From: Minisyncoccota bacterium | Lineage (GTDB): Bacteria; Patescibacteriota; Minisyncoccia; Phycocordibacterales; UBA6899 | Assembly (NCBI GenBank): GCA_035583355.1 | Contig: DATEZQ010000008.1 | Coordinates: 36,610-100,609 of the forward strand | Direction: 5' to 3' | Length of the DNA stretch: 64,000 nt | Part shown: positions 1 to 64,000 of the stretch, piece after piece | How positions within the stretch are numbered: the first letter of the stretch is position 1 | Layout: each line of letters starts with the position of its first letter | Made by a program: the position numbers and the translations under genes | The notes under the pieces: generated by a model | What the model saw: the letters and a program-made list of their open reading frames with translations, nothing else | Database searches by the model: none | Told to the model about the DNA's origin: nothing

Positions 1-408
1 GCACGAACAGTATTCAGCGCATCTAGCCTGATTACTGTTTACTGATTACTGTTCACTAACTACGAGAACATGACGAAAAAATACCTGAGAGCAAAAAGCC
101 CCTTCAGGTTTCAGATCAATACGTTCTTTGTTATGCTGAGTTCTTCAAAGCGTGGATTATACTCAACCAACCAACACCTCCAGCAGTTACTCATTCACGA
201 GGATATGCAAGGCATTATAACGCCTTCTCCACAGGTTTGTCAAGCGAATCTATTGACATTCTGTGGATAAACGCTAGGAAAACTTGTGGATAGCCGGTAA
301 TTGAACTCATTAGGACTATTTACGGCTTACATTCAAGGAAATTTGCTGTTTGACTTTGATTACCTTCGTGTTAGCCTTAAGACAGAACAATCGGCATGGA
401 GGTGCCCA

Positions 409-696
409 ATGTACAATCTCCACCCACTATTTCACTGTGCGAGCTGTGGTGAGCTCATTATCGGAAAAGCAATTTTCTGCATCGGTAGCGAACCACATAC
501 CAAGATGGACGAGAAGATTCGCTGCACGTACGACGTGCACGGAAATCACGACCAGACTGAGGTTGTTCTCCTTTCTGGCTGCCAGGTTGGCCGCACTGGT
601 AGCTTCCTTATGCCTGCTCCCCATCTTTGCGACGACGTGACCTCGGGCTTCCTGAGACATGTCGGCTACAAAAGCATTCTACTGAGTGACGAATAA
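409..696 (+). CDS. Small Cys/His-containing hypothetical protein. A longer ORF from 301 is possible, but the RBS-proximal ATG at 409 is preferred.
   Basis: ORF with a GGAGGT Shine-Dalgarno a few nt upstream of the ATG at 409. A hairpin plus T-run terminator follows at 701-740. No family recognised. G+C somewhat above the local background. Confidence 0.35.
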   Translation: MYNLHPLFHCASCGELIIGKAIFCIGSEPHTKMDEKIRCTYDVHGNHDQTEVVLLSGCQVGRTGSFLMPAPHLCDDVTSGFLRHVGYKSILLSDE

Positions 697-700
697 ATCA

Positions 701-740
701 AAAGGCTTGCGCAGTGCGCGGGCCTTTTTCTATTTTTCGA
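701..740 (+). terminator. Rho-independent terminator
   Basis: The GC-rich hairpin aaaggcttgcgcagtgcgcgggccttt is followed by tttctattttt. Confidence 0.55.
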
Positions 741-774
741 ACGCCTCCACGTGCCAAAATAGTTATGTTATCAT

Positions 775-1296
775 TTGCTTATGATATACATCCGAAACCA
801 CCACCGAAAGGACATTCCCTATCGCATCACATGGCTAAACGATGAGTTGGTAAATAAATACCTGGGAGGCGACCCAAAAGTTAAAACTACAGAAAAGAGG
901 CAGCAAGAGTGGTTTGATCGCTATGAGAAGTCAAAGGACAAGAAATTCTTTACAATCTGTGATGAGAAAATCCCCGTGGGCTTCATGGGGCTGACCAAGA
1001 TAGATAAAGCAAACAAGCATGCGGATATTTTTATCGCAATTGGCGCTAGCGCTTATAGGGGTAAGGGCTTCGGACGAGCGGCACTCTCATATCTCATTGA
1101 CTTTGGGTTTAACACGCTTAAATTGCACAAGCTCAGCCTAAGCGTCGCTGCAGAAAATTTGAAGGCAGTGAAATTCTACAAGAAGTCCGGCTTTAAATTA
1201 GAGGGTAAAATAAAAGATGATTATTTTGATGAAAACAAATTTCATGATACTTACCTAATGGCACTATTTCCATCAAACAAAAAGAACAATGCATAG
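775..1296 (+). CDS. GNAT family N-acetyltransferase
   Basis: The translation has a GNAT-like core (…FIAIGASAYRGKGFGRAALSYLIDFGFNTLKLHKLSLSVAAENLKAVKFYKKSGFK…). A hairpin plus T-run terminator follows directly after the stop. Confidence 0.7.
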   Translation: MLMIYIRNHHRKDIPYRITWLNDELVNKYLGGDPKVKTTEKRQQEWFDRYEKSKDKKFFTICDEKIPVGFMGLTKIDKANKHADIFIAIGASAYRGKGFGRAALSYLIDFGFNTLKLHKLSLSVAAENLKAVKFYKKSGFKLEGKIKDDYFDENKFHDTYLMALFPSNKKNNA

Positions 1297-1309
1297 CATT
1301 GTTCTTTTT

Positions 1310-1436
1310 TAGACTTTAGATTTTTGATGCAGGTTGCCTTGCTGGAGGCATGCGAATTTTAGCGAGCCGTATGCGGTATACGGTGAGCGAATCGCATGCT
1401 GAAGCATGGCAAGATGCGCAAAAATATGAAGTCTAA
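1310..1436. repeat. MITE-like intergenic hairpin element, copy A of 4
   Basis: Terminal inverted repeats tagacttTAGatttttg / caaaaatATGaagtcta. Core gatgcaggttgccttgctggaggc … gctgaagcatggcaagatgcgc around the central hairpin ccgtatgcggtatacgg. Homologous to the elements at 9136, 38942 and 42114. Confidence 0.6.
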
Positions 1437-3257
1437 TTAATCCATGTCGGAGCGAATCATTTTGACAAACACGTCTGGCGGGATATGAACGTTTGCTGAT
1501 TCCTGCATCTTCTTCTTTCCCTTCTTCTGCTTCTCCAAAAGCTTCATCTTTCGGGTGATGTCACCTCCATAGAGATAACCTGTCACATCCTTACGGAATG
1601 CAGAGAGCTCCTTCGATGAAACGATGCGTCCCATCGCACGTGCCTGAATCTTGATCTTAATCTGCTGGCGAGGAAGCACCTTGAAGAGCTTTTCCACTGC
1701 AGCATCTGCATCATCCTGCATACGACGACGTGAGACAACACGTGCAAAGGCGGGTACCGGGTCTCCCCCGACGAGCAAGTCCATGCGCACCACATCAGCG
1801 TCACGCATTCCCGCAATATCATACGAGAGCGATGCATAACCCGAGGACACCGACTTCAAACGATCGAAGAATCCACGCATAAGCTCACGTAGTGGCATCA
1901 CAAACTTTATCTGGAAACGATTGTCTCCAAAAATATCAGAATCCCCTGTTTCTGCTTCGTGCTCGAAGAGGAGCTGCGAAACGGGACCGACATAGTCAGG
2001 TGGTGTAATAATCGAACCATCAATCCAGGGCTCACGTACCTTCTCGATATCCGCATCATCAGGAAAGAGCGCAGCAGAGTACACAATCAGTGGCTCTTCC
2101 TTTTTGCGCATCTTCACCTCATAGGTAATCGACGGCGTCGTCACCACAAGTGCGAGCTGGTGCTCACGGCGCAGACGCTCAGTCACAATTTCCAGGTGAA
2201 GCATACCTAGACAACCACAACGGAATCCGCGACCAAGCGTACCCGATGCCTCTTCTTCATAGGTAAGCGCAGAATCTGAGAGCTGCAAGCGCTGCAATGC
2301 CTGACGGAGGACATCGAGGTCATCCTGGCTTTCAGGAAATACCGAGGCCCAAACAACCGGTCGAGGCTTTGCGTAACCCGCAAGCGCAGGAAGTGCTTGC
2401 TTCGTCAGCGTCACTGTATCACCAACACCCGCGACACCTGGTCGCTTGATGCCGGTCACGATATAGCCAATCTCTCCTGCATGAATTTCATCTGCGGGTG
2501 TTTGTGCGGGAAGGAAATGCCCAACTTCGATACCGAAGAACTTCTCCTTCGCTGCAATGAATGAAAGCTCAGCACCCTTTGTAATCTTTCCATCAAGTAC
2601 ACGCACAAAGAGAATGACACCGCGGTGGTTTGAGTATGCGAAGTCGAAGATAAGTGCACGCGCACCAGGCTTTCCGTGGAATTCCTCAGTTGGAGGTGGG
2701 ACACGATCGACAATGGCATCGAGGAGCTCCTGTACGCCAGCACCCGTCTTCCCCGAGACAGTCATGATCGATGAAGGATCACAATCAAGAAGCTGCACGA
2801 CTTCGTCAGTCACCTCAGCTACATCAGCGAGTGGGGAATCTATCTTTGAGAGCACAGGAATGATCGTGAGTCCTTGCTCACGCGCCATCGCAAGCACCGA
2901 GAGTGTCTGTGCCTGCACACCCTGTGTCGCGTCGACAAGCAAAATACAGCCCTCGACAGCTTTTTGTGCGCGAGAGACTTCATAGGAGAAATCGATATGC
3001 CCCGGTGTGTCGATGAGGTTCAAGATATAGTCCTCACCTCCCTTCTTATAGTGCATGCGCACCGGTGTCATCTTGATGGTGATGCCGCGCTCACGCTCCA
3101 GATCCATCGAATCGAGCACCTGTGCCTGCATCTCACGAGCACTCACGGTACGCGTGATTTCAAGCATGCGATCAGAAAGCGTCGACTTACCGTGGTCGAT
3201 GTGGGCGATAATACTGAAATTGCGGATATGCGACTTGGTCATACGTAATGAGGGCAT
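1437..3257 (-). CDS. lepA: Elongation factor 4 (LepA), translational GTPase
   Basis: N-terminal FSIIAHIDHGKSTLSDR G-domain, the DTPGHIDF motif, and full-length similarity to LepA along its 606 aa. Confidence 0.95.
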   Translation of the reverse strand: MPSLRMTKSHIRNFSIIAHIDHGKSTLSDRMLEITRTVSAREMQAQVLDSMDLERERGITIKMTPVRMHYKKGGEDYILNLIDTPGHIDFSYEVSRAQKAVEGCILLVDATQGVQAQTLSVLAMAREQGLTIIPVLSKIDSPLADVAEVTDEVVQLLDCDPSSIMTVSGKTGAGVQELLDAIVDRVPPPTEEFHGKPGARALIFDFAYSNHRGVILFVRVLDGKITKGAELSFIAAKEKFFGIEVGHFLPAQTPADEIHAGEIGYIVTGIKRPGVAGVGDTVTLTKQALPALAGYAKPRPVVWASVFPESQDDLDVLRQALQRLQLSDSALTYEEEASGTLGRGFRCGCLGMLHLEIVTERLRREHQLALVVTTPSITYEVKMRKKEEPLIVYSAALFPDDADIEKVREPWIDGSIITPPDYVGPVSQLLFEHEAETGDSDIFGDNRFQIKFVMPLRELMRGFFDRLKSVSSGYASLSYDIAGMRDADVVRMDLLVGGDPVPAFARVVSRRRMQDDADAAVEKLFKVLPRQQIKIKIQARAMGRIVSSKELSAFRKDVTGYLYGGDITRKMKLLEKQKKGKKKMQESANVHIPPDVFVKMIRSDMD

Positions 3258-3272
3258 ACTAGCATAAAATGC

Positions 3273-3397
3273 GGGAATGGGGTATGGGGAATAGGGTATG
3301 GGGAAAATTCATAAATAAAATTCGAGCACCTTCAGTGCTCAAATTTTGAATGTATTTTGAATTTTCCTATACCCTATTCCCTTTTTCCTATTTACCC
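3273..3397. repeat. G-rich heptad inverted-repeat element, copy E1
   Basis: gggaatggggtatggggaatagggtatgggg on the left; its inverse complement cctataccctattccctttttccta on the right. The central hairpin is gagcaccttcagtgctc. Lies between the lepA start and the murJ stop. Confidence 0.55.
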
Positions 3398-3491
3398 GTG
3401 AGCGACTCAGTGAAACTGAGGCGTGAGTTGAAGTGCGTGGCGGAGGCCACTCCTTATCGGACAAGACCGCCTGGCCCGCGATGCGGCGGTC

Positions 3492-5183
3492 TTACTGAAT
3501 CACCGTCTCCGTTTCAGTAACGATTGGCTTTTGCTTCCAGAACTTCTTATGTACTGCATCCCTAGTCTCCTTATACTCGGTATTATCAAGAATAGTAAAG
3601 AAGAACATTCCAACAATAACTGCAAGACCTCCGCTAATAAGACCCTGACCCAAAATACCGAGCAGTGTCTTTTGATCGATGTAGGTCACCGAAAACTGGA
3701 GCATGTAATATGCAACAGCACCCATGATCACTGCGACAGAGAAACTCTGCACAAAAGCGCGACGTATGCCAAGCCACACGTGATTCACAATCTTATGCAG
3801 CGCAACCAGCAACAAACTGACATTAATAATCATGCCAAGGGAATACGCGAGCGGCAACATCAGGACACTTGTCCCCTGCAATCCGTCAACACGAAGGATT
3901 GTCTCAATGAAATATCGGAATATCGGAGAATATCCAAAGAATGCGGTGAGGCCATATGCAAAAGCAATAATAAGTGCTCCTGAAAATGCATTGATGGTGA
4001 GTGGTACCTTCGAGTTGCCCGCGGCATAGAATGCACGAGTGAACAGCGAGACGAGTGACTGTGCGGCAACAGAGATTACGAAGAGCGCAAGTGCTGCTGC
4101 AACAAGTCGTGTCGCACTCCAATCAAAACGACCCGTACCTAGGACCACACGGACTATTTGTGCACGAAGCACAACAAAAAGCGCAGTAACAGGGAGCGAC
4201 CAAAAGATGATATGCCTTGCCGCACTTAAGAGATGCTCGCGGAAAAGATGATACTCCTCCTGGGCCCAGAATTTTGCAAATGTCGGAAATGCGGCAACAG
4301 AATAGCTGGAACCGATTATTGTGAACGTGATACTCTGCAGCGTCATGCCGAAAGTAAATATTGCTACACCACCCTCGACGTGTGACGCGATACCAATGAT
4401 GGCAATAGTTGCAAGATGTGAGGACGTGAGAGCAATTGTTCGAGGTATTGAAGTAAGAAACACGCGCTTTACTTCTTTCATGTGCCCAAACAAAAATCCC
4501 GGAACAAGCTTTTCGCGCACAAGCACAGGGAGCATAATAAGATCCTGAAGCAAAGCCCCACAGACCACACCCCACGCAAGACCATAGATTCCAAAATATG
4601 GATAGAGAAATATGATTCCAAAAATGATACCAAGGTTATAGACTGCAGGACTTATCGCATAGACAAAGAAGCGCTGCAATGACTGCGTCAGCGCACCGTA
4701 AAGATTTGAAAGACCCTGAAAGATTGGCGAGAGTAAAAGGATGCGTGCAACATTGATATTCACCGCCTGTTCCGCTGGGCTAAAACCAGGAACAAGCCAG
4801 GGAACGATCTGTGGCATGAAGACAAATGCGACACCACAAATAATAACAAAAGCTGATATAAATGCAGTGAACATTGCACTCATAAATTTCTTCAGCTCAC
4901 CATTTCCCTTTTTCGCATATTCTGCAATGAAGGGAATAAGTACGGTGATTGCTACCGCCGACCCCAGTGTGTCATAGAGAAAATCTGGCACTCGGAATGC
5001 AGAGTAATAGATATCGAGTTGTGTTCCTGCTCCGAAATGAGCAGCGAGTAGACGATCTCTAAAGAATCCAAGCAGTTGTGCAACGAGTGCCATCGAACCC
5101 AAAAGCAGCGCAGCCTCATGAAGACTGCCCCACTCTTTGTGCAATAGGTTAATTATTCTGCGTACCATATATGTTTTCCCCAA
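3492..5183 (-). CDS. murJ: Lipid II flippase MurJ (MviN)
   Basis: 563-aa polytopic membrane protein. The N-terminus LLGFFRDRLLAAHFGAGTQLDIYYSAFRVPDFLYDTLGSAV is typical MurJ/MviN. Confidence 0.9.
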   Translation of the reverse strand: MGKTYMVRRIINLLHKEWGSLHEAALLLGSMALVAQLLGFFRDRLLAAHFGAGTQLDIYYSAFRVPDFLYDTLGSAVAITVLIPFIAEYAKKGNGELKKFMSAMFTAFISAFVIICGVAFVFMPQIVPWLVPGFSPAEQAVNINVARILLLSPIFQGLSNLYGALTQSLQRFFVYAISPAVYNLGIIFGIIFLYPYFGIYGLAWGVVCGALLQDLIMLPVLVREKLVPGFLFGHMKEVKRVFLTSIPRTIALTSSHLATIAIIGIASHVEGGVAIFTFGMTLQSITFTIIGSSYSVAAFPTFAKFWAQEEYHLFREHLLSAARHIIFWSLPVTALFVVLRAQIVRVVLGTGRFDWSATRLVAAALALFVISVAAQSLVSLFTRAFYAAGNSKVPLTINAFSGALIIAFAYGLTAFFGYSPIFRYFIETILRVDGLQGTSVLMLPLAYSLGMIINVSLLLVALHKIVNHVWLGIRRAFVQSFSVAVIMGAVAYYMLQFSVTYIDQKTLLGILGQGLISGGLAVIVGMFFFTILDNTEYKETRDAVHKKFWKQKPIVTETETVIQ

Positions 5184-7551
5184 ATGGGTCGCTCCCTTGT
5201 TCTATAGCACTAATGACCTGATTCAGCAACTCATGGCGAGAGTTCGATTGCTGCACGATTCGGAGCTGCTGCAGTGCAAAATCTTTCTCTCCCATCCTAT
5301 AAGCAGAAGCCGCAAGATAGAAACGTGCATCTGCATGCTGCGCATTGGACCTCAGCGCTGCCGCAAACTGTTTTGCAGCTTCACCGAATGATGCTTCGTC
5401 ATAGTAAAATTTTCCAAGCGCATATCTTGTCGAAGGATCATTTTGTTCTGACTCAACCGCACGAATCAATAGTGCCCTTACACCCTCGGAATCATTACTG
5501 CTCATGAGTATCTGCATGAGCGCAGCGAGCGATGGTTTATGACTCGGGCGAGTAGATAATGCCTTTCGAAACCAAGCCGTCGCGCCCTGCTGATCGCCAT
5601 TTGCAAGCGCTGTACGCCCCGCATAATACATTACATCAGGTGAAGTGGGGTCGCGAAGCAGTGCCGCGCTATAGGCATCTGTTGCTGGGCCGTAAGCCGA
5701 TACCACCCCCAGCGTCGCAAGTGCCTCATAAGATGCGCCCTTTTGCACATAATTTCTTGACTTTGTTGGGTTAAGGCGTACTGCCTCATCAGAGGATACG
5801 GTAGCAACTTGGATAAGTTCAAATGCGCGCTTCATAACCTCATCTTTAGAGGCAACGCTCAACCGCTTCGTCTTATCGAGTTCAAGCAGTGCAAGAACGG
5901 ATATGTCTCGCGCATAGGCATCTGATGGAAACAACTGGTGCGCCTTGAAAATCTCAGATCGAGCGCCGACTACGTCTCCGTCAAGTGCCAAAAGCTGCCC
6001 CATTCGATAATGTCTGAATGCCATAATCTCACGAGCAAGCACGAATGTGATGATGATAATTCCGAGCAACTTAATGAATGCCATTGCAGTCAACATAATA
6101 TTTGACCCCTTGTATGTTGCATTGATGACAACACTCTGAACTAAACCCGCAACACTAAGCGCTGCAAGATATCCACCAATTGAAATAAATAGCAAACCAA
6201 GAACACTTACTCCTGGTGTTCCAAAGACAACAAACAAAAGGAGAAAAGCTGAGATGGTATACAGGGTCACTACAATAAAACCCACTGAACGTGCTGCAGT
6301 AAGCGCTCGGCGTAAGTAGCGCGATGCAGCAAAAAAAGCTCCGAGAAAATACAGTAGCACTGCTGCACCCACCAACCCCGAAGTCACCACTAGTGTAGGG
6401 AAAAACCCAAAACCTTGATCGAATACCTTATCCCAAACTGGAGTAACATTGAACGCGGTATCCTTGTAGCGCAGGAAAGCATCAGCAAAACGATTCGGTC
6501 CTACCCCGAACACAGGAGAATCATTCAATGCCCGCCTTGCAATTGAAGCAGTTTCCCATAGAGAAAGGTGAGGCGAAGGAATGGGGTCAATACGAGTGAA
6601 TTGCTGCATACGCTCCGTTACTGTCGCAGCACCAAGCGAAATATTCCCCGCTCCAAAAGAGAAGGCAAGTGCAAGAACGAAAACAATTATTGCAGTTCGC
6701 GGCACTCGAGTGAGTGCAATTAAATATGCGCCGAGCCAAGAACGTCGGTTATTTACCACTCGAAGCACGTGCGCGATATCACTCATAATTACAAAGAGCC
6801 ACACAGAGAGTACAAGCGTGAGTACATACCACACCAAACTATAATTAACTGCAACCAGTAACGGGAATGGGAGGAACACTCCAATATAACCCCAAAATCG
6901 AAGCGACTTCTTTTCGCGATAAAAGTACAAGACGGAAAGTGCGATGATGATTAACACACCAAGTAAAATCGCAAAATCATGGTATGAGCCGGCCAGTGAC
7001 TGTATACCCTTTACATACATTGAATTTGAGCCAGGTACAGCGTAAGACGCAAGAAGCAATATCGAACTTCCGGCTAGCGCAATAATCAATGATCGTAAAC
7101 GCCAAACTGAGTTAAATACGATTCCGGAAATGCACAATGCAGCGAAAGAGAGTACGATCATCACTACGGTGCCGATTTCACCACCGATACCAAAGAATGA
7201 TATTCGGGGAACGGGCGAAAACGCACCTGCGAGTACAAAGAATAGGAGTGCGATCCATGAAGCATAGAATATCGCACTCCTTGGAAAAGATAATGTCTGG
7301 TCCCTAAGATATGCTCCAATAAGCAATACAGCAGAAAGCAGTACAGTAAATTGGAAAAAGATTGCTTTACTAAATGAAAGACCAAAATTCGTGCCAGGCA
7401 ATATAAACACCGGGAGAAGGAATGACAACATCAGAAATAGGACTGCGGCAACACGAACGTTGAATACACTTTTAGGGAAAATTGCTCCGAAGATACGTTG
7501 CGTAATACTTCGATCCCCCAAACTCCTTCTATCGTGTATCTGATTATTCAT
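5149..7551 (-). CDS. Large polytopic membrane protein with an O-antigen-ligase-like (Wzy_C-type) core and C-terminal TPR repeats
   Basis: 800 aa with more than 10 predicted TM helices. The C-terminal ~250 aa are TPR-like (…ALGKFYYDEASFGEAAKQFAAALRSNAQHADARFYLAASAYRMGEKDFALQQL…). Overlaps the murJ ORF by 35 bp. Confidence 0.55.
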   Translation of the reverse strand: MNNQIHDRRSLGDRSITQRIFGAIFPKSVFNVRVAAVLFLMLSFLLPVFILPGTNFGLSFSKAIFFQFTVLLSAVLLIGAYLRDQTLSFPRSAIFYASWIALLFFVLAGAFSPVPRISFFGIGGEIGTVVMIVLSFAALCISGIVFNSVWRLRSLIIALAGSSILLLASYAVPGSNSMYVKGIQSLAGSYHDFAILLGVLIIIALSVLYFYREKKSLRFWGYIGVFLPFPLLVAVNYSLVWYVLTLVLSVWLFVIMSDIAHVLRVVNNRRSWLGAYLIALTRVPRTAIIVFVLALAFSFGAGNISLGAATVTERMQQFTRIDPIPSPHLSLWETASIARRALNDSPVFGVGPNRFADAFLRYKDTAFNVTPVWDKVFDQGFGFFPTLVVTSGLVGAAVLLYFLGAFFAASRYLRRALTAARSVGFIVVTLYTISAFLLLFVVFGTPGVSVLGLLFISIGGYLAALSVAGLVQSVVINATYKGSNIMLTAMAFIKLLGIIIITFVLAREIMAFRHYRMGQLLALDGDVVGARSEIFKAHQLFPSDAYARDISVLALLELDKTKRLSVASKDEVMKRAFELIQVATVSSDEAVRLNPTKSRNYVQKGASYEALATLGVVSAYGPATDAYSAALLRDPTSPDVMYYAGRTALANGDQQGATAWFRKALSTRPSHKPSLAALMQILMSSNDSEGVRALLIRAVESEQNDPSTRYALGKFYYDEASFGEAAKQFAAALRSNAQHADARFYLAASAYRMGEKDFALQQLRIVQQSNSRHELLNQVISAIEQGSDPFGENIYGTQNN

Positions 7552-7640
7552 ATGGAGATTTACGTCGCTTAAAGTATATGAATTATAACATATTCACTCA
7601 TCCAATAATAAAAATGCCACGGAAACCGTGACATTTTTAT

Positions 7641-7980
7641 TTCCACCCGATAAGCCGAATTCTGTACCGACCGAAGTCGGGGACAATCATTTTTCTCCGA
7701 TGCTTGTTACCAAGCACCTCTAGCGGTACTCCACACTCTTGCGAGTGGGCACGACCTTGCACGGAAGTAAGGGTTTAGCCGTTTCACCCACGAGGTTACC
7801 CTCATGGCTCACCCCACCGAAATGGGGGCTTGAATTCTTTCGTCCTCAAGCGTCTCTGCTCGCACCTCGCGCATTACTGCGGACGGGAATTACCCGCTAC
7901 CCTGCTGCACATATCTTTCGACATGGCCCGAGTTCGGACTTTCCTCCCCTTTTTCAAGGAGCGATTGTCTGGATGGCTTG
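7641..7980 (-). ncRNA. rnpB: RNase P RNA, bacterial type A
   Basis: On the minus strand the 5' part reads CCATCC AGACAATCGC TCCTTGAAAAAGGGGAGGAAAGTCCGAACTC, matching the universal GGAGGAAAGTCCGGGCTCC and the E. coli AGACAGUCGC. The 3' part ACAGAATTCGGCTTATCGGGTGG matches ACAGAACCCGGCUUAUCGG. P1 pairs CCATCC with GGGTGG. A hairpin plus T-run terminator lies immediately 3' at 7610-7640. The ORF-track protein 7739..8050 (+) is antisense to this RNA and spurious. Confidence 0.85.
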
Positions 7981-8071
7981 CTCATTATTACACACAAAAA
8001 GCACATTGACAAGGTACAAAATAGAATGTATTATGCGCCCAGTCCTTTGAACCTTTCCTACAGGAGACTCC

Positions 8072-8446
8072 ATGAGTCACGCCACAACCCTACACACGAA
8101 TCCCTATACTGAGATCATGTCCGGCCTCCACTGGGGTGTCGGCGCTGGTGTCATCCTTGCAGCGTGCTTCGGCATGACGCAGGACGCACTCAGCAACATG
8201 GGAATCACCATCCAGATCCACAGCTATACCAGCATGATCGTGGGCCTAGGGTTCATGTTCGTCCTCAACTCCGCGCTCAGGGAGTTGCATGCGCTCTTCT
8301 CTTCGGTCGTCACAATCTCCTGTGCGGTCTTCTTCGCATTAGTGCAACACCAGTTCGCCGGTAAACCGCTCATCATTGTGAGCATCATCTCGTTAATCGT
8401 ATTGCTCTATGTCGCCTGCCTTTCCGCTGAACGGCACTGGCACTAA
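8072..8446 (+). CDS. Small hypothetical membrane protein with 3-4 TM helices
   Basis: Hydrophobic segments, an upstream AGGAG-like site (caggagactccATG), and a bidirectional terminator at 8459-8494. Confidence 0.5.
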   Translation: MSHATTLHTNPYTEIMSGLHWGVGAGVILAACFGMTQDALSNMGITIQIHSYTSMIVGLGFMFVLNSALRELHALFSSVVTISCAVFFALVQHQFAGKPLIIVSIISLIVLLYVACLSAERHWH

Positions 8447-8458
8447 ACAACAGAAACA

Positions 8459-8494
8459 CCAAAGCGCCTCCCCAAGAGGCGCTTTTCATTTTTA
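8459..8494. terminator. Bidirectional rho-independent terminator
   Basis: aaagcgcctccccaagaggcgcttt hairpin with flanking T/A runs. Sits between convergent genes. Confidence 0.6.
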
Positions 8495-8950
8495 TATACA
8501 ATTAAATTGGATTTGATCACCAACATGCACAGGACTTCCAAGCTCTCCAACCGAAGCGATCTCGAGGACGCGAGATACCGGAGATGGAGAAGTAAATGTT
8601 CTCGGATAAGAATCGGGAGTTGCATGCGTCTCCACACCAACAACTCTCCAGCTCTTATCGATCCAAATGATATCTATCGGGAAATTCATATCCTTCATCC
8701 AAAATGCACGGACCGATGATGATGGGAAAAGAAAGAGCATACCTTCATCGAGCGGGAGCGCAGGTCTTCCTGACAGACCTTGTTCCCACTCTGCAGGATT
8801 CATTGCAAGGGTGACCGCATAGCGTAATGACCCTACTGCAGCAACACCTTTATTACTCACACAGACTGATGGAGTTTGATGTTTCGTAGCAAAAACTGCA
8901 ATGAGCACCATCGCAACAAGTGGCCCCAGAAGTACGAGTAACTTCTTCAT
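8492..8950 (-). CDS. Secreted DUF192 family protein
   Basis: Signal peptide MKKLLVLLGPLVAMVLIAVFA. The DUF192 signature GMLFLFP … FWMKDMNFPIDIIWID. Confidence 0.75.
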   Translation of the reverse strand: MKKLLVLLGPLVAMVLIAVFATKHQTPSVCVSNKGVAAVGSLRYAVTLAMNPAEWEQGLSGRPALPLDEGMLFLFPSSSVRAFWMKDMNFPIDIIWIDKSWRVVGVETHATPDSYPRTFTSPSPVSRVLEIASVGELGSPVHVGDQIQFNCI

Positions 8951-9135
8951 ATTAGGAAAAGTATAGCACTTTTTAATGCAAATGTAGGGGTTAAGGGAAT
9001 AAGGGGATAAGTAAATTCACAACCTAGATACAAAATTTTAGATAAATTTTACAGCAAACTCTCTATTATAAAACTCAAGAATTTGGATGAAGTTTGCCTT
9101 ATTGGAGACAAGAGAACCTCTAAATTACTATGTTT

Positions 9136-9266
9136 TTGGCGAAGGATTTATGGATGCAGTTTGCCCTGCTGGAGCGAGGTGGCGAAGGTAGACGTATTCG
9201 ATATACGGCGACTGAGCCACCGGAGCGAAGCAGGGCAAAATGCGCCGTAAAGACTCGCCAAAAATT
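9136..9266. repeat. MITE-like intergenic hairpin element, copy B
   Basis: Terminal inverted repeats tttttggcgaag / (ac)tcgccaaaaa. Core gatgcagtttgccctgctggagcg … gaagcagggcaaaatgcgcc. Central hairpin cgtattcgatatacg. Confidence 0.6.
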
Positions 9267-9440
9267 TAAAAGGGAGAGCTAGCGCTCTCCCTTCCCACAG
9301 TTTCCACGATGTATTGGAACATGACTTGTTCCTTCCTCCATACTACGCCCTTACTCGGTTCTCGCAATTGTGGATAACGCACAATCACACACTTTGCATC
9401 TACTGTCGAACAATAGTAAGTAGCCTCCACGACAAATTGA

Positions 9441-9839
9441 TTATGATGCTGGCGTGGTGGTCTTTTCAAGAACAGCACGCACGCGAAGCAAAACATCATC
9501 CATCGTCCATGCAGCCTTCACAAGAAAATCAAGTGCACCATTCTCCAGTGATTGTTGACTTGCACCCTCATCACTCAAGTTCGTCAATATAATCACGCGC
9601 GCAGTCTTTCCCCAATCATCAACGCGCATCTTTTTGAGCATCGTTAAACCATCCATTACTGGCATAATAATATCAAGCAAAATGAGATCGGGATGCTCAT
9701 GCAGAGCCAAATTGAGACCCTCCTCACCATCACGCGCCTCACGAACTTCGAAACCAGAAGAAGACAGCTTTCTTGCAAGCGCCTTTCGCAAAGGTGTTTC
9801 ATCTTCAACAATGAGCACTCGGGGTATTTGTTGTTCCAT
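9441..9839 (-). CDS. Stand-alone response regulator receiver (CheY-like, no output domain)
   Basis: PRVLIVEDE, then DLILLDIIMPVMDG, then T…K: a canonical REC domain of only ~133 aa. Start assigned to the internal Met (MEQQIPRV). Confidence 0.85.
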   Translation of the reverse strand: MEQQIPRVLIVEDETPLRKALARKLSSSGFEVREARDGEEGLNLALHEHPDLILLDIIMPVMDGLTMLKKMRVDDWGKTARVIILTNLSDEGASQQSLENGALDFLVKAAWTMDDVLLRVRAVLEKTTTPAS

Positions 9840-9905
9840 ATATTTGAAGTTATGCGATAAGAGCAATTGCCCTATCAAAACCATTACTTAATATTATCAT
9901 ATGTA

Positions 9906-11423
9906 TTATATGTTTTTGCAAGTGTAGGGCAACATGACAGTAAACTTCGTTCCCCCACCATCCACCTTACTGAAAGAAATTTTTCCCCCCGCCCGTTCAA
10001 GCAGCGAGCGAACTATCGAAAGGCCGAGCCCAGAACCACTAGAATCAACGTCACGTGCATTTGATGCTCGATAGAAGCGGGAGAATATCCTTCCGACCTC
10101 ATTATCTGGAATTCCTATCCCATTATCTATCACCGTAAGATACATCGCCTCCTCGTCCGGATGTGACTCAACTGAAATCCTTATTGTGCCGCCATCCCCT
10201 GTATATTTCACTGCATTAGATATCAAATTCTGAACAACGACTTGCCCCAATTTGGGTTCACCAGAAATTAATGGAGATGAAAGATCATACGTCTTCTCTA
10301 TGTGCTGATGCTTCGACTGTGCTAGTGCCATTGTGTCTCTGATCGCGATATCAGTAACCTGCACGAGATCGAACATTGTCCCATCTCCATGGAATGTACC
10401 AAGCTCAACCCTCGAAGCATTGAGCAGAGTATCAATGAGTTTTGACATACGAAGACTGCTTTCTTTGATTTGCGCTATATACTCCTTTTGGTCGACGCTA
10501 AGCTTTTCGAGCTCAAGTGGTGCAATGAGCAATTCGACATACCAGTTTATGATGGAGATCGGCGTTCTGAGTTGGTGCGAAGCAAGCGATACGAAGTCTG
10601 ATTTTTCTCGCTCAACTTGCTTAATATCGGTGATATCGAGAAGTGTCGAAATTATATAGAGCAATTGACCATTTGTATCGAGAACGGGGACACTTGTCAT
10701 GCGAAATGCCGCAAGACGCATGTCAGGATACCTGAAGAAAATATCACTCTTGGTCACAGGTACTTTTGTCTTTCTGACCAAGGCATACGGGAGCTCATCT
10801 TCAGAGTACGGGCTACCATTTTGATGTACAAATGACGTTTCTCCATTCTGTCTATTAATATTCTTACCAACGAATTGCGCAGCCAGCTCATTCATGCGCA
10901 TTATCTCTGATGAGGGCTCGCGGAGCAGAAATACGCCTAGTGGTAAGTGATCAACAAGAAGCTTCAGAATTTCAGCATCATGACCAACTACAGCATACTG
11001 ACTATGCAGTGTCTCAAGAAGAGTATCGTATGATGCACGAAGCCTTCCGATTGCGGTGGTGTATGCACTTACTACTATTCCTAGCTCATCAATAGGTATC
11101 TCATGTATACCAACATCCTGTTCACCACTCTGTGCTTTGAGCGCATCAATCTTATACTTTTCCAGCGGATCAAACAGCACGTACTGAAGATAACCAACCA
11201 ACAGGAGTACTGAGAGCACGAATGACGCAACAACAATGGGCATTAGTACACTCGCGACAGATAACCCTGGAAATATCGCGAGTATCTTCGATACGTGAAG
11301 TGGAGACTCTCCGGTTATCTTTGCAGCATACACAACAATTGACCCAAAAAGAATGAGGCCCTGAAAGATCCCGATAATACCGCACGCCGCTAAAATTTTA
11401 TTTCGGATAGTCATAATTTGCAT
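9906..11423 (-). CDS. Membrane sensor histidine kinase (2 TM, PAS, HisKA, HATPase_c)
   Basis: H-box SLASHQLRTPISIINWYVELL. Further along, the N/G boxes VIDNGIGIP … GSGLGLSIV. Confidence 0.9.
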   Translation of the reverse strand: MQIMTIRNKILAACGIIGIFQGLILFGSIVVYAAKITGESPLHVSKILAIFPGLSVASVLMPIVVASFVLSVLLLVGYLQYVLFDPLEKYKIDALKAQSGEQDVGIHEIPIDELGIVVSAYTTAIGRLRASYDTLLETLHSQYAVVGHDAEILKLLVDHLPLGVFLLREPSSEIMRMNELAAQFVGKNINRQNGETSFVHQNGSPYSEDELPYALVRKTKVPVTKSDIFFRYPDMRLAAFRMTSVPVLDTNGQLLYIISTLLDITDIKQVEREKSDFVSLASHQLRTPISIINWYVELLIAPLELEKLSVDQKEYIAQIKESSLRMSKLIDTLLNASRVELGTFHGDGTMFDLVQVTDIAIRDTMALAQSKHQHIEKTYDLSSPLISGEPKLGQVVVQNLISNAVKYTGDGGTIRISVESHPDEEAMYLTVIDNGIGIPDNEVGRIFSRFYRASNARDVDSSGSGLGLSIVRSLLERAGGKISFSKVDGGGTKFTVMLPYTCKNI

Positions 11424-11433
11424 TACTGAAACT

Positions 11434-13821
11434 CTATACCAGCAGCTTCACTTCGCCCTTTCTACTTTTCATTCCAGAGAGTGGAATAGTAAAAGTGAAC
11501 ACGGTCCCCTCTCCCTCAACACTCTCAAAGGAAAGCTTTCCCCCCATCTCTTCTACAAGTGATTTTGTCAGCGAGAGGCCTAGGCCTGTACCCGCAGGAA
11601 CTTTTGTAAGCGCGTTTTCTGCACGATAGAACTTCTCGTACATGCGAGAGTACGCCGATTTAGGAATACCAATACCATGATCTTGGACAGAGAATACAAG
11701 CTGATCATCCTGCACACGCATCTTCACCTCGATGGTCGTATCATCAAAAGCATAACGCTGCGCATTTGTATAGAGATTCTGAATCACCTGCCATGGGTAG
11801 TCTTTATCGAGCGAGATATGTGGCAGAGGATCCGGCTCTGCAGTGACTGTAATCTTCTGTCGATGCTCAGCAAGTTGGACTTCTATTGTTTTTGCAACTG
11901 CGATTGCAATCTCTTTCATATCAACTGGCTCGGGTTCAACAGCGACCCTACCCGCTTCCACGCGTGCGATTTGAAGCAACATATTTACGAGACCAGTCAT
12001 GCGCTCAACGCCCTCGCCAATGCGTTCAAGGAAGTGTCTTTGCTCATCATTCACGGGCCCCGCATCCCCATCTTCAAGCATCTCGGTGAACCATCGCATA
12101 CTTGTCAGCGGTGTACGCAACTGATGTGATGCGGTAGAAATAAACCCAACTCGGGCCTCCTCAAGTGCTTTCTCCTCAGTAACATCCCGCAAGGTGAATA
12201 TTGCTCCGCGGACTATTCCTCCGCTCATCGCATCAGTAATTGGAGCAATGACACCCGAAATCGGCATCTCAGCCCCATCACTCATACGCTTAAGATATAG
12301 AAATCGTATCGCGTGAAGCTTTCCCTCTGCGAAGATCGGCAGCATGAACTCATCACCAAGAGGATTTCGGTCATTAGAAAGAAGCTGGAAGTGCGAACGC
12401 ATATCTTTTCCTCTTACCTCCTCACTCGTTCTTCCAAGCATACGTTCTGCTGTTTCATTAATGACGGTAATATGCCTCTCTGCATCAATGACTATAACTC
12501 CTTCGCCGATTGAAGATATGAGCAATGAATAAGTTAAGCGCTCTCTATCAGCACTACGCGCAAAACGCTGCACCTCCTCAAATGCGTCTTCGACTTGCTT
12601 GCTTTTCTCTCGCATCTTTTCTTCTGCATCTTCTGCGGCCTTTAGGGCCAATTCGGTCTGTTTCTTGCTCCTTCCGAGCTCATCGATGTTCTTTTCGAGC
12701 GCAGAGGTTTTCTCCCTCACGCGCTCCTCAAGGGATCCATAGAGTGATGAAAGTTTCGTAGACATCGTCTGAAATGCTCCCGCCAACTCCCCTATCTCAT
12801 CCTTCGTGTTTACTTCAACCTGCTGCGCAAAATCTCCCTGGGCAATTTCTGTTGCTGCAGCCCTCAAACGCAAAACAGGTTGAACGACAGTCCGTGAAAT
12901 GAGATAGACAAAGACAAGTGCCATCAAAAAGATAGCCACTGTCGCGACAATGACAATTTGCTGAATGCTCATCTCTGCCGCAGCGATATAGGTCGTTGCA
13001 TCGCGGACACTTGCGAGTACCCAGTTATTTCCTTGATAATTTGGCACGCCTTTCTCCCTCGTAAGTGTCTTCATGTGGAGCGTGCCATCTATAGTGATAA
13101 GCTCAGCTGTCTCTGGTGCGACGAAATTACTTATTGCCCTCTTGTCAAATGCATCAGCACGATGCGGATCACCAAAACTTGCAATGAGTGCCCCGTCACT
13201 GCGAAATAAATCGACACCTGAATTATCACGACTCAATATGTCCTCTACGGATCTCCATGCTATGCGCCCAATAACATAACCATCGATATGTTCTTTCCCG
13301 CTTACAAATGAGCGAATCGCAATCACGTAGGACATAACAGTCTCACCCTTGTAAACATACGCATCACCATACGCCACTTGACTCGTACGTGACGCTTCCA
13401 TGATTACCTTTTCCTCGTCGGTAATGTCAATCGAAGTACCGCCCTCACGCAACGACGCTGCACTTAATGTTTTTCCTGTCGGCCCCACAAGAAGAAGTGC
13501 GTTCCAAGGACCAGAGTAGACAAGTAAATTTGAGAGCCATTTATTAATGAGCTCTTCACCTTCTGAATTTTTTGTTGAAGGTGCAAGCGCAGAAGCGATC
13601 GCGGGATCTGTCGCGATAATCTGTAGTTGCGTCTGATACCCTGCAAGCAGTTCATCAACCTGGAAGATAAGGCTCGACATCTTATCAAGAATAAAACGCG
13701 ATGCTCCTTGTTCAACCGATCGCCTCGTAAGCGAAAAACCGAGTACCAACATGGCACTGATCATTATTGTTGCAGTAAACAAGGAAAGTCCAAGAATCTT
13801 TTGAGAAAGACGTATCTTCAC
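11434..13821 (-). CDS. Large sensor histidine kinase (extracytoplasmic sensor domain, HAMP, coiled coil, PAS, HisKA, HATPase_c)
   Basis: N-terminal TM, a ~280-aa periplasmic domain, and a second TM. Then HAMP (…LRLRAAATEIAQGDF…), the H-box STASHQLRTPLTSMRWF, and GTGLGLSL. Ends 10 bp upstream of the next HK start. Confidence 0.9.
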   Translation of the reverse strand: MKIRLSQKILGLSLFTATIMISAMLVLGFSLTRRSVEQGASRFILDKMSSLIFQVDELLAGYQTQLQIIATDPAIASALAPSTKNSEGEELINKWLSNLLVYSGPWNALLLVGPTGKTLSAASLREGGTSIDITDEEKVIMEASRTSQVAYGDAYVYKGETVMSYVIAIRSFVSGKEHIDGYVIGRIAWRSVEDILSRDNSGVDLFRSDGALIASFGDPHRADAFDKRAISNFVAPETAELITIDGTLHMKTLTREKGVPNYQGNNWVLASVRDATTYIAAAEMSIQQIVIVATVAIFLMALVFVYLISRTVVQPVLRLRAAATEIAQGDFAQQVEVNTKDEIGELAGAFQTMSTKLSSLYGSLEERVREKTSALEKNIDELGRSKKQTELALKAAEDAEEKMREKSKQVEDAFEEVQRFARSADRERLTYSLLISSIGEGVIVIDAERHITVINETAERMLGRTSEEVRGKDMRSHFQLLSNDRNPLGDEFMLPIFAEGKLHAIRFLYLKRMSDGAEMPISGVIAPITDAMSGGIVRGAIFTLRDVTEEKALEEARVGFISTASHQLRTPLTSMRWFTEMLEDGDAGPVNDEQRHFLERIGEGVERMTGLVNMLLQIARVEAGRVAVEPEPVDMKEIAIAVAKTIEVQLAEHRQKITVTAEPDPLPHISLDKDYPWQVIQNLYTNAQRYAFDDTTIEVKMRVQDDQLVFSVQDHGIGIPKSAYSRMYEKFYRAENALTKVPAGTGLGLSLTKSLVEEMGGKLSFESVEGEGTVFTFTIPLSGMKSRKGEVKLLV

Positions 13822-13880
13822 GTATGCTTATTATACTATACTCTACTATAGTTTGTATACGTGCATGAATACGTAAATTC

Positions 13881-14030
13881 AGGGAATATGGGGATGAGGG
13901 AATTAGGGAATGTAGACATTTATACACGCAACAAAGAAGGCGAGGAGCATTATCGAACTAAAAAATCACATGCCAGATGCATGTGATTTTTCCTCAAAAT
14001 TCCCTTATCCCCTTATACCCTTATTCCCTG
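13881..14030. repeat. G-rich heptad inverted-repeat element, copy E2
   Basis: cagggaatatggggatgagggaattagggaatg on the left; aattcccttatccccttatacccttattccctg on the right. The internal hairpin is aaatcacatgccagatgcatgtgattt. Lies between the HK operon start and the gap stop. Confidence 0.55.
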
Positions 14031-14035
14031 TATTT

Positions 14036-15076
14036 CTAGAGGTGTTTCCCCGCTAAACGTACATGGTGTATAAGCGTATTTGTATAACCAGCTTCATTAT
14101 CATACCAAGCGAAAACTTTGACCAAGTCTCCATCGACGACACGGGTCATCGAGAGATCCGCAATCGAACCGTAAGGCTCTCCTACAATATCCGTAGATAC
14201 GAGGGGCTCCGCAGTTACGGTGAAAATTCCTGCCCAGCGTGGATCCTCAGCAGCATCACGAAGTATCTGATTCACCTCTTCAACACTCGTCTTGCGCTTT
14301 GCAACAAAGGTCACATCGGCAATTGAACCAGCAACCACAGGAATGCGCAACGATATTCCTTGAAATTTTCCCTCAAGCTCCTTAATAACGTCAGTCACCG
14401 CGATAGAGGCGCCTGTCGACGCGGGTACAAGATTCATTGCGGCAGCACGCCCCTCACGGAAGTCATTTTTATTTGGGCTATCGATAAGTCGCTGCGATGC
14501 AGTATATGCATGAGTCGTATTTAATATCGCTTTCTCAACACCAATTGTTCTATTCAAAATATCAACAAGAGGAGATACTGCATTGGTCGTACAAGATGCG
14601 TTTGAGGTCACCTTTGCATGTTCGATATCCGCCTCATTAATCCCCATAAGTACAGTAGTGTGTTCTTTCCCCTCGCATTTTTTGAAAGGTGCCGTTAATA
14701 CAACACGCTTCGCACCCGCAGCGAGGTGTACCTCCGCAGCACTGCATGCAACAAACATGCCCGTCGACTCAATAACAATATCAACATCAAACTCCTTCCA
14801 AGGAAGCTTTGCTGCATCACTCTCTTGCACTACGGCAACGGGAACCCCGTCCACAATAATCGAGGGTCGTTTCCCTTCACTTTCTGGCGTTGTAGTAACA
14901 ACCGCATTGAGACGACCGTAGGTGCTGTCATACTTAAGTAGGTATGCAAGATTCTGAATATCACCAAGATCATTTACGGCAACCACCTCTATCTCAGGCA
15001 TATCCTTAACCGCGCGGAAGAATGCTCTGCCAATACGTCCAAAACCATTAATTGCAACTCTAATACTTTTGTTCAT
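14036..15076 (-). CDS. gap: Glyceraldehyde-3-phosphate dehydrogenase
   Basis: IRVAINGFGRIGR Rossmann motif, the catalytic ASCTTNA, and the C-terminal WYDNEAGYTN. Start set at MNKSIRVAING. Confidence 0.92.
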   Translation of the reverse strand: MNKSIRVAINGFGRIGRAFFRAVKDMPEIEVVAVNDLGDIQNLAYLLKYDSTYGRLNAVVTTTPESEGKRPSIIVDGVPVAVVQESDAAKLPWKEFDVDIVIESTGMFVACSAAEVHLAAGAKRVVLTAPFKKCEGKEHTTVLMGINEADIEHAKVTSNASCTTNAVSPLVDILNRTIGVEKAILNTTHAYTASQRLIDSPNKNDFREGRAAAMNLVPASTGASIAVTDVIKELEGKFQGISLRIPVVAGSIADVTFVAKRKTSVEEVNQILRDAAEDPRWAGIFTVTAEPLVSTDIVGEPYGSIADLSMTRVVDGDLVKVFAWYDNEAGYTNTLIHHVRLAGKHL

Positions 15077-15101
15077 ATTATTCATATTAACACATAAAAC
15101 T

Positions 15102-16175
15102 TTACGGTAAGCTTCTGATAGCATTTGGATAGATCAATCTGTCTGGATTAAGGCTTGGGATAGAGGTGTATTGGTTTGCAAATAAATTTATTAGCCTAAT
15201 ATTTCCGTAAATAGAACCAAGGCCCGAGTAAATATACATTGAACTTTTATTTGCATCCTTGTCGAGCATTTCAATCCCCCGCATCTGCTGCCGAAATTCA
15301 CTCTCAGTAATATGAAACGTATTTCTTACAATTCTATATGCTTCATTTGGGTTAGTTTTCCAAAAATCATACGCTCTAAAATATGCGCGTGCAAACGCCT
15401 CAATTGCACTACCATACTCTTCCACATATGCTGCATTAAACGCAATGACATCAGTTATTACACCAGGACTTGCAGCGCTTGTATATTCTTCAGTTGCGCC
15501 AACATCTTTGGCCATAGAAACGTATGGCTCATAAGTGATGATATGGTCAACAAGACCCTTCTGGAGAAGCTCAACCGATGCCTCTTCTGATCCTGCATCA
15601 ATGAACTCATAATCTTTCGGGGACATATTGAATGATCGCAAAGCCCACTCGACAAAGAAATCCGGTTTACCGATATATGCGATTTTTGATCCTTTTGAAA
15701 TAGCAATCGGTCTTGCTCCTTTCCTTGTAAGCACTGCATCAGCTCCGAGAGAGCGATCAGTGATCAGCACAATATATGCGTGAATGCCATGATCACGCGC
15801 CTCATACACAATCTCTGAGGTCAATCCCGCACGGGCATTAATCTTCCCAGAGCGCACATCATCCACGAGATCATCCACACTCAAGTATGTATGCAGTTCG
15901 ACATTGAGTCCTTCATCCTGAAAATATCCAAGCTTTTCCGCAAGTGGAACAATAAGAAAACCTGGCCACAATTCAAAACCAAAATTTATTGGAGGAGACT
16001 TTATCGAAGGGGTCGAAAAAAATATTCCTCCACGCATCCCAAAACATGTTGGAGAGAGTACAAAGCAACCATACGCACTACTCAAAGTGAGTGTGACAAC
16101 AAAAGCGGTGAGGATTTTGATTCTCAAGTTATCCATTACTTTATTATAGTATAGTGTTATCGCAGGAATATGCAA
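15102..16175 (-). CDS. Periplasmic substrate-binding protein, NMT1/SsuA-like. True start may be the internal Met near 16136.
   Basis: Signal/TM segment (LRIKILTAFVVTLTLSSAYG) followed by a ~300-aa alpha/beta domain resembling the NitT/TauT-type SBP fold. Confidence 0.5.
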   Translation of the reverse strand: MHIPAITLYYNKVMDNLRIKILTAFVVTLTLSSAYGCFVLSPTCFGMRGGIFFSTPSIKSPPINFGFELWPGFLIVPLAEKLGYFQDEGLNVELHTYLSVDDLVDDVRSGKINARAGLTSEIVYEARDHGIHAYIVLITDRSLGADAVLTRKGARPIAISKGSKIAYIGKPDFFVEWALRSFNMSPKDYEFIDAGSEEASVELLQKGLVDHIITYEPYVSMAKDVGATEEYTSAASPGVITDVIAFNAAYVEEYGSAIEAFARAYFRAYDFWKTNPNEAYRIVRNTFHITESEFRQQMRGIEMLDKDANKSSMYIYSGLGSIYGNIRLINLFANQYTSIPSLNPDRLIYPNAIRSLP

Positions 16176-16199
16176 ACAAAAACGCGCAACATGCGCGTT

Positions 16200-18146
16200 T
16201 TATGCAGCCTCTAGCCCTGCCAAGAAAGATGCATCCCAAGAGTCCTTGATATCTGCAGAAACTTCCTTTAAAAGTTCTTCTCTGCTTTTATGCGGAATTT
16301 CTTCATACTTCTCCGCGATAGTTTCATCTCGCCTTGCTTGAGGTGCAAGCATTTCGTCCCAAGCATCCTCAGCAGGAGGAATTGCCGCCACCACTGAATC
16401 CACCACAGTACGAGGAGGAGGAGGAGGAGGAGGAGCAACATGTTTCTCTACGGGTACACGAAGCGGAGCTACTGGTTTCCCCACAACAGATACAAAAACT
16501 TTCTGCGACGATACGGGAGCACTTACTCTACTTTCGTCACCATTTGAGACTTCAATAGGTGCAACCGGTGTTCCTTCTTGCCCTTTCGGTTTACTATAGC
16601 GCGGATACGACGGATGCACTTCTGGATTGGTTGCAACCTGCACTGCAGTGCGTGAAAAATGACTCGTACGCATCCATGGCAACCATTCCGACGCGCGTGC
16701 ATGTGGCTGCGTAAAGACTGCAGCAACCTGCGGATATGCAGCAGGAACCATTGTTGCAAACGGCACGACTCTCGGAGGGAGTGCGAGAGGATGCATTGAG
16801 GGTGTGAGTTGCGCTACTGCATAATGAGGCACTGCAACAATCGGTGTCACAACTTGCTGTTCTGCAATTACATCCTCAACTGATTCATTGAGAGGAGATG
16901 GCGTAACCTTACTCTGTACTGCTTCAGCCAATATACGATCAGAAATATCCCTTTCCACTTGCGGAGGAGTTGGGTCAATGACAACAACAGGTGATGTATT
17001 TTTTTGTATTTCTTGTATTGCCTCTTGTGTGTTTTCTTCTTCTCCCTTCACAGGAGTCCCCTCTTCTTCGGTAAGCTCCAAACCACCAGCGACCATCGAT
17101 GTTTCGTCTGGTGTATACCAAGAAGCATCTGCTGCTGTGGAAACCTGCTCGACAGAGGGTGGAAACACCGAGGGGCGCTCATCTTCGACTTCCTCACGAA
17201 CGACCGTGCCTACATCGATTGACTGCGCTACGGTTTGTATGAGGTTTTGATCAGGAGCAAGGATGATTTCCTCCGTCTCGGGCTGAACAAGTGCTTCTAC
17301 AGCGGGCACCATAATCGCCTCAGATTCTGGGAGAGCGATAGACTCATCCTCATGTTGTGCAAGTGCATGTATCTCGGGTAGCGCGAGCCCTTCCTCTGGC
17401 TCTATTTGAATAGCATTATCTGCACGTACGGCGAGGTCATGCTCCGGCTCCACTATGACCTCCGCCCTTTGCGACACCTCAGGAAACTGAGCAAAAAATG
17501 GAGCAGGTAATATATCGACAGTCTCGGCAGGTGGCGCAGAAATAGGCTTCATTGAAAGTGGTGGCATCAATGGCGCATCATCAAAATGTGCAGTCACATC
17601 ACTGCTTGTTTTTACTGGCCAGTGCATAGGAAGTGCCTTTGGAGCAGGCGAAGGTGGCACTTCGAGTTCGAGAGACATGGGGGCTGGCGGTACTGGAGTG
17701 TTGTTCACACTTTCCATGGGAGGAGGAGCTTCTTCCTCATCAGAAACAAGATTGAAAGAAAGTGCCCCCCTGCGTAGCGGAGCAGAGAGTGTGCTACTAC
17801 CACTACTTATTCCTACGGGCTGATTCCCAACAAGGCCTACTGCAGGAGGTATCGTCTTCGTGAGCAGTTCCTCTCTGCTGAGTAATGGCACTGAGATCAG
17901 TTGTGGAGGAACATATGTGATGACTGCAGCGGGAGGCAAATTAATATTGAGTACCTTCAATAGTTCTCCAGCATGCGGGAATATAAGGCCATCCTTACCC
18001 CCAGCACAAGGCACATATCCGTCACGACAAAGCCGCTCGATGTATTCTGGCGAAAAATTCGTCAGCTGCGCAGCAACATCGAGAGTCACAAAAACATTTT
18101 CGGTTCCCTGCCCTACGAAAGAAGCACCGGCATCGCTTTCGGTCAT
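16200..18146 (-). CDS. Excisionase-type HTH (HTH_17-like) protein with a ~550-aa Pro/Glu/Val-rich disordered tail
   Basis: The N-terminus VFVTLDVAAQLTNFSPEYIERLCRDGYVPCAGGKDGLIF fits the HTH_17/excisionase pattern. The remainder is low-complexity and acidic/proline-rich, ending PPPPPPPR…. Start placed at the internal Met (MTESDAG); this removes the 32-bp overlap with gatB in the ORF-track model. Confidence 0.5.
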   Translation of the reverse strand: MTESDAGASFVGQGTENVFVTLDVAAQLTNFSPEYIERLCRDGYVPCAGGKDGLIFPHAGELLKVLNINLPPAAVITYVPPQLISVPLLSREELLTKTIPPAVGLVGNQPVGISSGSSTLSAPLRRGALSFNLVSDEEEAPPPMESVNNTPVPPAPMSLELEVPPSPAPKALPMHWPVKTSSDVTAHFDDAPLMPPLSMKPISAPPAETVDILPAPFFAQFPEVSQRAEVIVEPEHDLAVRADNAIQIEPEEGLALPEIHALAQHEDESIALPESEAIMVPAVEALVQPETEEIILAPDQNLIQTVAQSIDVGTVVREEVEDERPSVFPPSVEQVSTAADASWYTPDETSMVAGGLELTEEEGTPVKGEEENTQEAIQEIQKNTSPVVVIDPTPPQVERDISDRILAEAVQSKVTPSPLNESVEDVIAEQQVVTPIVAVPHYAVAQLTPSMHPLALPPRVVPFATMVPAAYPQVAAVFTQPHARASEWLPWMRTSHFSRTAVQVATNPEVHPSYPRYSKPKGQEGTPVAPIEVSNGDESRVSAPVSSQKVFVSVVGKPVAPLRVPVEKHVAPPPPPPPRTVVDSVVAAIPPAEDAWDEMLAPQARRDETIAEKYEEIPHKSREELLKEVSADIKDSWDASFLAGLEAA

Positions 18147-18162
18147 GCAAATATTATAACAT

Positions 18163-18255
18163 GAAGAAGGCGAGGAGGAATGCAAAATACAGGGAGTAAG
18201 GGAATGAGGGAATAATGAAATACAAAAAACACGACATTTATAGCGTCGTGCTTTT
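18163..18255. repeat. G-rich heptad element, partial copy E3, with the gatB terminator
   Basis: aagaaggcgaggag + cagggagtaagggaatgagggaataatg, then the hairpin acacgacatttatagcgtcgtg with a T-run on the minus strand. Shares aagaaggcgaggag and gacatttata with copy E2. Confidence 0.5.
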
Positions 18256-18258
18256 TGT

Positions 18259-19668
18259 TTAAGCGAGAAGCTTTGTGAATACTTCCCCAAGGAGCTTTGG
18301 ATTACCGGCTCCCTTCATGGCTTTCATGCCCTGCCCAACGAAGAACATCAAGACTGAGGCCTTTCCTGCTTTGAACTCAGCAACTTGCACAGGGTTCGCT
18401 GCAATAATCTCACCAGCGATACGCTCAAGCTCACCAAGATCACTTTTTTGAATCAAACCATTCTTCTCTGCAATCTCACGAACATCTCCGCCTTCACGAT
18501 AGATGATGAGGAGCGTATCCTTTGCACCACGAGAAGAAAGTTCATTCGCATTGATCATCCCCGCAAGATCGATAAAGGTCTTCGCATTAACCTTAAGAGG
18601 TAGTGCGGGTTCAGACTTAAGAAGACTTACAAGGTCACTCGAGATATAGTTCGACGCAAGACGAATGGAAGCAACATCATCACCGAGGGTCTTAGTTACT
18701 TCATCAAAGAGTGTGCCAAGCATTTCATCAGAAACATAAATCTCGGTGACTTTTGCGTCAATACCAAGCGCTAGAATGCGCTCCCTTTTCTGCCAAGGCA
18801 ACTCGGGGAGAGGAGTTAATTTCTCATACTCCTTTCCAAAAACCTCTGTACAAACAAGCTTCGGAATATCCGGATCTGGGAAATACCTATAATCATTTGC
18901 TGACTCTTTCTTGCGCTGACTGAATGTCTTTCCAGTATTCTCATCCCAACCTCGTGTCTCTTGGATGATCTTCTCGCCTGCTTCGATTGCGGCCTCCTGA
19001 CGAGCCATTTCATAGACAATCGCCGCACCAGCCGCACTGAAAGAGTTAATGTTCTTCACCTCAACCTTTGTACCAAAGGCATCCGTCTTCGAGATAGAAA
19101 TATTCACCTCAACACGCATCTGCCCTTTATCCATATTTGCCTCAGACGCACCAAGTGTGCGTAATAGAAGTTGAAGCTCCTTGCCAAAACGCATAGCAGT
19201 TTCCGCATCATGGATAACTGGCTCTGTCACGAGCTCCATTAATGGAACACCTGCACGATTGTAATCGACAACGGAAAAATCGCCCATATCATGACGCGAT
19301 GATCCAGTATCTTCCTCGAGATGAATACGAGTCAACGCAACACCAGCAAGACTACCACCCGAAACAAGCGGGTATTTATATTGTGTAATTTGGTATCCCT
19401 TTGGAATATCTGGATAGAAATAGTTTTTACGATCCCATTCAGTGAAATCCGCAAGCTGTGCACCCACTGCTTTTCCTACGCGGAGCACATGTTCAACTGC
19501 CTGAAGATTCACTACAGGAAGTGTCCCTGGCTGTGCAGTACAAACAGGGCAGATATTTGTATTTGGACGCTCTTCGTCAGGGTCGTTTTTACATGCGCAA
19601 AACATTTTCGCTTGCGTATTGAGCTCAGCATGAATCTCAAGACCAATTGTTGCTCGATAGTCAGACAT
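18259..19668 (-). CDS. gatB: Asp/Glu-tRNA amidotransferase subunit B
   Basis: The GatB N-terminus MSDYRATIGLEIHAELNTQAKMFCACKND …CPVCTAQPGTLP, and the C-terminal GatB/YqeY domain. Confidence 0.95.
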   Translation of the reverse strand: MSDYRATIGLEIHAELNTQAKMFCACKNDPDEERPNTNICPVCTAQPGTLPVVNLQAVEHVLRVGKAVGAQLADFTEWDRKNYFYPDIPKGYQITQYKYPLVSGGSLAGVALTRIHLEEDTGSSRHDMGDFSVVDYNRAGVPLMELVTEPVIHDAETAMRFGKELQLLLRTLGASEANMDKGQMRVEVNISISKTDAFGTKVEVKNINSFSAAGAAIVYEMARQEAAIEAGEKIIQETRGWDENTGKTFSQRKKESANDYRYFPDPDIPKLVCTEVFGKEYEKLTPLPELPWQKRERILALGIDAKVTEIYVSDEMLGTLFDEVTKTLGDDVASIRLASNYISSDLVSLLKSEPALPLKVNAKTFIDLAGMINANELSSRGAKDTLLIIYREGGDVREIAEKNGLIQKSDLGELERIAGEIIAANPVQVAEFKAGKASVLMFFVGQGMKAMKGAGNPKLLGEVFTKLLA

Positions 19669-19756
19669 GATTGGAGTATAGCATATGCCCCCTACTGTTC
19701 ACAATTCCAAGAATATGTACTATACTATACATTAAGTTACGAAGAAATAACACACC

Positions 19757-20170
19757 ATGGAATCCAAAAATGAACTGATACCTTGGAAGAGAACTCTTGA
19801 TGGGCTCTATCACGCAACATTCCCAAAGCACATCTCCGTGGGAAATTTGGTGACCATGTGGGCGGAGATATTCAATGACTACTCGGAGCACTTTGCGGGA
19901 GCTGGCCCCCTACTTATCATCGTTGATGGGTCAAAGGTTGAACGCTATGAAGAGCAAGCAATATCAATATCAAACTTGCATGTCATTCCAGGGAATACAG
20001 AAGCACTGGTTGCAGTGCATAGCAGATCGCCTGCATACATACAACTCTCAAACAGTTTTTTTCGCACTCACCCACTACCTTCGAACGTGCGCTACTTCGA
20101 CAACGAACAATCTGCGCGCAATTGGCTAGAGCAGACTCTCGATAAATACAACAAAAGTTTTCATGTATAA
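19757..20170 (+). CDS. Hypothetical protein (137 aa), possibly an alpha/beta fold
   Basis: Clean ORF ending at a bidirectional terminator shared with the convergent gene. No family recognised. Confidence 0.45.
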   Translation: MESKNELIPWKRTLDGLYHATFPKHISVGNLVTMWAEIFNDYSEHFAGAGPLLIIVDGSKVERYEEQAISISNLHVIPGNTEALVAVHSRSPAYIQLSNSFFRTHPLPSNVRYFDNEQSARNWLEQTLDKYNKSFHV

Positions 20171-20192
20171 AAAGCCCCACAAGACGGGGCTT

Positions 20193-20627
20193 TTACACAC
20201 GTGTCGATGCGAAGTAGTACTCTGGAGTCCACAGTGTACTCACAGGAAAAAGTCGAAGCGCAGGTTTCTCTTCCCAGGAAGTGAGACCAAACACATGCCG
20301 CGAAGGCCCAAGGTCAATCAACGAACCAAGTGCAATGACGGGAAGGAGTAACTGCACATCTGTGTGCTGTTCTCCAAATTCCAATAATTCGATCGCTTCA
20401 AGGGGTCTACGTAAACGTGCATGCATTGACCAGAGTATGCCATCCGAACTCGACAATTCCTTCGTTCCAAAAAGATCAACAGGGATGGTCTTGGTACCCG
20501 TCTCCTTTGTACGGATTTGACGTAAAACAATATCCGAAATGAAATTTATGTATGCATCATCGCGCAATATTTTCTCTATATCCCTATCGTAATCGACGAT
20601 GACGGGATATGTTGCCCGAATAGACAT
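20193..20627 (-). CDS. Hypothetical protein (144 aa)
   Basis: Clean ORF. Its stop codon lies inside the bidirectional hairpin aaaagccccacaagacggggctttt at 20169-20195. No family recognised. Confidence 0.45.
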   Translation of the reverse strand: MSIRATYPVIVDYDRDIEKILRDDAYINFISDIVLRQIRTKETGTKTIPVDLFGTKELSSSDGILWSMHARLRRPLEAIELLEFGEQHTDVQLLLPVIALGSLIDLGPSRHVFGLTSWEEKPALRLFPVSTLWTPEYYFASTRV

Positions 20628-20716
20628 GGGAACCTCCCCTCATCACTTCTCTTCGAATTGTATCACAACAAACTTTGTATTAAAAAACATGAAGCGAGGC
20701 TTCATGTTTTTTAATA

Positions 20717-21490
20717 CTACTTAGCGATATCCTGAAGAACACATACTCCATGCCCCTCTGGCTTTACATCGCGATAAATTCGTTCAATGAGTCCATCAGG
20801 CCCGACGACGAATGTTGTACGCTTGTTGAACAAGCCACCCCAGACACCGCAAGCTTTTGCAAAGGCATGACCCTCGTCAACGAGTAGCGGATAAGTAATC
20901 CCTTCCTTCGCGATGAAATGTTCATGACTTTCCAGAGAATCAGGAGACACTCCAAAGACGCGCACGTTTTGAATACCAAACTCTCCGGCGAGCTTTGAAA
21001 ACTCATGAGCCTCTGTTGTGCATCCCGATGTTTCATCCTTCGGGTAAAAATACATGACATAGCGTGAGCCAAGCAAATCGGCATTGGTAGTAGTGCCCCC
21101 TTCGGTCGAAAGCAAAGCGAATGAAGGAAATACACTCCCCACGTCGAGTACGCCCGGCGTGAGTGGCTGTGCACTCGCGACAGATTCAGACATATGTTTT
21201 ATTTCTTCTTTGATAAGCGCGTTTGCAATCGTCGATTTCGCCTTCACGGTCTTCACTTTCTTAGGCGCAACTTTTTTCGCAGTGACCTTCTTCGCAACTG
21301 AAGCCTTTACAACTTTCGCCTTCTTGGCTGCGACTTTCTTTGCTGTGACTTTTTTCACTGCGGCAACCTTCTTCTTCGGAGCGGCCTTCTTCGCAGTAAT
21401 ATGTTTCGATGTGACACGCTCAACAACCAGTCGTGTAGGTGGCTGCTTTTTCTTTTCAACGTGTCGTGTGATAGTGAGTTTGATTGCCAT
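20717..21490 (-). CDS. bcp: Bcp-type peroxiredoxin (thiol peroxidase) with a ~100-aa N-terminal histone-H1-like Lys/Ala-rich extension
   Basis: C-terminal Prx motif YFYPKDETSGCTTEAHEF plus the rest of an AhpC/TSA fold. N-terminal AKKAAPKKKVAAVKKVTAKKVAAKKAKVVKASVAKKVTAKKVAPKKVKTVKAKS in the same frame with no stops. Confidence 0.8.
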   Translation of the reverse strand: MAIKLTITRHVEKKKQPPTRLVVERVTSKHITAKKAAPKKKVAAVKKVTAKKVAAKKAKVVKASVAKKVTAKKVAPKKVKTVKAKSTIANALIKEEIKHMSESVASAQPLTPGVLDVGSVFPSFALLSTEGGTTTNADLLGSRYVMYFYPKDETSGCTTEAHEFSKLAGEFGIQNVRVFGVSPDSLESHEHFIAKEGITYPLLVDEGHAFAKACGVWGGLFNKRTTFVVGPDGLIERIYRDVKPEGHGVCVLQDIAK

Positions 21491-21580
21491 AGAGATAAAT
21501 GTTTATCATTAAGCTGCTCGTAGTATATCACGAAGACACTCTGTCTGCAGTATTTTATAGTATCAAAAGCAAAAACCGCC

Positions 21581-22564
21581 TTATGAGGCGGTTTTTGATG
21601 AACGGAGTTTTGCAATAAGCATGTCGCGAAATGCCTTTATGGAGACATCATCGATGACCGAAATTGCATAGATTTCATGGCCGAGCTTCGCAAGTTTCTT
21701 CTTTGCAGCTTCGACAGTCTTCTCATCAACGAGATCGGTCTTTGTAAGCAAGATGATCTCTTCCTTCTCAGGAAGACCATTACCGAAACTTTCAAGCTCC
21801 TTACGCATCGTATTGTATGCGGCAAGCACATCCTCATTCTCAAGTGAGATGAGATGGAGCAACATCTTTGTGCGTGAGACATGGCGAAGGAATTTGATAC
21901 CAAGACCCTTACCCGTCGCAGCACCTTCGATGAGTCCAGGAATATCCGCGAGGACATAACCATAGAATGCACCAAGGTTTGGCTCGAGCGTCGTAAATTG
22001 ATAGGCACCGATCTTTGCAGTCGCATTCGTCAGCTCATTCAAGAGTGATGACTTTCCTGCGTTTGGAAAACCAAGGAAGCCAACATCGACGACGAGGCGC
22101 AATTCGAGATGGACATCAGACTGCTCTCCAGGCTTGCCTGGAGTAGCACGATCTGGAGAGCGATTTGTTGAGCTCTTGAAGCGCTCATTACCAAGTCCAC
22201 CACGACCACCCTCAAGAAGGAGAATCGGTTCGTCCTCAGTAAGGACATCAAAAACCTTACCTGAATCAAGAAGCGTAACGACAGTTCCAACAGGAACTAC
22301 GAGCGTGAAATCTTTTCCATTGCGACCAAAGAGTGAATCACTTCCTCCGTCAACGCCACGCTCTGCATCAAATTCCTTCTGGTGACGATATTTGTAGAGT
22401 AGACCAAGGTCGCGTGATCCCATCACGTACACATTTCCTCCATTACCACCATCTCCGCCTGCAGGACCAGCATACTCCTTCCCCTTATCGTGACGCCAAC
22501 GGACAACACCGTTTCCACCGTCACCCGCCGCCATATGTATTGTCAGTTCATCTACGAAAGCCAT
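21581..22564 (-). CDS. obg: GTPase Obg
   Basis: The Obg fold N-terminus MAFVDELTIHMAAGDGGNG…GGDGGNGGNVYV, followed by the G-domain GFPNAGKSSLLN. Confidence 0.95.
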   Translation of the reverse strand: MAFVDELTIHMAAGDGGNGVVRWRHDKGKEYAGPAGGDGGNGGNVYVMGSRDLGLLYKYRHQKEFDAERGVDGGSDSLFGRNGKDFTLVVPVGTVVTLLDSGKVFDVLTEDEPILLLEGGRGGLGNERFKSSTNRSPDRATPGKPGEQSDVHLELRLVVDVGFLGFPNAGKSSLLNELTNATAKIGAYQFTTLEPNLGAFYGYVLADIPGLIEGAATGKGLGIKFLRHVSRTKMLLHLISLENEDVLAAYNTMRKELESFGNGLPEKEEIILLTKTDLVDEKTVEAAKKKLAKLGHEIYAISVIDDVSIKAFRDMLIAKLRSSKTAS

Positions 22565-22710
22565 AATATATTAGTGAGCATAAACACCGCCTTATTGCGG
22601 TGCGTATGTAGTGACCACAAAATAACACAAAATGATAGTTTTGTCGAGCCTGTATACTCCTCTCTGCACGTCGGAACATTATAAATTCCACACCCATTGG
22701 CGTGGAATTT

Positions 22711-23673
22711 TTATTCGAGCGCAAGACGCGCGAGCGCAATCGCTGCTTCTTTTGTTTTTGCAATAGCAAGAAATCCTTTCTTGTGACAAAAGACAGAACC
22801 TGGGATTCCAGTAACCGCTTCAAGATCAGGCCCCATAAGTCCACACCATGCTGCAGGAAGTTGCTTGCGACTATCAAATGTATTCACATCACTACGCACC
22901 GCCTCAACACGCCACGAAGTATCTGTATCTGGAGAAAATCTTGGAGACACGACAAAAAGTGGCTCAGGAAATTTTGCAACTTCTTCCTCCCAAGGAAGAT
23001 CACGCTCAATGACGATGACGCGCTTGTCTTCCTCATGAGTCAATAACTCCCGAACAAGGCGCGAACCTTCCTCATCATCACGTGCAACCGCAAGCTCACG
23101 CTCCATGAAACGTTTTGCAAGTGGAAGAAGTTCTGCGAACTGTACGTCGATACTGACCCCCGCCTCCTTTTCTTTCCATGTAGGATGAAATGCAAACACG
23201 ATGTGATGAAAGAGTAATGGCTGTACACCAGGAAGAATTGTATTGTACGTACTCAGCCCATTGTCGCCAGCATCAACGGGAAATGCAATCTTTTTCTCAA
23301 TAGTTTCCCATGCAAGATTATCTCCATTGCAAAGCTCTAAACCAAAGTATTTCCAAATAAGCCCAAATGATGAGTATGGTATCCCATTGCGCTCGCCCCC
23401 ACCATCACGCTGGTGATGATCAAAGCGTCCTTCATGAGGAACAAGCGTCCCACCGACATCACAAACAATATCAGCTGCATTGATAACCTCAGAATCGCGT
23501 GATCGATTCACGACATAGGAAAGACCCATCCGATCGAGATAAATCTGCAGTGTTGCAACGGCAAGTAATTCATCGGCATGGAATGAGCCCGAATGTGTCA
23601 CGATACGGACAGGCCTATCGGAAGGAAGTGGACATGGTGAATTCATGTTTTCATTATACGTGACATACATCAT
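22711..23673 (-). CDS. MYG1/UPF0160 family metal-dependent hydrolase
   Basis: IVTHSGSFHADELLAV and the DHHQ motifs characteristic of UPF0160/MYG1. Confidence 0.7.
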   Translation of the reverse strand: MMYVTYNENMNSPCPLPSDRPVRIVTHSGSFHADELLAVATLQIYLDRMGLSYVVNRSRDSEVINAADIVCDVGGTLVPHEGRFDHHQRDGGGERNGIPYSSFGLIWKYFGLELCNGDNLAWETIEKKIAFPVDAGDNGLSTYNTILPGVQPLLFHHIVFAFHPTWKEKEAGVSIDVQFAELLPLAKRFMERELAVARDDEEGSRLVRELLTHEEDKRVIVIERDLPWEEEVAKFPEPLFVVSPRFSPDTDTSWRVEAVRSDVNTFDSRKQLPAAWCGLMGPDLEAVTGIPGSVFCHKKGFLAIAKTKEAAIALARLALE

Positions 23674-23738
23674 GCGTCCAATTCTGGCAACACGATGTAA
23701 CTCATATGGTATAATAGTATAGTAACAATATATTACAT

Positions 23739-24251
23739 ATGGAATTCACATTACTTCTTGGAACCGCGCGTCCCGGTAGGCAATCAGAGCGCGTCGCACG
23801 ATTCATAGAGAAAACACTTATAAATAACAGCCATCAAGTTGATTTTGTCGATGTCAAAGACTATCTCGATATCACAACAAAAATGGGCGGGGTACCTCTT
23901 TCCGATAGCATTGGGAGCAAGTGGAGAGAAATCGTCGCACAAAAGAAAACTCTACTTATTGTTTCTCCTGAATACAACCACAGCTTCCCCGGGGAACTTA
24001 AGCGACTTATTGATGCGGCCTATCCCGAGTACAAAGGCAAGCATGTCGGTATTATCGGTGTCTCAATGGGCCCCTTTGGCGGCGCGCGCATGATAGAACA
24101 GCTCCAACTTGTGCTTATTGCCTGCGGGGCACTACTCCCCCGTGCAGGGATGATATTTCCTTTTGTCCAAGAATTGTTTAATGATGACGGGAGTATCAAA
24201 GACCCTGCATATACCGACCGAGTGCTTGCATTTATAAAGACCCTCGAATAA
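23739..24251 (+). CDS. NADPH-dependent FMN reductase-like flavoprotein
   Basis: Flavodoxin-like fold with …LLIVSPEYNHSFPGELKRLID… as in the NADPH-dependent FMN reductase family. Confidence 0.7.
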   Translation: MEFTLLLGTARPGRQSERVARFIEKTLINNSHQVDFVDVKDYLDITTKMGGVPLSDSIGSKWREIVAQKKTLLIVSPEYNHSFPGELKRLIDAAYPEYKGKHVGIIGVSMGPFGGARMIEQLQLVLIACGALLPRAGMIFPFVQELFNDDGSIKDPAYTDRVLAFIKTLE

Positions 24252-24274
24252 TACCTGCAACTCAGCTCGTTATC

Positions 24275-24643
24275 GTGTATACTATTTCTATGATGAAACT
24301 ACTAGTGAAGTGGGCAACATTGACCGTTGCCATCTATATACTTGCCACATACACCCCCGCAATGACCATCGCTGAGCCGAAGGTTGCGGTATTTGCAGCG
24401 CTTGCACTTGGATTATTGAATACACTCGTGCGTCCTATTCTCAAGCTCTTCGCGCTTCCGATTACGCTACTCACATTCGGACTCTTCTCGATCATCATCA
24501 ATGGCCTCATGCTTATCTTCGTACCGAAGTTCGTTAATGGAGTCACCATCAATGGATTCTGGTGGGGTGTCGCAGGTGCTGCGATCATCAGCTTGATAAC
24601 CTCGATCATGAATCGACTCCTACTTGGATCTGAAGAAGCGTAA
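24275..24643 (+). CDS. Phage-holin-4-like / DUF360 small membrane protein
   Basis: Four hydrophobic helices with the pattern VRPILKLFALPITLLTFGLFSIIINGLML, typical of the holin family 4 (YqeZ-like) membrane proteins. Confidence 0.45.
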   Translation: MYTISMMKLLVKWATLTVAIYILATYTPAMTIAEPKVAVFAALALGLLNTLVRPILKLFALPITLLTFGLFSIIINGLMLIFVPKFVNGVTINGFWWGVAGAAIISLITSIMNRLLLGSEEA

Positions 24644-24651
24644 AAATATCA

Positions 24652-25536
24652 TCACTCCGCGAGAGTGATGTTATTTTTATGCTTCGCTAATATCCCCTCT
24701 TCAAGAAGTTCATCGATTGCCGCCTTCCCGTCATATGGAGTATCCGCGAAGAATGCTTCTGCAGCTTTTCTTGAAAGTGTTCCTTCTGCAACAAGTGCCT
24801 TAAGGAGCGCTCCTCGATAGGAGCGTTTCGAACCTTTGAATTTTGATTGTGGCTTCTTGTAGACGAAATCATCGACATCACCATGAAAATCGAACATAGG
24901 GCATGCATCACTATGACGCCTTGCTGTACATACCATCGCACCAAGATCGAGCATCGCATAATTCCATGCGCGTCCGCGACCCGTAGGAATCATCGCCTGT
25001 GCAAAATCAAAGAGCACTGCGTCGCTCGGAATATCGCCATCAAAGAATGAGCGTACAAGTATACGACGTAGATTCGTATCAATCATTGGGTAAGGCTCGT
25101 TCCAGGCGAATGCCATGATGGCAGCTGCCGTTGAGCGACCGATGCCAGGCAATGACTGCAACTTCGTAAAGTCACGAGGGAATTTTCCATCATGCTCACT
25201 AACTACTGCTTTCGCAGCTTGGTGCAAGTATTTCGCGCGGCGATTATATCCAAGACCGGACCAAAGACGAAGCACATCTCTTAGTGGTGCTCGCGCAAGC
25301 ATACTCACATCAGGAAAACGCAGAATGAATTCTGCAAACTTCGTGCGCACGCGATCCACCTGCGTCTGCTGCAACATAATCTCGGAAACAAGAATCCGGT
25401 AGGGATCGAGCATCACCTTCGTATCACGCTTCTTTGGCCTCCAATCCATCGGACGATATACGTTATTGTTCCACGCAAAGAGTATTTCATTGAATTCTTG
25501 GACACGCTTATTCACCTCCACAGCATAATCGTTCAT
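24652..25536 (-). CDS. HhH-GPD DNA glycosylase, MutY/Nth-like
   Basis: LDPYRILVSEIMLQQTQV plus the helix-hairpin-helix LPGIGRSTAAAIMAFAW and the catalytic-Asp region. C-terminal extension present. Confidence 0.75.
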   Translation of the reverse strand: MNDYAVEVNKRVQEFNEILFAWNNNVYRPMDWRPKKRDTKVMLDPYRILVSEIMLQQTQVDRVRTKFAEFILRFPDVSMLARAPLRDVLRLWSGLGYNRRAKYLHQAAKAVVSEHDGKFPRDFTKLQSLPGIGRSTAAAIMAFAWNEPYPMIDTNLRRILVRSFFDGDIPSDAVLFDFAQAMIPTGRGRAWNYAMLDLGAMVCTARRHSDACPMFDFHGDVDDFVYKKPQSKFKGSKRSYRGALLKALVAEGTLSRKAAEAFFADTPYDGKAAIDELLEEGILAKHKNNITLAE

Positions 25537-25605
25537 CCGCTGGAACGCAAATAGAAAAACACACACGATAAATCGTGTGTGTTTTCAGTATGTTTCTTCA
25601 CCTTT

Positions 25606-25935
25606 CTACTGGACTGGAGCGACAGGCTCTAGCGGAGCTGGAGCAGTCACCGCATTTACTACCGGTACCACCTCATTGCGAGCCTCAGTAACCGTTGCAT
25701 TCTGAGGCACATTGCGTCGCATCAGAATCCTCTGCATGCCGCTTCCTTCCTCACGATCATAGCGAGTTCCAAAGCGGCTTCCGCCCATCATCGAGTAAGT
25801 GCTGCGTCCGCGACCGTCGCGATAATCACGACCCTCATAGCCGACAGCGACTCCTGCGAGACCGCCAATCAATCCTCCAAGTACAAATGTGCCGAGAAGC
25901 AGAAGGCCCATCTTCTTATCAATATGGAAATCCAT
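25606..25935 (-). CDS. Small membrane protein with a glycine-zipper TM
   Basis: LLLLGTFVLGGLIGGLAGVAVG followed by an R/G/Y-rich segment. Confidence 0.4.
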   Translation of the reverse strand: MDFHIDKKMGLLLLGTFVLGGLIGGLAGVAVGYEGRDYRDGRGRSTYSMMGGSRFGTRYDREEGSGMQRILMRRNVPQNATVTEARNEVVPVVNAVTAPAPLEPVAPVQ

Positions 25936-26015
25936 AAAAAATATTTAGCGTGTAAATATGCAGAAGCATATCAGATACACTCTACAATATCGACGTGAAG
26001 AACACGTGAAGCAGA

Positions 26016-26276
26016 TTACTGCACCACAGCACCTGGCAGTGCATTTGCCTTACCCATATGCTTCTTTGCAATTCTTGCTTTCTTTGTTGTATGCTTACGT
26101 GTCTTGTAAGACACGCTGTCCGTACTGCCTTCGATAAAGGTGGTCTTACCTGGTCCGATATCGTGCATCTTTCCAACAGTTGCCGCAAGTGCAGAATTAC
26201 TGAAACCGAGTGCACTCAAACCAAACGCGGTAACCATCACCATGGTGGTGAATTTTTCTCTCTTGTATGGTCTCAT
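26016..26276 (-). CDS. Small secreted basic protein
   Basis: Signal peptide (…MVMVTAFGLSALGFSNSALAA) followed by a Lys-rich tail. Confidence 0.4.
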   Translation of the reverse strand: MRPYKREKFTTMVMVTAFGLSALGFSNSALAATVGKMHDIGPGKTTFIEGSTDSVSYKTRKHTTKKARIAKKHMGKANALPGAVVQ

Positions 26277-26421
26277 CGTTTTATCTTAAACTTATAAGAC
26301 GAAGTATTGGAGTAATTCCGAATACTACGATACCAAACATGTCATGAGTCACTCATATGACCCTGACTCTATAAGTATAGATAGCCAAGATGAAGCAAAG
26401 ATGAGCCCATTAAGGGCTCAA

Positions 26422-27558
26422 CTAGGCTATGGGGAGACGAATATGAACCACCGTCCCTACCCCCTCCTCACTCTCAATTGTAATCGTACCACCGTGACGC
26501 TCGATAATTTGACGCACAATTGGCAAGCCAAGCCCTGATCCAGATTCTTCGTTGCGTGAATGTGATGCTTTGTAGAATCGATCGAAAATATGAGGAATAT
26601 CCTTTTCTGAGATTCCAACACCAGTATCCTTGATCGTAATATTATACATAGATCCCCTCTGTGTGGAGCTCAGCGATATCTTTCCATGTTCATGAGTATA
26701 ATTGAGTGCGTTTTGCAATATATTTTGTATTGCACGCTCAAGCTGATACTGTTCCCCTCTTATGACACCATCGGTTATCAACTCATATGAGAAATCAATC
26801 TGTTTTTGTGCTGCGCGCGCCATGATCTTTTTGGATGCCTTTTGCAATAACTCTCCAATCTGCACATCCGAAAACATCGTCTTATTCGGCTCCTCTTCGG
26901 TGCGTGCCATCATCAGCAAATCATCAACAAGGCGAGACATCTTGTCTATCTCTTCGAGATTACTTTGAATGACCTCTTTGAACTCTACGTGATCTTGTGA
27001 GCCAGTCTGCAAGAGTACTTGGGATTCACTTTTCATGATTGCGAGCGGAGTTCGAAGATCATGTGACGCATCAGCAAGAAATCGCTTTTGAATATTTACA
27101 TTCTCCTGAATTGGTCGCAATGTCCTCCCTGCGATGATATATCCAAGGAGCGCAACAAGAAAAAGCAGGATACCGTCTGCAATAACGATATTTCGTTCAA
27201 TATCATCAACCGTGCGTCGGAACACCTTAAATCTATTCATCTGCAAGCTTGGATATATTTTCGGTATTCGGAATTCTTGTGGAGGGCGAATTGGGCTACG
27301 CTGTTGAAAAGCCTGGTGTGTAAGCAAGGGAGAAACAATAGTCACTTCGTCTGGCAATAGAAATTCATCAGCGACCACCATGCGTGCATTACGTTCAAGC
27401 GATATAATCAAAGCCACGCTAAAAAGCCCAATGATTGCCATCGTTATTGTGGTATAGAAAATCGTGAGCCTAATACGAGCAACCTCAAAAGGGCTCCTGC
27501 GGAGTTTATGTTTTAAGGCGGTAGCCAACGCCATGAACTGTTTCAAATAGTGTTTCAT
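26422..27558 (-). CDS. Sensor histidine kinase (2 TM, HAMP, HisKA, HATPase_c)
   Basis: H-box FLADASHDLRTPLAIMKSE. Further along, the G boxes …GSGLGLPIVRQI…. Overlaps the 3' end of the upstream response regulator gene. Confidence 0.9.
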   Translation of the reverse strand: MKHYLKQFMALATALKHKLRRSPFEVARIRLTIFYTTITMAIIGLFSVALIISLERNARMVVADEFLLPDEVTIVSPLLTHQAFQQRSPIRPPQEFRIPKIYPSLQMNRFKVFRRTVDDIERNIVIADGILLFLVALLGYIIAGRTLRPIQENVNIQKRFLADASHDLRTPLAIMKSESQVLLQTGSQDHVEFKEVIQSNLEEIDKMSRLVDDLLMMARTEEEPNKTMFSDVQIGELLQKASKKIMARAAQKQIDFSYELITDGVIRGEQYQLERAIQNILQNALNYTHEHGKISLSSTQRGSMYNITIKDTGVGISEKDIPHIFDRFYKASHSRNEESGSGLGLPIVRQIIERHGGTITIESEEGVGTVVHIRLPIA

Positions 27559-28177
27559 TTTTTTGCTGTAACTTCTTTCGAAGATTTTTCACGTGCACAT
27601 CAATGACATTAGATAGTCCATCATACGCGAAGTCCCAGGCATGACCAAGAATCTTCTCGCGAGTCAGTGCTTCGTTCGGGTGCCTCATGAACTGCTCAAG
27701 GATTGCAAATTCCTTTGCTGTAAGAGAAACTTCTTTTCCATTGCGTGTCACGATACGCGTCACTGGATTAAGTATGATTCCTCGCACCTCTATTTCTGTA
27801 ACGAATTTCTCTGTCGGCCTGCGCAAGAGCGCCTGCACACGAGCAGCGAGCTCTGGAAAATCAAACGGCTTCACAAGATAGTCATCTGCACCAACATTGA
27901 GACCTTCGACCTTGTCATCAAGTGCATCCTTTGCGGTAAGCATGATGATAGGAAGCGTAGCACCTTTCCCGCGAAGTGTTCTGCAGATATCCATGCCGTC
28001 CATACCCGGTAACATGCGGTCGAGAATGAGTAGGTCGTAATCAGCATGATCAAATTCAAGCCGACGCATCGCCTCACTTCCATTATGGATCATATCCACA
28101 GCATACCCAAAATGCTCCAGACCTTTTTTGACGGAGCGCGCAAGCTTTTCCTGATCCTCAATAATAAGTATCCTCAT
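27506..28177 (-). CDS. OmpR-family response regulator
   Basis: MRILIIEDQ…DLLILDRMLPGMDG REC domain plus a C-terminal winged helix (…VHVKNLRKKL…GVGYRL). Confidence 0.9.
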   Translation of the reverse strand: MRILIIEDQEKLARSVKKGLEHFGYAVDMIHNGSEAMRRLEFDHADYDLLILDRMLPGMDGMDICRTLRGKGATLPIIMLTAKDALDDKVEGLNVGADDYLVKPFDFPELAARVQALLRRPTEKFVTEIEVRGIILNPVTRIVTRNGKEVSLTAKEFAILEQFMRHPNEALTREKILGHAWDFAYDGLSNVIDVHVKNLRKKLQQKNETLFETVHGVGYRLKT

Positions 28178-28297
28178 ATACAACAACTATGCCTCATACG
28201 AATGAAGAATTTATGAACACAACTTCGTTCTCAATGATTCGTACGTAGCATACTCCGCACAGGCCACTTTGCAACCAAAATAGGCCATAAGGCCTAT

Positions 28298-28762
28298 TTA
28301 TTCTACGATGATCGTACCATAGCTTTTTGGCGAAAGATGGTCGTGATACTGCCACGTACCTGGAATATCAAACTGAAAATCCCATGTTTCACCCGATGGG
28401 ATACCCCTACAAGCGTCGAATGTACTTCCGAGGCATCCTCCCGTCGTAGGATATTCATTATGTGTGGGATGCTTTGCAGACGCTGGCCACATTTTATTTG
28501 AACTACTGTTGATGAAAGTAACTACTGTGCCAACTTTTACGCGCAGTGGATTTGGTGTATACCCTCCATCGGTATAAAGAATGGCATTGGGGCTTTGCAG
28601 AGGCTGAACTATTGCTTGGTCCTCGGCTTGTGCAGGCGCAAGGCCTTCTGCTGGTACAATCCTCTGATCAGCCTGATTACGATTACTATCACGGAAGTAT
28701 GCATAGAGCGCAACCCCAATAATACCGAAGGTGATAATGACAATGATGGAATATTTATTCAT
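28298..28762 (-). CDS. Membrane-anchored cupredoxin-fold protein (no Cys ligand)
   Basis: TM anchor, then VKVGTVVTFINSSSNKMW … WQYHDHLSPKSYGTIIV, resembling a cupredoxin/EfeO-N-terminal-like beta sandwich that lacks the type-1 Cu cysteine. Confidence 0.45.
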   Translation of the reverse strand: MNKYSIIVIITFGIIGVALYAYFRDSNRNQADQRIVPAEGLAPAQAEDQAIVQPLQSPNAILYTDGGYTPNPLRVKVGTVVTFINSSSNKMWPASAKHPTHNEYPTTGGCLGSTFDACRGIPSGETWDFQFDIPGTWQYHDHLSPKSYGTIIVE

Positions 28763-29135
28763 GGACGTGGAGAAGTTTACGCGCGAGTGGTTCGGGTAAT
28801 GATTCGAGCATAAGTGCCAACGCAGCAGCAAGTAATCCTATGTCACGAACAGTAATATCAGTGATTCCACTCACCACAAGTACAATTGCTATATGCAAGG
28901 CGCCAAGCGCAGCGGCGAGAGGGATCACTACTCCAAGCGCGAGTAATGCACCGATGACGATATCAATCACGCCAGTCACGAGCATCATGGGTTCAGTCGC
29001 AAATGGAATCAATCCTGACGCCCATCCCTCTATATACCCTCCCCACATAAGTGGCTGCATGATAATGAGGACCCCAATCCAGATAAATGTAATGGCGAGC
29101 CCGACACGTAATATGTGTAATGGTATTTTTCTCAT
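28755..29135 (-). CDS. DoxX-like small membrane protein
   Basis: Four TM helices with a DoxX-like pattern (…ITFIWIGVLIIMQPL…). Start assigned to the internal Met. Confidence 0.5.
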   Translation of the reverse strand: MRKIPLHILRVGLAITFIWIGVLIIMQPLMWGGYIEGWASGLIPFATEPMMLVTGVIDIVIGALLALGVVIPLAAALGALHIAIVLVVSGITDITVRDIGLLAAALALMLESLPEPLARKLLHVHE

Positions 29136-29215
29136 GTTACTATGCTTATGTATAGTATTATAACCCCTACTTGTGAAATGGCAAAGCAAAAGACTCCCCA
29201 AGGGGAGCCTTACTG

Positions 29216-30478
29216 CTACTCACCAAATATCATCGTGTAACGCTTTGCGCGAACGAATGAACGGAGAATGTCTTGCACTTCCTCAACCCTTACCTTTGCC
29301 AAATCAGCAAGCTCATCATCATAGGTGCGTACACGTCCGTAACGCTCAACGTCACCTGATGCACCCGAGACGATATCCCCAATATTTGGGTCCCTTATCT
29401 TGAAACGATTGATCGATCGTCTGATGTGTCGCTCGATCGAAGTAACATCATTGATGGCCGTTTCCACACAAACATCCACAACGTCTTCAAGCTCACCGAG
29501 GTGCTCCCAGGGGAAATCGATATCAACGGCAATCTCGTGCGCCTCAGGGAACCAGCCGACGTTTGTACTCACGCTATACGACCAACCACGCTCCTCACGA
29601 ATCTCTTTGTAGAGTGCATCACTCAATACATTGAGTGCGCGACTGACCGCGACATCAGATATCGTGCCAGGAAATGTCTGACAAAGAAGGACTGACGCCT
29701 GATGTGGCTTCTCCTTATAGATTTCTGGCCAAGGAATATTGTAATGACGCTCATCATCAGGATTTATTTCCTTAAGTGCAAGCGGGGTCGGAATTCGCTC
29801 CCCTTCCTTTACTACAGCAAATTTACTAGACTCCAACGCTTGTACAAATTCATCAAGCGTCATTCCTCCTGAAGCGACGATGCTGATATTCTTCGGAGTA
29901 TAGTTCTTACGATAGAATTCGCGCAACATCTCATGGGTCATCGAGGAGATGGATGAAGCCCGCCCAAGTGGTCGCAAGTAGTGCCCAAGACGATGTTCAC
30001 CGAAGAAGTGTTTGCGGCGACGCAAAAGCAAGTCTACTGATATTGGAACCGGGAAACGCTCCTGATACTCACCCATAATAATCTTCCGCTCTCTCTCAAC
30101 AAAATTATCGAGTGTTGACGTGAGAAGCATTTCACCGAAAAAGTTAAGCCCGAATGCAAGATTATCATTCTCGAGCGGCACGCCGAAGGAGTAACTTGTG
30201 CTCTCATAGCTTGTCGAACCAAAGCGCGCGTAACCACCAATCTCATCGAAGTGCTCCTCGGCCTCCTGGTGGGTCTTCCCTGCAACATTGTGACTGACGA
30301 GGTGTTCGACAAAGTGGGCAGTACCCTCGGAGCCGAGTACATCGTCTTTAGCTCCTGCGTGCACGAGCACCTTCAACTTAATCCATGGATGATTCACTTC
30401 AGAGAAGAAGACGGTGAGACCGTTTGAAAGCGTTGCTTTCAGGAAGGTTGTATAAGGGTCGGAAATTGGATGGGTCAT
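29216..30478 (-). CDS. M16 family zinc peptidase (pitrilysin-like)
   Basis: Inverted zinc motif HFVEH (HxxEH), a downstream Glu, and a two-domain M16 architecture. Confidence 0.85.
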   Translation of the reverse strand: MTHPISDPYTTFLKATLSNGLTVFFSEVNHPWIKLKVLVHAGAKDDVLGSEGTAHFVEHLVSHNVAGKTHQEAEEHFDEIGGYARFGSTSYESTSYSFGVPLENDNLAFGLNFFGEMLLTSTLDNFVERERKIIMGEYQERFPVPISVDLLLRRRKHFFGEHRLGHYLRPLGRASSISSMTHEMLREFYRKNYTPKNISIVASGGMTLDEFVQALESSKFAVVKEGERIPTPLALKEINPDDERHYNIPWPEIYKEKPHQASVLLCQTFPGTISDVAVSRALNVLSDALYKEIREERGWSYSVSTNVGWFPEAHEIAVDIDFPWEHLGELEDVVDVCVETAINDVTSIERHIRRSINRFKIRDPNIGDIVSGASGDVERYGRVRTYDDELADLAKVRVEEVQDILRSFVRAKRYTMIFGE

Positions 30479-30492
30479 TATAGTTTATTGTA

Positions 30493-30690
30493 GCATAATG
30501 GCGCACCCTAAAGGGGCCCGCACCATTATGCTTATTAGGAACCCACGGCTCCTAACGCTTTCTTTGAATACAAAGAAAGCTGTGTTCCTCCACGGGGAAC
30601 CTCCCCGTTCCCCGGCCCCTTCGACACTCACCTTCTCGCTCGGAAGCGAGAAGGCACTAGCATGGTAATATTAGTGCTCGTTTTTCTAAA
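30493..30690 (+). repeat. Structured intergenic element R, copy 1 (possible small RNA; ends in a plus-strand terminator)
   Basis: gcgcaccctaaaggggcccgcacc … perfect hairpin gctttctttgaatacaaagaaagc … tcctccacggggaacctccccgttccccggccccttcgac … hairpin ccttctcgctcggaagcgagaagg … gcactagcatggtaatattagtgc + tcgttttt. The head and core segments recur at 31262-31545. Confidence 0.5.
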
Positions 30691-30721
30691 ATGAAAATGA
30701 TAAAGCAAATACGCTTATAAC

Positions 30722-30750
30722 AATAAAACCTGCAAATGCAGGTTTTTTGT
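30722..30750. terminator. Bidirectional rho-independent terminator
   Basis: aaaacctgcaaatgcaggtttttt. Confidence 0.6.
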
Positions 30751-30752
30751 GA

Positions 30753-31172
30753 TTATTCTGAAACAACAAGCGTACCCCACTGACCACCTGCTCTATGTCC
30801 AGGCTTTGAGCAGTAGTATACGAAACTTCCCACCTTATCTGCAGTAAACTCGACAACGACTTCTTGATTTAGAGGAAGTTCCTTCTGAACCCCAAATTCA
30901 TCAATAACGAAATCATGCATTCCCGCCGTATTTGTAATCTTTACACGGACAAGATCGCCCTTCTTTACAGACATCTCGTTGAGCGAGTACCATTTCCCCT
31001 TTGCGTCATAGTATGCGGTCATTGAAAATTCTTTGACTGGTGCAGTACTTGCGACACTCTCCTTTGCTTCAACAGGAGCAGGCGCTCCCGCTGTAGACCC
31101 ACCGCGCAATGCAAAGTATCCACCGATTGCGATAAGCACTAGAAGCGCGATGATAATGTTTCTTGAATTCAT
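30753..31172 (-). CDS. Type-1 copper (cupredoxin) protein, membrane anchored
   Basis: N-terminal TM/signal. Ligand set His (…AGMHDF…), then Cys-His-Gln in YYCSKPGHRAGGQWGTLVV: a stellacyanin-like Gln in place of the usual Met. Confidence 0.75.
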   Translation of the reverse strand: MNSRNIIIALLVLIAIGGYFALRGGSTAGAPAPVEAKESVASTAPVKEFSMTAYYDAKGKWYSLNEMSVKKGDLVRVKITNTAGMHDFVIDEFGVQKELPLNQEVVVEFTADKVGSFVYYCSKPGHRAGGQWGTLVVSE

Positions 31173-31261
31173 GTATTTTATTTTTATTGTTATTTTCCCA
31201 AAGTTTCGATTTCAATGATTTTTAGAACTTACATATTATACAGGAAAGATAGGAGAATCTC

Positions 31262-31545
31262 ACGTCGCGATGCGGCGCACCCTAAAGGGGCCCACACCGC
31301 CCTGCTCCTCGATTTCATTACATGAACGGTACACCTTTTGGATCTTTTATATCGAAGACTCACAAAAGTCCTCAAAAGGTCTTGCACTCTCGCTCCCATA
31401 AGCATGGGACCCATGAGCGAGAGCTCACCCACGGTTCTCGACGGAAACCCTTTCAGTCAAAAGGGGTTCCTGCTTTCCTACACGGGGAACCTCCCCGTTC
31501 CCCGACCCCCTCGACGTTCGAATCCCCGCGACTCCGCAATACAAA
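31262..31545 (+). repeat. Structured intergenic element R, copy 2
   Basis: Shares gcgcaccctaaaggggccc(a)cacc and tcct(a)cacggggaacctccccgttccccg(a)cccc(c)tcgac with copy 1. Several internal hairpins (ctctcgct…agcgagag; ccataagcatgg). Its 3' end runs into an inverted copy of the tRNA-Ser 3' half. Confidence 0.5.
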
Positions 31546-31600
31546 AAAAGAACAAGTACTCTTGCTCTTTTTTGTATTGCGGAGTCGCGGGGATTCGAAC
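31516..31600. repeat. Near-perfect ~40-bp-arm palindrome: inverted duplication of the tRNA-Ser 3' end plus ~20 nt of flank
   Basis: gttcgaatccccgcgactccgcaatacaaaaaaagaacaagtac | tcttgctcttttttgtattgcggagtcgcggggattcgaac. Confidence 0.7.
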
Positions 31601-31666
31601 CCCGGATGGCTGTTACACCATACTCACTTTCCAGGCGAGCGCACTAGACCACTATGCGACGACTCC
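31580..31666 (-). tRNA. tRNA-Ser (anticodon GGA), class II with a long variable arm
   Basis: Minus strand: GGAGTCG TC GCA TAGTGGTCTAG TGC G CTCGC CTGGAAA GTGAG [long variable arm ATGG…CCAT] CGGGG TTCGAAT CCCCG CGACTCC G. 7-bp acceptor stem, T-loop TTCGAAT, anticodon loop CU-GGA-AA. Confidence 0.85.
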
Positions 31667-31781
31667 GTTAATATTATGCCAAGGTAAGGTCTTTAGTCTT
31701 CATGACGTATCGCGATTGTACTATCTTTCGCGAATTTAGCAAAGATGGAATATGTTCTAGTGGGTTATAATATATATATAT

Positions 31782-32114
31782 ATGGAAAAGACTCTCGCGC
31801 CCATCATCTCCCTCATCAGCAAATCTGAGAAAGCAATAGAAAAACTTAAGCAAGGATCATGGCAGCACACTATGCTCGAAGGCAATCTCAGGGCGCTCCA
31901 CTATGCATTGTCACTGATGGATACAACCAAATCAAAACGAGAGTCTCTAAGCGATACTGAAGTTAAAGAATACCTCAAGTCCTTGGACTCAATGATTACT
32001 AAGACCAAAATTGCGCAAAAGAAGTTCCCTCTAGGTACGGCACAACACACATTGCTCAAGAACAGACTGCATGCGCTTGCGATAGCTAAGGTTTTCACAA
32101 AACGAGCACATTAA
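31782..32114 (+). CDS. Hypothetical helical protein (110 aa)
   Basis: Clean ORF downstream of an AT-rich promoter-like region (tatatatatatATG). No family recognised. Confidence 0.45.
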   Translation: MEKTLAPIISLISKSEKAIEKLKQGSWQHTMLEGNLRALHYALSLMDTTKSKRESLSDTEVKEYLKSLDSMITKTKIAQKKFPLGTAQHTLLKNRLHALAIAKVFTKRAH

Positions 32115-32195
32115 TTTCAAGCTCCGCGCACTCTTCCACAGTTTAATGGTTGATTATCATTGCATTCTATACTATATGATACAATAGATACTATC

Positions 32196-32588
32196 ATGAA
32201 CTTCATAGACTGGGACGAGAGCTACAGTGTCGGCATAGACCTTATCGACAATCAACACAAAAAACTGTTTGAAACAATTAATAATTATCATAGTGAGCAT
32301 AGTGATACCGAGGACTCTCTAAACAGACTCCTTGCCTACATCGATTTCCATTTCTCTACCGAAGAGGATTATTTTCATAGATTCAATTACGAGGACACCA
32401 TTGAGCACACCGCGCAACATTTACGCTATAGAGATGAAATTAATTCACTCTATTCAAAGTATCATTACCGCAATGATGACGAGAAGATACGCGCGGAGCT
32501 TGAAGAATTCATTAGGAATTGGATAACACACCATATCAAGATATCGGATAAACAATACACGAAGTGCTTCAAAGAGCATGGACTCTAG
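32196..32588 (+). CDS. Bacteriohemerythrin-like protein
   Basis: MNFIDWDESYSVGIDLIDNQHKKLFETIN matches the hemerythrin N-terminal motif (W…SVGI..ID.QH..L). The later His/Glu/Asp-rich helices (HF…EEDYF…H..H) are consistent with a di-iron site. Confidence 0.7.
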   Translation: MNFIDWDESYSVGIDLIDNQHKKLFETINNYHSEHSDTEDSLNRLLAYIDFHFSTEEDYFHRFNYEDTIEHTAQHLRYRDEINSLYSKYHYRNDDEKIRAELEEFIRNWITHHIKISDKQYTKCFKEHGL

Positions 32589-32630
32589 CGATTTTCCTCA
32601 TATAGATACTACTGTGGTAAAATAGCTACT

Positions 32631-33188
32631 ATGGATGAGAAGAAATTCAATATTTTCGCAACTGTCGGCATCATACTTATTGCAGTCGTGATCGGTTTTC
32701 TGACGTTCTGGGAATTAAATACACCGAAGGAAGTATCTATAGGAAAAACTCCCCCTACGCAGAATGTGGCAAATGATAAGCCAGCAGCAGGAACTATTGT
32801 TTATCTCAATAACGATTTTGGTTTTACCGTGACACTTCCTTCAAGTTGGAGTAACTACTCGCTTGTAAAAAGTATGTGGGCAGGCATTGCCATCAACTCC
32901 CCTTCAAGCACTCTCTATACAGAAGGGCCAATCATTTCGATACGCAGCCCACTCTGGACCAGCGAGGCACCAAGACAGGATATACCGGTGATGGTATTTA
33001 CACTAAAACAATGGGACGAGCTCCAGCGCGACATCTTCCACATAGGGGCAGCTCCTGTAAATCCAAGCGAACTTGGACGCAATGCGAACTATGTTTTTGC
33101 ACTCCCCGCACGCTATAACTTTGCATTCCTACCAGGATACGAAGAAGTTCAGCAAATCATCGAAGCGAAATCGTTGCGCGCATTCTAA
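32631..33188 (+). CDS. Membrane-anchored hypothetical protein (185 aa)
   Basis: N-terminal TM (IFATVGIILIAVVIGFLTFW), then a beta-rich extracytoplasmic domain. Terminator at 33190-33225. Confidence 0.45.
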   Translation: MDEKKFNIFATVGIILIAVVIGFLTFWELNTPKEVSIGKTPPTQNVANDKPAAGTIVYLNNDFGFTVTLPSSWSNYSLVKSMWAGIAINSPSSTLYTEGPIISIRSPLWTSEAPRQDIPVMVFTLKQWDELQRDIFHIGAAPVNPSELGRNANYVFALPARYNFAFLPGYEEVQQIIEAKSLRAF

Positions 33189-33197
33189 AAAACAGAG

Positions 33198-33959
33198 CTA
33201 TGCTCTGTTTTTTATTTGCTGATCTGCGAAGTGCACCATTGCATCATGCATAAACTGCGGAAGTCTGGGATCGTACTTTGCAAAATATTCTGTGAAGCGT
33301 GTATCTACGAGATACATCTCCGCAAGACCCTTATACATTTCTGGGGTTGGAGTGTAGAAGTTTGAGAGATGTTTGTAGTGCTTCGCAATGAGCGACTGTG
33401 CACTGACGCTATCAATTGGCTCACACACAAGAAGCGCGCCCTCCCTGGCTATCTCTTCACCCTCTCTCTGGATGACTGCGAACTGCTCTTTGCTCATCCC
33501 ACGCATCTTCTTCTCTGACTCCTTGTACTGGTCGGTATGACCCCAGCGCTGTTTCGCCTCTCTCGAAAGTTCTTCCATCTCCTCCTTCGAGAAAGCATCA
33601 TATAATTCTTCGTCTTTCATATGTAAATGTTTTGTTAATCTATTCATCGTCTTGTCGACCATCTTAATAAGTGCAGTGGTACGCTTTTGTTTTCCAAGAA
33701 GCATCGTACGATGTTCCCTAAGCGCGGTGAGTACATCAAACTCTGGACTATCGACCATTGCTGCGATTTCGGGAAGAGAGAATTCGAGCTCACGGAAAAA
33801 AAGAATCTGCTGTAACCGCAGTAGTTCTGATTCTCCGTACACACGATATTTGTTCTTCCCATTGCGCTCGGGTACAAGCAATCCAATAGCATCATAATGA
33901 TGCAATGTGCGCACACTCACATTCGCAAGCTTCGCAAGCGCGTTGATGTTATAAGACAT
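33198..33959 (-). CDS. MerR-family transcriptional regulator with a TipAS-like effector domain
   Basis: N-terminal MerR HTH (YNINALAKLANVSVRTLHHYDAIGLLVPERNGKNKYRVYGESELLRLQQILFFRELEF). The C-terminal half resembles the TipAS/Mta drug-binding domain. Confidence 0.8.
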   Translation of the reverse strand: MSYNINALAKLANVSVRTLHHYDAIGLLVPERNGKNKYRVYGESELLRLQQILFFRELEFSLPEIAAMVDSPEFDVLTALREHRTMLLGKQKRTTALIKMVDKTMNRLTKHLHMKDEELYDAFSKEEMEELSREAKQRWGHTDQYKESEKKMRGMSKEQFAVIQREGEEIAREGALLVCEPIDSVSAQSLIAKHYKHLSNFYTPTPEMYKGLAEMYLVDTRFTEYFAKYDPRLPQFMHDAMVHFADQQIKNRA

Positions 33960-34067
33960 ATGTTTGTTTGATTCGACCGTAGTACGTTCTATACTACAAG
34001 CCTATCATAGACTATGACGTAACGTAAGAGTCAAGTACAAAAAAACTAGGCTTTCGCCTAGCTTTTT

Positions 34068-35294
34068 CTATGCCTTTACGCCGCACTGATCACAATGCTC
34101 GAGGCCCTTATAGCGATCTGCTCCACAGGAAGGACACTTTTCCTTCACCTGGAAACCACAAACGGGACAGAAGCGGACATTATCGCGAAGGTGCATTGAG
34201 CAGTTCGGACACTTCATGTTCTTCATCGCACGCAAGTAGACTGCACGACCTCCATAAACCCGTTTCTGAATAAGGTACACTACACCTCCAAAGAGTGCGG
34301 GAACCAAAAGAAGGAGTAAGTACTGCGCAATCGTTGCTATAAACTTAAACTGTGCGAAAAGCTTAATGAGTACTTCAATAAGTGCATGCGGGATGATGTC
34401 ATAAATGAACACCGCAATAACCTGTGCAAAGAGCAAGGCAAATATCGTCGTAATCGCAGTCCAAATGATCGCAGTAAACGATCGCTTCCCCGCTGCAATG
34501 AAGTAACGGCGTAGTGCGAACCAAAAGAGCGGAGTGATGAGCAACAGTTCAAGAAGTGCGCGGAGTGTATTTGCCCATGCGAGCGCGCGCTCATAAGAAG
34601 CAAACTCCGTACTGAGTACTTCTCTATTTGACTCAGCAATCGTCTTCACCTCAGCATCGATCTCCTTTACGCGCTGTCGCAATGGAGTAAGCTGTGCCTC
34701 AATAGCCTTTATGTCTGCAGATGTGCCAATAACGGTATTCTGCAGGCCAAGACCATTCTGGAATACGGGTTGCGCTACTCTTGCCTGCTTCTCTTGCAGC
34801 ATCAGATCATAATCAGTCTTCGCGCGATCAAGCAAGATATTTGCATCACCGCGACCATTCTCAAGATCGTTTATCTTTTGTGCTGCAGTATTACGCTCAA
34901 ACGCAAGTACTTCGAGCTTTGCAAAGACCTCGCCGAGACCATTACTCGTCTCATATGCGCTAGGTTTACATGCGAGAAAATCACTCACATATGGATAGTT
35001 ATAGGGAGAAGCATATGCATCGGGAAGCTTCGAATCAAGACGATGCTTTAGCGCATATGCGCACGATGATGGAGCATCGGGCTGTTTTACATTAGCGGCG
35101 ATTTTGTCGATAAGTGTCTGACCCTGCCAAATACCCGCAAGCACCATAGCAGTGAGCAGGATGTAGCCGAGAAGCGTTGTACGCTTCTCTCCGATTTCTG
35201 CACCAACATGTTCAGCCTCAATCTCGGGAACATTGGCGATTTTGCGCAAAAAAGATGTGATTTGCATAGAGCTATTATACCACGAGCAAATCAT
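34068..35294 (-). CDS. Membrane protein with coiled-coil region and C-terminal double zinc ribbon
   Basis: The C-terminus KCPNCSMHLRDNVRFCPVCGFQVKEKCPSCGADRYKGLEHCDQCGV contains two CxxC…CxxC ribbons. The start codon overlaps the stop of the upstream MFS gene in an ATGA arrangement (translational coupling). Confidence 0.5.
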   Translation of the reverse strand: MICSWYNSSMQITSFLRKIANVPEIEAEHVGAEIGEKRTTLLGYILLTAMVLAGIWQGQTLIDKIAANVKQPDAPSSCAYALKHRLDSKLPDAYASPYNYPYVSDFLACKPSAYETSNGLGEVFAKLEVLAFERNTAAQKINDLENGRGDANILLDRAKTDYDLMLQEKQARVAQPVFQNGLGLQNTVIGTSADIKAIEAQLTPLRQRVKEIDAEVKTIAESNREVLSTEFASYERALAWANTLRALLELLLITPLFWFALRRYFIAAGKRSFTAIIWTAITTIFALLFAQVIAVFIYDIIPHALIEVLIKLFAQFKFIATIAQYLLLLLVPALFGGVVYLIQKRVYGGRAVYLRAMKNMKCPNCSMHLRDNVRFCPVCGFQVKEKCPSCGADRYKGLEHCDQCGVKA

Positions 35295-36487
35295 CGGTAG
35301 TGCTCAGCCTTACTTGGAAGCCCCTCAACGAGTACAAAGAGGAGTGCCGCAGTAAGTGCAAGCACGGCACCATAGAAAAATGTTGTCTCTGGTCCCCAAT
35401 GCGTCCAAAGCAGTCCTCCAACAAGCGATGCGATAAATGCAGCGATACCGGTCAACATATAATAAAATCCATATGCGGTTCCGAGTTTTTCGGTTGGAAC
35501 GATATTTGCGATGTATGACTTTGACACTCCATCAGTAAGCGCCATATAGAATCCATATACAGGAAAGAGTATCCAGATATGTAGTGGCGATTGTATCAGT
35601 GCAAAGCCCGCGTACACAACAGCGAATATAACAAGTCCGAGCACATACACTTTCTTCTCACCAAGCTTGTCCGAAATAATTCCCGCTGGGAGCGAGAATG
35701 CAGAGTAGGTGATGTTATAGAGTACATATGCAAGCACCGTCACGATAAGCGAAAAGCCAAGCCCCTTCGCACGCAAGATCAAGAACGCATCAGAGCTATT
35801 TCCAATAGCAAAAATTGTTGAGATCACTACGAAGAAGAGAAACTTTCGAGGCAGAGCACTTATGCGGAACTTTTCTGCACTGGGCGCAATTACGGATCGC
35901 TGTTTTTCCTTTATGTACACTACAAGAAGTATGAGTGCAATAGAAGTTGGAATAAGCGCAAGGAAAAACATCAGGCGATAGTTATCCTGATAGAAGTGCA
36001 ACAACAGTATCGCCAGCAGCGGCCCAAGAATTGCTCCAAGCGTATCAGTCCCGCGGTGAAAGCCAAAGGCACGACCGAGCATCTTTGGCTCGACGTTTTC
36101 TGCAATGAGTGCATCACGCGCACTCGTGCGTATCCCCTTCCCAAGTCTACTAGTGAATTTCCCCGCAAGGACCAGGTGCCAAGTGTTTGCTATTCCATAG
36201 AACAGATTTGCAATCGTACCGAGCCCATACCCAACAACTACGAAAATCTTGCGCTTTCCGGTCATATCGGAAAGTCTTCCAGAAAATCCTTTTAACAAAC
36301 TTGCCGTACCCTCAGCAATGCCTTCGATGAGGCCTACAATAGAAGCAGGAGCACCGAGTACAGAAGTGAGGAATATCGGAACGATTGGATAAAGCATTTC
36401 CGAAGCAACATCATTGAAGAAGCTTACTACAGAGAGCACAAAAACGGGCGTAGTGACACCATATTTCCTTTCCAAATATTCACGCAT
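35291..36487 (-). CDS. MFS transporter
   Basis: Twelve predicted TM helices. The MFS motif region …GRLSDMTGKRKIFVVVGYGLG… between TM2 and TM3. Confidence 0.85.
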   Translation of the reverse strand: MREYLERKYGVTTPVFVLSVVSFFNDVASEMLYPIVPIFLTSVLGAPASIVGLIEGIAEGTASLLKGFSGRLSDMTGKRKIFVVVGYGLGTIANLFYGIANTWHLVLAGKFTSRLGKGIRTSARDALIAENVEPKMLGRAFGFHRGTDTLGAILGPLLAILLLHFYQDNYRLMFFLALIPTSIALILLVVYIKEKQRSVIAPSAEKFRISALPRKFLFFVVISTIFAIGNSSDAFLILRAKGLGFSLIVTVLAYVLYNITYSAFSLPAGIISDKLGEKKVYVLGLVIFAVVYAGFALIQSPLHIWILFPVYGFYMALTDGVSKSYIANIVPTEKLGTAYGFYYMLTGIAAFIASLVGGLLWTHWGPETTFFYGAVLALTAALLFVLVEGLPSKAEHYR

Positions 36488-36567
36488 ATGAATAAGTATA
36501 GCATCACAAATATATTGAAAAAATTACGGGAGTCATTGTATGACTCCCGTAAGGGTGTTTGGGGAAG

Positions 36568-37302
36568 CTACTTCTTCTTCCCCTTCTTGCCGTCGTCCGA
36601 CTTATTGCCGCCACCACCGCCACCGACCTTGCCAGGGAACTTGCTGGCGCGCTCGAGCTGGCGGGCGCGGCGCTCACCTTCGTGATGCTCGCGCGCCTTG
36701 GCCTTCTCGGCCTCGGACTGCGGGCCGGCGACCTTCTTGTAGACCGTGATGCTCTGCTTGAGGACAGGGTGGAACACGACCAGCTGACCGGGATTCTCCG
36801 ACTTCAGTTCGAAGCCGCAGTTGACCCAGTCGTCCGCGGTGAAGGTCACCTTCATCTTCTTCTCGATCTCCTCGCAGGAGCTCGAAATGATGGAGGGGGT
36901 CCTCGCACCGATGGCCTTGATGGCCGCGAGCACCTTCACCTTCTCGGCGAAGTACAGGTGGCCCTGGAAGCGAGCGGCGGCCCGCAGCATCGCGGACATC
37001 TTCGTCCCCCGCTTCTCGACGTTCTCGACCTTCAGCGCATTGCGCAGGAAGTCGGAGAAGTCGGAGAGGAGCGACACGGTGACCTCGGCCGGAGCCAGGC
37101 GCGTGATGTCCGCGATGAGCATGTCGGGCATGAAGCCGTTCTCGCGAACGACATCGGCCGCTTCGTTGAAGAGGCAGTTCTTGATCAGGCCCTTGGCCTT
37201 GTCGATGTTGCCCTTGAACTCGATCTCCGGCACGTAGGCACGGGGACGGATGACGGGCTTGTTGGCGGGAGTGGCGGCCTGAGCCGAGACCTGAGCGGTC
37301 AT
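36568..37302 (-). CDS. Hypothetical 244-aa protein encoded in a high-G+C (about 60-70%) island; C-terminal Gly/Lys-rich basic tail; probable horizontal acquisition
   Basis: Individual 60-nt lines count 63-73% G+C, against ~40% just upstream. The minus-frame protein has a natural composition, whereas the overlapping plus-frame and other-frame ORFs are Leu/Arg/Gly/Ala-biased antisense artefacts. The C-terminus is …KFPGKVGGGGGGNKSDDGKKGKKK. Confidence 0.55.
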   Translation of the reverse strand: MTAQVSAQAATPANKPVIRPRAYVPEIEFKGNIDKAKGLIKNCLFNEAADVVRENGFMPDMLIADITRLAPAEVTVSLLSDFSDFLRNALKVENVEKRGTKMSAMLRAAARFQGHLYFAEKVKVLAAIKAIGARTPSIISSSCEEIEKKMKVTFTADDWVNCGFELKSENPGQLVVFHPVLKQSITVYKKVAGPQSEAEKAKAREHHEGERRARQLERASKFPGKVGGGGGGNKSDDGKKGKKK

Positions 37303-37380
37303 GAGTGCACCTCAAATAAGAGGGTTTAGGGGAAAGTACAGTGCGACGACCGTTATCGTCGTGACATACAGTATACCACA

Positions 37381-37399
37381 TATTGACAAATTGTCAATA
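37381..37399. promoter_or_regulatory. 19-bp perfect palindrome (candidate operator) between divergent genes
   Basis: tattgacaa-a-ttgtcaata. Each half contains TTGACA. Confidence 0.4.
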
Positions 37400-37457
37400 C
37401 ATGTTAGTTTCATACCAGATACGGCTTGGTCGATACCAAGCGGAACAAGGAGCAGTC

Positions 37458-37874
37458 ATGAGCAACGTGCACAGCGAGAAACGCAACGATTGGCTATTTC
37501 CGGGCACACTGGGAGTCGTCGCGTGTTGCATCGCGTTCGCAATCGTCTTCGGTTTTATGAGCAAGAAGCCAAGGTCAACTGAGTCTGCGCAAAATCAGAT
37601 CTCCTCAAGAGGCCTCTCACTTCCCAACCAGAAACCTGTGCAAAACAATGCAGAAGTGAAGGCCGACAGTGACCCCCTCAATGGAGTTCCCACCGGCGAC
37701 TCCTATGTACTCATCATAGCGTCGGCGATGACAAGTTGCCCGGATACAGGGAAACTCTATCGAGACAATGCTCGACTTGAGCAGTTGGGTTATATCATGG
37801 ATCCTGATTCCCTCGATATAAAAGTCGGCTACGGAGCAAACGTCATCCATGCGGTCTACCACAAAAAGAAATGA
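37458..37874 (+). CDS. Small membrane-anchored hypothetical protein
   Basis: AGGAG RBS (aaggagcagtcATG), a single TM (LFPGTLGVVACCIAFAIVFGF), and a terminator at 37880-37915 shared with htpX. Confidence 0.5.
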   Translation: MSNVHSEKRNDWLFPGTLGVVACCIAFAIVFGFMSKKPRSTESAQNQISSRGLSLPNQKPVQNNAEVKADSDPLNGVPTGDSYVLIIASAMTSCPDTGKLYRDNARLEQLGYIMDPDSLDIKVGYGANVIHAVYHKKK

Positions 37875-37922
37875 GAGCAGTCAATTCAAAAGGGCATCCA
37901 AACGGATGCCCTTTTTCTATTA

Positions 37923-38834
37923 CTATTGTTTGACCGGCGCCGGCATTCCACGCAATGCTGCAATTCTCTCTTCCGTCGGCGGATGTGTTGCAAAAAGTTT
38001 GGCAACAAACTGCCCTGTTCCCTCAAATGGATTTGCGAAGTAGAGCGTTGCAGTCGCAGAGTTTGCGGTCGTCGACTCCGCATGCATGCCTGAGATTTTC
38101 TCAAGTGCGCTTGCGAGTCCCTCAGGATACCTCGTAAGGAGTGCACCTGATGCGTCCGCTAGGAATTCACGTTTACGTGAGATTGCGAGCTTCATCATTG
38201 TTGCAAAGATCGGCGCTAGCAGGGCAACTGCAATGCCTAGAATGAGCATCACTGGACTGCCTCCCTCATTATCATTACTACGACGGCGCCCACCCCAGAA
38301 CATCGAGCGAAGCATCCAATCAGAAAGAATCGCAATGAGCCCCGCGAGCACGACTGCGATAGTAGAGATGAGCGTGTCGCGATTGCCGATATGTGAAAGC
38401 TCATGCGCAATCACGCCTTCGAGTTCATTACGATTGAGGAGTCGTAGTAGTCCGGTATGCACAGCAATCGCCGCATGCTGCGGATCTCGCCCCGTCGCAA
38501 ATGCATTTGGCGAAGCATCTTCGACGATATAGATCTTTGGCATCGGAAGCCCTGAAGTGATACAAAGATTTTCAACAAGATTCCAAAGCTCCGTTGCCTC
38601 CTCTCTCTTTTCAACACGCTTTGCATGTACCATGCTGAGCACAATAGAGTCCGAGAACCAGAATGCCCCGAGGTTCATGACGAGCGCTACCACCACGGCA
38701 ATGATAAGCATCGATGGATTATTATTCACTTGCGCAAACACCCACCCTACTCCAATCACCAATCCAAAAAATCCGATAAGGAAAAACCATGTTTTTGAGA
38801 TATTCGATTCTTGCTGTGTATACAGTGTTGCCAT
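37923..38834 (-). CDS. htpX: Zinc metalloprotease HtpX (M48)
   Basis: HELSHIGNRD (HExxH) with flanking TM helices. Start set at MATLYTQQ. Confidence 0.85.
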   Translation of the reverse strand: MATLYTQQESNISKTWFFLIGFFGLVIGVGWVFAQVNNNPSMLIIAVVVALVMNLGAFWFSDSIVLSMVHAKRVEKREEATELWNLVENLCITSGLPMPKIYIVEDASPNAFATGRDPQHAAIAVHTGLLRLLNRNELEGVIAHELSHIGNRDTLISTIAVVLAGLIAILSDWMLRSMFWGGRRRSNDNEGGSPVMLILGIAVALLAPIFATMMKLAISRKREFLADASGALLTRYPEGLASALEKISGMHAESTTANSATATLYFANPFEGTGQFVAKLFATHPPTEERIAALRGMPAPVKQ

Positions 38835-38941
38835 CCTGCGATTATAGCAGAACTGGCCAAAGAATGAAGCAGCCTTCATTCCTCCTTCATGAACCAAAAT
38901 ATTGCATCTCTGTATTGTATTTCTGAATTTCACGCAACGAA

Positions 38942-39068
38942 AAACCGCTTATTCGGGATGAGATTGCCCTCGCTGGAGGCACGTGAACTCTAGTGAGCCG
39001 TATGGGTTATACGGTGAACGAGTCACGTGCTGAAGCGTGAGGGCAAGGTCGCCCGAATCAGCGGTTTA
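38942..39068. repeat. MITE-like intergenic hairpin element, copy C (between lemA and htpX)
   Basis: Terminal inverted repeats aaaccgcttattcggg / cccgaatcagcggttt. Core gatgagattgccctcgctggaggc … gctgaagcgtgagggcaaggtcgcc. Central hairpin ccgtatgggttatacgg. Confidence 0.6.
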
Positions 39069-39069
39069 T

Positions 39070-39630
39070 CTAGAATTTGACGGCTACGTTCTGCTGAGCA
39101 GCATCATTGTCGCCGAGGTCGAAGTACTCAAGAGCCTTAAATCCAAACATCCCTGCAATGATATTGCTTGGAAATGCCTGAATCGCATTTGTAAGATCGA
39201 GTACATTCGTATTATAGAAACGGCGTGCTGCCTGAATCTTGTTCTCTGTATCTGAAAGCTCCATCTGGAGGTTCAGGAAACTTTGATTTGCCTTAAGGTC
39301 AGGATATGCCTCCGAGAGTGCAAACACTGACTTGAGTGCGCCTGCAAGACCTGCCTCAGCAGCGCCCATGTGCATAGCATCATGAGGAGCAGCCATTGCC
39401 ATATTACGAGCCTCAATAACCTTTGTAAGTGTTCCCTCTTCATGCTTTGTATAGCCCTTTACGGTCTCTACAAGATTTGGGATAAGATCATAGCGGCGCT
39501 TGAGCTGTACTTCGATATCCTGCCAAGCAGCCTTAGCGCGATTCACGAGGCGCACAAGGCGGTTATAGGTAGACATCAAGAAAAGCCCTACAATTACAAC
39601 CACTGCGATAAGAATATATGTTGTTGGCAT
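39070..39630 (-). CDS. lemA: LemA family protein
   Basis: N-terminal TM, then YNRLVRLVNRAKAAWQDIEVQLKRRYDLIPNLVETVKGY, the LemA signature. Start set at MPTTYIL. Confidence 0.8.
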   Translation of the reverse strand: MPTTYILIAVVVIVGLFLMSTYNRLVRLVNRAKAAWQDIEVQLKRRYDLIPNLVETVKGYTKHEEGTLTKVIEARNMAMAAPHDAMHMGAAEAGLAGALKSVFALSEAYPDLKANQSFLNLQMELSDTENKIQAARRFYNTNVLDLTNAIQAFPSNIIAGMFGFKALEYFDLGDNDAAQQNVAVKF

Positions 39631-39709
39631 TTCGTAATTGTACCCTATTCGTGTGTAGAGGCAAGCAAGACCATGAAAAGATGATGAAGGCAAAATAAAA
39701 AGTGCGGCC

Positions 39710-40018
39710 TTAGCCGCACTCCACTTTTTCACGCGTCTCCGACTTGTTGATGTGTCGGAGATAGACCGACACATGAGGGTATTGCTTCACAAAATCACTG
39801 AGCACTTTCGCAGGATCAGGCTGCTCCCCTACAGACACACGATAGACATCTGCGCGATGCCCATTCAGCTGGGCGCGCAGACAACTCCCCTCTTTCCACT
39901 TCCCGAAGAGCTTTTTAACCACAGGAAGATGACGTTCGATACCCTTCTCATCGAGAAAGGTGATGTACCAGTATCCGCGCAGACCTGAGTAGATGCGGAG
40001 CGTTTTGTTGTGGGCCAT
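39710..40018 (-). CDS. Hypothetical protein (102 aa)
   Basis: Clean ORF. No family recognised. Confidence 0.4.
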   Translation of the reverse strand: MAHNKTLRIYSGLRGYWYITFLDEKGIERHLPVVKKLFGKWKEGSCLRAQLNGHRADVYRVSVGEQPDPAKVLSDFVKQYPHVSVYLRHINKSETREKVECG

Positions 40019-40196
40019 GAGGCACCTCCAAAGAATGAATTTCCTATCGTCATCTTAACACAATGACATCAAGAGCGACCCACCAAACAACACATTTCTA
40101 AACATAACCAAGGCTTCAGTATACCCTTTACATAAGCCATTTTTTATTGTAGTTTGCATGCAGAATAGCACCCTCACAACTACAACAGGAGCATGT

Positions 40197-42086
40197 ATGC
40201 CCAACCTTTTTTCTGACCACCGATTCCCCGGACTCAAGATCGCGATTGCGCAACTCCTCGTCATCCCTGGTGATGTGACCGGCAATACGGCAAACATCAT
40301 GACCGAGATCACGAAAGCACGCGCCTGCGGCGCCGATATCATCGTCTTCCCTGAACTCGCCGTCACCGGCTATTTGCTTGGAGACCGTTTCGAAGAAGAA
40401 GATTTTCTTCACGAAATCACACATGCCAACCAGATGATCGCTGCGGCCAGCGAAGATATCATCGTCATCTGGGGCACCGTCATCACCGACTTCGAAAAAC
40501 GCGGTGAGGATGGCCGTGCACGCAAGTACAATGCCGCATGTATCGCCAAAGATGGCTGCAGCGTCAGCAATGGTCTTCTCTTGGGATATGTACCAAAGAC
40601 AAACCTGCCCAAATACCGCATTTTTGATGACGCGCGACACTTCACTCCGTCGCAAACCCTCGCGCAAGAAGTCGATATCCCCCTTGCTTCACTTCTCTTC
40701 CCATTTCGCGTCAAACTCCCCTCTTCAGGTGAGACGATTGCTCTGGGACTGACAATCTGTGAAGACCTCTGGGAAGATGATTACGCAAACAAGCCTTCGC
40801 AGATCTACGCCGAAAATGCAGCCGACATCATCATCAACCTTTCGTGTTCACCGTGGACTGAGGGGAAGACCGGAGCGCGTGACCACATGCTCAAAAAGCG
40901 TGCATGCGAGTCCAAGCTCCCCATCCTCTATGTGAATGCCGTCGGTCTGCAAAACAACGTCAAGAACCTCATCTGGTTCGACGGAGGTTCGACCGCAGTG
41001 CACAGCGATGGCGAAATCATCTGGCGCATGCCTCAACATGAAGCTAGTCTCGGCTATCTTCACGGTATGATCCACGAGGAACCCAAGGAACCCCTTTCGG
41101 GTGTGGCGGAATGTCATGCGCCCCTCATCGCGGCCATGAAACAGTTCTACGCGCCTTTTAAAAAGGTAGTCGTCGGACTTTCCGGTGGCATCGACTCAGC
41201 AGTGCAACTCGCCCTGCTCGTCGAAGCCATCGGTGCCCCTAAGGTACTCGCCATCAACATGCCGACGAAATTCAACTCGAACACGACCCAGGATCTTGCA
41301 AAAAAATGTGCAAGCAACCTTGGTGTCGAATACATCGTGATTCCCATTCAGCCGATTGTTGATGTCATCAAGGAAGCGCTCGCGAAAGCTGGCTTTTCGA
41401 ATCTTCCGTCGCTCGTTGAGGAAAATATCCAAGCACGCACACGAAGTGCGGATATCCTCGCAGCTGTGGCGCAAACGCTTGGCGGTGTCTTCACCTGCAA
41501 CGGCAACAAAACCGAAATGGCACTCAACTACTTCACGCTTTACGGCGATGGAGCTGGGGCGTCTGCATTCCTCGCAGATTTCTGGAAGGGTGAAATCTAT
41601 GACCTCGCGAACTACTTGAACGAACAGGCGGGGCGAGAACTCGTCTCCATGGGTATCATCGATGTCATTCCCTCTGCGGAACTTTCTGCCGATCAAAATG
41701 TCGATGAAGGAAAAGGAGATCCCATCTTCTATCCTTACCATGACAATCTACTCCGCGCGTTCACCGAACTGCGCTGGACTCCGGCGACCGTGATGCAGCA
41801 CCTCATCGAGGGTAACCTCGAAGAGAAGCTCAACTGCGCAGGAGGTACACTCAGGAAATATTTCAAGACCCGAAAGCAGTTCGTCGATAATCTTGAGTGG
41901 GCCTGGGAGCGATATAATATCGAATGGAAGCGTGGACAAACAGCCCCCTGCTTCTTAGTCTCGCGTCGCGCTTTCGGTTCCGACCGTCGCAGCACGATTG
42001 CACCATCGCATACGTCGCTCGAGTACGAGCGTCTCGTCTATCTCTACCTGCATACCGAAGATGGCAACTGCCGCATCGGCATCTAG
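40197..42086 (+). CDS. nadE: Glutamine-dependent NAD+ synthetase (nitrilase domain + NAD synthetase domain)
   Basis: N-terminal CN-hydrolase (…IVFPELAVTGYLLGDRFEEE…). C-terminal NAD synthetase P-loop VVVGLSGGIDSAV. Confidence 0.9.
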   Translation: MPNLFSDHRFPGLKIAIAQLLVIPGDVTGNTANIMTEITKARACGADIIVFPELAVTGYLLGDRFEEEDFLHEITHANQMIAAASEDIIVIWGTVITDFEKRGEDGRARKYNAACIAKDGCSVSNGLLLGYVPKTNLPKYRIFDDARHFTPSQTLAQEVDIPLASLLFPFRVKLPSSGETIALGLTICEDLWEDDYANKPSQIYAENAADIIINLSCSPWTEGKTGARDHMLKKRACESKLPILYVNAVGLQNNVKNLIWFDGGSTAVHSDGEIIWRMPQHEASLGYLHGMIHEEPKEPLSGVAECHAPLIAAMKQFYAPFKKVVVGLSGGIDSAVQLALLVEAIGAPKVLAINMPTKFNSNTTQDLAKKCASNLGVEYIVIPIQPIVDVIKEALAKAGFSNLPSLVEENIQARTRSADILAAVAQTLGGVFTCNGNKTEMALNYFTLYGDGAGASAFLADFWKGEIYDLANYLNEQAGRELVSMGIIDVIPSAELSADQNVDEGKGDPIFYPYHDNLLRAFTELRWTPATVMQHLIEGNLEEKLNCAGGTLRKYFKTRKQFVDNLEWAWERYNIEWKRGQTAPCFLVSRRAFGSDRRSTIAPSHTSLEYERLVYLYLHTEDGNCRIGI

Positions 42087-42113
42087 CATTCCCCGACAAC
42101 CACCAAATGGGAG

Positions 42114-42235
42114 ACTGCAGAATTGAGATGAGATTGTGCCTGCTGGAGCTTTGCGAATTCTAAGGAAATGGGCTCTTGCCCATTGACTGAATCGCAAAGT
42201 GAAGCAGGTGCAAGATCGCTCAATTATGCAGTCAC
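42114..42235. repeat. MITE-like intergenic hairpin element, copy D (between nadE and pncB)
   Basis: Terminal inverted repeats ctgcagaattgag / ctcaattatgcag. Core gatgagattgtgcctgctggagc … gtgaagcaggtgcaagatcgc. Central hairpin aatgggctcttgcccatt. Confidence 0.6.
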
Positions 42236-42247
42236 TATGGAGGAAAC

Positions 42248-43591
42248 ATGGATTTTGCAAAACGCGCTCACGACCATTCGTTTCATTACGACTGGATCAT
42301 CCGTTCGCTTCTAGACATCGACTTCTACAAACTCTTGATGCTCCAGTGCATCTGGTTATTCTTCCCCACGACGGTCATCCGCTTTTCCCTCATGAACCGC
42401 ACCAAGCGCGTCCGCCTCGCCAACATCATCGACGAGGCACAACTTCGTGCGCAGCTCGACCACGTGCGCTCACTTTCCTTCCGGGAAAATGAACTCGTCT
42501 GGCTTGCGGGCAATAAGTTCTATGGGAAGCGCGATATTTTCCGTCCCATATTCATCGGGTGGCTACGCGACCTGCGCCTCCCCGATTACCAACTCAGTCG
42601 CACTAAAGATGGTCAGTGGGAGCTTGTCTTCGAAGGAACGTGGGTCGAGGTCACCCTCTGGGAGATCTACGCTATTGTCATCGTGAACACTCTGCGTAAT
42701 CGTGCAGGGCTCGCCATGATGAACAAGAGCGAGCTCGACATTTTCTATGCGCTCGGCAAAGCCCGCGCATGGGAGAAGGTCAAGATCTTCCGAGAGTTCG
42801 AGAACCTCAACCTCACTGACTTCGGCACCCGTCGCCGCCACGAATTCTTGTGGCAGAAGTGGGTCGTCGAACTCTTTGCAGAAATGCTTGGACCGAAGAA
42901 CTTTTCCGGCACTTCCAATGCACTCCTGGCGATGGAGCTTGGGCTTGAAGCCAAAGGCACAAATGCCCACGAGCTCCCTATGGTGCTCGCGGCGCTTGCC
43001 TATGGTGAGCATGTCCTCGAGAGCACTGTACTGCGTGGAGAGAAAGTACGCGAATCGCAGTATGACGTCCTTCACTACTGGCAGAAGACCTATGGTGACG
43101 TGCTCACCGTCTTCTTGCCCGATACGTTCGGAACTACGCAATTCCTCAAGAATGCGCCCGAATGGCTCGCTAGCTGGAGGGGTGGCCGACCTGATTCCAA
43201 GGATCCCTTCCTTGCAACGGAAGAATTCGCCGCTTGGTGGCAATTCCATAAGCAGGATCCAAGAGAAAAGCTTTCTCTCCCCTGCGACGGGCTTGATGCT
43301 CCAGTCATTGCCGACCTTCACCGCAAGTACTACGGTCACATCGGTATCGGCTATGGCCTCGGCACATTCGGCACCAATGACTTCCGTGGTTGTCATCCGC
43401 GAGGTCTTACCGACCTCGATCCCATTTCGCTGGTGTGCAAAGTTTCGCACGTCTTCGTGAATGGGATCTGGATACCCGCCGTCAAACTCTCGGACAACTA
43501 CGAGAAGGCCACAGGACCGAAGGATATGGTTGCCGAGTACCGTGCCATCTTTGGCACCGAAGGTGTCGCGAATGCTCCTGTTGTCGTGTAA
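42248..43591 (+). CDS. pncB: Nicotinate phosphoribosyltransferase
   Basis: DIDFYKLLM near the N-terminus, and LTDFGTRRRHEF, the NAPRTase signature. Confidence 0.9.
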   Translation: MDFAKRAHDHSFHYDWIIRSLLDIDFYKLLMLQCIWLFFPTTVIRFSLMNRTKRVRLANIIDEAQLRAQLDHVRSLSFRENELVWLAGNKFYGKRDIFRPIFIGWLRDLRLPDYQLSRTKDGQWELVFEGTWVEVTLWEIYAIVIVNTLRNRAGLAMMNKSELDIFYALGKARAWEKVKIFREFENLNLTDFGTRRRHEFLWQKWVVELFAEMLGPKNFSGTSNALLAMELGLEAKGTNAHELPMVLAALAYGEHVLESTVLRGEKVRESQYDVLHYWQKTYGDVLTVFLPDTFGTTQFLKNAPEWLASWRGGRPDSKDPFLATEEFAAWWQFHKQDPREKLSLPCDGLDAPVIADLHRKYYGHIGIGYGLGTFGTNDFRGCHPRGLTDLDPISLVCKVSHVFVNGIWIPAVKLSDNYEKATGPKDMVAEYRAIFGTEGVANAPVVV

Positions 43592-43604
43592 TTAGTTCAA
43601 TGCA

Positions 43605-43668
43605 AAATACCGCCCCTTACGAGGGGCGTTTTTCTACATAAAAAAGCAGGCCGAAGCCTGCTTGATTT
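43605..43668. terminator. Tandem back-to-back terminators for pncB (+) and the convergent nicotinamidase-like gene (-)
   Basis: aaataccgccccttacgaggggcgttttt, then aaaaaagcaggccgaagcctgcttgattt. Confidence 0.6.
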
Positions 43669-44713
43669 AGTAGATCCACGAACTCATCGGATCCGTCGAA
43701 CGCACGATGTGCATGCCTGCAGCAGCGAAACGCTTGAGAGCTTCTTCGCCCTTCTCGGTGAAGTCGGGTCCATCGGGGACCACAACCGAAGACATGGTGT
43801 CACTGAGTATGTACACATTACCTGCAAGCCGTGCATCACGTCGGCGAATCTCCGCAAGGAGATCATCGAGGGATGACTGTACGCAGTGCGAGAGCGCCTG
43901 ACCTGCAACGAGTATCTTCTGGTAGGAAAGGATGTGATCCATGAAGCGCTGATTGCGCGCAGCAATGGGTTGCTTGCCATTCCAATGCTCAGTCACCTCC
44001 GGAGAGAAGACCGAGTAGCTTTCGGTAAGCGTATCCTGACCTTTCAGTTCAGGCCGATTCTGCGACACGCGTGCATACGCATGGAACATGCGCGCTTCAT
44101 CAACGACACCGACGGGATTGTGCCCCTCGGAACCAAGGATGCAGTGCTCCGGCCAGAGATAGAGCATGTACTTGCCCGAATGGCCACCCGAGAGGACTTG
44201 CTTCACGTAGAAGCTCACCTGGCGCACCAGTTCGATATATGACATACCAAGCATGGCCGCAATATCCATGGAAGGAAGTGCGCGACCGAAGGTCTTGCCT
44301 CCACGCTGGATGATGAGATCGCCATCGATCATGTCGTGCGGTAAGAGCGGCACAAAGTTTTCATCTCGCCAGAACATCGGAGAGAAGATTTGGAACGGCT
44401 CATGTGTGTCGAGCGTTGGACTGATCGTAGTGATATGCGGTAGTTCGCGATAGATGAATTCCGAAAGACGACGCGAGTCATCAATCGCACCTTGCCCACT
44501 GCGACCAGCAACAAAGAGCGCCCCTTCAGGAAAACAGAAGTCGCGCTGTACATCGATGGGCATCAGAACCACCCTCGTTGTGTCGCTCGCTGCCGGGGCA
44601 ATGTGATTGTCACGGGCGTAATCGAACGCGGCTTCGACCACCTTCCGGAGATTCGGCCGGTAGGACCAGAGTGCAGCGTGCTCGGGGTTATAGAACTTGG
44701 GAAATTCGCGCAT
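43667..44713 (-). CDS. pncA: Isochorismatase-family hydrolase, long-form nicotinamidase-like
   Basis: MPIDVQRDF (Asp), a His-rich metal site (WPEHCILGSEGH), and the nucleophile motif LVAGQALSHCVQSS (VxGxAxxxCV). Genomic context is the NAD salvage genes. Confidence 0.6.
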   Translation of the reverse strand: MREFPKFYNPEHAALWSYRPNLRKVVEAAFDYARDNHIAPAASDTTRVVLMPIDVQRDFCFPEGALFVAGRSGQGAIDDSRRLSEFIYRELPHITTISPTLDTHEPFQIFSPMFWRDENFVPLLPHDMIDGDLIIQRGGKTFGRALPSMDIAAMLGMSYIELVRQVSFYVKQVLSGGHSGKYMLYLWPEHCILGSEGHNPVGVVDEARMFHAYARVSQNRPELKGQDTLTESYSVFSPEVTEHWNGKQPIAARNQRFMDHILSYQKILVAGQALSHCVQSSLDDLLAEIRRRDARLAGNVYILSDTMSSVVVPDGPDFTEKGEEALKRFAAAGMHIVRSTDPMSSWIY

Positions 44714-44816
44714 AAGACGCTCCTTCTTATAAATGGGCTCTAGCAGGAAACTACCTCATGACGAGCAGATGTCAAATTGGAAAGTATCGCAATGCAAAAG
44801 GTTCTTTATCTTGACT

Positions 44817-44835
44817 TAGTGTATCATATACACTA
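44817..44835. promoter_or_regulatory. 19-bp perfect palindrome overlapping a TTGACT -35-like box, between the divergent pncA-like and nadM genes (candidate NrtR operator)
   Basis: ttgact TAGTGTAT-cat-ATACACTA. Confidence 0.35.
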
Positions 44836-44932
44836 TTCTAGCGCAAGACAACAGAAAATCTAGACGAGTCCTAACCTTTATGGTAGAACTTGTGCAGACA
44901 TTCAATTGCTCTTCTTTTAAAAAGGAGTATTC

Positions 44933-45892
44933 ATGAGCCTTCGGGATACATTTCCCCTCGCTGTTGTAATCGGACGGTTCCAAGTCCCCCGACTGCACAA
45001 TGGACACATCCAGCTCGTCGCTGCCGCACAGGCACACGCTCAGTGTGTTTCGATGAAGACGGACATGCTCATCGTAATCGGCGTCAGCCCCGCCCTTCCG
45101 AACAAAGCAAATCCGCTCTCGTTCGAGGCACGACGTGCCATGATCTCGGCCCAGTTCGAGGGATTTCCTATGGAACACATCCTCCCCTTAAAGGATCGAG
45201 GCAACAATGATCTATGGTCGCGTGATCTCGATGCGCTCATCCAGAAACACGCACACGGCCGACCGGTCACGATCTATGGATCGCGCGATAGCATCGTCTC
45301 TACTGGGTCCTACAAGGGGAAATATCCGACACACTACGTCGAAGCGGAGGGCCTCTACTCCGGAACAGAAGAGCGCGCGCAGCTTGCGAATAATGATTTC
45401 GTGACGCTGCACCTCGCGATGGATGAACACTTCCGACGCGGATTCATATCGGCGATCATGACGCGCGACCCTGTTTGCAACAGCACCGTCGATGCAGCGA
45501 TCATCTCGCGTGACAAGCGCTTCGTCGTGCTCGGACAGAAGGAGCGCGACCATGGGAAGTTCCGTTTCCCTGGAGGATTTTTCGACAAAGAGCTCGATTT
45601 CGACGATGAAGCTGCTGCGATTCGCGAAGCGCGCGAAGAATGTGGCGACCTCGTCTTCGGAGAAGCAGTTCCCCTAGGCTCTGCAGTAATCGACGACTGG
45701 CGCTATCGAGGGACCGGCGACTACATCAAGACGCAGCTCTATCTGCTCCCTCACGAGAGCGGTGAGCTGAAGACCCTCGACAAAGATGATCTTTCGGGAG
45801 TCTCGTGGCATCCGATCGACCAACTCCTCAACCTGATTATTCCGGACCACGAGCTGCTCGCAAAGAAGCTGCTCAACTACCTCAATAAATGA
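44933..45892 (+). CDS. nadM: Bifunctional NadM-type NMN/NaMN adenylyltransferase + Nudix hydrolase
   Basis: N-terminal AVVIGRFQVPRLHNGH (the archaeal-type GRFQPFHxGH motif). C-terminal Nudix box GGFFDKELDFDDEAAAIREAREECG. Confidence 0.8.
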   Translation: MSLRDTFPLAVVIGRFQVPRLHNGHIQLVAAAQAHAQCVSMKTDMLIVIGVSPALPNKANPLSFEARRAMISAQFEGFPMEHILPLKDRGNNDLWSRDLDALIQKHAHGRPVTIYGSRDSIVSTGSYKGKYPTHYVEAEGLYSGTEERAQLANNDFVTLHLAMDEHFRRGFISAIMTRDPVCNSTVDAAIISRDKRFVVLGQKERDHGKFRFPGGFFDKELDFDDEAAAIREAREECGDLVFGEAVPLGSAVIDDWRYRGTGDYIKTQLYLLPHESGELKTLDKDDLSGVSWHPIDQLLNLIIPDHELLAKKLLNYLNK

Positions 45893-45896
45893 AATC

Positions 45897-45926
45897 CAAA
45901 AGGACAGCCAACGGCTGTCCTTTTTT
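45897..45926. terminator. Bidirectional rho-independent terminator
   Basis: aaaaggacagccaacggctgtcctttttt. Confidence 0.6.
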
Positions 45927-46580
45927 CTATAAGAAGAATTGTACCTTCTTCGCCTTCTTGAACACCTTTGCAGGTCGACCCTTCTGGAGCTTACGCTCTT
46001 TATTGGTCGGCTTGATCGGAAGTTCTTCGATAAACTTGTAGAAGTTTCGTTTATCTACTTCTTTTCCAAGCACGGAATCAAATGCATTCTTCAATTCACT
46101 GATTACGAATTCATCTTTGACGAAATTGAGTAAGATACTCGAGATGTACGCATGCTCACGCAAAAACTTTATTGCATCCGCAATGATGTGATCATGATCG
46201 TAAGCAAGCTTCAGCTTCTTGTTAAGCGGATACCATTCCAACCCGTAATCTTTATCAGAATTTTCGATAATACCGATATGTGCAAGTGAAACGACACGAC
46301 CACGGGGATCACGCTCAACTGCATCATAAAAGCCTAAACTAAATACATGAGGAATCACATCGATCGATGATTTTTCCTGTGCAATGCGTTTTACCGCCTC
46401 GAGTGCAACTTCTTTTGGATGAAGTACACCGCCCAAGAGTCCAGGAACATTCACAAAATAGGGCGGCCGATGCACCAGCTGCGTCGCGTATTCTATGGTT
46501 CCGTTTTTCATGCGCAATAAGACGATGTCAGTGGCGACAATTGCGAAACGCAATGTGTCCTTTGAGTCTAAATTTGTCAT
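45927..46580 (-). CDS. nrtR: NrtR-like regulator (Nudix-like domain + C-terminal winged helix)
   Basis: N-terminal Nudix-like fold (…FAIVATDIVLLR…VLHPKEVALEAVKRIAQEKS…) with a degenerate Nudix box. The C-terminal ~90 aa are wHTH-like. Adjacent to nadM/pncB/nadE, as is typical for NrtR. Confidence 0.65.
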   Translation of the reverse strand: MTNLDSKDTLRFAIVATDIVLLRMKNGTIEYATQLVHRPPYFVNVPGLLGGVLHPKEVALEAVKRIAQEKSSIDVIPHVFSLGFYDAVERDPRGRVVSLAHIGIIENSDKDYGLEWYPLNKKLKLAYDHDHIIADAIKFLREHAYISSILLNFVKDEFVISELKNAFDSVLGKEVDKRNFYKFIEELPIKPTNKERKLQKGRPAKVFKKAKKVQFFL

Positions 46581-46716
46581 GGTTCATTTATTGTTCATAC
46601 ACCAAATGGTGCGTACTACTATTATACAGGCTAGTGTTTTTCTCACAATAAGCGTGTAAATTCGACAGAAAGTCAAAAATTTCATGTACATATAAAAAGC
46701 GCCGAAGCGCTTTTTA

Positions 46717-48378
46717 TTAATAACCCATATCTTCAGCGGAACCAACAGACTTCTTCTCCTCGGGTGCATCGACAATGGCAACCTCAGTAGTAAGCAAGAT
46801 GCCGGCAGCAGAGATTGCGCGCTCGAGCCCAACCCGTGCAACCTTCACTGGATCGACGATTCCCGCCTTTAACATATCAGGAACCATCATATCATTTGCT
46901 GCATCATAGCCTGCATTACCCTTACCTTCCATAATCTCCTTGATGATTACTGCGGCATCATCGCGCCCAGTATTTTCAACTATCTGTGTGATTGGCTCCT
47001 TGAGCGCATTCACGACGATCTGATATCCAACCTCATACTCTGCATTCGTCATCGCCGCGCCTGTATGCTTTTCGTTTTTACGCGCTGCGAGATTCTTTGC
47101 GAGCTCCTTTGAGAGACGGACGAGTGTTGAACCACCGCCAGGGATGATTCCCTCAGCAATCGCAGCTTTCGTTGCCTTCACTGCATCCTCGATCTTGAGC
47201 TTCAAGTACTTCATCTCGGTCTCAGTAGCAGCACCGACACGGAGAATTGCTACTCCACCGGAGAGCTTCGCAAGTCGTCCCTCAAGTTTTTCCTTATCAT
47301 ACTTCGAGTCTGCATTCGTAATTTGCGCACGGATCTGCGCAACACGCTTCGCGAGTGCCTGCTTATTCCCCTTCCCGTCGACGAGAATGGTTTTGTCCTT
47401 CGTGGCAATTACTCGACCTGCGTGTCCAAGTACATCAAGTGTTGCATCTGCAAATGTCGTACCTACATCATCTGAGATGACGGTAGCCCCCGTAAGGGTT
47501 GCGATATCATCAAGCATGTCTTTCTTGTGCACGCCGTAGCCAGGAGCCTTAATGGCAAGCACATTAAATGCACCTCTAATGCGATTCACGACAAGGGTCG
47601 TAAGCGCATCACCTTCGATATCGTCAGCGATAAGTACAAGATCCTTTTTCCCTGTCTGTGCAACTTTCTCTAGAAGTGGAAGAATTTCCTGAATCGAAGT
47701 GACGCGTTTATCGGTAAGTACTATAGAAGCATCCTTAAAGACCGCCTCCATGCGTACGGAATCAGTTACCATATAAGGAGAAACGTAACCCTTGTCGAAC
47801 TCAAGCCCCTCAGTAATCTCAGAAGTTATACCAAATGACTGTGACTCTTCGACAGTGACTACACCATCATTCCCTACTTGCTTAATGGTCTCTGCAATCT
47901 TCTTACCAAACTCCGCACTCTCCACTGAAATCGTAGCAACCTGCTCAATCTCAGCGTCAGTCTTCACCGGCTTTGCAATCTTTGTGAGATAAAGCTCGGC
48001 ATCACGAAGTGCTGCCTCCATGCCACGACGTACCCCCATCGGATTCGCACCCATGGCGACACGCTTCATGCCTTCACGCACAAGTGCCTGCATTAAAACC
48101 ACGGAAGTGGTTGTACCATCACCGGCGATCTCGTCAGTCTTGCTTGCGACCTCCTTGGTCATTTCTGCACCGAGGTTCTCGAACTTATTTGTGAGCGTGA
48201 TCTCTTTTGCAATAGAGACGCCATCGTTGGTGATTGTTGGTGCACCATACCCCTTATCGAGGACGACATTGCGCCCACGTGGACCGATGGTGATCTTCAC
48301 CGCATCAGCGACGATATCGACACCACGGCTGAGCGCCTTGCGTGCAGCCTCTCCATTTAAAATTTGTTTTGTTGCCAT
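46717..48378 (-). CDS. groL: Chaperonin GroEL
   Basis: MATKQILNGEAARKALSRGVDIVADAVKITIGPRGRNVVL… with the C-terminal Gly/Met-rich tail. Confidence 0.97.
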   Translation of the reverse strand: MATKQILNGEAARKALSRGVDIVADAVKITIGPRGRNVVLDKGYGAPTITNDGVSIAKEITLTNKFENLGAEMTKEVASKTDEIAGDGTTTSVVLMQALVREGMKRVAMGANPMGVRRGMEAALRDAELYLTKIAKPVKTDAEIEQVATISVESAEFGKKIAETIKQVGNDGVVTVEESQSFGITSEITEGLEFDKGYVSPYMVTDSVRMEAVFKDASIVLTDKRVTSIQEILPLLEKVAQTGKKDLVLIADDIEGDALTTLVVNRIRGAFNVLAIKAPGYGVHKKDMLDDIATLTGATVISDDVGTTFADATLDVLGHAGRVIATKDKTILVDGKGNKQALAKRVAQIRAQITNADSKYDKEKLEGRLAKLSGGVAILRVGAATETEMKYLKLKIEDAVKATKAAIAEGIIPGGGSTLVRLSKELAKNLAARKNEKHTGAAMTNAEYEVGYQIVVNALKEPITQIVENTGRDDAAVIIKEIMEGKGNAGYDAANDMMVPDMLKAGIVDPVKVARVGLERAISAAGILLTTEVAIVDAPEEKKSVGSAEDMGY

Positions 48379-48387
48379 AGAAGAAAA

Positions 48388-48711
48388 TTATGCGCCAATA
48401 ATTCCGTAGATATTCACCTCACTCGCGAGGACATAGTCTGTGCCTTCGAGTGTAAGTTCTTCAACATCATAGCCACGCTTGAAATACACCTTGTCACCTA
48501 CCTTCACGTCGAGTGCGATACGTGTACCTTCGTTATTGCGGCGGCCATTTCCAACGGCGACGATCGTGCCGATCTCTACCTTTTGATCCTCATCCTTCTT
48601 TGAGAGGATGATGCCCGAGGCGGTCTTTTGTTCGCCCTTTTTATTCTGAGGTAAGACAAGAACGCGATCTGCGAGTAGTGAAATATTTAATGTTTGCTTA
48701 TCTTTTTTCAT
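48388..48711 (-). CDS. groS: Co-chaperonin GroES
   Basis: LNISLLADRVLVLP…TASGIIL…GTIVAVGNG…. Confidence 0.9.
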   Translation of the reverse strand: MKKDKQTLNISLLADRVLVLPQNKKGEQKTASGIILSKKDEDQKVEIGTIVAVGNGRRNNEGTRIALDVKVGDKVYFKRGYDVEELTLEGTDYVLASEVNIYGIIGA

Positions 48712-48875
48712 ATGTGCAATATATACCTTAACGTGTAAGGTGAGCGTATTATAGCGAGCACTCTAGCTCTTCGCAAGGACCACAAGGTCCAAATAACACG
48801 GTCGTGTCAATGTATTGACGTTACAAAAAAGATGTGTAAGACTGATGCCAGTAAACGTTCTATAAGGAGGCACTC

Positions 48876-49148
48876 ATGCCCACCCCTGATGGAAAGCCCT
48901 TGATCGGCTACGAAGAGCAGGCCTCGCGCTGTCTCGCTGCTGGACCGCTGTCAGAGAAGCATCCCATGATTGAACTGCTCTCGGTCACCAAGGAGGACGG
49001 CAACATCCACAAAGCCTTGGTCTGTCCAGGTTGCGGCGCACACGCTCTGACCGTGACTGACAAGGACGGCCTGCTGCTCACCCCGATCATTCCCTTCACT
49101 TGGCCGAAGTCACTCCTTGATCGTCTCGATCAAATGAACCGGCGCTAG
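48876..49148 (+). CDS. Small Cys-containing hypothetical protein, elevated G+C
   Basis: AAGGAGG RBS 7 nt upstream. A TTGACG…17 nt…TAAGAC promoter-like pair. A hairpin terminator (cccacatgcacgcatgtggg + ttt) follows. G+C is noticeably above the neighbouring groES and secG genes. Confidence 0.45.
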   Translation: MPTPDGKPLIGYEEQASRCLAAGPLSEKHPMIELLSVTKEDGNIHKALVCPGCGAHALTVTDKDGLLLTPIIPFTWPKSLLDRLDQMNRR

Positions 49149-49291
49149 CCAACACCCACCCACATGCACGCATGTGGGTTTTCACTTACTGAAATACTCC
49201 TTTAGAATCACCATTTTGCTCCTATTTTTACTCCAAAAGTACAGAGCTTGCCCCCTTGCAGGATAGCGGTATTTGTGTATAATGGATTCAC

Positions 49292-49531
49292 ATGGAACTT
49301 CAGCAGTCACTGCAATTGGCAGACATCATTCTCTCAGTCCTCATCATCGCACTCATCCTTCTCCAGCGCTCTGGAGCAGATGTAGGTAGCGCATTTGGCG
49401 GGGGCGATGGTTCAGGAAGCGTCACATATACACGCCGCGGTTTTGAGCAGGTGCTCTTTGTAGCATCAATCGTCGCAGGCATCCTCTTTGTGATCCTCAA
49501 CCTCGCACTCCTCAAGTATCCTCTCGCCTAG
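49292..49531 (+). CDS. secG: Preprotein translocase subunit SecG
   Basis: Two TM helices flanking LLQRSGADVGSAFGGGDGSG, the SecG signature. Confidence 0.75.
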   Translation: MELQQSLQLADIILSVLIIALILLQRSGADVGSAFGGGDGSGSVTYTRRGFEQVLFVASIVAGILFVILNLALLKYPLA

Positions 49532-49665
49532 TACGGAGAGGGTATTTTTACGCAAAAAGCATATCTTTTTGGCTAGCATAGCCACATTCGTTGCCTCTTC
49601 TGGTACACGAAGTTCGTTCTTCCACCCTTTTTGCTCGAGAATTATGACTCCAAACGCGGACTGGC

Positions 49666-51570
49666 GTGCTTTTTCTGCTACCACACAGGATGTGTGCATC
49701 TCTCTGTATTCCTTTCGAGGACAAGGTTAAGTACACAACCAGTTGTGCACTCAACCCTATCCTTGATATGCAGCATATGCACCACGGTCGTGATCGCATC
49801 CATGTTTATACACACTCCATTTGGCTTGTGAACTTCCTAAACTTTTCTTCAAAAATCTCTGGCACTCAACTTTTTGCAAGAATCCTTGCGCTTCCGTTTC
49901 CCATTCGGATTGCTGGATTTCTTGCATCCATAGCGCTCGCAATCAGCACGTTCTTTATCGTTGTACACATTGTCGATGCGCGCTTCTTCGTTAGCATTCC
50001 TGAACAAGGTGGAGTACTCACTGAGGGTGAAGTCGGGCGACCGCGACTCATCAATCCAATCTTTGCAAAGACAGAGGTAGACCGTGACCTTGTCGCACTG
50101 CTTTATTCTGGCCTCATGCGCCCCTCAGGTAACGAGCTTGTTCCCGATCTCGCAGAAAGTTTTGAAGTAAGCGAGGATGGGAAAACCTACACTTTCACAC
50201 TCCGTAGTGACGCAACGTTTCATGACGGGACACCAGTCACTGCTGCTGATATCGTATTTACTGTTGACCACATAAAAAACAAAGGACTGCCAACAAAAAG
50301 CCCCCTTGCTCCGAACTTTGTCGGAGTGATTGCCCAGGCAACCGATGCACGTACGGTTGTGTTTGCTCTTGAACAGCCTTATGCCGCATTCACCGAGTCG
50401 CTAACCTTTGGAATTCTTCCAAAACATATTTGGGAGACTGTGGGTACCGATGATTTCGATCAGACAATCTTCAACCTTGAGCCTATCGGTTCAGGACCAT
50501 ATCAACTCACAAGGGTCATCCGCGACCCGCAGCGAGGTCTTGCGAAAGAGTATGTCTTGAGTGCATTTCCAGGGTATGTGCACGGAAAGCCACTTATCAG
50601 CGAGTTTGACCTCTTCTTCTATGGAAGCGAGGATGAACGCATCAACGCATATAAGAATGGTGAGATTGGTCAGCTTGCAGGAGTCCAGACATCATATGCG
50701 CGCGATATTGCAAGCACTGGTGCTCCTGTACTCTCTGCACCGATGCCTCGCATCTTCGGTATCTACCTCAACGAGCCAAAGAAAACGCTCTTCAGCAATC
50801 CCGTCGTACGTGAAGCACTTGATAGTACAATTCCAAGAGAGGAGATCGCAGCGCAGGTTTTCTCCGGTTACGCAAACCCTGAGATCGGACCATTCCCGGG
50901 ACTTGCTCGGCCCGACGGCCTCCCTGAGGATAAGCACCTGCTCCTTGCAGAAGCTATGCTCGAAAAAGATGGCTGGGTAAAAAATGCTGATGGTGTGTAC
51001 GCAAAAACAAATAAGAAAACGAAGCAAACCGAAGTTCTCTCATTTGCAATTTCCCTTCCTGATATTCCTGAGCTCACTGCGAGTGCACAACTCATTGAAG
51101 CGGCCTGGAACAGACTCGGAGCAAAAATCGAACTCAAGACTTATGATCTTGGAACCTTCACGAGTGACATTCTTGCTTCGCGCAACTTCGACACTGTATT
51201 CTTCGGTCAAGTCACCGGTCGTGACCCAGATCCTTATCCATTCTGGCATTCAAGCCAAAAAACACGCGGAACGAACATCGCACAGTATGCGGACAAAAAG
51301 GTAGATGCACGCATCAATGACCTCTCACATACTGTCGATGCCGCAGGCCGCGCGATCATTCTCAGTGAAATAAACACTATGATCATGAATGATCGACCTG
51401 CCCTGTTCACCTATAGTCCCGGTTTCGTCTATGTAACTGACCGTGCCGTCAAAGGCATAACACTTCCACTCATGACGACTGCCGCGGAACGCTTCTCCGG
51501 AATCGAGCGCTGGTATACCTCTAGCGAACGCGTTTGGAAATTTCTTGCAAAAGATAAAGCGGTAAATTAA
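49666..51570 (+). CDS. ABC transporter substrate-binding protein, family 5 (peptide/nickel type). Start may be an internal Met near 49768.
   Basis: N-terminal signal anchor, then a SBP_bac_5-like ~520-aa domain (…YVLSAFPGYVHGKPLISEFDLFFYG…). Confidence 0.7.
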   Translation: MLFLLPHRMCASLCIPFEDKVKYTTSCALNPILDMQHMHHGRDRIHVYTHSIWLVNFLNFSSKISGTQLFARILALPFPIRIAGFLASIALAISTFFIVVHIVDARFFVSIPEQGGVLTEGEVGRPRLINPIFAKTEVDRDLVALLYSGLMRPSGNELVPDLAESFEVSEDGKTYTFTLRSDATFHDGTPVTAADIVFTVDHIKNKGLPTKSPLAPNFVGVIAQATDARTVVFALEQPYAAFTESLTFGILPKHIWETVGTDDFDQTIFNLEPIGSGPYQLTRVIRDPQRGLAKEYVLSAFPGYVHGKPLISEFDLFFYGSEDERINAYKNGEIGQLAGVQTSYARDIASTGAPVLSAPMPRIFGIYLNEPKKTLFSNPVVREALDSTIPREEIAAQVFSGYANPEIGPFPGLARPDGLPEDKHLLLAEAMLEKDGWVKNADGVYAKTNKKTKQTEVLSFAISLPDIPELTASAQLIEAAWNRLGAKIELKTYDLGTFTSDILASRNFDTVFFGQVTGRDPDPYPFWHSSQKTRGTNIAQYADKKVDARINDLSHTVDAAGRAIILSEINTMIMNDRPALFTYSPGFVYVTDRAVKGITLPLMTTAAERFSGIERWYTSSERVWKFLAKDKAVN

Positions 51571-51638
51571 GCAGAGCTGACGCGAGGCATCCACCTCCCG
51601 CTCCTCCTTTGCAAGCACTCATTTAAATAAACTCAAAT

Positions 51639-53588
51639 ATGGAAAACAATACTCAACCAAATCGCGCGCCAAGCGCCGCAGCAGGGGCACCACGCCCTCG
51701 CCCACCTCAGGGTCAAGCGGGAAGGCAAGGCGGTCATCGTCCACCAATGCGTGGACCTCGTGGACCACAACGTGACGGCCACCGCTCTAGTGGCAACCAT
51801 GCAGGCCACAACCGTCCCGGAAATCATTTCGAAAAAACCCGTGATCGCGTCATGGATGTTCGTTATGAAAAAGCAGGAGAGCAAAAGAAGCGCAAGGAAA
51901 TCCCAGCACTTCTTAAAGGTGATATTCGCGTGATCATTTTCTCTGGCGTTCAGGAAATCGGACGCAATATGGCTGCAATCGAATTCGGTGACGATATCGT
52001 TATTGTCGACTGCGGTTTGCAATTCAAGGATGAAACAACTCCTGGAATCGATTATATTCTTCCAAATACAACCTATCTCGAGGAGCGCAAGGATAAGATT
52101 CGTGGTGTATTCATTACCCATGGACACTTGGACCACACTGGTGGACTTCCCTATATCCTTCCTCGCATCGGCAACCCACCGGTCTATGCACGTAAGCTTA
52201 CAAGCTTACTCGTAAAGAAGCGTCACGATGAGTTCCCTTCTCTTCCCCCACTCGATCTTCGTGTTGTGGAAACTGAAGACGTTGTGCGATTTAAGGATCT
52301 CGCAATTCGCTTCTTCAAGGTGACGCACACCATCCCAGACTCAATGGGTGTTATGATTGACACCCCTCACGGCACCATCATCCACACCGGTGACCTCAAG
52401 CTTGATCACCAGGGCGGCATCGCCACAGAGGAAGAAGAGCGTACCTATGGTAAATTCCGCAATGAGAAGATCCTTCTCCTTATGTCAGACTCAACAAACT
52501 GTCAAAAGGCGGGATTCTCAATTCCTGAACCTACAGTGCATGTGACGATTGAAAAGCTTATCAAGGAGTCGCACGGTCGCGTCATCGTCGCAACCTTCGC
52601 CTCACTTTTGGAGCGCATCATCAAGGTCATCGAGTTCGCTGATACACATGGGAAGAAAATCTGTATCGATGGTCGTTCAATGAAAACAAATATCGAACTG
52701 GCACAGAAAGCAGGAATCTTTACATTGAAACCAGGAACAGTCATCCCCGTCGAGGACCTCGATAAGTATCCACCCGATCGCGTGGTCATGCTCGTTACTG
52801 GAGCACAGGGCGATGAATTCGCGGTACTTATGCGTATTGCAATGAAGAAGCACCGCCAGGTGAAGATTCGCGATGGTGACACTATTCTCTTCTCGTCATC
52901 GGTCGTTCCTGGAAACGAGCGTGCCGTACAGAAGCTTAAGGACCTCCTCTCACGCCAAGGCGCAAAGATCGTCCACTATGAGACTTCAGATGTCCACTCA
53001 TCTGGTCACGCATATCGCGACGAGGCACTGTGGATCATGAGCAAGGTATCCCCTCGATTCTTTGTACCACTCCATGGCTACCACTATATGCTCCGTTCAC
53101 ATGTTGATATCGCTTTCACCGCTGGAGTTCCAAAAGAGAATGCGATTATCCCAGACAACGGATCAATCATGGAGATCAGGGAGAGCGGTACGAAGTTCGT
53201 GAAGCTCCCGGTCATGGCACCAAACGAAATGGTAGCCGTCGATGGATTCAATGTCGGCAATATCCAGGAGGCAGTCGTACGCGACCGCCAAATGCTTGCC
53301 TCAGATGGTATCGTTGTGCTTGTCGCAACCGTCGACATGCAGACCGGTAAGATTATGAAGAGTCCAGACATCATCGCACGTGGATTCGTCTACGTTCGTG
53401 AGTCGCACGAGCTCCTCAACCATGCGCGCCTCATCATCAAGAAAACGATTGAGGATGCATGTGGAAAAGACATGAATGGAGTGAACTTCGAATTCTTGAA
53501 AGAGGACCTGCGTGACAAAGTCGGCAAGTTCTTCTTCCAGAAGACAATGAAACAGCCCATGGTAATCCCCGTATTGCTAGGAATGTAA
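51639..53588 (+). CDS. rnj: Ribonuclease J (MBL/beta-CASP) with a ~70-aa Arg/Gly/Pro/Gln-rich N-terminal extension
   Basis: VIIFSGVQEIGRNMAAIEFGDDIVIVDCG, HGHLDHTGG (MBL motif II), and beta-CASP and C-terminal domains. The N-terminal MENNTQPNRAPSAAAGAPRPRPPQGQAGRQGGHRPPMRGPRGPQRDGHRSSGNHAGHNRPGNH is low complexity. Confidence 0.9.
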   Translation: MENNTQPNRAPSAAAGAPRPRPPQGQAGRQGGHRPPMRGPRGPQRDGHRSSGNHAGHNRPGNHFEKTRDRVMDVRYEKAGEQKKRKEIPALLKGDIRVIIFSGVQEIGRNMAAIEFGDDIVIVDCGLQFKDETTPGIDYILPNTTYLEERKDKIRGVFITHGHLDHTGGLPYILPRIGNPPVYARKLTSLLVKKRHDEFPSLPPLDLRVVETEDVVRFKDLAIRFFKVTHTIPDSMGVMIDTPHGTIIHTGDLKLDHQGGIATEEEERTYGKFRNEKILLLMSDSTNCQKAGFSIPEPTVHVTIEKLIKESHGRVIVATFASLLERIIKVIEFADTHGKKICIDGRSMKTNIELAQKAGIFTLKPGTVIPVEDLDKYPPDRVVMLVTGAQGDEFAVLMRIAMKKHRQVKIRDGDTILFSSSVVPGNERAVQKLKDLLSRQGAKIVHYETSDVHSSGHAYRDEALWIMSKVSPRFFVPLHGYHYMLRSHVDIAFTAGVPKENAIIPDNGSIMEIRESGTKFVKLPVMAPNEMVAVDGFNVGNIQEAVVRDRQMLASDGIVVLVATVDMQTGKIMKSPDIIARGFVYVRESHELLNHARLIIKKTIEDACGKDMNGVNFEFLKEDLRDKVGKFFFQKTMKQPMVIPVLLGM

Positions 53589-53593
53589 AACAT

Positions 53594-53634
53594 AAACCAC
53601 TTCGCCCAAACTTGGACGAAGTGGTTTTGTTTTA
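53594..53634 (+). terminator. Rho-independent terminator of rnj
   Basis: aaaccacttcgcccaaacttggacgaagtggttttgtttt. Confidence 0.65.
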
Positions 53635-54048
53635 CATTCAACTCGGGCATTTTCGGCGGCTGTCTTTTTGCCAGGACCGACCAGCGCTCGCCCACGTCTC
53701 ACATCAATATTTCTCGCAAAGCCTCAAAATATTGTGTGGTCTCGGGCCCGCCTCGCAGTCTCGAAGACTCGACATAGCCCCGGCTTACTCGCGGGAAAAT
53801 GCTATCGCATTTGCCTTCCCGCTCGTACTCCGAGTACCCTTGTACACTATCGTGCTGCGCGCAGGCCGTTGCTGGCAAAAATCCTAGCCGTTTCATTGTG
53901 TAAATTGAGGAGCCAGGAATGATGCTAAGTCCGAGCCGTTTCATAGGGCAGATTGAATGGCTTAGAATTTAGGTCTCATGACGCATGACCCATGACTTTA
54001 ATGCACAGGTAGTACCATAGACTGTACTAAGTATGCTATTATATAGTC

Positions 54049-55305
54049 ATGGAGAACACAGAAGAAACGAAACCGCCAGAAACACTTTCCACGCGGTCCA
54101 TCATGTTTGCCTCTGTTGGTGCAATAGCGATATTAATTATTTTTTGGGGAGTAGTGACACTTGTACGCAAGCCCACCATTGCCATGCCGAGTGAAGTCGT
54201 ATACACCATATACGCAAGTGCACCAGTACAGTATGAGATTGGTGACTTCCCCATCAAGGCTGCACAACTTGCCCTTGAGCAAGAGCAAGCAAAACCAAGA
54301 AACTACAGACTCCGTTTCATTGCTCTTGATGATTCGACGCTAAATGGAGAGTGGGACGAAATGCGCTTGAGGGAAAACCTCAAGATTGCGATTAAGGACC
54401 CAACTACGATTGCATTTTTCGGGCCCATTTTGAGCACTGCAGCAAAGATCGCTATACCTATGCTCAATGTGGAAGGTATCCCCATCATCTCACCGACGAA
54501 CACTTGGCCGGGTCTCACAAAACCAGGATTCTCGATTGATGAGCCTGGGCGCTATTACCCCACACAAAAGCGCAATTATGTGCGCTTCTCGACTACCGAT
54601 GAACTAGAACTCACCAATGCTGCAACATGGGCGCAGTCACTAGGCATGAAAACAGTTTCCATAACGGGAGACAAATCGCTCGACCCCGCAACAACACTCT
54701 TCTTTTCAAAACGAGCTGAGGAACTCGGCATAAAAGTAAACTCACGCTCATTCCTTGAAGATAATAATACTTTCCAGGTAGCAAAAAACCTGATCACCGA
54801 GAAACCAGATCTCGTCTATCATCTTGGCGCGAACAGCACACTCTTCACAAAATTTATTCGTGACTTGCGACGAGCTGGCTATAGAGGGAGTGTTATGGTG
54901 AGCGATTCTGTGCTTAGTCAATCACTTTTTGATGCAGCAACACCTGAGCTCGAAGGAGTATATGTAACATCGGTAAGTATACCTGTCGACAAGCTTGGAA
55001 ACTCACTCTCTGAGCGCTTTATCGATGCCTATAAAGAACGGTATAAAGCAGCGCCAGACACCTCAGCGGGAATGGCATACGAATCAATGAAGATACTTAT
55101 CAATGCCATAGACAAAAGCGATCACACGCGCGAAGGGATCATACGTGAACTATTTAACACACATAACTTCCCGAGCATGTTCGGCTCAGTTACCATTGAT
55201 AGCAACGGTGATAATGTAAGTGGAAATATTGGTGGAAGTATAATCAAAAATGGGAGCGCACAATATATCGGAGTCATTGGACATACACCCAATCTTATCG
55301 ATTAA
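54049..55305 (+). CDS. Periplasmic binding protein, type I fold (LivK/amino-acid-binding-like)
   Basis: N-terminal TM/signal (IMFASVGAIAILIIFWGVVTL), then a ~370-aa Peripla_BP_6-like domain. Confidence 0.55.
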   Translation: MENTEETKPPETLSTRSIMFASVGAIAILIIFWGVVTLVRKPTIAMPSEVVYTIYASAPVQYEIGDFPIKAAQLALEQEQAKPRNYRLRFIALDDSTLNGEWDEMRLRENLKIAIKDPTTIAFFGPILSTAAKIAIPMLNVEGIPIISPTNTWPGLTKPGFSIDEPGRYYPTQKRNYVRFSTTDELELTNAATWAQSLGMKTVSITGDKSLDPATTLFFSKRAEELGIKVNSRSFLEDNNTFQVAKNLITEKPDLVYHLGANSTLFTKFIRDLRRAGYRGSVMVSDSVLSQSLFDAATPELEGVYVTSVSIPVDKLGNSLSERFIDAYKERYKAAPDTSAGMAYESMKILINAIDKSDHTREGIIRELFNTHNFPSMFGSVTIDSNGDNVSGNIGGSIIKNGSAQYIGVIGHTPNLID

Positions 55306-55328
55306 TAAAAAACGGCAATTGCCGTTTT

Positions 55329-56126
55329 TTACTGGAGCGGGAATGGAAGTGTAATGGTCGGCATACCAATGGCATGTGGCCCAACCTGATAGTCGCTGAA
55401 ATAAAATGTGATTCTATTTCCGTGAATAGTGAAATTTTCGAAATTCTCGTACTTTGCCCCCGCACCATCATTAATCCACTGAATTTCAACAGGAGAAAGC
55501 ACTGACTCATCCAAAGTACGCTTGCGCTCCTCAATAAGTAATGCGATAGCATCAGCCGAAAGCTTTTCAAGAGTACTTATGTCGCCACCAACGATATCAT
55601 CAATCGCAACTACACGATGTTGCTTCAGGTCATAGTTAAATGTATGCACACCGCCTGACCCATGCGCACCCCCGCTAAATTCATCGTATTCGACAAGAAC
55701 ACTAACTCTTTCCGCATCGAATTGCATAAGTGACCATGTCGCATGATAAGGAAAGAGCTCCGCTTGAGATGGGGTATCAGAAATACTCCCTCTTGGATCG
55801 GCAGTTTCCGCTCTCGCCTTCCAGTTCTCCATAGAGGCTTTATCGTGTTCCTTTATACCCTCTGTTATCAGTGTTGCTATTGGAGCGTTAAGCACCTCCA
55901 GCTCACCCATAAATTGCGGATAATCAACCTCTGTGCGTGTATACGTCCCAACATGATGATCCGAAACATTAAAAACGAGTGGTGTGGTTGTAGCAATACT
56001 AAGTGGAGTAGTAATAGTAGGAGCTTCAGCTTTTGGCGTCACAGCAAAAAACTCAAAAATGAAAAATGTTCCTACAAAAACGATAAATAGGAGGGAAAGA
56101 TAAATCGGAATATGCTGCTTATTCAT
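55329..56126 (-). CDS. DUF4163/DUF3298 (RsiV/PdaC-like) domain protein
   Basis: N-terminal TM, the …VDYPQF… motif, and a two-domain beta-rich architecture characteristic of DUF4163+DUF3298. Confidence 0.6.
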   Translation of the reverse strand: MNKQHIPIYLSLLFIVFVGTFFIFEFFAVTPKAEAPTITTPLSIATTTPLVFNVSDHHVGTYTRTEVDYPQFMGELEVLNAPIATLITEGIKEHDKASMENWKARAETADPRGSISDTPSQAELFPYHATWSLMQFDAERVSVLVEYDEFSGGAHGSGGVHTFNYDLKQHRVVAIDDIVGGDISTLEKLSADAIALLIEERKRTLDESVLSPVEIQWINDGAGAKYENFENFTIHGNRITFYFSDYQVGPHAIGMPTITLPFPLQ

Positions 56127-56175
56127 ATGCCCATTATTCCATGCTATCGCAAATTATGAAAGGGTAAGCATCAGG

Positions 56176-57012
56176 CTAGAGTGGATACCAAACTTCAGGT
56201 ACTCCATTCTTATACGCAGCAACTTGATTCTGCCCAAAATACAATATGACGTTTCCATGCATGACGAGAAACTCCTTAAAATTATTCTTTTCTGGAGCGG
56301 TGCCTGCCTTAAGCCACTTTAGTGCTGCATCGCCAAGCTTTGCACTGAACTTCTCTGTAAGCTGCTGCTTGAGACTGTCATACGCAAAACCAGAAAGCTG
56401 ATCAAGATAATTAGGATTATCTGGAAACATATCAGCGACCTGGAGCATACGATGTCCTCGAACATCATAATTGAATGTTTTCACCTCCTCTATTGTATGC
56501 CCATCACCAACCGCGGCTCTAAATCGAAGCAAAAAACTTAATCTTCCCATATTTATCTCGCCGGGCTCCCAGGTGATACGTAAGAGAAGCTTATCCACAC
56601 TCGTAGGAGGAGTAACTTTCCCTCCTGCAGTATCAAGACCGCTACTGCGCGCAAGCCAGTTTGCCTCTGCCATGCTTTCATGTCGGAGCAATGCATCACT
56701 CACCACGCTCTTTACTGCGTTATTGAGATCCACTGGGCCACGCACGAATTGTGGATACGCAATCTCACTTTTACTGTAAACATTTTCCCCTACCTCGTCC
56801 ACGACACGCAAGAGCGGAGTAGTTACCTGCCTTCTATTGAACATAATACTCGTAAGTGTATTTGCGTTACTCTCATCAATATGTGCAAAATTTATTGCAA
56901 TGAGCACGCCAAAAATGAGCACGACCGCACCGAGTGTAAGCTCGGCTAGCTTTTGTTTTTCCATAAGCCTATTATCGCACATACTATAATAATATAAAGT
57001 AAAGCTATACAC
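56176..57012 (-). CDS. DUF4163/DUF3298 domain protein, tandem paralog (start possibly at 56962)
   Basis: TM, then …IAYPQFVRGPVDLNNA… and a similar domain order to the gene downstream. Confidence 0.55.
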   Translation of the reverse strand: MYSFTLYYYSMCDNRLMEKQKLAELTLGAVVLIFGVLIAINFAHIDESNANTLTSIMFNRRQVTTPLLRVVDEVGENVYSKSEIAYPQFVRGPVDLNNAVKSVVSDALLRHESMAEANWLARSSGLDTAGGKVTPPTSVDKLLLRITWEPGEINMGRLSFLLRFRAAVGDGHTIEEVKTFNYDVRGHRMLQVADMFPDNPNYLDQLSGFAYDSLKQQLTEKFSAKLGDAALKWLKAGTAPEKNNFKEFLVMHGNVILYFGQNQVAAYKNGVPEVWYPL

Positions 57013-57050
57013 AGCGGCAAATGAGTATGCTGTGCTATGCCTCTTGCAAA

Positions 57051-57064
57051 CGAACGATTGTTCG
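57051..57064. promoter_or_regulatory. Cheo-box-type LexA operator (CGAAC-N4-GTTCG)
   Basis: A perfect cgaacGATTgttcg 14 bp upstream of the lexA start, in the gap shared with the divergent DUF3298 gene. Confidence 0.5.
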
Positions 57065-57077
57065 TTATACTATATAT

Positions 57078-57656
57078 ATGCCAAAGCATGATGACACAAA
57101 GAACATTTCTCATTTGAAGGATTTTTTCCGCAGACACGGACGCCTTCCTTCATATAAAGAACTCCTCTTTATCACCGGCTTCTCTTCACGTGCATCTGCC
57201 TTTGGTCTCATCAATCGACTTGTCGCGCGACAGATTATTGCCAAAGACGAAGAGGGGCATCTCTCCCCTGGTTCACAGTTTTTTGCACGTCCACGCCTTG
57301 GTGTCGTCGAGGCAGGCTTTGGTTACGACGCGGATGCCATCGAAGATGACGCTCATGCTATCGATAACTACCTCATTGAAAAACCTGAGGCGACGTTCCT
57401 CCTTACCGTAAAAGGTGAATCAATGATCGAAGCAGGAATCCTTCCCGGCGATATCGTTGTTGCGGAACGTAGAAGTGATGCAAAAAATGGCGAGATTGTG
57501 GTCGCTGAGGTCGATGGCTCGTGGACAATGAAGTACTACCGTAATGAGAATGGCAAAATTCTCCTTATACCCGCAAATCGCACAATGAAACCCTACTCCC
57601 CGAAGCAATCGCTCTCCATAGCGGCGGTAGTGAGAGGGGTGGTGAGGAAATATTAG
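57078..57656 (+). CDS. lexA: LexA-like repressor (HTH + S24 peptidase)
   Basis: N-terminal wHTH (…SYKELLFITGFSSRASAFGLINRLVARQII…). An Ala-Ile/Gly cleavage-site region. S24 catalytic Ser/Lys (GESMIEAGILPGDIVVAERRSDAKNGEIVVA…WTMKYY). Confidence 0.8.
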   Translation: MPKHDDTKNISHLKDFFRRHGRLPSYKELLFITGFSSRASAFGLINRLVARQIIAKDEEGHLSPGSQFFARPRLGVVEAGFGYDADAIEDDAHAIDNYLIEKPEATFLLTVKGESMIEAGILPGDIVVAERRSDAKNGEIVVAEVDGSWTMKYYRNENGKILLIPANRTMKPYSPKQSLSIAAVVRGVVRKY

Positions 57657-57666
57657 AGGAAATCCA

Positions 57667-57752
57667 TGGGAATAAGGGGGATTCAAAACTCACCTATTAT
57701 CAGCATATCCGCAAAATCGCATTCTTCCCTTATCCCCTCATAACCTTATAAC
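57667..57752. repeat. G-rich heptad inverted-repeat element, copy E5 (lexA-dinB gap)
   Basis: gggaataagggggatt … cttcccttatcccctcataaccttataacc. Confidence 0.5.
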
Positions 57753-57766
57753 CTTGTATTCTCTCT

Positions 57767-58906
57767 ATGCGCTACATCCTTCACTGCGATGGGGACAATT
57801 TCTTTGCGTCATGTCTCGTCGCGAAATACCCTCGCTTGCGCAATAAGCCTCTCGTCGTTGGCGCCGAACGTGGTATGGCTACCGCACTCTCAGTTGAAGC
57901 AAAGGCGCTTGGTGTTACGCGGGGAATGCCCATATTTGAAATCAAAGCAAAGTATCCTGAAGTGATCATTCTTTCTGGAGACTATGAGCTCTTCTCTCGT
58001 ACCTCAATAAGGATGCACAGACTCATCGAGGCGACAACAACGGCAGTTGAAAAGTATTCAATTGATGAATCCTTTGCGGATATTACCGAGGCAATAGAGA
58101 AACGCCGGAGCAGCGCTGAAATCATTGGAATAGAGATAAAAGAACGTACGTGGAAACAACTTGGAATCCCCATCTCCTTCGGTGTCGCTCCGACAAAAAC
58201 ACTTGCCAAACTCGTTTCCACGTCGAGCAAGCCTAATGGATTTCGCGTCGCAATGACCGAAGAGACGCTTACTCCTATTCTTGCAAATATACCTATTGAA
58301 AAAGTCTGGGGTATTGGGTGGAGAACGGCAGTAAAGCTCCGTGCACGAGGTATACAGACTGCACTCGAACTCAGAGATATTCCACCAAACGTACTTTCAA
58401 CTTTCGCAAGACCGCTACTGGACATCCAAAAAGAACTACGCGGTATTATTGTACACCCCATCAACCTTGAGCACGCTCCACTGCAGTCAATGATCTCCTC
58501 CCTCTCCTTCCCTGCGACCACAGACAGCGACTTCATACACAGGGAATTCATTAGACACATTGAGCACCTCGCACACCGCTTGCGTAAGCACGGTCTTGCA
58601 GCGCGCACACTTACTATTCACACAAAAAATAGCAAACAAGAAGTCATAGACCTCTCTTGCACACTTCCACAACACAGCAATACCCCGGGCATATTCATTG
58701 ATCATTTTGAAATGCTCTTTCCACACATCCTAAAGCTTGGCGAGCGTATTCGTACGACAGGTGCGGCAGTTACGGATCTTATTCCAGAGACAGCTGCCAA
58801 TATATCGCTCTTTGACAAGAGAGATGCTCGGGAAGAAGTCATATTCAAGACCGTTGACAGTCTTCACAAACGAGGGCTTTCGGTACGTTCAGGAATAGGC
58901 ATATGA
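57767..58906 (+). CDS. dinB: Y-family DNA polymerase IV (DinB/UmuC-like)
   Basis: The Y-family palm motif MRYILHCDGDNFFASC and the downstream …SIDESFADIT…. Terminator after the stop. Confidence 0.9.
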   Translation: MRYILHCDGDNFFASCLVAKYPRLRNKPLVVGAERGMATALSVEAKALGVTRGMPIFEIKAKYPEVIILSGDYELFSRTSIRMHRLIEATTTAVEKYSIDESFADITEAIEKRRSSAEIIGIEIKERTWKQLGIPISFGVAPTKTLAKLVSTSSKPNGFRVAMTEETLTPILANIPIEKVWGIGWRTAVKLRARGIQTALELRDIPPNVLSTFARPLLDIQKELRGIIVHPINLEHAPLQSMISSLSFPATTDSDFIHREFIRHIEHLAHRLRKHGLAARTLTIHTKNSKQEVIDLSCTLPQHSNTPGIFIDHFEMLFPHILKLGERIRTTGAAVTDLIPETAANISLFDKRDAREEVIFKTVDSLHKRGLSVRSGIGI

Positions 58907-58940
58907 ATATAAAAACCCACCGCAAGCGGTGAGTTTTTAT

Positions 58941-61900
58941 TTAATTTGCTGATACACTGATCAAACCATTATGTGTGAGAGGCTTTGTTCCAAATGGGAC
59001 ATAAAGTCCGAAGTAGATATTATTGACTACCGGCGTCGTTGAGTTCGGCTTTGGGAAAGTCAAACCAAGCGTTGCCGTGCTTGTCGAAAGCGTCGTACAT
59101 AATGAGCAAGATGCAAAATCAAATGTCGAAGTTGCAACCTTTTCGTTATCAACAGTAATCGTACTATCTGTCGTCGTAAGATCTGAACCCGCAATATCGA
59201 TACCAAACTGCGCATTTCCCGTATTCTGGAGAGTAGCGGAAGGATTCGAAAACGCAGGAGTCGTACTTCCAATCTCCATACTACCGAAGTCCACCGCTCC
59301 CGTAATGAACGCAAGAGCCTTAAGCGTATTGAGTTCAGCATCGACACTCGCAGAATCGGAGACATTTGCCTGATTATGCACATGCACCGAAGCAGTCCAG
59401 ATATCACTTGCATATGTACCGACATCAGTTGGCTCTGCAAAGTATTGCAGATCTGCCTGACAAGAAATCGTACAAGATACACCCGCACATGCAGACAAGG
59501 CACACGAAGTCTTTAGAGGAGTATAACAATTGTTATCATCCGCCACACAAGACTCACCGAGACTCTTGCGATAAATCGTACCCGTTGCTACCGGTGAGAT
59601 ATCAGCATAACCGCTGTAATCAGTTACTGTACCAGTTGCCATCACCGTCGTTGTTCCACCTTCATTAAGAAGCGAAAGCGTTGGAGTGGTCCAGTTCCAG
59701 TTTGAAATATGCGGAGGATGTGAGACTGACGCCTCAGCAACCTTCGTATATGACACAAGACGATTTCCATTATTGGATACTCGGAAACAATATGTCGGCT
59801 GAATCGCACTAGGAGTGAATTGCAACGCATACTCTACTTCAGTGAAGTAATTCGCGGCGATCGCAAGTCCAGTCGTCTTATTCGACGGATCCTCCACAAT
59901 ACGTCCTGAGACAAAGTTCAATCCCTTCGGAGTAGAGAGGAGTGGTGTTGTACCATCACCATCAGCGAAACTTGTAGATGTAGCCATACACACCGCATCC
60001 GTTGAGCACGAGCTCGATAGAGGAACGGGAAGGTAATTTGCGTCACCAACCGACTCACAGTTCGATGCCCCACCCTTAATCGCATAATCGAGTTCGAGCT
60101 GCTGTCCAGAGAGTGGGGTTCCCGTGTTTCGGATTCCGAAACGTAGACGTACTTTCTCACCAAGCTGTGCTGCACCATATGCGGCATTTTCACTAGTGAT
60201 CCAAGTTGCTCCACCATGCTGCTGCGGCGCAAGCACTATCGTTGTCGGAGTGCCTGCAATATATGGAGTAGCGGTAACGTTATCCCAACCACCCTTCTGG
60301 TACCAGTATGAGAATCCAATCCCTGACCCAGGAGCATAGCTGTCTACTGCAGAAATACTTGCAACCTGCGTACCACTTGGGTCAAACAGTGTTGCATTAA
60401 TCGTTCCTCCTGACTGATAGATCCAATCAATACGCGCAGTATACCAACCCTGTGTGGAAAGTACGACATCCTGAGAAGAAACTTCTGAGGATACATTCGG
60501 TAAGAATCCATCCTTTGTCGCATCCTTCACAAGTCGCACATTCTTTGCGGCCTGCTGTGGTGAAACACAGAAGCCCCAGTTCGAACCACTCGTAGAGTTT
60601 GCTCCGAAGGTCAAACAGGTATCGTCATTTGATGAACCATCAATATAAATATTCTCTCTAATTGTCACACCCGCACCTACTGTCGTTCCGCGCGTAACGC
60701 CCGCAGAAAGATTTGCCATACCCAACGTTTGTCCTGTATCAGTCATTGAACGCAAATACTTGAGTCCAAGCTGTTCAATCGGCGAACGCGAAGCCATATC
60801 AAGTGTTCTAAATGATGCAGTGTCACCCGTCATACCTGAGAGACCAGATTCACCGTCAAAGAAATAGGTGAAGACCGAGGCACCCGAGGATGACGCTGCG
60901 GCACTCGCATTACCATAATAGACATAGACATCCGCACTTGACTGCGCAGCAAGCGTAGGTACCTTAACCCACACATTCGCACTCGCGGTCGTGTATGTTT
61001 CGATCCAGAATGGAATCGTCGTTGTACCATTGTTTGCAGTGAAACGAATATCTCGGTAATCTGCCTGCATTTGTGACTGATATGGTAAATTGACTTTCAC
61101 TGCAACATTCGTTGCAGCTGAGCTTGTATTGTTCACCACATGGACTCGCTGGCGATGCGTCCAACCCGAGGCTGCACCACCGTACCATTCACTATCCGGC
61201 ACCGCCTCCCCTCCGTCGTCATGACGCCACCTATAGTAACGTTGATCAACGAACTGACAGAGCGAATCATCCCATCTGAATGCTCCACAGGCGCCTGGTG
61301 AACCATCATTATCTGCGGACTCACCCGCAAGGTTCCCTACCGCACTACTGAAGTTCAACGCATTCGTTGAAGTACCGTTCAAGTAGGCGTTGACCCCTGA
61401 AGTGTGACCCGTATCAAGTGCGAAGCTGTTATTTGCAAGAATTGCGCCTGAGTTTGCATCAACAGTACTACCATCGATGTAAAGTATATTTCCCGTATCG
61501 ACTCCTGTTGCAAGATCTGCATTCTCAAGTGCCGTAATTACCGTATTTCCCGTAAGCTGCAGACCGTTCGCAGTAGTATTACGCATCTTGAAGTAACGAC
61601 CCTCGAAAGTTCCACTCGAGACAGAAAGACCATAAGTTCCTGACAGTGACTGTACTGAGGTTACTGCACCTGAGCTACCGACTATATGTAATTCTGTCCC
61701 ACTATTCCATGTCGCCGTGCTCCCTGGTGCGAATCGCACATTGACGGTTCGTGAAGCAATCGCAGTACCATCAAAATTCGTCGTCGCCGACCAATAATCA
61801 CTTCCGACATTGCGTACGTAATTACCATAAATATTGAGAGCTCCATTCACATTTGCGTAGTTCTGCGCATAGAGCGAAGCACCCCCTGCCGTAGTGACGC

Positions 61901-63962
61901 TTGTCGATGACGCATTCCAGACCGCTACCTGTGTATTTGCGCCAAGCTCAATGGCATTATATGCAGTCGCAGGTGCACTCTTTGCATTTATCGTGGAAGT
62001 ACCTGTTTTTTCAAGTCGCAGTGTACTTCCCGTCCAAGTTCCACCAATACTATTAGTAAAGAGATCCTGCACCACAAGCCTTGTTGAGGGCGACTGCACA
62101 AATGCATTCGCAGTCTTGAGCGTTAGTGACTTCGTTGCTGTTGCATTCGCCTCTATGGTAAATCCACCACCAGCACCGTCGACAATAAGATTCGTGAACG
62201 TAGAATTTCCTGGATTAATGAGCTTCCCTGTTGAGGTTGCGAACATGCGCACCGTCGACGTTGCTCCTGCGGTGAAACTACCTGCAATATTCTTGAATGT
62301 TCCACCAATTGCGAAGTCTGCTACAGGAAGAGTAAGGCTACCTGAATTAATGTAGACATCTCCTGTTGTTGTCGCATTCTGCACATTCGTCGCAAAGTCA
62401 CCATTGGCAATACGGAGATTTGCAAAGGCTGAACCACCAGGCACCAGGAGTCGGCTACCCGCTCCTGTCACCGAGACAGTACCGCCATTTGCAATAAATG
62501 CACCACCGATGTTCTGGAAGTCATTCCCGACTGCGAGTGTACCTGCAGGAAGCGTCGGCGTACCCGATGCAATAGTGAAGTTCCCCGTTGTTGTTGCACT
62601 ATCAAGGAAGCTCCACGCACCAGTTCCAATGAAAGTAAGATCCTTGAAACTACTTCCACTTGTGCGAATTTGCTTTCCCGTTGTAGTAGAGGTCATAAGG
62701 ACTGTACCACCGTTCGCATTGAACGTACCAAGATTACTGAATGTTCCACCAACCGCGAATGTACTTGCAGGTAGCGTTACTACTCCTGTAGTGATAATGA
62801 CATCACCCGTCGTAGTTGCAACACCCGCAATAGTCCACGAGCCCGCACCATTAAAGGTGAGATTCGTCAGTGTTGCCGGAGTAGCAGCTGTGAGTGAACG
62901 GCCTGCGACAGAGGAAGTGAACGTAAAGTTTCCTGCACCACCCGAGACAATCGCATTCGCACCCATCATGAGGTCACCGCCAACGGTATACACCTCTGCA
63001 CCACTAGTAATCCAAGTTGCACCTGCCCTGATTTCAATATCTCCTTCTATCGAAGAAGTATTGGTATTTCCCGGGACTGCGGCATTACCACCAGGCGCAT
63101 AAGTCTTTCCACTCCACACGATGAGCTTCGTATTCGTATCAAGAGTGAGCGCTCCTCCTGTTACTCGTGCAGGGATATTCGCATACTGATCTTTGTCATA
63201 CAAATCAATGCTTGTATTTGTAATAGCCCCCGTCTGCTCGTTTCGCACAATGACCGTATTTTCGTACATGTCATAATCCGCAATGTTTGTCATTGGATTA
63301 TAGGCATATGTCACTGCCTTCACACCACTACTTGATGTCGCGAAAAGTATGAGCGTATCAGCACCTGCGGGAAGGATATTCGGAATACTGAAACTACCGT
63401 CAGCTGCACTACATGCTGTACCCGGCATTGTTGTAGAAGCATTTGCTACACGAAGGAATATGTTTTGTGTTACTCCATTACATGCAGTTGATGGAGTAAC
63501 CCCATCACTCTGATAGAAATGACCAGAAATCGAGAGCTGTGCAGTTGAATCATCCCATACGAGATAACCAGGATTTCCTGCAGGGTCAACGTCATAGACC
63601 TCACCATCCCTTCCACCATAATGATTTACGAATCGCCAAGCAGACACGGTTGCACCTGTGGCGGTGATATTATTTCCGCCGGGAGCGATGAAGCCAAGTC
63701 GATACAGAATCTTCACAGGATTTGCAGTAATAACCGAAGCGGCAATGGTCATGAGTGACCCTGATCCGCTCGGATTCCTAAACACCACATCATCCATCTG
63801 ACTAACTTTCACTGAGCCCGTAAGTGCAGTACCGGTTGCATTCGCGTCGGAAATATCAAGATACTGCATTGTTGTCGAAGCGCCACCAATTGAAAGTCCA
63901 AAGGTTCCACTGAGCGCGCGAACTGTAGTTGAAGCAAGTGGATCACCAATCATTTCAATCAC
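58941..63962 (-). CDS. Very large secreted/surface protein with repetitive beta-helix-like segments (over 1670 aa; N-terminus may lie beyond the window end)
   Basis: Continuous ORF to the window edge. Thr/Gly/Ser/Asn/Ala-rich ~40-aa repeats (…TTGDVIITTGVVTLPASTFAVGGTFSNLGTFNANGGTV…). Cys-rich C-terminal region. Confidence 0.7.
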   Translation of the reverse strand: MIEMIGDPLASTTVRALSGTFGLSIGGASTTMQYLDISDANATGTALTGSVKVSQMDDVVFRNPSGSGSLMTIAASVITANPVKILYRLGFIAPGGNNITATGATVSAWRFVNHYGGRDGEVYDVDPAGNPGYLVWDDSTAQLSISGHFYQSDGVTPSTACNGVTQNIFLRVANASTTMPGTACSAADGSFSIPNILPAGADTLILFATSSSGVKAVTYAYNPMTNIADYDMYENTVIVRNEQTGAITNTSIDLYDKDQYANIPARVTGGALTLDTNTKLIVWSGKTYAPGGNAAVPGNTNTSSIEGDIEIRAGATWITSGAEVYTVGGDLMMGANAIVSGGAGNFTFTSSVAGRSLTAATPATLTNLTFNGAGSWTIAGVATTTGDVIITTGVVTLPASTFAVGGTFSNLGTFNANGGTVLMTSTTTGKQIRTSGSSFKDLTFIGTGAWSFLDSATTTGNFTIASGTPTLPAGTLAVGNDFQNIGGAFIANGGTVSVTGAGSRLLVPGGSAFANLRIANGDFATNVQNATTTGDVYINSGSLTLPVADFAIGGTFKNIAGSFTAGATSTVRMFATSTGKLINPGNSTFTNLIVDGAGGGFTIEANATATKSLTLKTANAFVQSPSTRLVVQDLFTNSIGGTWTGSTLRLEKTGTSTINAKSAPATAYNAIELGANTQVAVWNASSTSVTTAGGASLYAQNYANVNGALNIYGNYVRNVGSDYWSATTNFDGTAIASRTVNVRFAPGSTATWNSGTELHIVGSSGAVTSVQSLSGTYGLSVSSGTFEGRYFKMRNTTANGLQLTGNTVITALENADLATGVDTGNILYIDGSTVDANSGAILANNSFALDTGHTSGVNAYLNGTSTNALNFSSAVGNLAGESADNDGSPGACGAFRWDDSLCQFVDQRYYRWRHDDGGEAVPDSEWYGGAASGWTHRQRVHVVNNTSSAATNVAVKVNLPYQSQMQADYRDIRFTANNGTTTIPFWIETYTTASANVWVKVPTLAAQSSADVYVYYGNASAAASSSGASVFTYFFDGESGLSGMTGDTASFRTLDMASRSPIEQLGLKYLRSMTDTGQTLGMANLSAGVTRGTTVGAGVTIRENIYIDGSSNDDTCLTFGANSTSGSNWGFCVSPQQAAKNVRLVKDATKDGFLPNVSSEVSSQDVVLSTQGWYTARIDWIYQSGGTINATLFDPSGTQVASISAVDSYAPGSGIGFSYWYQKGGWDNVTATPYIAGTPTTIVLAPQQHGGATWITSENAAYGAAQLGEKVRLRFGIRNTGTPLSGQQLELDYAIKGGASNCESVGDANYLPVPLSSSCSTDAVCMATSTSFADGDGTTPLLSTPKGLNFVSGRIVEDPSNKTTGLAIAANYFTEVEYALQFTPSAIQPTYCFRVSNNGNRLVSYTKVAEASVSHPPHISNWNWTTPTLSLLNEGGTTTVMATGTVTDYSGYADISPVATGTIYRKSLGESCVADDNNCYTPLKTSCALSACAGVSCTISCQADLQYFAEPTDVGTYASDIWTASVHVHNQANVSDSASVDAELNTLKALAFITGAVDFGSMEIGSTTPAFSNPSATLQNTGNAQFGIDIAGSDLTTTDSTITVDNEKVATSTFDFASCSLCTTLSTSTATLGLTFPKPNSTTPVVNNIYFGLYVPFGTKPLTHNGLISVSAN

Positions 63963-64000
63963 GCTTGTCCCACTATATGTCGCTGTGGATCCCGCTGCAA

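Follow-up and report, generated by a model that had tools for sequence, protein, structure and literature searches.

Two diverged copies of a small, strongly folded non-coding repeat, probably an insertion element, on either side of a resident cupredoxin gene

The locus lies within the window, the whole 64-kb stretch of DNA analysed here, and consists of a cupredoxin gene with one copy of a non-coding element on each side, an M16 peptidase gene and a tRNA-Ser gene (Table 1). The cupredoxin gene is the only credible gene between the two copies. Pfam scans of the adjacent proteins yielded M16, a weak DoxX-like match, a second weak cupredoxin-like match and a 110-aa protein without Pfam match, and no recombinase was found in or next to the insert. 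The tRNA-Ser(GGA) gene is intact and convergent with copy 2. Both copies are intergenic and antisense to their neighbours, without translational coupling.

Table 1. Coordinates of the features at the cupredoxin locus, numbered from the first position of the window.
Feature	Position	Strand	Evidence and remarks
M16 peptidase gene	29216-30478	-	Left of copy 1; domain match
Copy 1 of the element	30490..30690	+	Repeat comparison, fold, indel relative to the L056 spacer
Copy 1, 5' hairpin	30492..30532	+	Inverted repeat I7 and MFE fold
Copy 1, core	30591..30625	+	Exact 24-mer match
Copy 1, 3' module	30631..30687	+	Sequence and fold
Bidirectional intrinsic terminator of the cupredoxin gene	30725..30746		Terminator scan; outside the element
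Cupredoxin gene, 139 aa	30753..31172	-	PF13473; syntenic in L041, L056-L059
Promoter-like site for cupredoxin	31235..31263	-	Scan, 10/12 matches
Copy 2 of the element	31252..31515	+	Repeat comparison and fold
Inverted target copy	31516..31548	+	Inverted repeat I1, 100% over 33 nt
Palindrome centre, bidirectional terminator hairpin common to tRNA-Ser and element	31549..31567		Sequence and fold
tRNA-Ser(GGA)	31579..31666	-	ARAGORN; Rfam tRNA 54.9 bits

Two blocks are shared by the copies, both on the plus strand: a core block of 46 nt (30580-30625 and 31470-31515, 89% identical) and a head block of 25 nt (30500-30524 and 31274-31298, 96% identical). Repeat comparison thereby confirmed the block positions given in a preliminary description of the locus. 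The window contains exactly two matches each to a 24-nt core and a 20-nt head, even at three mismatches, which corresponds to an element density of two copies per 64 kb; no match to either is expected by chance (100 dinucleotide shuffles). Folding of copy 1 (30488-30692) generates six hairpins with a z-score of -7.07, and copy 2 (31255-31580) folds with a z-score of -5.23 relative to shuffles. With both copies on the plus strand, matched blocks and folds that beat shuffles, the pair of same-orientation copies of a structured non-coding element proposed in the preliminary description is borne out.

Copy 1 is a discrete unit of ~195 nt. It starts with a 5' hairpin, which internal hairpins separate from the core hairpin and its C-rich tail; two more hairpins close the unit at the 3' side, first a perfect one and then one with a U-tract. 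The stem of the 5' hairpin, AGCATAATGG(C)GC / GC(A)CCATTATGCT, is formed around the shared head CACCCTAAAGGGGCCC. Its outer part is swapped for other complementary sequences in copy 2 (GCGG..CCGC) and in the element of the related locus L059 (AAGCTTTGGT..ACCAAAGCTT), while a C.A mismatch of the head stem is conserved on the plus strand and corresponds to a U.G pair if the minus strand folds. The core is composed of the hairpin CGGGGAAC-CTCCCC-GTTCCCCG and the subsequent C-rich tail GCCCCTTCGAC. Within the 3' module, a perfect 10-bp hairpin (CCTTCTCGCT-CGGA-AGCGAGAAGG) starts at +17 from the core, like the 3' hairpin of the family described below, and the unit ends with the hairpin GCACTA..TAGTGC (30654-30677) and the U-tract TCGTTTTTCT. 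The intrinsic plus-strand terminator previously assigned to this end stands in part: hairpin and U-tract are present and terminator-like on the plus strand only, but a consensus scan made no call, since the 12-nt loop exceeds the scan's stated limit of 3-8 nt. The same 3' module is also found in L059, where it travels with a copy-1-like unit in a different spacer. Comparison by nhmmer gave E-values of 4e-23 with the L059 element and 2e-20 with the L041 element, and a 56-aa ORF across copy 1 yielded nothing in Pfam.

Copy 2 opens at its 5' side with the leader GGAGAATCTCAC-GTCGCG and continues through the head hairpin and a variable region of hairpins (~170 nt) to the core hairpin at 31481-31504, after which comes the tail ACCCCCTCGAC. 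It matches the element of L041 with an nhmmer E-value of 2e-55, and the latter combines, mosaic-like, parts of both window copies. The leader GGAGAATCTCAC is kept in L041 and occurs twice in L057, where it precedes a HAD gene. The predicted cupredoxin promoter (-35 GTGAGA, 17-nt spacer, -10 TATAAT) has its -35 box within the same leader of copy 2.

As initially described, copy 2 runs into an inverted fragment of tRNA-Ser, which proved to be a perfect inverted copy. Situated directly after the copy 2 tail, it reads as the sense T-loop, acceptor 3' strand and trailer of tRNA-Ser and forms one arm of a perfect 33-nt palindrome. The same inverted arm is present in L041 (51 nt, 92%) and visible in the sequence of L056. 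tRNA-Ser(GGA) is the probable insertion target of copy 2. Since the tRNA fragment is inverted and not direct, it does not form an attL/attR pair; bounding direct repeats of the att type derived from the tRNA 3' end are absent, the sole tRNA-derived repeat being inverted and confined to one side. No target duplication is visible around either window copy, and complementarity between the element ends is seen in copy 2 (GUCG/CGAC) and not in copy 1.

Synteny was compared in six close relatives, with a cupredoxin identity of 78-85% where reported (L041, L056-L059). The cupredoxin gene is present in L041, L056, L057, L058 and L059 and adjoins an element in all five loci covering that side (the window, L041, L056, L057 and L059), with a single element beside it in L041, L056 and L059. 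The tRNA-Ser gene adjoins the element in each of the four contigs that reach that far (L057 does not). On the variable side of the cupredoxin gene, copy 1, the M16 gene and the HAD gene come and go, and the cupredoxin terminator is conserved in relatives without copy 1. In L056 the element body is swapped for an unrelated module and the tRNA-derived arm is kept; compared with the otherwise alignable spacer of L056, copy 1 is a clean indel of ~190 nt. The preliminary description had taken the cupredoxin gene as cargo of a minimal integrated cassette or islet, which should then be missing from this position in relatives. This was not observed: the gene occupies the same position in every syntenic relative, and thus universally within the syntenic clade, and copy 1 alone constitutes the indel. 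The cupredoxin gene is a resident gene between two occupied spacers, not cargo.

A family search with the exact 20-nt core GGGGAACCTCCCCGTTCCCC retrieved 119 loci, 55 from genomes and 64 from metagenomes. Hosts are Acidobacteriota, Actinomycetota, Saccharibacteria and a close Paceibacterota relative, that is, at least three phyla. The idea of a locus-specific repeat pair marking the edges of a cassette has therefore to be abandoned, as the repeats are members of a dispersed multi-phylum family. The exact 20-mer recurs within single assemblies: nine times in the acidobacterial MAG JBMFSH01 (seven contigs), seven times in JAJYCJ01 (six contigs) and six times in JBAWEQ01 (five contigs). Units are about 150-420 nt long and have no coding capacity of their own, with hairpin indels that are not multiples of three and a core read in all three frames among the copies.

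The family core hairpin, (C)GGGGAAC-CUCCCC-GUUCCCC(G), is near-invariant, an apparent invariance that is partly an ascertainment effect since all loci were retrieved with the exact 20-mer. It is accompanied by the C-rich tail CCCCYUCGMC and by variable, co-varying hairpins around it. Among the 114 unique matches outside the candidate phyla radiation (CPR), 105 possess the tail motif, in 74 cases as the complete CCCCYUCGMC, and in 96 the core stem is lengthened by two or more Watson-Crick pairs; both features lie outside the 20-mer query, and the extension pairs co-vary (GC, CG, TA). Pairing is seen in 95.1% of the cells of the family alignment, and 10 pairs are changed on both sides. None of 500 shuffles reached the observed values, and slid controls gave 42-54%. 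Conservation of structure and co-variation across copies, the absence of which had been named as evidence against a structured element, is thus strong. The 5' terminus GUCGCGC..GGGGG can pair with the 3' terminus CCCCC..CGAC, in a helix that extends into the flanks.

The Rfam scan of both copies suggested in the preliminary description provided no name for the element, matching only the tRNA in the window at the gathering score, with nothing above noise at E <= 10 between 30300 and 31800. Eighteen related loci likewise gave tRNAs only, and an acidobacterial tandem pair had no significant match. A CPR-specific 24-mer was not found in metagenome contigs, core and head were not found in viral contigs, and an acidobacterial unit had no match among plasmids. 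Literature searches found no prior description of the element.

Among the measures compared for the active strand, only the count of mismatch types was asymmetric; it favours the G-rich strand (the minus strand of the window) with 18 A.C-type versus 3 G.U-type mismatches. RNAalifold counted 29 G.U and 9 A.C on the opposite strand and 23 G.U and 15 A.C on the motif strand, a slight and indecisive lean to the opposite strand, and folding z-scores of the two strands are equal (-3.5 vs -3.8). By contrast, copies within operons are sense on the C-rich strand, and the terminator-like end of copy 1 is limited to the plus strand. No plus-strand promoter was found at the scan threshold; either window copy may be transcribed.

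The family members are located at gene ends, namely tRNA 3' ends, 3' or 5' ends of protein genes and stop/start junctions within operons, and occur in every orientation relative to their neighbours. Local alignment revealed flanking direct repeats of 24-200 nt around 26 copies, the longest repeats spanning whole tandem units; tandem arrays have periods of about 240-264 nt. Target duplications measure about 37-130 nt at gene ends and about 6-10 nt at operon junctions and around a nested copy in locus L017, with repeats of about 6-9 nt carried by the operon insertions, and a target-site duplication of fixed length is accordingly not a family feature (about 6-130 nt). These flanking duplications are far longer and more variable than those of any transposase, and in L093 the duplicated gene ends differ at synonymous sites only, which points to imported gene ends and recombination and not to classical transposition. 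The nested copy in L017, 153 nt in length, is inserted into a resident copy and is absent from L042, whose flanks hardly differ over the aligned length.

Beyond its 3' end the element is followed by the neighbouring target in inverted copy, which forms a hairpin with the target itself, an architecture found family-wide. In most loci this copy begins 11-16 nt past the core, and it co-varies with the target (CGCTCAT/ATGAGCG, CGTTCAT/ATGAACG and GCGCTCAC/GTGAGCGC). Copies in sense direction remain open to translation. In L042, L084 and L093 an open frame from the duplicated start crosses the whole insertion, and its TGA overlaps the ATG of the intact gene; the frame in which the core is read varies between loci. 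Such an open frame with stop/start overlap runs through about 10 of 12 operon copies.

Taken together, the two repeats are probably diverged copies of one insertion element, small, non-coding and strongly folded as well as non-autonomous, selfish and MITE/MIRU-like, a reading that we favour with some reserve. The element, presumably selfish and dependent on functions supplied elsewhere, may be handled as a folded single strand by an enzyme encoded at another site, with the core hairpin as handle. Units carrying a conserved gene-end copy could loop out and re-enter via recombination within that homology. Copy 2 would represent a resident insertion at the tRNA-Ser terminator, and copy 1 a second unit that may have entered the spacer between M16 and cupredoxin in this lineage. 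Neither a transposase, integrase or reverse transcriptase nor, among ORFs of at least 150 aa, a recurrent protein family was found in the DNA of the loci examined; since a mobilising enzyme was not found, mobility is deduced from anatomy and one presence/absence polymorphism. A bolder view, which is put forward only tentatively, is that of a cross-phyla class of mobile elements that mirror their targets. An enzyme, possibly host-encoded, would recognise a universal core hairpin and act on folded single-stranded nucleic acid, and every insertion would write or need an inverted target copy beside the element 3' end; this segment might serve as guide or homology arm for re-entry into the same conserved gene end of other genomes.

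The divergence within genomes and the compensatory changes are explained equally well if a functional RNA is under selection or if an enzyme recognises the element. The copies might be paralogous plus-strand small-RNA genes of about 200 and 310 nt, each with its own promoter and intrinsic terminator, whose C-rich loops (CUCCCC, CCUCC) pair with G-rich ribosome-binding regions, as in riboregulators of the 6C/RsaE type. Both copies fold strongly, the 5' hairpin is replaced in a compensatory manner among copy 1, copy 2 and L059, and helices co-vary family-wide; in addition, the hairpin with U-tract of copy 1 is plus-strand specific and conserved in L059, a bidirectional terminator is situated at the end of copy 2, and a small CPR genome keeps two copies. 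However, the plus-strand promoter scan reached no threshold call, the head-stem C.A wobbles on the minus strand only, and the family mismatches likewise favour the other strand. Target duplications, nested insertion, tandem arrays and inverted target copies would be left unexplained, and in L056 an unrelated module takes the place of the element body, yet the tRNA-derived arm persists. Small-RNA genes thus appear rather unlikely. Minus-strand upstream regulatory or leader regions of M16 and cupredoxin, each between an upstream terminator and the next promoter, are hardly probable, although the cupredoxin -35 box lies in the conserved copy 2 leader, the HAD gene of L057 is preceded by that leader, and wobble pairs in the head stem and the mismatch types lean to minus-strand folding. 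The bulk of each element is upstream of the promoter and hence outside the mRNA, L056 and L058 have the same genes without copy 1, and the orientation of family members relative to their neighbours is unrestricted.

Improbable, too, are scars of integrative elements that used tRNA or gene ends as attachment sites, with the core as recombinase site or arm region left after loss of the body. On the tRNA strand, acidobacterial units do display the classical attL/attR order of tRNA, insert and direct repeat of the tRNA 3' end with trailer and terminator. The core, an inverted repeat of 7-9 bp with an asymmetric 6-nt spacer, may be likened to the core-site layout of tyrosine recombinases, and gene ends that differ at synonymous sites only fit an end brought by the element. 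On the other hand, whole units of 150-260 nt occur in tandem without trace of a larger element, no integrase was found near any locus examined, targets vary from copy to copy and include operon stop/start junctions unsuited to a site-specific integrase, and the tRNA fragment of the window is inverted. The originally proposed cassette, bounded by the two copies next to tRNA-Ser with cupredoxin as cargo, would account for the same orientation, the single gene in between and the adjacent tRNA. It is nevertheless highly improbable, for cupredoxin is in place in all syntenic relatives, including those with a single element, the indel consists of copy 1 alone, the tRNA fragment is inverted, a recombinase is lacking and the repeats belong to a dispersed family.

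Several further identities were rejected. A tmRNA or permuted tmRNA was not called by ARAGORN, the 5' strand of the T-stem is missing before GUUCGAAUC, and a weak Rfam hit (22 bits vs a cutoff of 47) only spans the palindrome. A tRNA with group I intron or a tRNA-like Y RNA was dismissed for lack of acceptor/T-arm geometry and of an Rfam match, and template/variable repeats of a diversity-generating retroelement because gene-end differences are not adenine-specific and no reverse transcriptase is nearby. A CRISPR-like array was discarded given units of 240-264 nt with duplicated host DNA, a protein-coding minigene given a core read in three frames and frame-shifting hairpin indels, and a TnpB/IscB guide RNA given the lack of both an adjacent gene of this kind and a matching Rfam motif. 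The spacing presumably does not fit a protein site of the LexA, ECF-promoter or dif type either.

If the reading as an insertion element is true, one 20-nt core links small insertions in soil Acidobacteriota, Actinomycetota and ultra-small CPR bacteria, which would imply either horizontal transfer over a very wide range or a cellular handle common to many lineages. The elements would lead an unusual life inside genes without breaking them: the gene end is duplicated, translation stays open and terminates on the next start codon. In annotation, units may pass for sRNAs, attachment sites or cassette boundaries, and long perfect palindromes at tRNA terminators can mislead assembly and the calling of tRNA fragments. 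The empty site in L042 and its filled counterpart in L017 open the mechanism of insertion to direct testing.

MITEs, Correia elements, ERIC, REP/REPIN and the Rickettsia palindromic elements are small, non-autonomous, multi-copy and hairpin-folding, with complementary ends, and some reside in transcribed or translated regions. The family resembles MITEs in being small, multi-copy, hairpin-folding and presumably non-autonomous. In contrast to MITEs and palindromic repeats, however, its duplication length is not fixed and it displays an additional inverted target copy; moreover, a core kept across phyla contrasts with the usual restriction of MITE families to narrow lineages. No cognate transposase or RAYT was seen, and no autonomous element with the same ends emerged from the search for recurrent proteins, which covered ORFs of 150 aa or more at the loci examined. 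With integrative elements at tRNA and gene 3' ends the family shares a target kept intact by a duplicated end, a direct repeat on the tRNA strand and duplicated ends that can differ at synonymous sites, as if imported, but the unit of ~200 nt is without integrase and uses many targets, including gene 5' ends and operon junctions.

Integron cassettes and their attC sites are comparable with respect to the folded single-strand hairpin, a conservation of structure above sequence, strand bias and short tandem units. However, the core lacks RYYYAAC...GTTRRRY at the ends of a 60-140 nt hairpin, integrase and attI are missing, and the units carry duplicated host gene ends and not promoterless cargo genes. 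Like the TnpB omega RNA and the IS110 bridge RNA, the family combines a conserved structured scaffold with a subsequent copy-specific segment matching the nearby target. A TnpB, IscB or IS110 gene is adjacent in none of the loci examined, and HEARO or IS605-orfB motifs gave no Rfam match in the window, the 18 related loci or the acidobacterial tandem pair. In contrast to the guide-bearing transposon RNAs, the segment is an inverted duplicate of neighbouring DNA and not the flank itself.

Mycobacterial interspersed repetitive units (MIRUs) are short non-coding repeats that can be tandem and insert at operon start codons. Their internal frame overlaps the following gene by 4 nt (ATGA), which limits polar effects (PMC12548453). 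The operon copies of the family, as well as the copies in L042, L084 and L093, similarly end on a stop overlapping the next start codon. However, MIRUs are 40-100 bp in length and described in mycobacteria, and no sequence relation is evident. Compared with them, the family is distinguished by a conserved multi-hairpin fold, antisense lodging at tRNA and gene 3' ends, the inverted target copy and an occurrence in at least three phyla.

Both copies of the element in the window combine a core, consisting of a near-invariant hairpin and a C-rich tail, with a 5' head block. With up to 3 mismatches allowed, the core and head blocks occur exactly twice each in the 64 kb, while none is expected in shuffled sequence, and copy 1, a chain of hairpins, and copy 2 both fold with strongly negative z-scores (see table). 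The two same-strand repeats of the preliminary description are therefore real and non-random. Its further statement that copy 2 runs into an inverted tRNA-Ser fragment is borne out by a perfect 33-nt inverted copy of the tRNA-Ser T-loop, acceptor 3' strand and trailer; the 19-nt stretch between the palindrome arms forms a terminator hairpin of its own. A scan of both copies against Rfam returned no matching model; the family is absent from Rfam, and no description of it was found in the searchable literature.

Coordinates of the element copies, their neighbours and related modules (window positions unless a locus is named)
Feature	Position	Strand	Remark
Core block, 46 nt	30580-30625 and 31470-31515	plus	89% identical
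Head block, 25 nt	30500-30524 and 31274-31298	plus	96% identical
Copy 1, folded region	30488-30692		z = -7.07
Copy 2, folded region	31255-31580		z = -5.23
Inverted tRNA-Ser copy	31516-31548		33 nt, after copy 2
tRNA-Ser(GGA)	31579-31666	minus
Unit flipped in relative L059	31516-31666		L059 1-180
M16 start region	30478-30500	minus
Second cupredoxin-like gene	28298-28831	minus	177 aa
DoxX-like gene	28755-29201	minus
GC-rich island	36400-37400
Spacer with second module	53589-54048		460 nt
Second module, best match	53694-53822	plus
Second module in relatives	L041 7280-7410; L056 4780-4925; L057 23-149 and 784-918		GAGUCACAAAG.. with CUCGAAGACUCG
Element tail in Saccharibacteria	L003 1-60

The M16 peptidase gene to the left of copy 1 and the cupredoxin gene between the copies both lie on the minus strand, and a Candidatus Paceibacterota metagenome-assembled genome encodes a protein with 100% identity to the cupredoxin. 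The M16 start codon forms part of TATAATG, and TACAAT precedes this by a few bases, which suggests that the leader of this mRNA may be very short or absent. The interval from the M16 gene to a two-component system contains genes for a weak second cupredoxin-like protein, whose score misses the Pfam cutoff, and for a DoxX-like membrane protein; at this position relatives carry 126-aa and ~152-aa genes instead. Both strands of a GC-rich island (0.58–0.64 versus ~0.45 in the surroundings) contain long open frames; one of them, a 244-aa ORF on the minus strand, ends in a lysine/glycine-rich tail and has no Pfam match.

Further copies, which the preliminary description proposed to seek with a covariance model, were found by an exact-word search instead. 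The 20-nt core centre GGGGAACCTCCCCGTTCCCC is present at 55 loci of species-representative genomes and at 64 metagenome loci, mostly in Acidobacteriota and Actinomycetota (Gaiellaceae and relatives). On the side of the candidate phyla radiation (CPR), one Saccharibacteria locus (L003) and one close relative (L041) were matched; viral contigs gave no match to the core, and plasmids none to an acidobacterial unit. The L003 sequence stops just past the element tail, at GCCAGCTCGAATCCGGCGCCCGGCAA; as this stretch resembles the T-loop and acceptor 3' strand of a tRNA, Saccharibacteria may share the association with tRNA ends.

Since an exact word was the query, its own invariance is uninformative and only features outside GGGGAACCTCCCCGTTCCCC count. 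Among the 114 unique non-CPR matches, CCCC(C)YUY follows within 6 nt downstream of the core in 105, the full CCCCYUCGMC tail is present in 74, and the core hairpin is lengthened by at least 2 Watson-Crick pairs in 96; at three stem-flanking positions GC, CG and TA pairs alternate. Degenerate neighbouring copies compensate changes in the core, as with GGGGGAC..GTCCCCC in the second unit of the locus L010. Acidobacterial copies can be aligned over ~150 nt with five helices, in which 95.1% of the cells pair and both partners have changed in ten pairs; the observed helix statistics were reached in 0 of 500 shuffles, and slid controls gave only 42–54%. Conserved structure with co-variation, on which the earlier reading depended, is thus found across copies. 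The family takes a full acidobacterial form, an actinobacterial form sitting in operons and a minimal actinobacterial form of core, tail and one further hairpin. The window copies share the GCGCNCCC..GGGG head, a CUGYUYCCUCC linker, core and tail with the acidobacterial consensus; the inserted hairpins differ.

On the C-rich-core strand, an insertion usually consists, in order, of a copy of the target, the element, the neighbouring target sequence in inverted form, a loop and the target once more. Local alignment detects direct repeats of 24–200 nt around 26 copies, the longest being whole tandem units (up to three in a row); target duplications proper, exact or diverged, measure ~37–130 nt. 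Because the duplicated segment reaches from the insertion point to a gene boundary, one complete gene remains. Duplicated targets include the 3' ends of tRNA-Gly, -Phe, -Leu and -Ser with their terminators, the end of a protein-coding gene in L011 (3' side; possibly fumarate hydratase, judged by eye from its C-terminal residues) and the first 21 codons of a gene in the acidobacterial locus L042. Wherever a tRNA is the target, it converges with the core strand. Operon copies repeat ~6–9 nt across a stop/start overlap, such as ATGAGCG.

The inverted target copy starts 11–16 nt past the core in most loci and changes along with its target (CGCTCAT/ATGAGCG, CGTTCAT/ATGAACG, GCGCTCAC/GTGAGCGC). In L010 and another locus, L001, it reaches beyond the duplication boundary into the intact tRNA and therefore matches the downstream, intact target. 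The 33-nt palindrome of the window is this inverted target copy. The only direct sign of recent insertion or loss comes from L017 and L042, whose aligned flanks differ at just a few positions: a 153-nt copy is present in L017, inside one of the resident element's hairpins, and missing from L042. Where this copy is inserted, TCGGCCGGCC of the flank is repeated as TCGGCGGCC, with its complement GCCGCC in front. No recurring partner family was detected when ORFs of 150 aa or longer were compared across the loci examined (8–14 kb at most each).

Direct repeats flanking the cupredoxin gene next to a tRNA had been likened to a minimal integrated cassette or islet with this gene as cargo. Relatives recovered via the core (L041) or via cupredoxin homologues of 78–85% identity (L056–L059) contradict this. 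In the window's orientation, L041 has a single long element between cupredoxin and a convergent tRNA-Ser, with neither M16 gene nor copy 1; in L056 cupredoxin is followed by a 76-nt spacer without element and M16, and in L058 by a 34-nt spacer, a HAD gene and M16. L057 has a different structured module on both sides of cupredoxin. In L059 a unit resembling copy 1, down to its 3' hairpins and U-tract, separates cupredoxin from a tRNA-Ser whose orientation is opposite to that in the window and past which lie a terminator and a further inverted tRNA fragment. Against L056, copy 1 is a clean ~190-nt insertion in an otherwise collinear spacer. Cupredoxin is thus constant in the clade keeping synteny; the M16 and HAD genes vary, as does the element of the second spacer. 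More distant homologues (70% and 66% identity) stand in unrelated contexts.

Copy 2 is probably a long-standing occupant of the tRNA-Ser terminator, and copy 1 a later arrival in the neighbouring spacer. In L056 the tRNA-derived arm is retained although the element body is replaced by another module. The single element of L041 is a mosaic of copies 1 and 2, which points to exchange between copies. In L059, tRNA-Ser, terminator and inverted tRNA fragment are flipped relative to cupredoxin: the unit with the palindrome has undergone inversion as a block in one lineage.

A second repeated non-coding module lies in a spacer between two plus-strand genes of the window. Within the L041 element it has a counterpart in an inserted block (nhmmer E = 1e-9); it also matches the modules of L056 and L057, and folds no better than shuffles (z = −1.2). 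This module can replace the core-bearing body or nest within it. L041 and both L057 copies retain the leader GGAGAAUCUCAYGUCGCGAUGCG at the 5' side, and L041 and L056 the 3' arm derived from the tRNA. Element bodies appear to swap between fixed ends.

Evidence on which strand matters conflicts. On the C-rich strand, Watson-Crick helices of 60 acidobacterial copies contain 18 A·C-type versus 3 G·U-type single mismatches, a lean rather than a test because the sequences are related. A C·A mismatch in the head stem, shared by the two window copies and L041, would become a U·G pair on the minus strand, and a G-to-A difference between the window copies keeps pairing only there. Mismatch counts and head-stem pairing hence lean towards the G-rich strand, the minus strand of the window. 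For the C-rich strand speak the operon copies, which are sense on it, and the hairpin and U-tract of copy 1 and the L059 unit, terminator-like on the plus strand only; a plus-strand terminator had previously been proposed for copy 1. Two results favour neither strand: the promoter scan, which gave no plus-strand promoter but called a good minus-strand promoter for cupredoxin, with the −35 box within the conserved leader of copy 2, and the folding z-scores, which are equal on both strands. One-strand folding bias would be expected of an element handled as single-stranded DNA.

In three diverged acidobacterial genomes (L042, L084, L093) the element follows codon 21 of an MI(V/L)ITTHTNADFD.. gene, with the 21 codons duplicated on either side. 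The frame from the upstream ATG is open through the element, and its TGA stop overlaps the ATG of the intact copy. As the core reads GNLPVP in L042 and WGTSPFP in L084 and L093, the open frame and stop/start overlap are kept, not the peptide. About 10 of 12 operon copies have such a frame, the chance of one being open being ~1 in 3 by a rough composition-based estimate. The same behaviour has been described for mycobacterial interspersed repetitive units (MIRUs) (PMC12548453). Between the two 21-codon copies of L093 there are seven nucleotide differences, none of which alters the protein (one serine is TCG in one copy and AGC in the other), which suggests either arrival of a copy from another lineage by recombination in conserved coding sequence or coding constraint on both. 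In Gaiellaceae-type operon copies (L038, L015, L023, L064, L066, L083, L092) a hairpin after the element holds the next start codon in its 3' arm and a GGAG-like sequence in its loop, and may help re-initiation.

The element belongs to a conserved, structured, non-coding, multi-copy family located at gene ends with duplicated and mirrored target DNA; sense insertions tolerate translation, and one insertion is polymorphic between close genomes. Such a family would be selfish and non-autonomous, mobilised in trans, its gene-end-carrying units looping out between direct repeats and re-entering by recombination in that homology. The inverted target copy could arise by fold-back priming from paired element ends, by recombination at a short stretch of identity or from a quasi-palindrome that was perfected later; possibly a new mechanism mirrors its target, with the copy-specific segment as a guide. 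Of the known kinds, MIRUs, MITE-like palindromic repeats and tRNA-targeting integrative elements come closest, and the family departs from the defining features of each. Unlike MITE-like repeats it has no fixed short duplication and, in the loci examined, no cognate transposase; nor, unlike tRNA-targeting integrative elements, do these loci have an integrase. The window copies differ from MIRUs in not being translationally coupled, whereas the copies in operons and in L042, L084 and L093 resemble them, with an open frame ending on the next start.

Follow-up and report, generated by a model that had tools for sequence, protein, structure and literature searches.

A terminator-like palindrome that mirrors the 3' end of tRNA-Ser(GGA) in a Paceibacterota clade

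The stretch of DNA analyzed here (the window; 64,000 nucleotides from a contig of a Minisyncoccota bacterium) contains a tRNA-Ser gene whose 3' end, together with part of its flank, is repeated in mirror image immediately beside it. The 3' ends of tRNA genes are classic attachment sites. This locus therefore raises the question of whether the palindrome is a recombination scar with a breakpoint in the tRNA or a programmed hairpin acting in termination or processing, both of which were proposed in an earlier note on this DNA, or whether it arose and is kept in another way. We approach this question through the anatomy of the palindrome, its counterparts in related genomes, and the conserved element that adjoins it, and then weigh the possible explanations.

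Anatomy of the tRNA gene and the palindrome

The gene is a class II tRNA-Ser(GGA) on the minus strand at positions 31580-31666, as the earlier note had read it. The Rfam tRNA model (RF00005) matches this interval with 54.9 bits against a gathering score of 29, and ARAGORN, which places the gene at 31579-31666 on the minus strand, finds it to be the sole tRNA gene in the window. CCA is absent from the gene, and the trailer begins with CAA. Upstream of the tRNA, the promoter scan identifies a promoter-like site (TTGCTA-16-TACAAT; 31715-31742, minus strand), and the block GATTGTACTATCTTT..GAATTTAGCAAA at this site is conserved in L005, one of the related loci described below.

The inverted copy of the tRNA 3' end and its flank, which the same note had reported with arms of ~40 bp and a center near 31557, is also borne out, its arm length, coordinates, and center (31557-31558) all being correct. 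The palindrome spans 85 bp (31516-31600) and comprises tRNA positions 53-73, the 3' trailer, and an inverted copy of both, with perfect arms of 33 nt and ~41 bp paired in all. The inverted-repeat search returns a 33-nt pair with 100% complementarity (31516-31548 / 31568-31600) plus an inner 13-nt pair. Read in the tRNA sense, 41 of 42 positions are paired, with one bulged U (A on the other strand) and one G.U, the latter being the single non-Watson-Crick position and a G.U in the tRNA-sense RNA only (A.C otherwise). The tRNA-derived copy lies 43 nt from the original, and 19 nt separate the perfect 33-nt arms. The tRNA-derived 21-mer GTTCGAATCCCCGCGACTCCG occurs exactly twice in the window, once per strand, and 0 times in 100 shuffles. 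No other short-range inverted repeat in the 64 kb is as long, the next perfect one having 19-nt arms.

The proximal arm (31561-31600, minus strand) begins within the gene, with tRNA positions 53-73 (31580-31600, minus strand; GUUCGAAUCCCCGCGACUCCG in the tRNA sense, 31600-31580), i.e., G53, the T-loop, the 3' strands of the T-stem and acceptor stem, and the discriminator, and continues through the trailer CAAUAC-A6-GAGCAAG (31561-31579). A loop of 4 nt at the palindrome center (31557-31560; AGUA in the tRNA sense) leads into the distal arm (31516-31556, minus strand), which consists of CUUGUUC-U7-GUAUUG (31537-31556) followed by the antisense copy of tRNA positions 53-73 (31516-31536). This copy is of the GCGGAGUCGCGGGGAUUCGAAC type and reads CGGAGUCGCGGGGAUUCGAAC in the tRNA sense, its last base being 31516. 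We considered and rejected a plus-strand tRNA-like element or tRNA pseudogene: with G53 as its first position, the copy is missing both 5' strands, that of the T-stem and that of the acceptor stem, and Rfam and ARAGORN match the real gene only. A tmRNA on the plus strand is not found by ARAGORN either. Rfam searches at the gathering threshold and with E up to 10 return tRNA only, and sub-threshold matches (miRNA, Hsp90_CRE, tmRNA_permuted, and others) merely reflect the long hairpin.

The inner part of the palindrome resembles an intrinsic terminator in its anatomy. This module (31543-31573, minus strand) begins in the trailer just past the discriminator, on the tRNA strand, and combines A6 (31568-31573), a stem of 7 bp including one G.U (31561-31567 / 31550-31556), and U7 (31543-31549), so that its core reads GAGCAAG-AGUA-CUUGUUC and then U7. 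It resembles the symmetric, bidirectional A-tract/hairpin/T-tract terminators in its A6, 7-bp stem, 4-nt loop, U7, and position just past a gene end; as in intrinsic terminators, changes in one stem arm are compensated in the other between species. The same A-tract/stem/T-tract design recurs in the genome's other terminator-like palindromes, with arms of 13-23 nt (e.g., 20677-20717, 24635-24685, 30725-30746, and 55306-55331), and the cupredoxin terminator displays ordinary compensatory change between lineages. The core stem is weak (-6.1 kcal/mol; -12.3 kcal/mol with the A:U extension), and the core is not listed by the consensus terminator scan, perhaps because the stem that the scan builds runs on into the long palindrome, with no T-run at its end. 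In view of this weak stem and the missing call, we infer from the anatomy that the core is probably the factor-independent terminator of tRNA-Ser(GGA), with termination at U7.

What sets the palindrome apart from intrinsic terminators is that pairing runs 27 bp past the U-tract and into tRNA positions 53-73, placing these outer 27 bp downstream of the U-tract. The ~41-bp stem ends at 31516, after which GUCGAGGGGG follows, and it encloses the U7 run. Transcription that stops at U7 would never extend the tRNA transcript into the distal tRNA-derived arm. The usual intrinsic-terminator stem measures 7-9 bp (PMC10325885), against ~41 bp in the palindrome. TerR of plasmid pLS20, a long-stem, antitermination-resistant terminator with a 15-bp stem and then a U-tract (PMC10325885), shares with our locus an unusually long stem at the end of a transcription unit. 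In architecture, however, the two differ, as the U-tract here lies inside the stem rather than directly after a stem of at least 14 bp. With U7 internal and GUCGAGGGGG after the full stem, termination at U7 cannot involve the outer arm, and the palindrome is not of the TerR kind.

Concerted arms in four lineages

A genome collection with one genome per species, scanned with the tRNA 3' 22-mer GGTTCGAATCCCCGCGACTCCG, contained one other genome with a match, L001 (MAG SKS1.bin43, on a 213-kb contig; L015 is the same genome over a wider range). In the metagenome collection, which apparently is without this clade, neither the tRNA-body 22-mer nor the core of the neighboring element had a match. 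Loci beyond L001 were reached via homologues of the flanking proteins, and among them are L002 (Logan assembly of run DRR125231), L005 (JGI metagenome 3300038795), and L016, a near-identical strain of L001/L015. The comparison comprises four lineages, namely the window, L015 (L001), L002, and L005. Their proteins share 54-92% identity, and the tree is approximately star-shaped, with the window and L015 forming one of the most distant pairs (56% identity for MerR and 54% for p152). The tRNA-Ser(GGA) sequence is identical in the window, L001/L015, and L002; L005 has G-C in place of C-G at one T-stem pair. Gene order on either side of the tRNA is common to the window, L002, and L015, with nothing inserted at the tRNA; the surrounding genes encode, among others, a histidine kinase, a response regulator, an M16 peptidase, a cupredoxin, a hemerythrin, a MerR/TipAS regulator, an MFS transporter, Obg, and NAD synthase. 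The cupredoxin next to the tRNA matches, at 100% identity, a protein encoded on a 105,794-nt contig of a 'Candidatus Paceibacterota bacterium' MAG, which places the source of the window among the CPR/Patescibacteria. The distant cupredoxin loci L006-L013 have no tRNA, indicating that this gene order is lost beyond the clade.

In all four lineages, the base following the discriminator opens a hairpin whose left flank is A-rich and whose right flank is U5-U7, and an antisense copy of the tRNA 3' end comes next, terminating after GTTCGAA. This common copy boundary implies that one ancestral event made the copy. The arms were compared lineage by lineage; MAFFT with RNAalifold on the four hairpins lost the trailer register. 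The inner stems are unrelated in sequence, i.e., GAGCAAG (window), UGAACAAG (L015), CCGCAGAAGG (L002), and UCUGC (L005), and all are paired, with energies in the relatives of -7.9 (L015), -6.2 (L005), and -17.3 kcal/mol (L002). The loops are highly diverged (AGUA in the window; AAUG, CAAAGC, and GCUA in the others). Within a lineage, the trailer arms are 95-100% complementary (19/20, 21/21, 17/17 with a 3-nt U bulge, and 19/19 with 3 gap columns), whereas between lineages only 10/19 to 18/21 positions are identical (about 50-85%), and where the window differs from L015, the opposite arm shows the mirror-image difference (CAATAC/GTATTG versus CAAAAAC/GTTTTTG, and others). The high match within lineages, the low match between them, and the mirrored changes together indicate that the arms evolve in concert.

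The tRNA-derived part behaves differently among the lineages. Its 21-22 nt are perfect in the window and in L015, where the whole 42-bp arms are perfect, and carry 3 differences in L002 and 5 in L005. The perfect or decayed state of the copy does not track the (weak) phylogeny. Perfection in a distant pair, alongside decay in the two others, suggests that it is actively kept in some lineages and lost in others. The outer arms are purely Watson-Crick, with no G.U at ~18 wobble-tolerant positions across the window and L015. The proposal of a programmed hairpin for termination or processing fares well for the core, where A6, stem, and U7 lie just past the discriminator in 4/4 lineages and the arms covary. 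For the outer, tRNA-derived part, which is downstream of the U-tract and decayed in 2/4 lineages, a function is conjectural.

A further observation concerns the terminator at 24635-24685 (L001 ~2140-2190). Its left flank in the window, GAAGCGT, is complementary to the right flank ATGCTTCGC; the right flank is conserved in both genomes, and the complementarity is absent in L001. A flank has thus turned complementary to its conserved opposite flank, suggesting that outward palindrome growth also occurs elsewhere in this genome.

The conserved element next to the distal arm

In the window, the distal arm abuts a conserved, hairpin-rich non-coding element with no Rfam match (copy 1, long form; 31252-31515, minus strand). 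The element is found in relatives at L001 7413-7650 and L005 271-346. Copy 1 is ~87% identical to the L001 counterpart and, over the ~130-nt middle of the element, the window and L001 are ~95% identical, against only 70-80% for the neighboring genes. The core reads GUCGARGGGGYCGGGGAACGGGGAGGUUCCCCGUG...CCGUGGGU, with the 3' hairpin GGUGYGGGCCCCUUUAGGGUGCGCC, and G.U-only pairs together with one compensatory change (U-A to C-G) favor the minus strand. A small protein was considered and rejected: nearly all differences between the window and L001 in the 67-aa ORF (31229-31432) alter the encoded amino acid, and L001 has a truncated version of this ORF. As this is the only ORF of the element and its base changes alter the amino acids, the element is not protein-coding. 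In L005, the element has its own promoter-like sequence and 5' hairpin.

Copy 1 lies upstream of the cupredoxin gene. A second, short copy (30497-30625, minus strand) lies upstream of the gene for the M16 peptidase. In front of it, where copy 1 has the tRNA palindrome, is an unrelated hairpin of 10 bp (30631-30654). A covariance model of the element detected no further copies in 142 kb (window and loci). The 1.5-kb segment with the M16 peptidase gene and the short copy (29190-30702) is absent from L001/L015 and L005 and present in L002, L003, and L004, the latter two having an extra HAD hydrolase gene; it constitutes a presence/absence polymorphism beside a repeated element. In addition, three lineages share a 23-nt motif, GGAGAATCTCACGTCGCGATGCG, without a single difference (positions 31252-31274 of the window, plus strand; L001 7252-7274; L015 2687-2709; L003 116-138, minus strand). 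The motif contains the palindrome TCGCGA, overlaps the predicted -35 of the cupredoxin promoter (GTGAGA-17-TATAAT), and may be an operator site.

Explanations for the mirrored arm

The explanation that we favor, and to which we assign roughly even confidence, is that an ancient inverted duplication lengthened the terminator hairpin of the tRNA and that templated correction keeps the arms matched, with the tRNA as master. The core (A6, 7-bp stem, 4-nt loop, U7) would be the part that stops transcription. In the ancestor of this Paceibacterota clade, an inverted duplication, most likely originating from a replication template switch at the hairpin, would have extended the distal arm so as to mirror the trailer and the last 21 nt of the tRNA. 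Selection on the tRNA would fix the tRNA arm, and the free arm would be kept identical by intra-palindrome templated correction, either by quasipalindrome template switching or by gene conversion; within the trailer, changes could be copied from either arm to the other. In L002 and L005, an indel would have broken the register, halting the correction and allowing the tRNA-derived copy to decay. The tRNA-derived extension would then be a by-product, dispensable for the tRNA, and neither an attachment site nor an invertible switch.

Purely Watson-Crick outer arms are what DNA-level copying is expected to produce. Quasipalindrome template switching is a mutational mechanism in E. coli and yeast (PMC7202029, PMC8604942), and switching between short inverted-repeat arms is a documented cause of arm homogenization (PMC8604942, PMC7202029). 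Our locus is similar in its close inverted repeat, its mirrored multi-nucleotide changes, and its perfect Watson-Crick arms; it differs from the E. coli and yeast cases in that the process is inferred here on the time scale of species, and in that the master arm, under selection, is a tRNA gene. The components, i.e., an intrinsic terminator and quasipalindrome homogenization, are known, and full-text literature searches yielded no precedent for their combination and no direct precedent for a tRNA-derived terminator arm. Two features weigh against the favored explanation. In both perfect-arm lineages the distal arm abuts the same conserved element, and the two decayed lineages are without that junction, a correlation (among four lineages only) that is not predicted by a neutral model. 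The perfection of 21-22 nt in two deep lineages could equally reflect selection on the long helix.

These features bear on the explanation that we rank next, a possible but clearly less probable one, namely that the long helix functions in read-through RNA. A leaky inner terminator would allow the distal arm to capture the 3' half of the tRNA in a ~41-bp duplex, which could serve as a substrate for an RNase III-type enzyme, so that the tRNA transcript is separated or insulated from the element and cupredoxin gene downstream, or as a 5' hairpin of the element. The predicted fold of a read-through transcript is the long hairpin (-90.4 kcal/mol, compared with ~-54 kcal/mol for the cloverleaf at -35.8 plus a trailer-only hairpin at -18.6), and from these energies read-through molecules would lose the tRNA fold and present the ~41-bp duplex. 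The perfect-arm lineages have weak inner stems (-6.1 and -7.9), in contrast to L002 with its decayed outer arm and strong inner stem (-17.3). Moreover, the conserved element follows the distal arm directly in the window and L015, with no promoter-like site in between, and at copy 2 of the window and in L005 an unrelated 10-bp hairpin with a preceding promoter-like sequence takes the distal arm's position. However, such a duplex would destroy the tRNA in each read-through molecule, the extension is decayed in two lineages that have kept the tRNA, and the outer arms carry no G.U substitutions. In L005, the inner stem is also weak (-6.2), yet the outer arm has decayed, and downstream of the element lies a conserved extended -10 promoter that belongs to the cupredoxin gene. 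Because of the tRNA destruction, the separate cupredoxin promoter, and the combination of a weak stem with a decayed arm in L005, we prefer an extension that is a by-product of the duplication over a functional RNA helix.

A more specific form of the RNA-level reading appears doubtful. In this form, the mirror copy would be a programmed antisense 'clamp' that draws the 3' half of tRNA-Ser into the 41-bp duplex, and an RNase III-type cut would create the 5' hairpin end of an undescribed, structured downstream CPR RNA, thereby coupling its expression to, or insulating it from, transcription of the tRNA.

Less likely again is a passive relic, in which a tRNA gene duplicated tail to tail would have lost most of one copy to deletion, and what is left of that copy would simply not yet have decayed in two lineages, with no maintenance. 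The copy boundary common to all lineages, pointing to one ancestral event, and the visible decay in L002 and L005 are compatible with it. Flanking non-coding sequence, though, is ~83% identical between the window and L001 (tRNA excluded), at which rate 22 positions unchanged in both lineages would have a probability of ~0.02, and mirrored lineage-specific trailer changes cannot be produced by passive retention.

We consider it very improbable that the palindrome is a site-specific recombination scar, be it the attachment site of a tRNA-targeting integrase or an invertase switch whose breakpoint lies in the 3' end of the tRNA. The locus has been rearranged more than once, as indicated by L005, in which the whole tRNA module is inverted relative to the cupredoxin gene, and by L002 and L015, where 14 nt of the tRNA 5' end recur in direct orientation 195 nt upstream of the gene. 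As with attL/attR sites at tRNA genes, the 3' part of the tRNA is duplicated beside the gene. Unlike in those sites, the repeat is inverted, only the terminator loop of 4 nt lies between the copies, and no direct repeat bounds an island; the conserved gene order on both sides of the tRNA argues that there is no island. The L005 inversion has its breakpoints outside the repeat. Pfam scans of 20 ORFs between 20.7 and 45.9 kb revealed no integrase, recombinase, invertase, or reverse transcriptase, the gene tables of L002 and L015 list no integrase, recombinase, invertase, or reverse transcriptase, and the 22-mer GGTTCGAATCCCCGCGACTCCG has no match in 2.9 million viral contigs. The inversion with a breakpoint in the tRNA that the earlier note had entertained, and likewise an integrase event, thus finds no support, given the conserved gene order, the inverted repeat with its 4-nt loop, and the absence of a recombinase among the ORFs scanned at 20.7-45.9 kb. 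Two related candidates were rejected. An invertible switch would have a loop of only 4 nt (19 nt between perfect arms), and no invertase was found among the scanned ORFs; for a retroelement primer-binding site, which the distal arm recalls in being complementary to the tRNA 3' end, no reverse transcriptase was found among these ORFs, and the arm reads UUG where the mature CCA end would need UGG.

The rearrangements have features of their own. In L005 (1-471, compared with L015 2565-3240), the inverted module comprises the promoter, the tRNA, the terminator palindrome, and the decayed fragment, and the contig ends 30 nt past this fragment. The first 14 nt of the tRNA (GGAGTCGTCGCATA) are repeated directly, exactly 195 nt upstream, in L002 (2344-2357, 2539-2552), L015 (3418-3431, 3223-3236), and L016 (343-356, 148-161). 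These repeats bracket a structured insert of 181 nt (AGACCGCCGCAU...GGCGGUCUUGCCCGAUAAGG...) whose end, adjoining the tRNA, is the -10-like TAATAT. Neither the window nor L005 carries the insert at its tRNA locus; part of it recurs, with 79.7% identity, at window positions 3421-3494, and the insert could be a small mobile or duplicated element.

A role of the palindrome as DNA, i.e., as a cruciform or the binding site of a dimeric protein, is one to which we give hardly any weight. The arms are perfectly Watson-Crick with no G.U, and a perfect 85-bp palindrome could extrude as a cruciform; against this, no candidate binding protein is known, the inner sequence is wholly replaced between lineages, so that outside the tRNA part there is no conserved recognition sequence, and the GC skew does not change at the palindrome. 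Finally, an assembly artefact, i.e., a fold-back chimera at the hairpin, has a negligible chance of being the explanation, given that contigs of 105 kb, 213 kb, and 23 kb, produced by different projects with different assemblers, contain the structure in their interior and that its copies are diverged and in two cases partly decayed. In favor of an artefact, the start of the L016 contig falls within the palindrome, where its mirror image of the tRNA extends 8 nt beyond that of the near-identical L015, and several short contigs end near the locus (L003, L004, L014, and L017, within a few hundred bases). In L016 itself (1-85; DAHVZP010000016.1), the mirror of the tRNA continues (ATCCGGGG...) where L015 reads CTTCGACG, and this extension is probably a fold-back artefact at the contig end.

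The palindrome is a tidy curiosity, neither a mobile-element scar nor a new kind of system. Fragments of tRNA beside tRNA genes are usually taken as integration scars in annotation, and here that would be the wrong reading. In practical terms, one public assembly (L016) has a contig end at the palindrome, together with what looks like a fold-back extension. If the RNA-level reading were true, the locus would represent a new way of linking tRNA transcription to a neighboring regulatory RNA in an uncultured phylum. On the favored explanation, it would provide a clean natural case of a terminator palindrome whose outward growth has taken in part of a functional RNA gene, with arms matched across diverged genomes and the tRNA as a fixed template, and would bear on how palindromes arise and persist in small CPR genomes.

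Follow-up and report, generated by a model that had tools for sequence, protein, structure and literature searches.

A predicted NrtR operator in the pncA/nadM spacer of a NAD salvage gene cluster from an uncultured Paceibacteria bacterium

The NAD salvage cluster described here contains a 19-bp inverted repeat, TAGTGTAT-cat-ATACACTA, which sequence comparisons strongly support as the operator of the NrtR-family regulator encoded in the same cluster. The repeat occupies positions 44817-44835 of the window, the whole stretch of 64,000 nucleotides that was analysed, and lies at the centre of the 219-bp spacer between the divergent genes pncA and nadM. We assign a probability of about 0.85 to the reading in which an NrtR dimer bound at this position represses pncA, and probably nadM-Nudix, and in which a product of NAD breakdown, likely ADP-ribose, relieves the repression.

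The cluster comes from an ultra-small, uncultured member of the Paceibacteria (CPR). Five genes adjoin one another at positions 40158-46580: nadE, pncB, the gene of a 348-aa nicotinamidase, a nadM-Nudix fusion, and a 217-aa gene with Nudix and winged-helix domains. Open reading frames and Pfam/NCBIfam searches place all five where the first-pass annotation had put them. Glutamine-dependent NAD synthetase is encoded by nadE (40158-42086, plus strand; 642 aa as the longest open reading frame) and contains CN_hydrolase (3e-17) and NAD_synthase (3e-39) Pfam domains. Its score of 349 bits with the NCBIfam model NF010588 is under the equivalog cut-off of 479. The likely start of nadE is the ATG at 40197, which has a better ribosome-binding site (AGGAG) in front. 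The 447-aa nicotinate phosphoribosyltransferase encoded by pncB (42248-43591, plus strand) has the Pfam domains NAPRTase_N and NAPRTase and scores 379.3 bits with NF003704 (cut-off 379). A consensus scan identified terminator-like hairpins at 43611-43663, where pncB and pncA converge; 43611-43628 matches on both strands and 43644-43663 on the minus strand.

The 348-aa product of the gene at 43667-44713 (minus strand) is a long-form, PncA-like nicotinamidase, as judged from its modelled fold and catalytic residues. A Pfam search with this open reading frame gave no match. The structure model has a pLDDT of 88, and its top Foldseek matches in the PDB are all nicotinamidases (2wta, 9u8m, 2h0r, and 1ilw). 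Residues D54, K224, and C277, together with D102, H104, and H190, are invariant in the family alignment, and the family profile matches the motifs D8, WPxHC, and C138 of Mycobacterium tuberculosis PncA. The protein shares the isochorismatase-like fold of long nicotinamidases (about 330-360 aa, Drosophila Naam 9u8m) and of PncA from M. tuberculosis (3pl1) and Acinetobacter baumannii (2wta), and the motifs DxQxDF, DxH, WPxHC, KG...YS, and GxAxxxCV of known nicotinamidases are all invariant in its family. It differs from them in about 150 residues of extra insertions and in its identity of only 14-18% to solved enzymes.

The 319-aa nadM-Nudix fusion (44933-45892, plus strand) combines an NMN/NaMN adenylyltransferase with an ADP-ribose pyrophosphatase-type Nudix domain. 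The protein matches NUDIX in Pfam, and both halves are matched by NadM-Nudix NCBIfam models, with scores far under the equivalog cut-offs. The best PDB match is NadM-Nudix of Francisella tularensis (2qjt, E = 1e-6), which has the two domains in the same order. The translation contains the motifs GRFQ..HNGH, SGTEER, and REAREECG, which correspond to the HxGH, SxTxxR, and REx2EE Nudix box of the F. tularensis (2qjt/2r5w) and Synechocystis slr0787 (2qjo) proteins. Compared to these, the fusion is very diverged, with a four-residue insertion ahead of HNGH and a Nudix box spacer that is three residues longer. A search of the window for a NadD motif found none. The label "complete Preiss-Handler", which was given to the cluster earlier, assumes that NaMN is a substrate of NadM. 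Convergent nadM and nrtR share a terminator hairpin at 45898-45924, with a 12-bp stem and T/A runs on its flanks.

The regulator gene nrtR (45927-46580, minus strand) encodes a 217-aa Nudix-related transcriptional regulator. The protein matches the Pfam family NrtR_WHD (PF21906) with 43 bits (cut-off 27), and its score with the NCBIfam NtrR equivalog is 46 bits (cut-off 400). Sequence matches in the PDB include AraR 5bs6 at 7e-18 and Shewanella oneidensis NrtR (SoNrtR) 3gz5 at 9e-9, so that the closest solved sequence relative is the arabinose sensor BtAraR and not an ADP-ribose sensor. The AlphaFold model (pLDDT 88.8) superimposes in Foldseek on full-length BtAraR (5bs6/5dd4) with TM-scores of 0.78-0.82 and on the Shewanella NrtR-DNA complex (3gz6) with 0.75. 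The winged-helix domain proposed in the first-pass annotation is present according to both the family score above cut-off and the model. The same two-domain fold extends over the full length of SoNrtR (3gz5/3gz6/3gz8) and BtAraR (5bs6/5dd4/5deq), and the family alignment shows conservation of R/K-N-F and R-P-A in the DNA-binding wing, although the sequence identity to these proteins is only 23-25%. BtAraR, from Bacteroides thetaiotaomicron, senses arabinose, and SoNrtR controls prs-nadV. Both the sequence matches and the predicted structure assign the 217-aa protein to the NrtR family of known NAD repressors.

The sequence TAGTGTATCATATACACTA at 44817-44835 is matched nowhere else in the 64 kb, even when up to three mismatches are allowed. 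It had been described as a perfect 19-bp palindrome; the inverted repeat is indeed there, but its layout is 8+3+8 and the central CAT is not self-complementary. The TTGACT box, previously reported to overlap the palindrome, is located at 44811-44816 and abuts it. Palindromy alone is not special, because the window contains nine perfect 8-3-8 inverted repeats where about one is expected; most of the others resemble terminator hairpins. The significance of the operator stems from the identity of its motif to sites in other genomes. With a position weight matrix (PWM) trained solely on sites from other genomes, the repeat scores 27.5 bits, compared to 20.8 bits for the best of 200 shuffles. It is the single site found by the matrix in the 64 kb, and there is none at nadE or pncB. 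The repeat also matches the published NrtR core GT-N7-AC (PMC2330246).

Recurrence of the palindrome at other NAD promoters, to which the first-pass annotation had pointed as a check, is absent from the rest of the window, but the motif is found in every related genome examined. The operator is kept at the same position in three genomes (L084, L087, and L094) with NrtR identities of 91%, 79%, and 79%, while the spacer sequence on either side of it has diverged. In relatives whose NrtR is 45-55% identical, the motif lies ahead of nadE, pncB, pncA, prs-nadV, and nrtR, frequently as two sites in tandem. In these pairs, site 1 embeds a TTGACA -35 hexamer that is followed by TATAAT, and site 2 lies over the transcript start. 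The cluster nrtR-nadE-pncB-nadM-pncA of L090 has one site ahead of nadE and two each ahead of pncB and pncA, and the order nrtR-prs-x-nadV in L088, L091, and L092 has one ahead of prs. Sites precede pncB, nadM, and a PP2C-kinase-pncA operon in L217 and L218, and nrtR itself in L003, L004, and L092. At a threshold of 18 bits, 76 sites were detected in 892 kb around NrtR genes from many phyla, whereas a control set of unrelated metagenome DNA (811 kb) had none. The matrix score, the fit to GT-N7-AC, this recurrence and enrichment, and the fold of the regulator uphold the proposed NrtR-type operator in the pncA-nadM spacer.

The operator coincides with promoter-like elements on both strands. The element facing pncA (44818-44846, minus strand) is formed of a -35 hexamer TTGCGC (44846-44841), a 17-nt spacer, and a -10 hexamer TACACT (44823-44818) inside the operator. 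Its CTTGC is invariant, and the spacing is equal in L084, L087, L094, L088, and L091. We infer that CTTGC-N-TACACT is a conserved promoter that overlaps the operator. The element facing nadM (44811-44839, plus strand) includes TTGACT, 17 nt that are filled by the operator, and TATTCT, and scores 9/12 in the consensus scan. Its -35 hexamer is not conserved in L084, L087, and L094, and confidence in this element is therefore lower. A second, operator-free element is positioned nearer to pncA (44748-44775, minus strand), with TTGACA (44775-44770), 16 nt, and TAGTTT (44753-44748). Its TTGAC and GTAGT are invariant across four orthologous spacers, and the element also occurs in L091 and L003; it may be a promoter of pncA. 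A conserved TGGTAGAAC is present near nadM. Because of these two conserved elements, part of the expression may escape the repressor. The number of promoter-like matches in the region, six, is not in excess of the 5.4 in shuffles.

The gene nrtR has a predicted promoter of its own, TTGTGA, 16 nt, and TATAAT (46621-46648, minus strand; scan 10/12), in which the -35 and -10 hexamers are kept in five orthologues. A weak palindrome-like match at 46632-46650 was rejected as a conserved operator: its 12.2 bits are at chance level, and its right half-site is not kept in the orthologues.

In the proposed mechanism, the NrtR-family repressor would bind TAGTGTAT-N3-ATACACTA as a dimer. Since the operator fills the -35/-10 spacer of the nadM-facing element and contains the -10 hexamer of the pncA-facing promoter, the bound repressor would keep RNA polymerase from initiating in the direction of the nicotinamidase gene and probably of nadM-Nudix. 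A product of NAD breakdown, most likely ADP-ribose, would bind the catalytically dead Nudix domain and cause release from DNA, by analogy with characterised NrtRs: ADP-ribose releases NrtR from DNA in EMSA (PMC2330246), and Mycobacterium smegmatis NrtR has a degenerate Nudix box, has lost hydrolase activity, and has kept the ADP-ribose response (PMC6800001). The degenerate box of the 217-aa protein, G-x5-E-x7-R-I-A-Q-E-K(-S-S-I), resembles the GX5EX7RQUXEKXDU of MsNrtR. NAD consumption may thus lead to more salvage through PncA and to more disposal of ADP-ribose, with adenylylation, through NadM-Nudix. In this lineage, nadE-pncB would be a separate operator-free unit with a structured repeat in between, and nrtR would be expressed from its own unregulated promoter.

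It is conceivable, though unlikely, that the regulator binds the operator but responds to another NAD-related nucleotide or to a sugar, or that its mode of action is something other than simple occlusion, such as the modulation of two promoters in tandem. The arabinose sensor BtAraR as the best PDB match in both sequence and fold, the degenerate Nudix box, and the conserved operator-free elements nearer to both genes speak for such alternatives. However, the context is purely NAD metabolism, here and in relatives; NadM-Nudix, which is co-regulated, and an ADP-ribosylglycohydrolase in L218 point to ADP-ribose, to which characterised NAD-linked NrtRs respond (PMC2330246, PMC6800001). Far less probable, and largely refuted by the sequence comparisons, is that the palindrome is not a protein operator but an inverted repeat that arose by chance, a promoter core shared by both directions, or a small hairpin of RNA or DNA. 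The abundance of 8-3-8 repeats in the window and the promoter-like hexamers on both strands would be compatible with this explanation. Against it, dozens of unrelated genomes have the motif beside their NrtR genes, control DNA has none, and the site is conserved where its flanks diverge. Substitutions in orthologous sites are non-compensatory and disrupt hairpin pairing, as in AAGTGTAT...TTACACTA, where positions 1/19 and 8/12 are unpaired, a pattern in line with degenerate half-sites for a protein and not with an RNA hairpin; an A/T-rich stem of 8 bp with a 3-nt loop would also be weak.

The structured repeat between nadE and pncB belongs to an apparently uncatalogued multi-copy element of 121-131 nt. 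A covariance model identified four copies in the window, all on the plus strand, so that the earlier name "copy D" was right. Copy A (1307-1437; 109.6 bits, E = 3e-25) is located between convergent open reading frames, copy B (9133-9263; 55.9 bits, E = 1e-11) is the most diverged, and copy C (38938-39070; 135 bits) is in the lemA-htpX spacer, antisense to both genes, with an orthologue at lemA-htpX in L085. Copies A and B were outside the training set of the model. Copy D (42108-42237) separates the stop codon of nadE from the ribosome-binding site of pncB. Its paired core (42113-42233, 49 bp) is a near-perfect hairpin of 121 nt with a minimum free energy of -78 kcal/mol (z of about -10; -10.2), and it scores 135 bits sense and 42 antisense with model R1. 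A blastn search with this core found no paralogues, and an Rfam search with the repeat gave no match. The claim that a MITE-like element had inserted here holds for the multi-copy repeat, but copy D is at the same site in the sister genome L084, where it shows compensatory changes, and neither a target-site duplication nor a cognate transposase was found. The element resembles REP/BIME-type palindromes and MITEs in being short, non-coding, multi-copy, intergenic, almost entirely an inverted repeat, and on one DNA strand in all copies; it differs from them in that its copies vary mainly by compensatory changes instead of being near-identical.

A tentative alternative is that the hairpin between nadE and pncB acts in cis as a functional RNA, involved in processing, stability, or attenuation of nadE-pncB, and is not a mobile MITE. 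Covariation across six copies affects 33 of 52 pairs, and 94.9% of cells are paired, which none of 500 shuffles equalled; a U.G pair is invariant and the internal-loop motifs are conserved. Folding of three copies (D, L084, and L085) favours the sense strand by 14-18 kcal/mol, and the covariance model does so by 84-104 bits in the five copies for which an antisense match is listed. Copies A and D are directly 3' of plus-strand open reading frames, and the retention of D in L084 also agrees with a function. In contrast, copy C and its orthologue are antisense to both neighbours, and the repeat has neither a U-run nor conserved pairing to the pncB ribosome-binding site. The placement of all four copies on one strand regardless of gene orientation, with a negative GC skew throughout, suits recognition of single-stranded DNA (REP/IS200-like).

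The cluster with its NrtR operator shares with the NrtR regulons described by Rodionov et al. (2008, PMC2330246) a Nudix and winged-helix regulator that adjoins pncA, pncB, nadE, and nadM, an operator palindrome that has the GT-N7-AC core and lies over promoter elements in a divergent spacer, and, as in Synechocystis, nadM-Nudix as a putative target. Published NrtR motifs are mostly 21-bp palindromes that overlap promoters (PMC2330246), whereas the operator here has 19 bp (8+3+8), is from a Paceibacteria host, and is present only in the pncA/nadM spacer, leaving nadE-pncB and nrtR without a site; the adenylyltransferase is NadM, not NadD. MsNrtR, in contrast, is autoregulated and controls the de novo genes nadABC through a 23-bp motif, GTTTTCGA-N7-TCGAAAAC (PMC6800001). 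The cluster is thus an ordinary but cleanly supported case of NrtR beside NAD salvage genes and its predicted DNA site.

The NAD island at 40158–46580 of the window contains contiguous genes for nadE, pncB, a long nicotinamidase, a nadM-Nudix fusion, and an NrtR-like protein, an arrangement read in the first-pass annotation and borne out by the ORF listing and by Pfam and NCBIfam matches. The G+C content of the region 36000–48000 (htpX-lemA-NAD cluster-groEL) is 0.49–0.53, compared with 0.45–0.47 in most of the window. The product of nadE (40158–42086, plus strand; a better ribosome-binding site is positioned at ATG 40197) is of the glutamine-dependent type, because a CN-hydrolase domain is joined to an NAD-synthase domain. 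The pncB gene (42248–43591, plus strand) reaches the NF003704 cut-off. The nadM-Nudix fusion (44933–45892, plus strand) encodes GRFQVPRLHNGH (with the HxGH motif), SGTEER, and REAREECGD. These are read as the NadM motifs GRFQ..HNGH and SGTEER and the Nudix box REAREECG, and the protein has a Pfam NUDIX match. Both of its domains align to Francisella 2qjt, and it is judged from its sequence to be very diverged; the best NCBIfam score of 47 bits misses the equivalog cut-off of 449. No NadD-type motif is found in the 64-kb window, which covers part of the genome, and the Preiss-Handler route is complete only if NadM accepts NaMN. A Francisella-like order, with NadE before NadM, is possible. Between pncB and pncA, and again between nadM and nrtR, lie terminator-like hairpins, and we infer the transcription units nadE-pncB, pncA, nadM, and nrtR.

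The 348-aa ORF designated pncA (43667–44713, minus strand) is identified as a long-form nicotinamidase by motifs and fold. It has no Pfam match (PF00857 is absent) and no PDB match by sequence, and its score of 21.9 bits with NF008623, the NCBIfam model of PncA, is below the cut-off of 174. Some of its homologues carry a precomputed PF00857 match, and the family is large and named nicotinamidase by several sources. Across 26 homologues, neither the catalytic Asp-Lys-Cys triad (D54, K224, C277) nor the Asp/His/His metal site (D102, H104, H190) varies, and three motif stretches align to M. tuberculosis PncA in a profile comparison. The top 11 PDB matches of the predicted structure (pLDDT 88) found by Foldseek are exclusively nicotinamidases with a probability of 1.0, among them 2wta, yeast 2h0r, and P. 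horikoshii 1ilw. Their TMt values are about 0.7, except for the 327-aa Drosophila enzyme 9u8m (0.46). Sequence and modelled fold together point to a genuine long-form nicotinamidase.

The regulator gene nrtR (45927–46580, minus strand) encodes a 217-aa protein with exactly the sequence of VJ579_03885, an NCBI entry of a ‘Candidatus Paceibacterota’ metagenome-assembled genome, and the window accordingly belongs to an uncultured bacterium of the CPR/Patescibacteria; the NAD locus is also present on two Logan contigs, L001 and L002. Residues 152–208 match the Pfam winged-helix domain PF21906 with 43.2 bits against a cut-off of 27. The AlphaFold model, calculated from a 45-sequence alignment (pLDDT 88.8, pTM 0.85), is composed of a Nudix beta-grasp followed by a three-helix winged-helix domain with an H-H-H-beta-hairpin arrangement. 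Full-length Foldseek matches include 5dd4, 3gz5, and 3gz6 (TM 0.82, 0.79, and 0.75), and the model superposes along its entire length on BtAraR (TM up to 0.82) and on SoNrtR in complex with a 27mer DNA (TM 0.75). A search of PDB sequences retrieves BtAraR (7e-18), Shewanella NrtR (9e-9), and the NadQ winged helix. The lack of a winged helix had been named beforehand as the result that would speak against this regulator; instead, PF21906, the model, and its superposition on BtAraR and SoNrtR identify one.

The Nudix box of the 217-aa protein is degenerate (G-x5-E-x7-R-I-A-Q-E-K), and the Pfam NUDIX domain is undetected in NrtR proteins of the window clade and detected in relatives that are 45–47% identical. 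M. smegmatis NrtR has a similar degenerate box; it no longer acts as a hydrolase, yet ADP-ribose still releases it from DNA (PMC6800001). The protein scores 46.2 bits with NF050029, the narrow NCBIfam equivalog model of the ADPR-responsive repressor NtrR, and misses the cut-off of 400. Its sequence places it as a distant member of the NrtR family, outside the NF050029 orthologue group.

The predicted NrtR operator, TAGTGTATCATATACACTA, is positioned at 44817–44835, at the centre of the 219-bp divergent spacer between pncA and nadM, and occurs once in the window. It had been described as a perfect 19-bp palindrome overlapping a TTGACT box. The 8-bp arms are perfect, the CAT between them is non-symmetric, and TTGACT (44811–44816) abuts the palindrome rather than overlapping it. 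The window contains nine perfect 8-3-8 repeats, so palindromy by itself is unremarkable, and the case for the putative operator is a comparative one. One further perfect 8-3-8 palindrome, TATTGACA-aat-TGTCAATA at 37381–37399, is located between two divergent ORFs of 244 aa (36568–37302, minus strand) and 138 aa (37458–37874, plus strand), both without a Pfam match; it is a candidate operator of another regulator.

Loci of NrtR relatives were fetched at protein identities of 91, 79, 79, 74, 55, 55, 54, 48, 47, and 45%. L084, L087, and L094 retain the palindrome at the corresponding place in a spacer that has otherwise diverged. A position matrix built from 16 sites, all from other genomes, gives the window site 27.5 bits; the best score among 200 shuffles of the window is 20.8. 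With the full matrix, sites scoring 18 bits or more number 76 in the 892 kb that surround distant NrtR genes of CPR, Woesearchaeota, Armatimonadota, Planctomycetota, Vampirovibrionales, and others, and 811 kb of unrelated metagenome DNA yield none. The window site has the GT-N7-AC core of the published NrtR motifs, which are palindromes (PMC2330246), and the sites share the family layout of a palindromic operator of about 19–21 bp with this core that lies ahead of NAD genes and overlaps promoter elements. The gene content of the regulon agrees with that of published NrtR regulons. Score, conservation, and enrichment around NrtR genes argue for the NrtR operator that the first-pass annotation had expected in the pncA-nadM spacer. 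It does recur, as expected, at further NAD promoters, but these belong to relatives; elsewhere in the 64 kb it is absent. We put the probability that NrtR binds to and represses at the central operator at roughly 0.85.

The palindrome could also be read as an RNA hairpin, which is ruled out by orthologue substitutions that are not compensatory. A second operator was considered upstream of nrtR (TAGTGTttttctcACAATA, 46632–46650); it scores 12.2 bits, which is the median best score of shuffled sequences, and only its TTGTG part, belonging to the -35 element of the nrtR promoter, is kept in five orthologues. Since this match is at chance level and not conserved, autoregulation of nrtR appears unlikely in the window lineage. 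No degenerate site before nadE or pncB in the window reaches 6 bits in the matrix scan, and, as far as the sequence indicates, nadE-pncB is outside direct NrtR control in this lineage. The 5′ leader of nrtR (46590–46615, minus strand) contains a stem-loop, GCACC-N4-GGUGC, conserved in five orthologues and positioned between the -10 element and the ribosome-binding site. It appears RNA-like, because an A-to-G change preserves pairing through G.U.

At loci with tandem sites, the first operator embeds a TTGACA -35 element, with TATAAT 17 nt further on, and the start region lies beneath the second operator, which is the classical repressor layout. On the strand that faces pncA, the window clade has an invariant CTTGC that precedes the palindrome by 7 nt, and the promoter-like element TTGCGC-17 nt-TACACT has its -10 inside the operator; an arrangement of this type is also found upstream of prs in L088 and L091. 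A consensus scan yields TTGACT-17-TATTCT facing nadM, the -35 of which is not conserved in relatives. Two additional conserved promoter-like blocks, TTGACA-16-TAGTTT (pncA) and TGGTAGAAC (nadM), are gene-proximal and outside the operator, and are possible basal promoters. By the consensus scan, promoter-like sites in this region are no commoner than in shuffles. In the proposed mechanism, an NrtR dimer bound to the central operator would occlude the overlapping divergent promoters. Consumption of NAD would generate ADP-ribose, which, by analogy, is somewhat favoured as the NrtR effector, and NrtR would leave the operator. Its release would induce the nicotinamidase and probably also NadM-Nudix, the Nudix domain of which may in turn remove ADP-ribose.

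The position of the sites varies among relatives. L090 has the gene order nrtR, nadE, pncB, nadM, pncA, with one site between nrtR and nadE, two between nadE and pncB, and two between nadM and pncA. One site or a pair of them lies ahead of prs-x-nadV in L088, L091, and L092, and in L003, L004, and L092 a site is positioned at nrtR itself. L217 and L218 have sites before pncB, a nadM-like Nudix gene, and a PP2C-kinase-pncA operon. NrtR sites upstream of a PP2C-led operon occur in three CPR relatives (L218:3100-7929, L217:5080-9896, and L094:4632-5583), with the order PP2C phosphatase, Ser/Thr kinase-like protein of about 630 aa, pncA, and a conserved 259-aa protein without a Pfam match; the L218 cluster additionally encodes an ADP-ribosylglycohydrolase and an NAD kinase. 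The PP2C-kinase pair is an unexpected signalling module within the NrtR regulon. The motif TAGTGTAT-N3-ATACACTA, scoring up to 29 bits, is present near NrtR homologues on DPANN contigs of Woesearchaeota/Nanobdellati (L055, L058, L059, L060, and L072); the regulator-operator pair therefore seems common to CPR bacteria and DPANN archaea. The locus L085, whose NrtR is 74% identical, retains nrtR and has neither pncA, pncB, nor nadE (L085:7001-8310), and no operator was found in this interval. Its nadM is reduced to a 145-aa fragment matching NadM residues 8–141 with 54% identity, in which GRFQ is replaced by SRFE and HNGH by NTGH, and HxGH is lost. This looks like reductive decay that has left an orphan regulator. 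The NAD island is dispensable in the clade: L085 keeps nrtR without pncA, pncB, nadE, and an intact nadM.

The spacer between nadE and pncB is a 121-nt hairpin, which had been annotated as copy D of a MITE-like element. Searches with blastn and blastn-short returned no paralogue, because the stems covary. The related locus L084 has the hairpin at the same place with 14 compensatory pairs, and L085 has it in a different spacer, lemA-htpX; the window’s own lemA-htpX spacer also contains a covarying copy. With the covariance model CM R1, the window yields four copies, which are all on the plus strand and of which two were outside the training set: A (1307–1437), B (9133–9263), C (38938–39070), and D (42108–42237). 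The name copy D is thereby borne out. No copies were found in more distant loci by the covariance search. Among six copies, pairing holds in 94.9% of cells, and double changes occur at 33 of the 52 pairs; none of 500 shuffles pairs as well, and slid controls are about 35% paired. One U.G pair is invariant, the internal loops are conserved, and in the three copies folded the sense strand is 14–18 kcal/mol more stable than the antisense. Of the traits of a MITE- or REP-like mobile repeat, the presence of several copies in one genome is seen, and near-identical copies, target-site duplications, and presence/absence polymorphism are not: the copies differ by compensatory changes, and no target-site duplications or flanking direct repeats are visible. 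The G-rich GGGAAT/GGGGTAT hairpins considered as copies A–C (3276–3392, 13875–14035, and 57717–57762) are unrelated to D. They form a separate repeat class with 8-nt periodic units and arms of 31–42 nt that are 77–81% complementary.

Rfam searches of the NAD cluster, copy C, and the whole window leave the hairpin unmatched, returning only tRNA and a sub-threshold sraA match on the nadM/nrtR terminator. One tRNA gene (31580–31666, minus strand) has a 33-nt perfect inverted repeat over its 3′ end (31516–31600), and the tRNA 3′ end is therefore duplicated and inverted. An adjoining 46-nt direct repeat (30580–30625 and 31470–31515) is 89% identical and 890 bp apart; together, the repeats may be an integration remnant. 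A metagenome scan with a 17-mer of the hairpin arm, a pattern that is too short, gave at least 120 chance matches, with the element in none of those listed.

Copy C and copy D each have a retained orthologue in a sister genome, and insertion at nadE-pncB is plausible only as an old event. The orientation of the hairpins tracks the DNA strand and not the flanking genes; GC skew on this plus strand is negative across all 64 kb. The hairpin is either a structure-dependent mobile element (REP/IS200-like) or a functional RNA. In L090 and L217, NrtR sites and a promoter precede pncB where the window lineage has the hairpin. A joint reading, which we consider doubtful, is that the four-copy hairpin of 121–131 nt is an undescribed structured element of Paceibacteria, acting as a functional RNA or recognised as single-stranded DNA. 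Copy D would then have replaced the ancestral NrtR-controlled pncB promoter kept in L090 and L217, uncoupling pncB and nadE and shrinking the regulon to pncA/nadM.

The NAD cluster is most probably an NrtR regulon of the well-known pncA/nadM type, and the hairpin repeat is the sole uncatalogued element here. NrtR repression of salvage genes has been textbook knowledge since 2008, and the main finding is therefore confirmatory; among the papers searched, none mentions NrtR together with CPR. Because CPR (Patescibacteria) have very small genomes with few recognisable regulators, the confidently assigned regulator-operator pair offers a rare opening to test directly how the NAD economy is sensed in such an organism. 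The matrix TAGTGTAT-N3-ATACACTA performs in CPR, in DPANN archaea, and in several further phyla. Thousands of uncultured genomes are open to NrtR regulon mapping with it, and in some it points to an unexpected PP2C phosphatase/Ser-Thr kinase module co-regulated with pncA.
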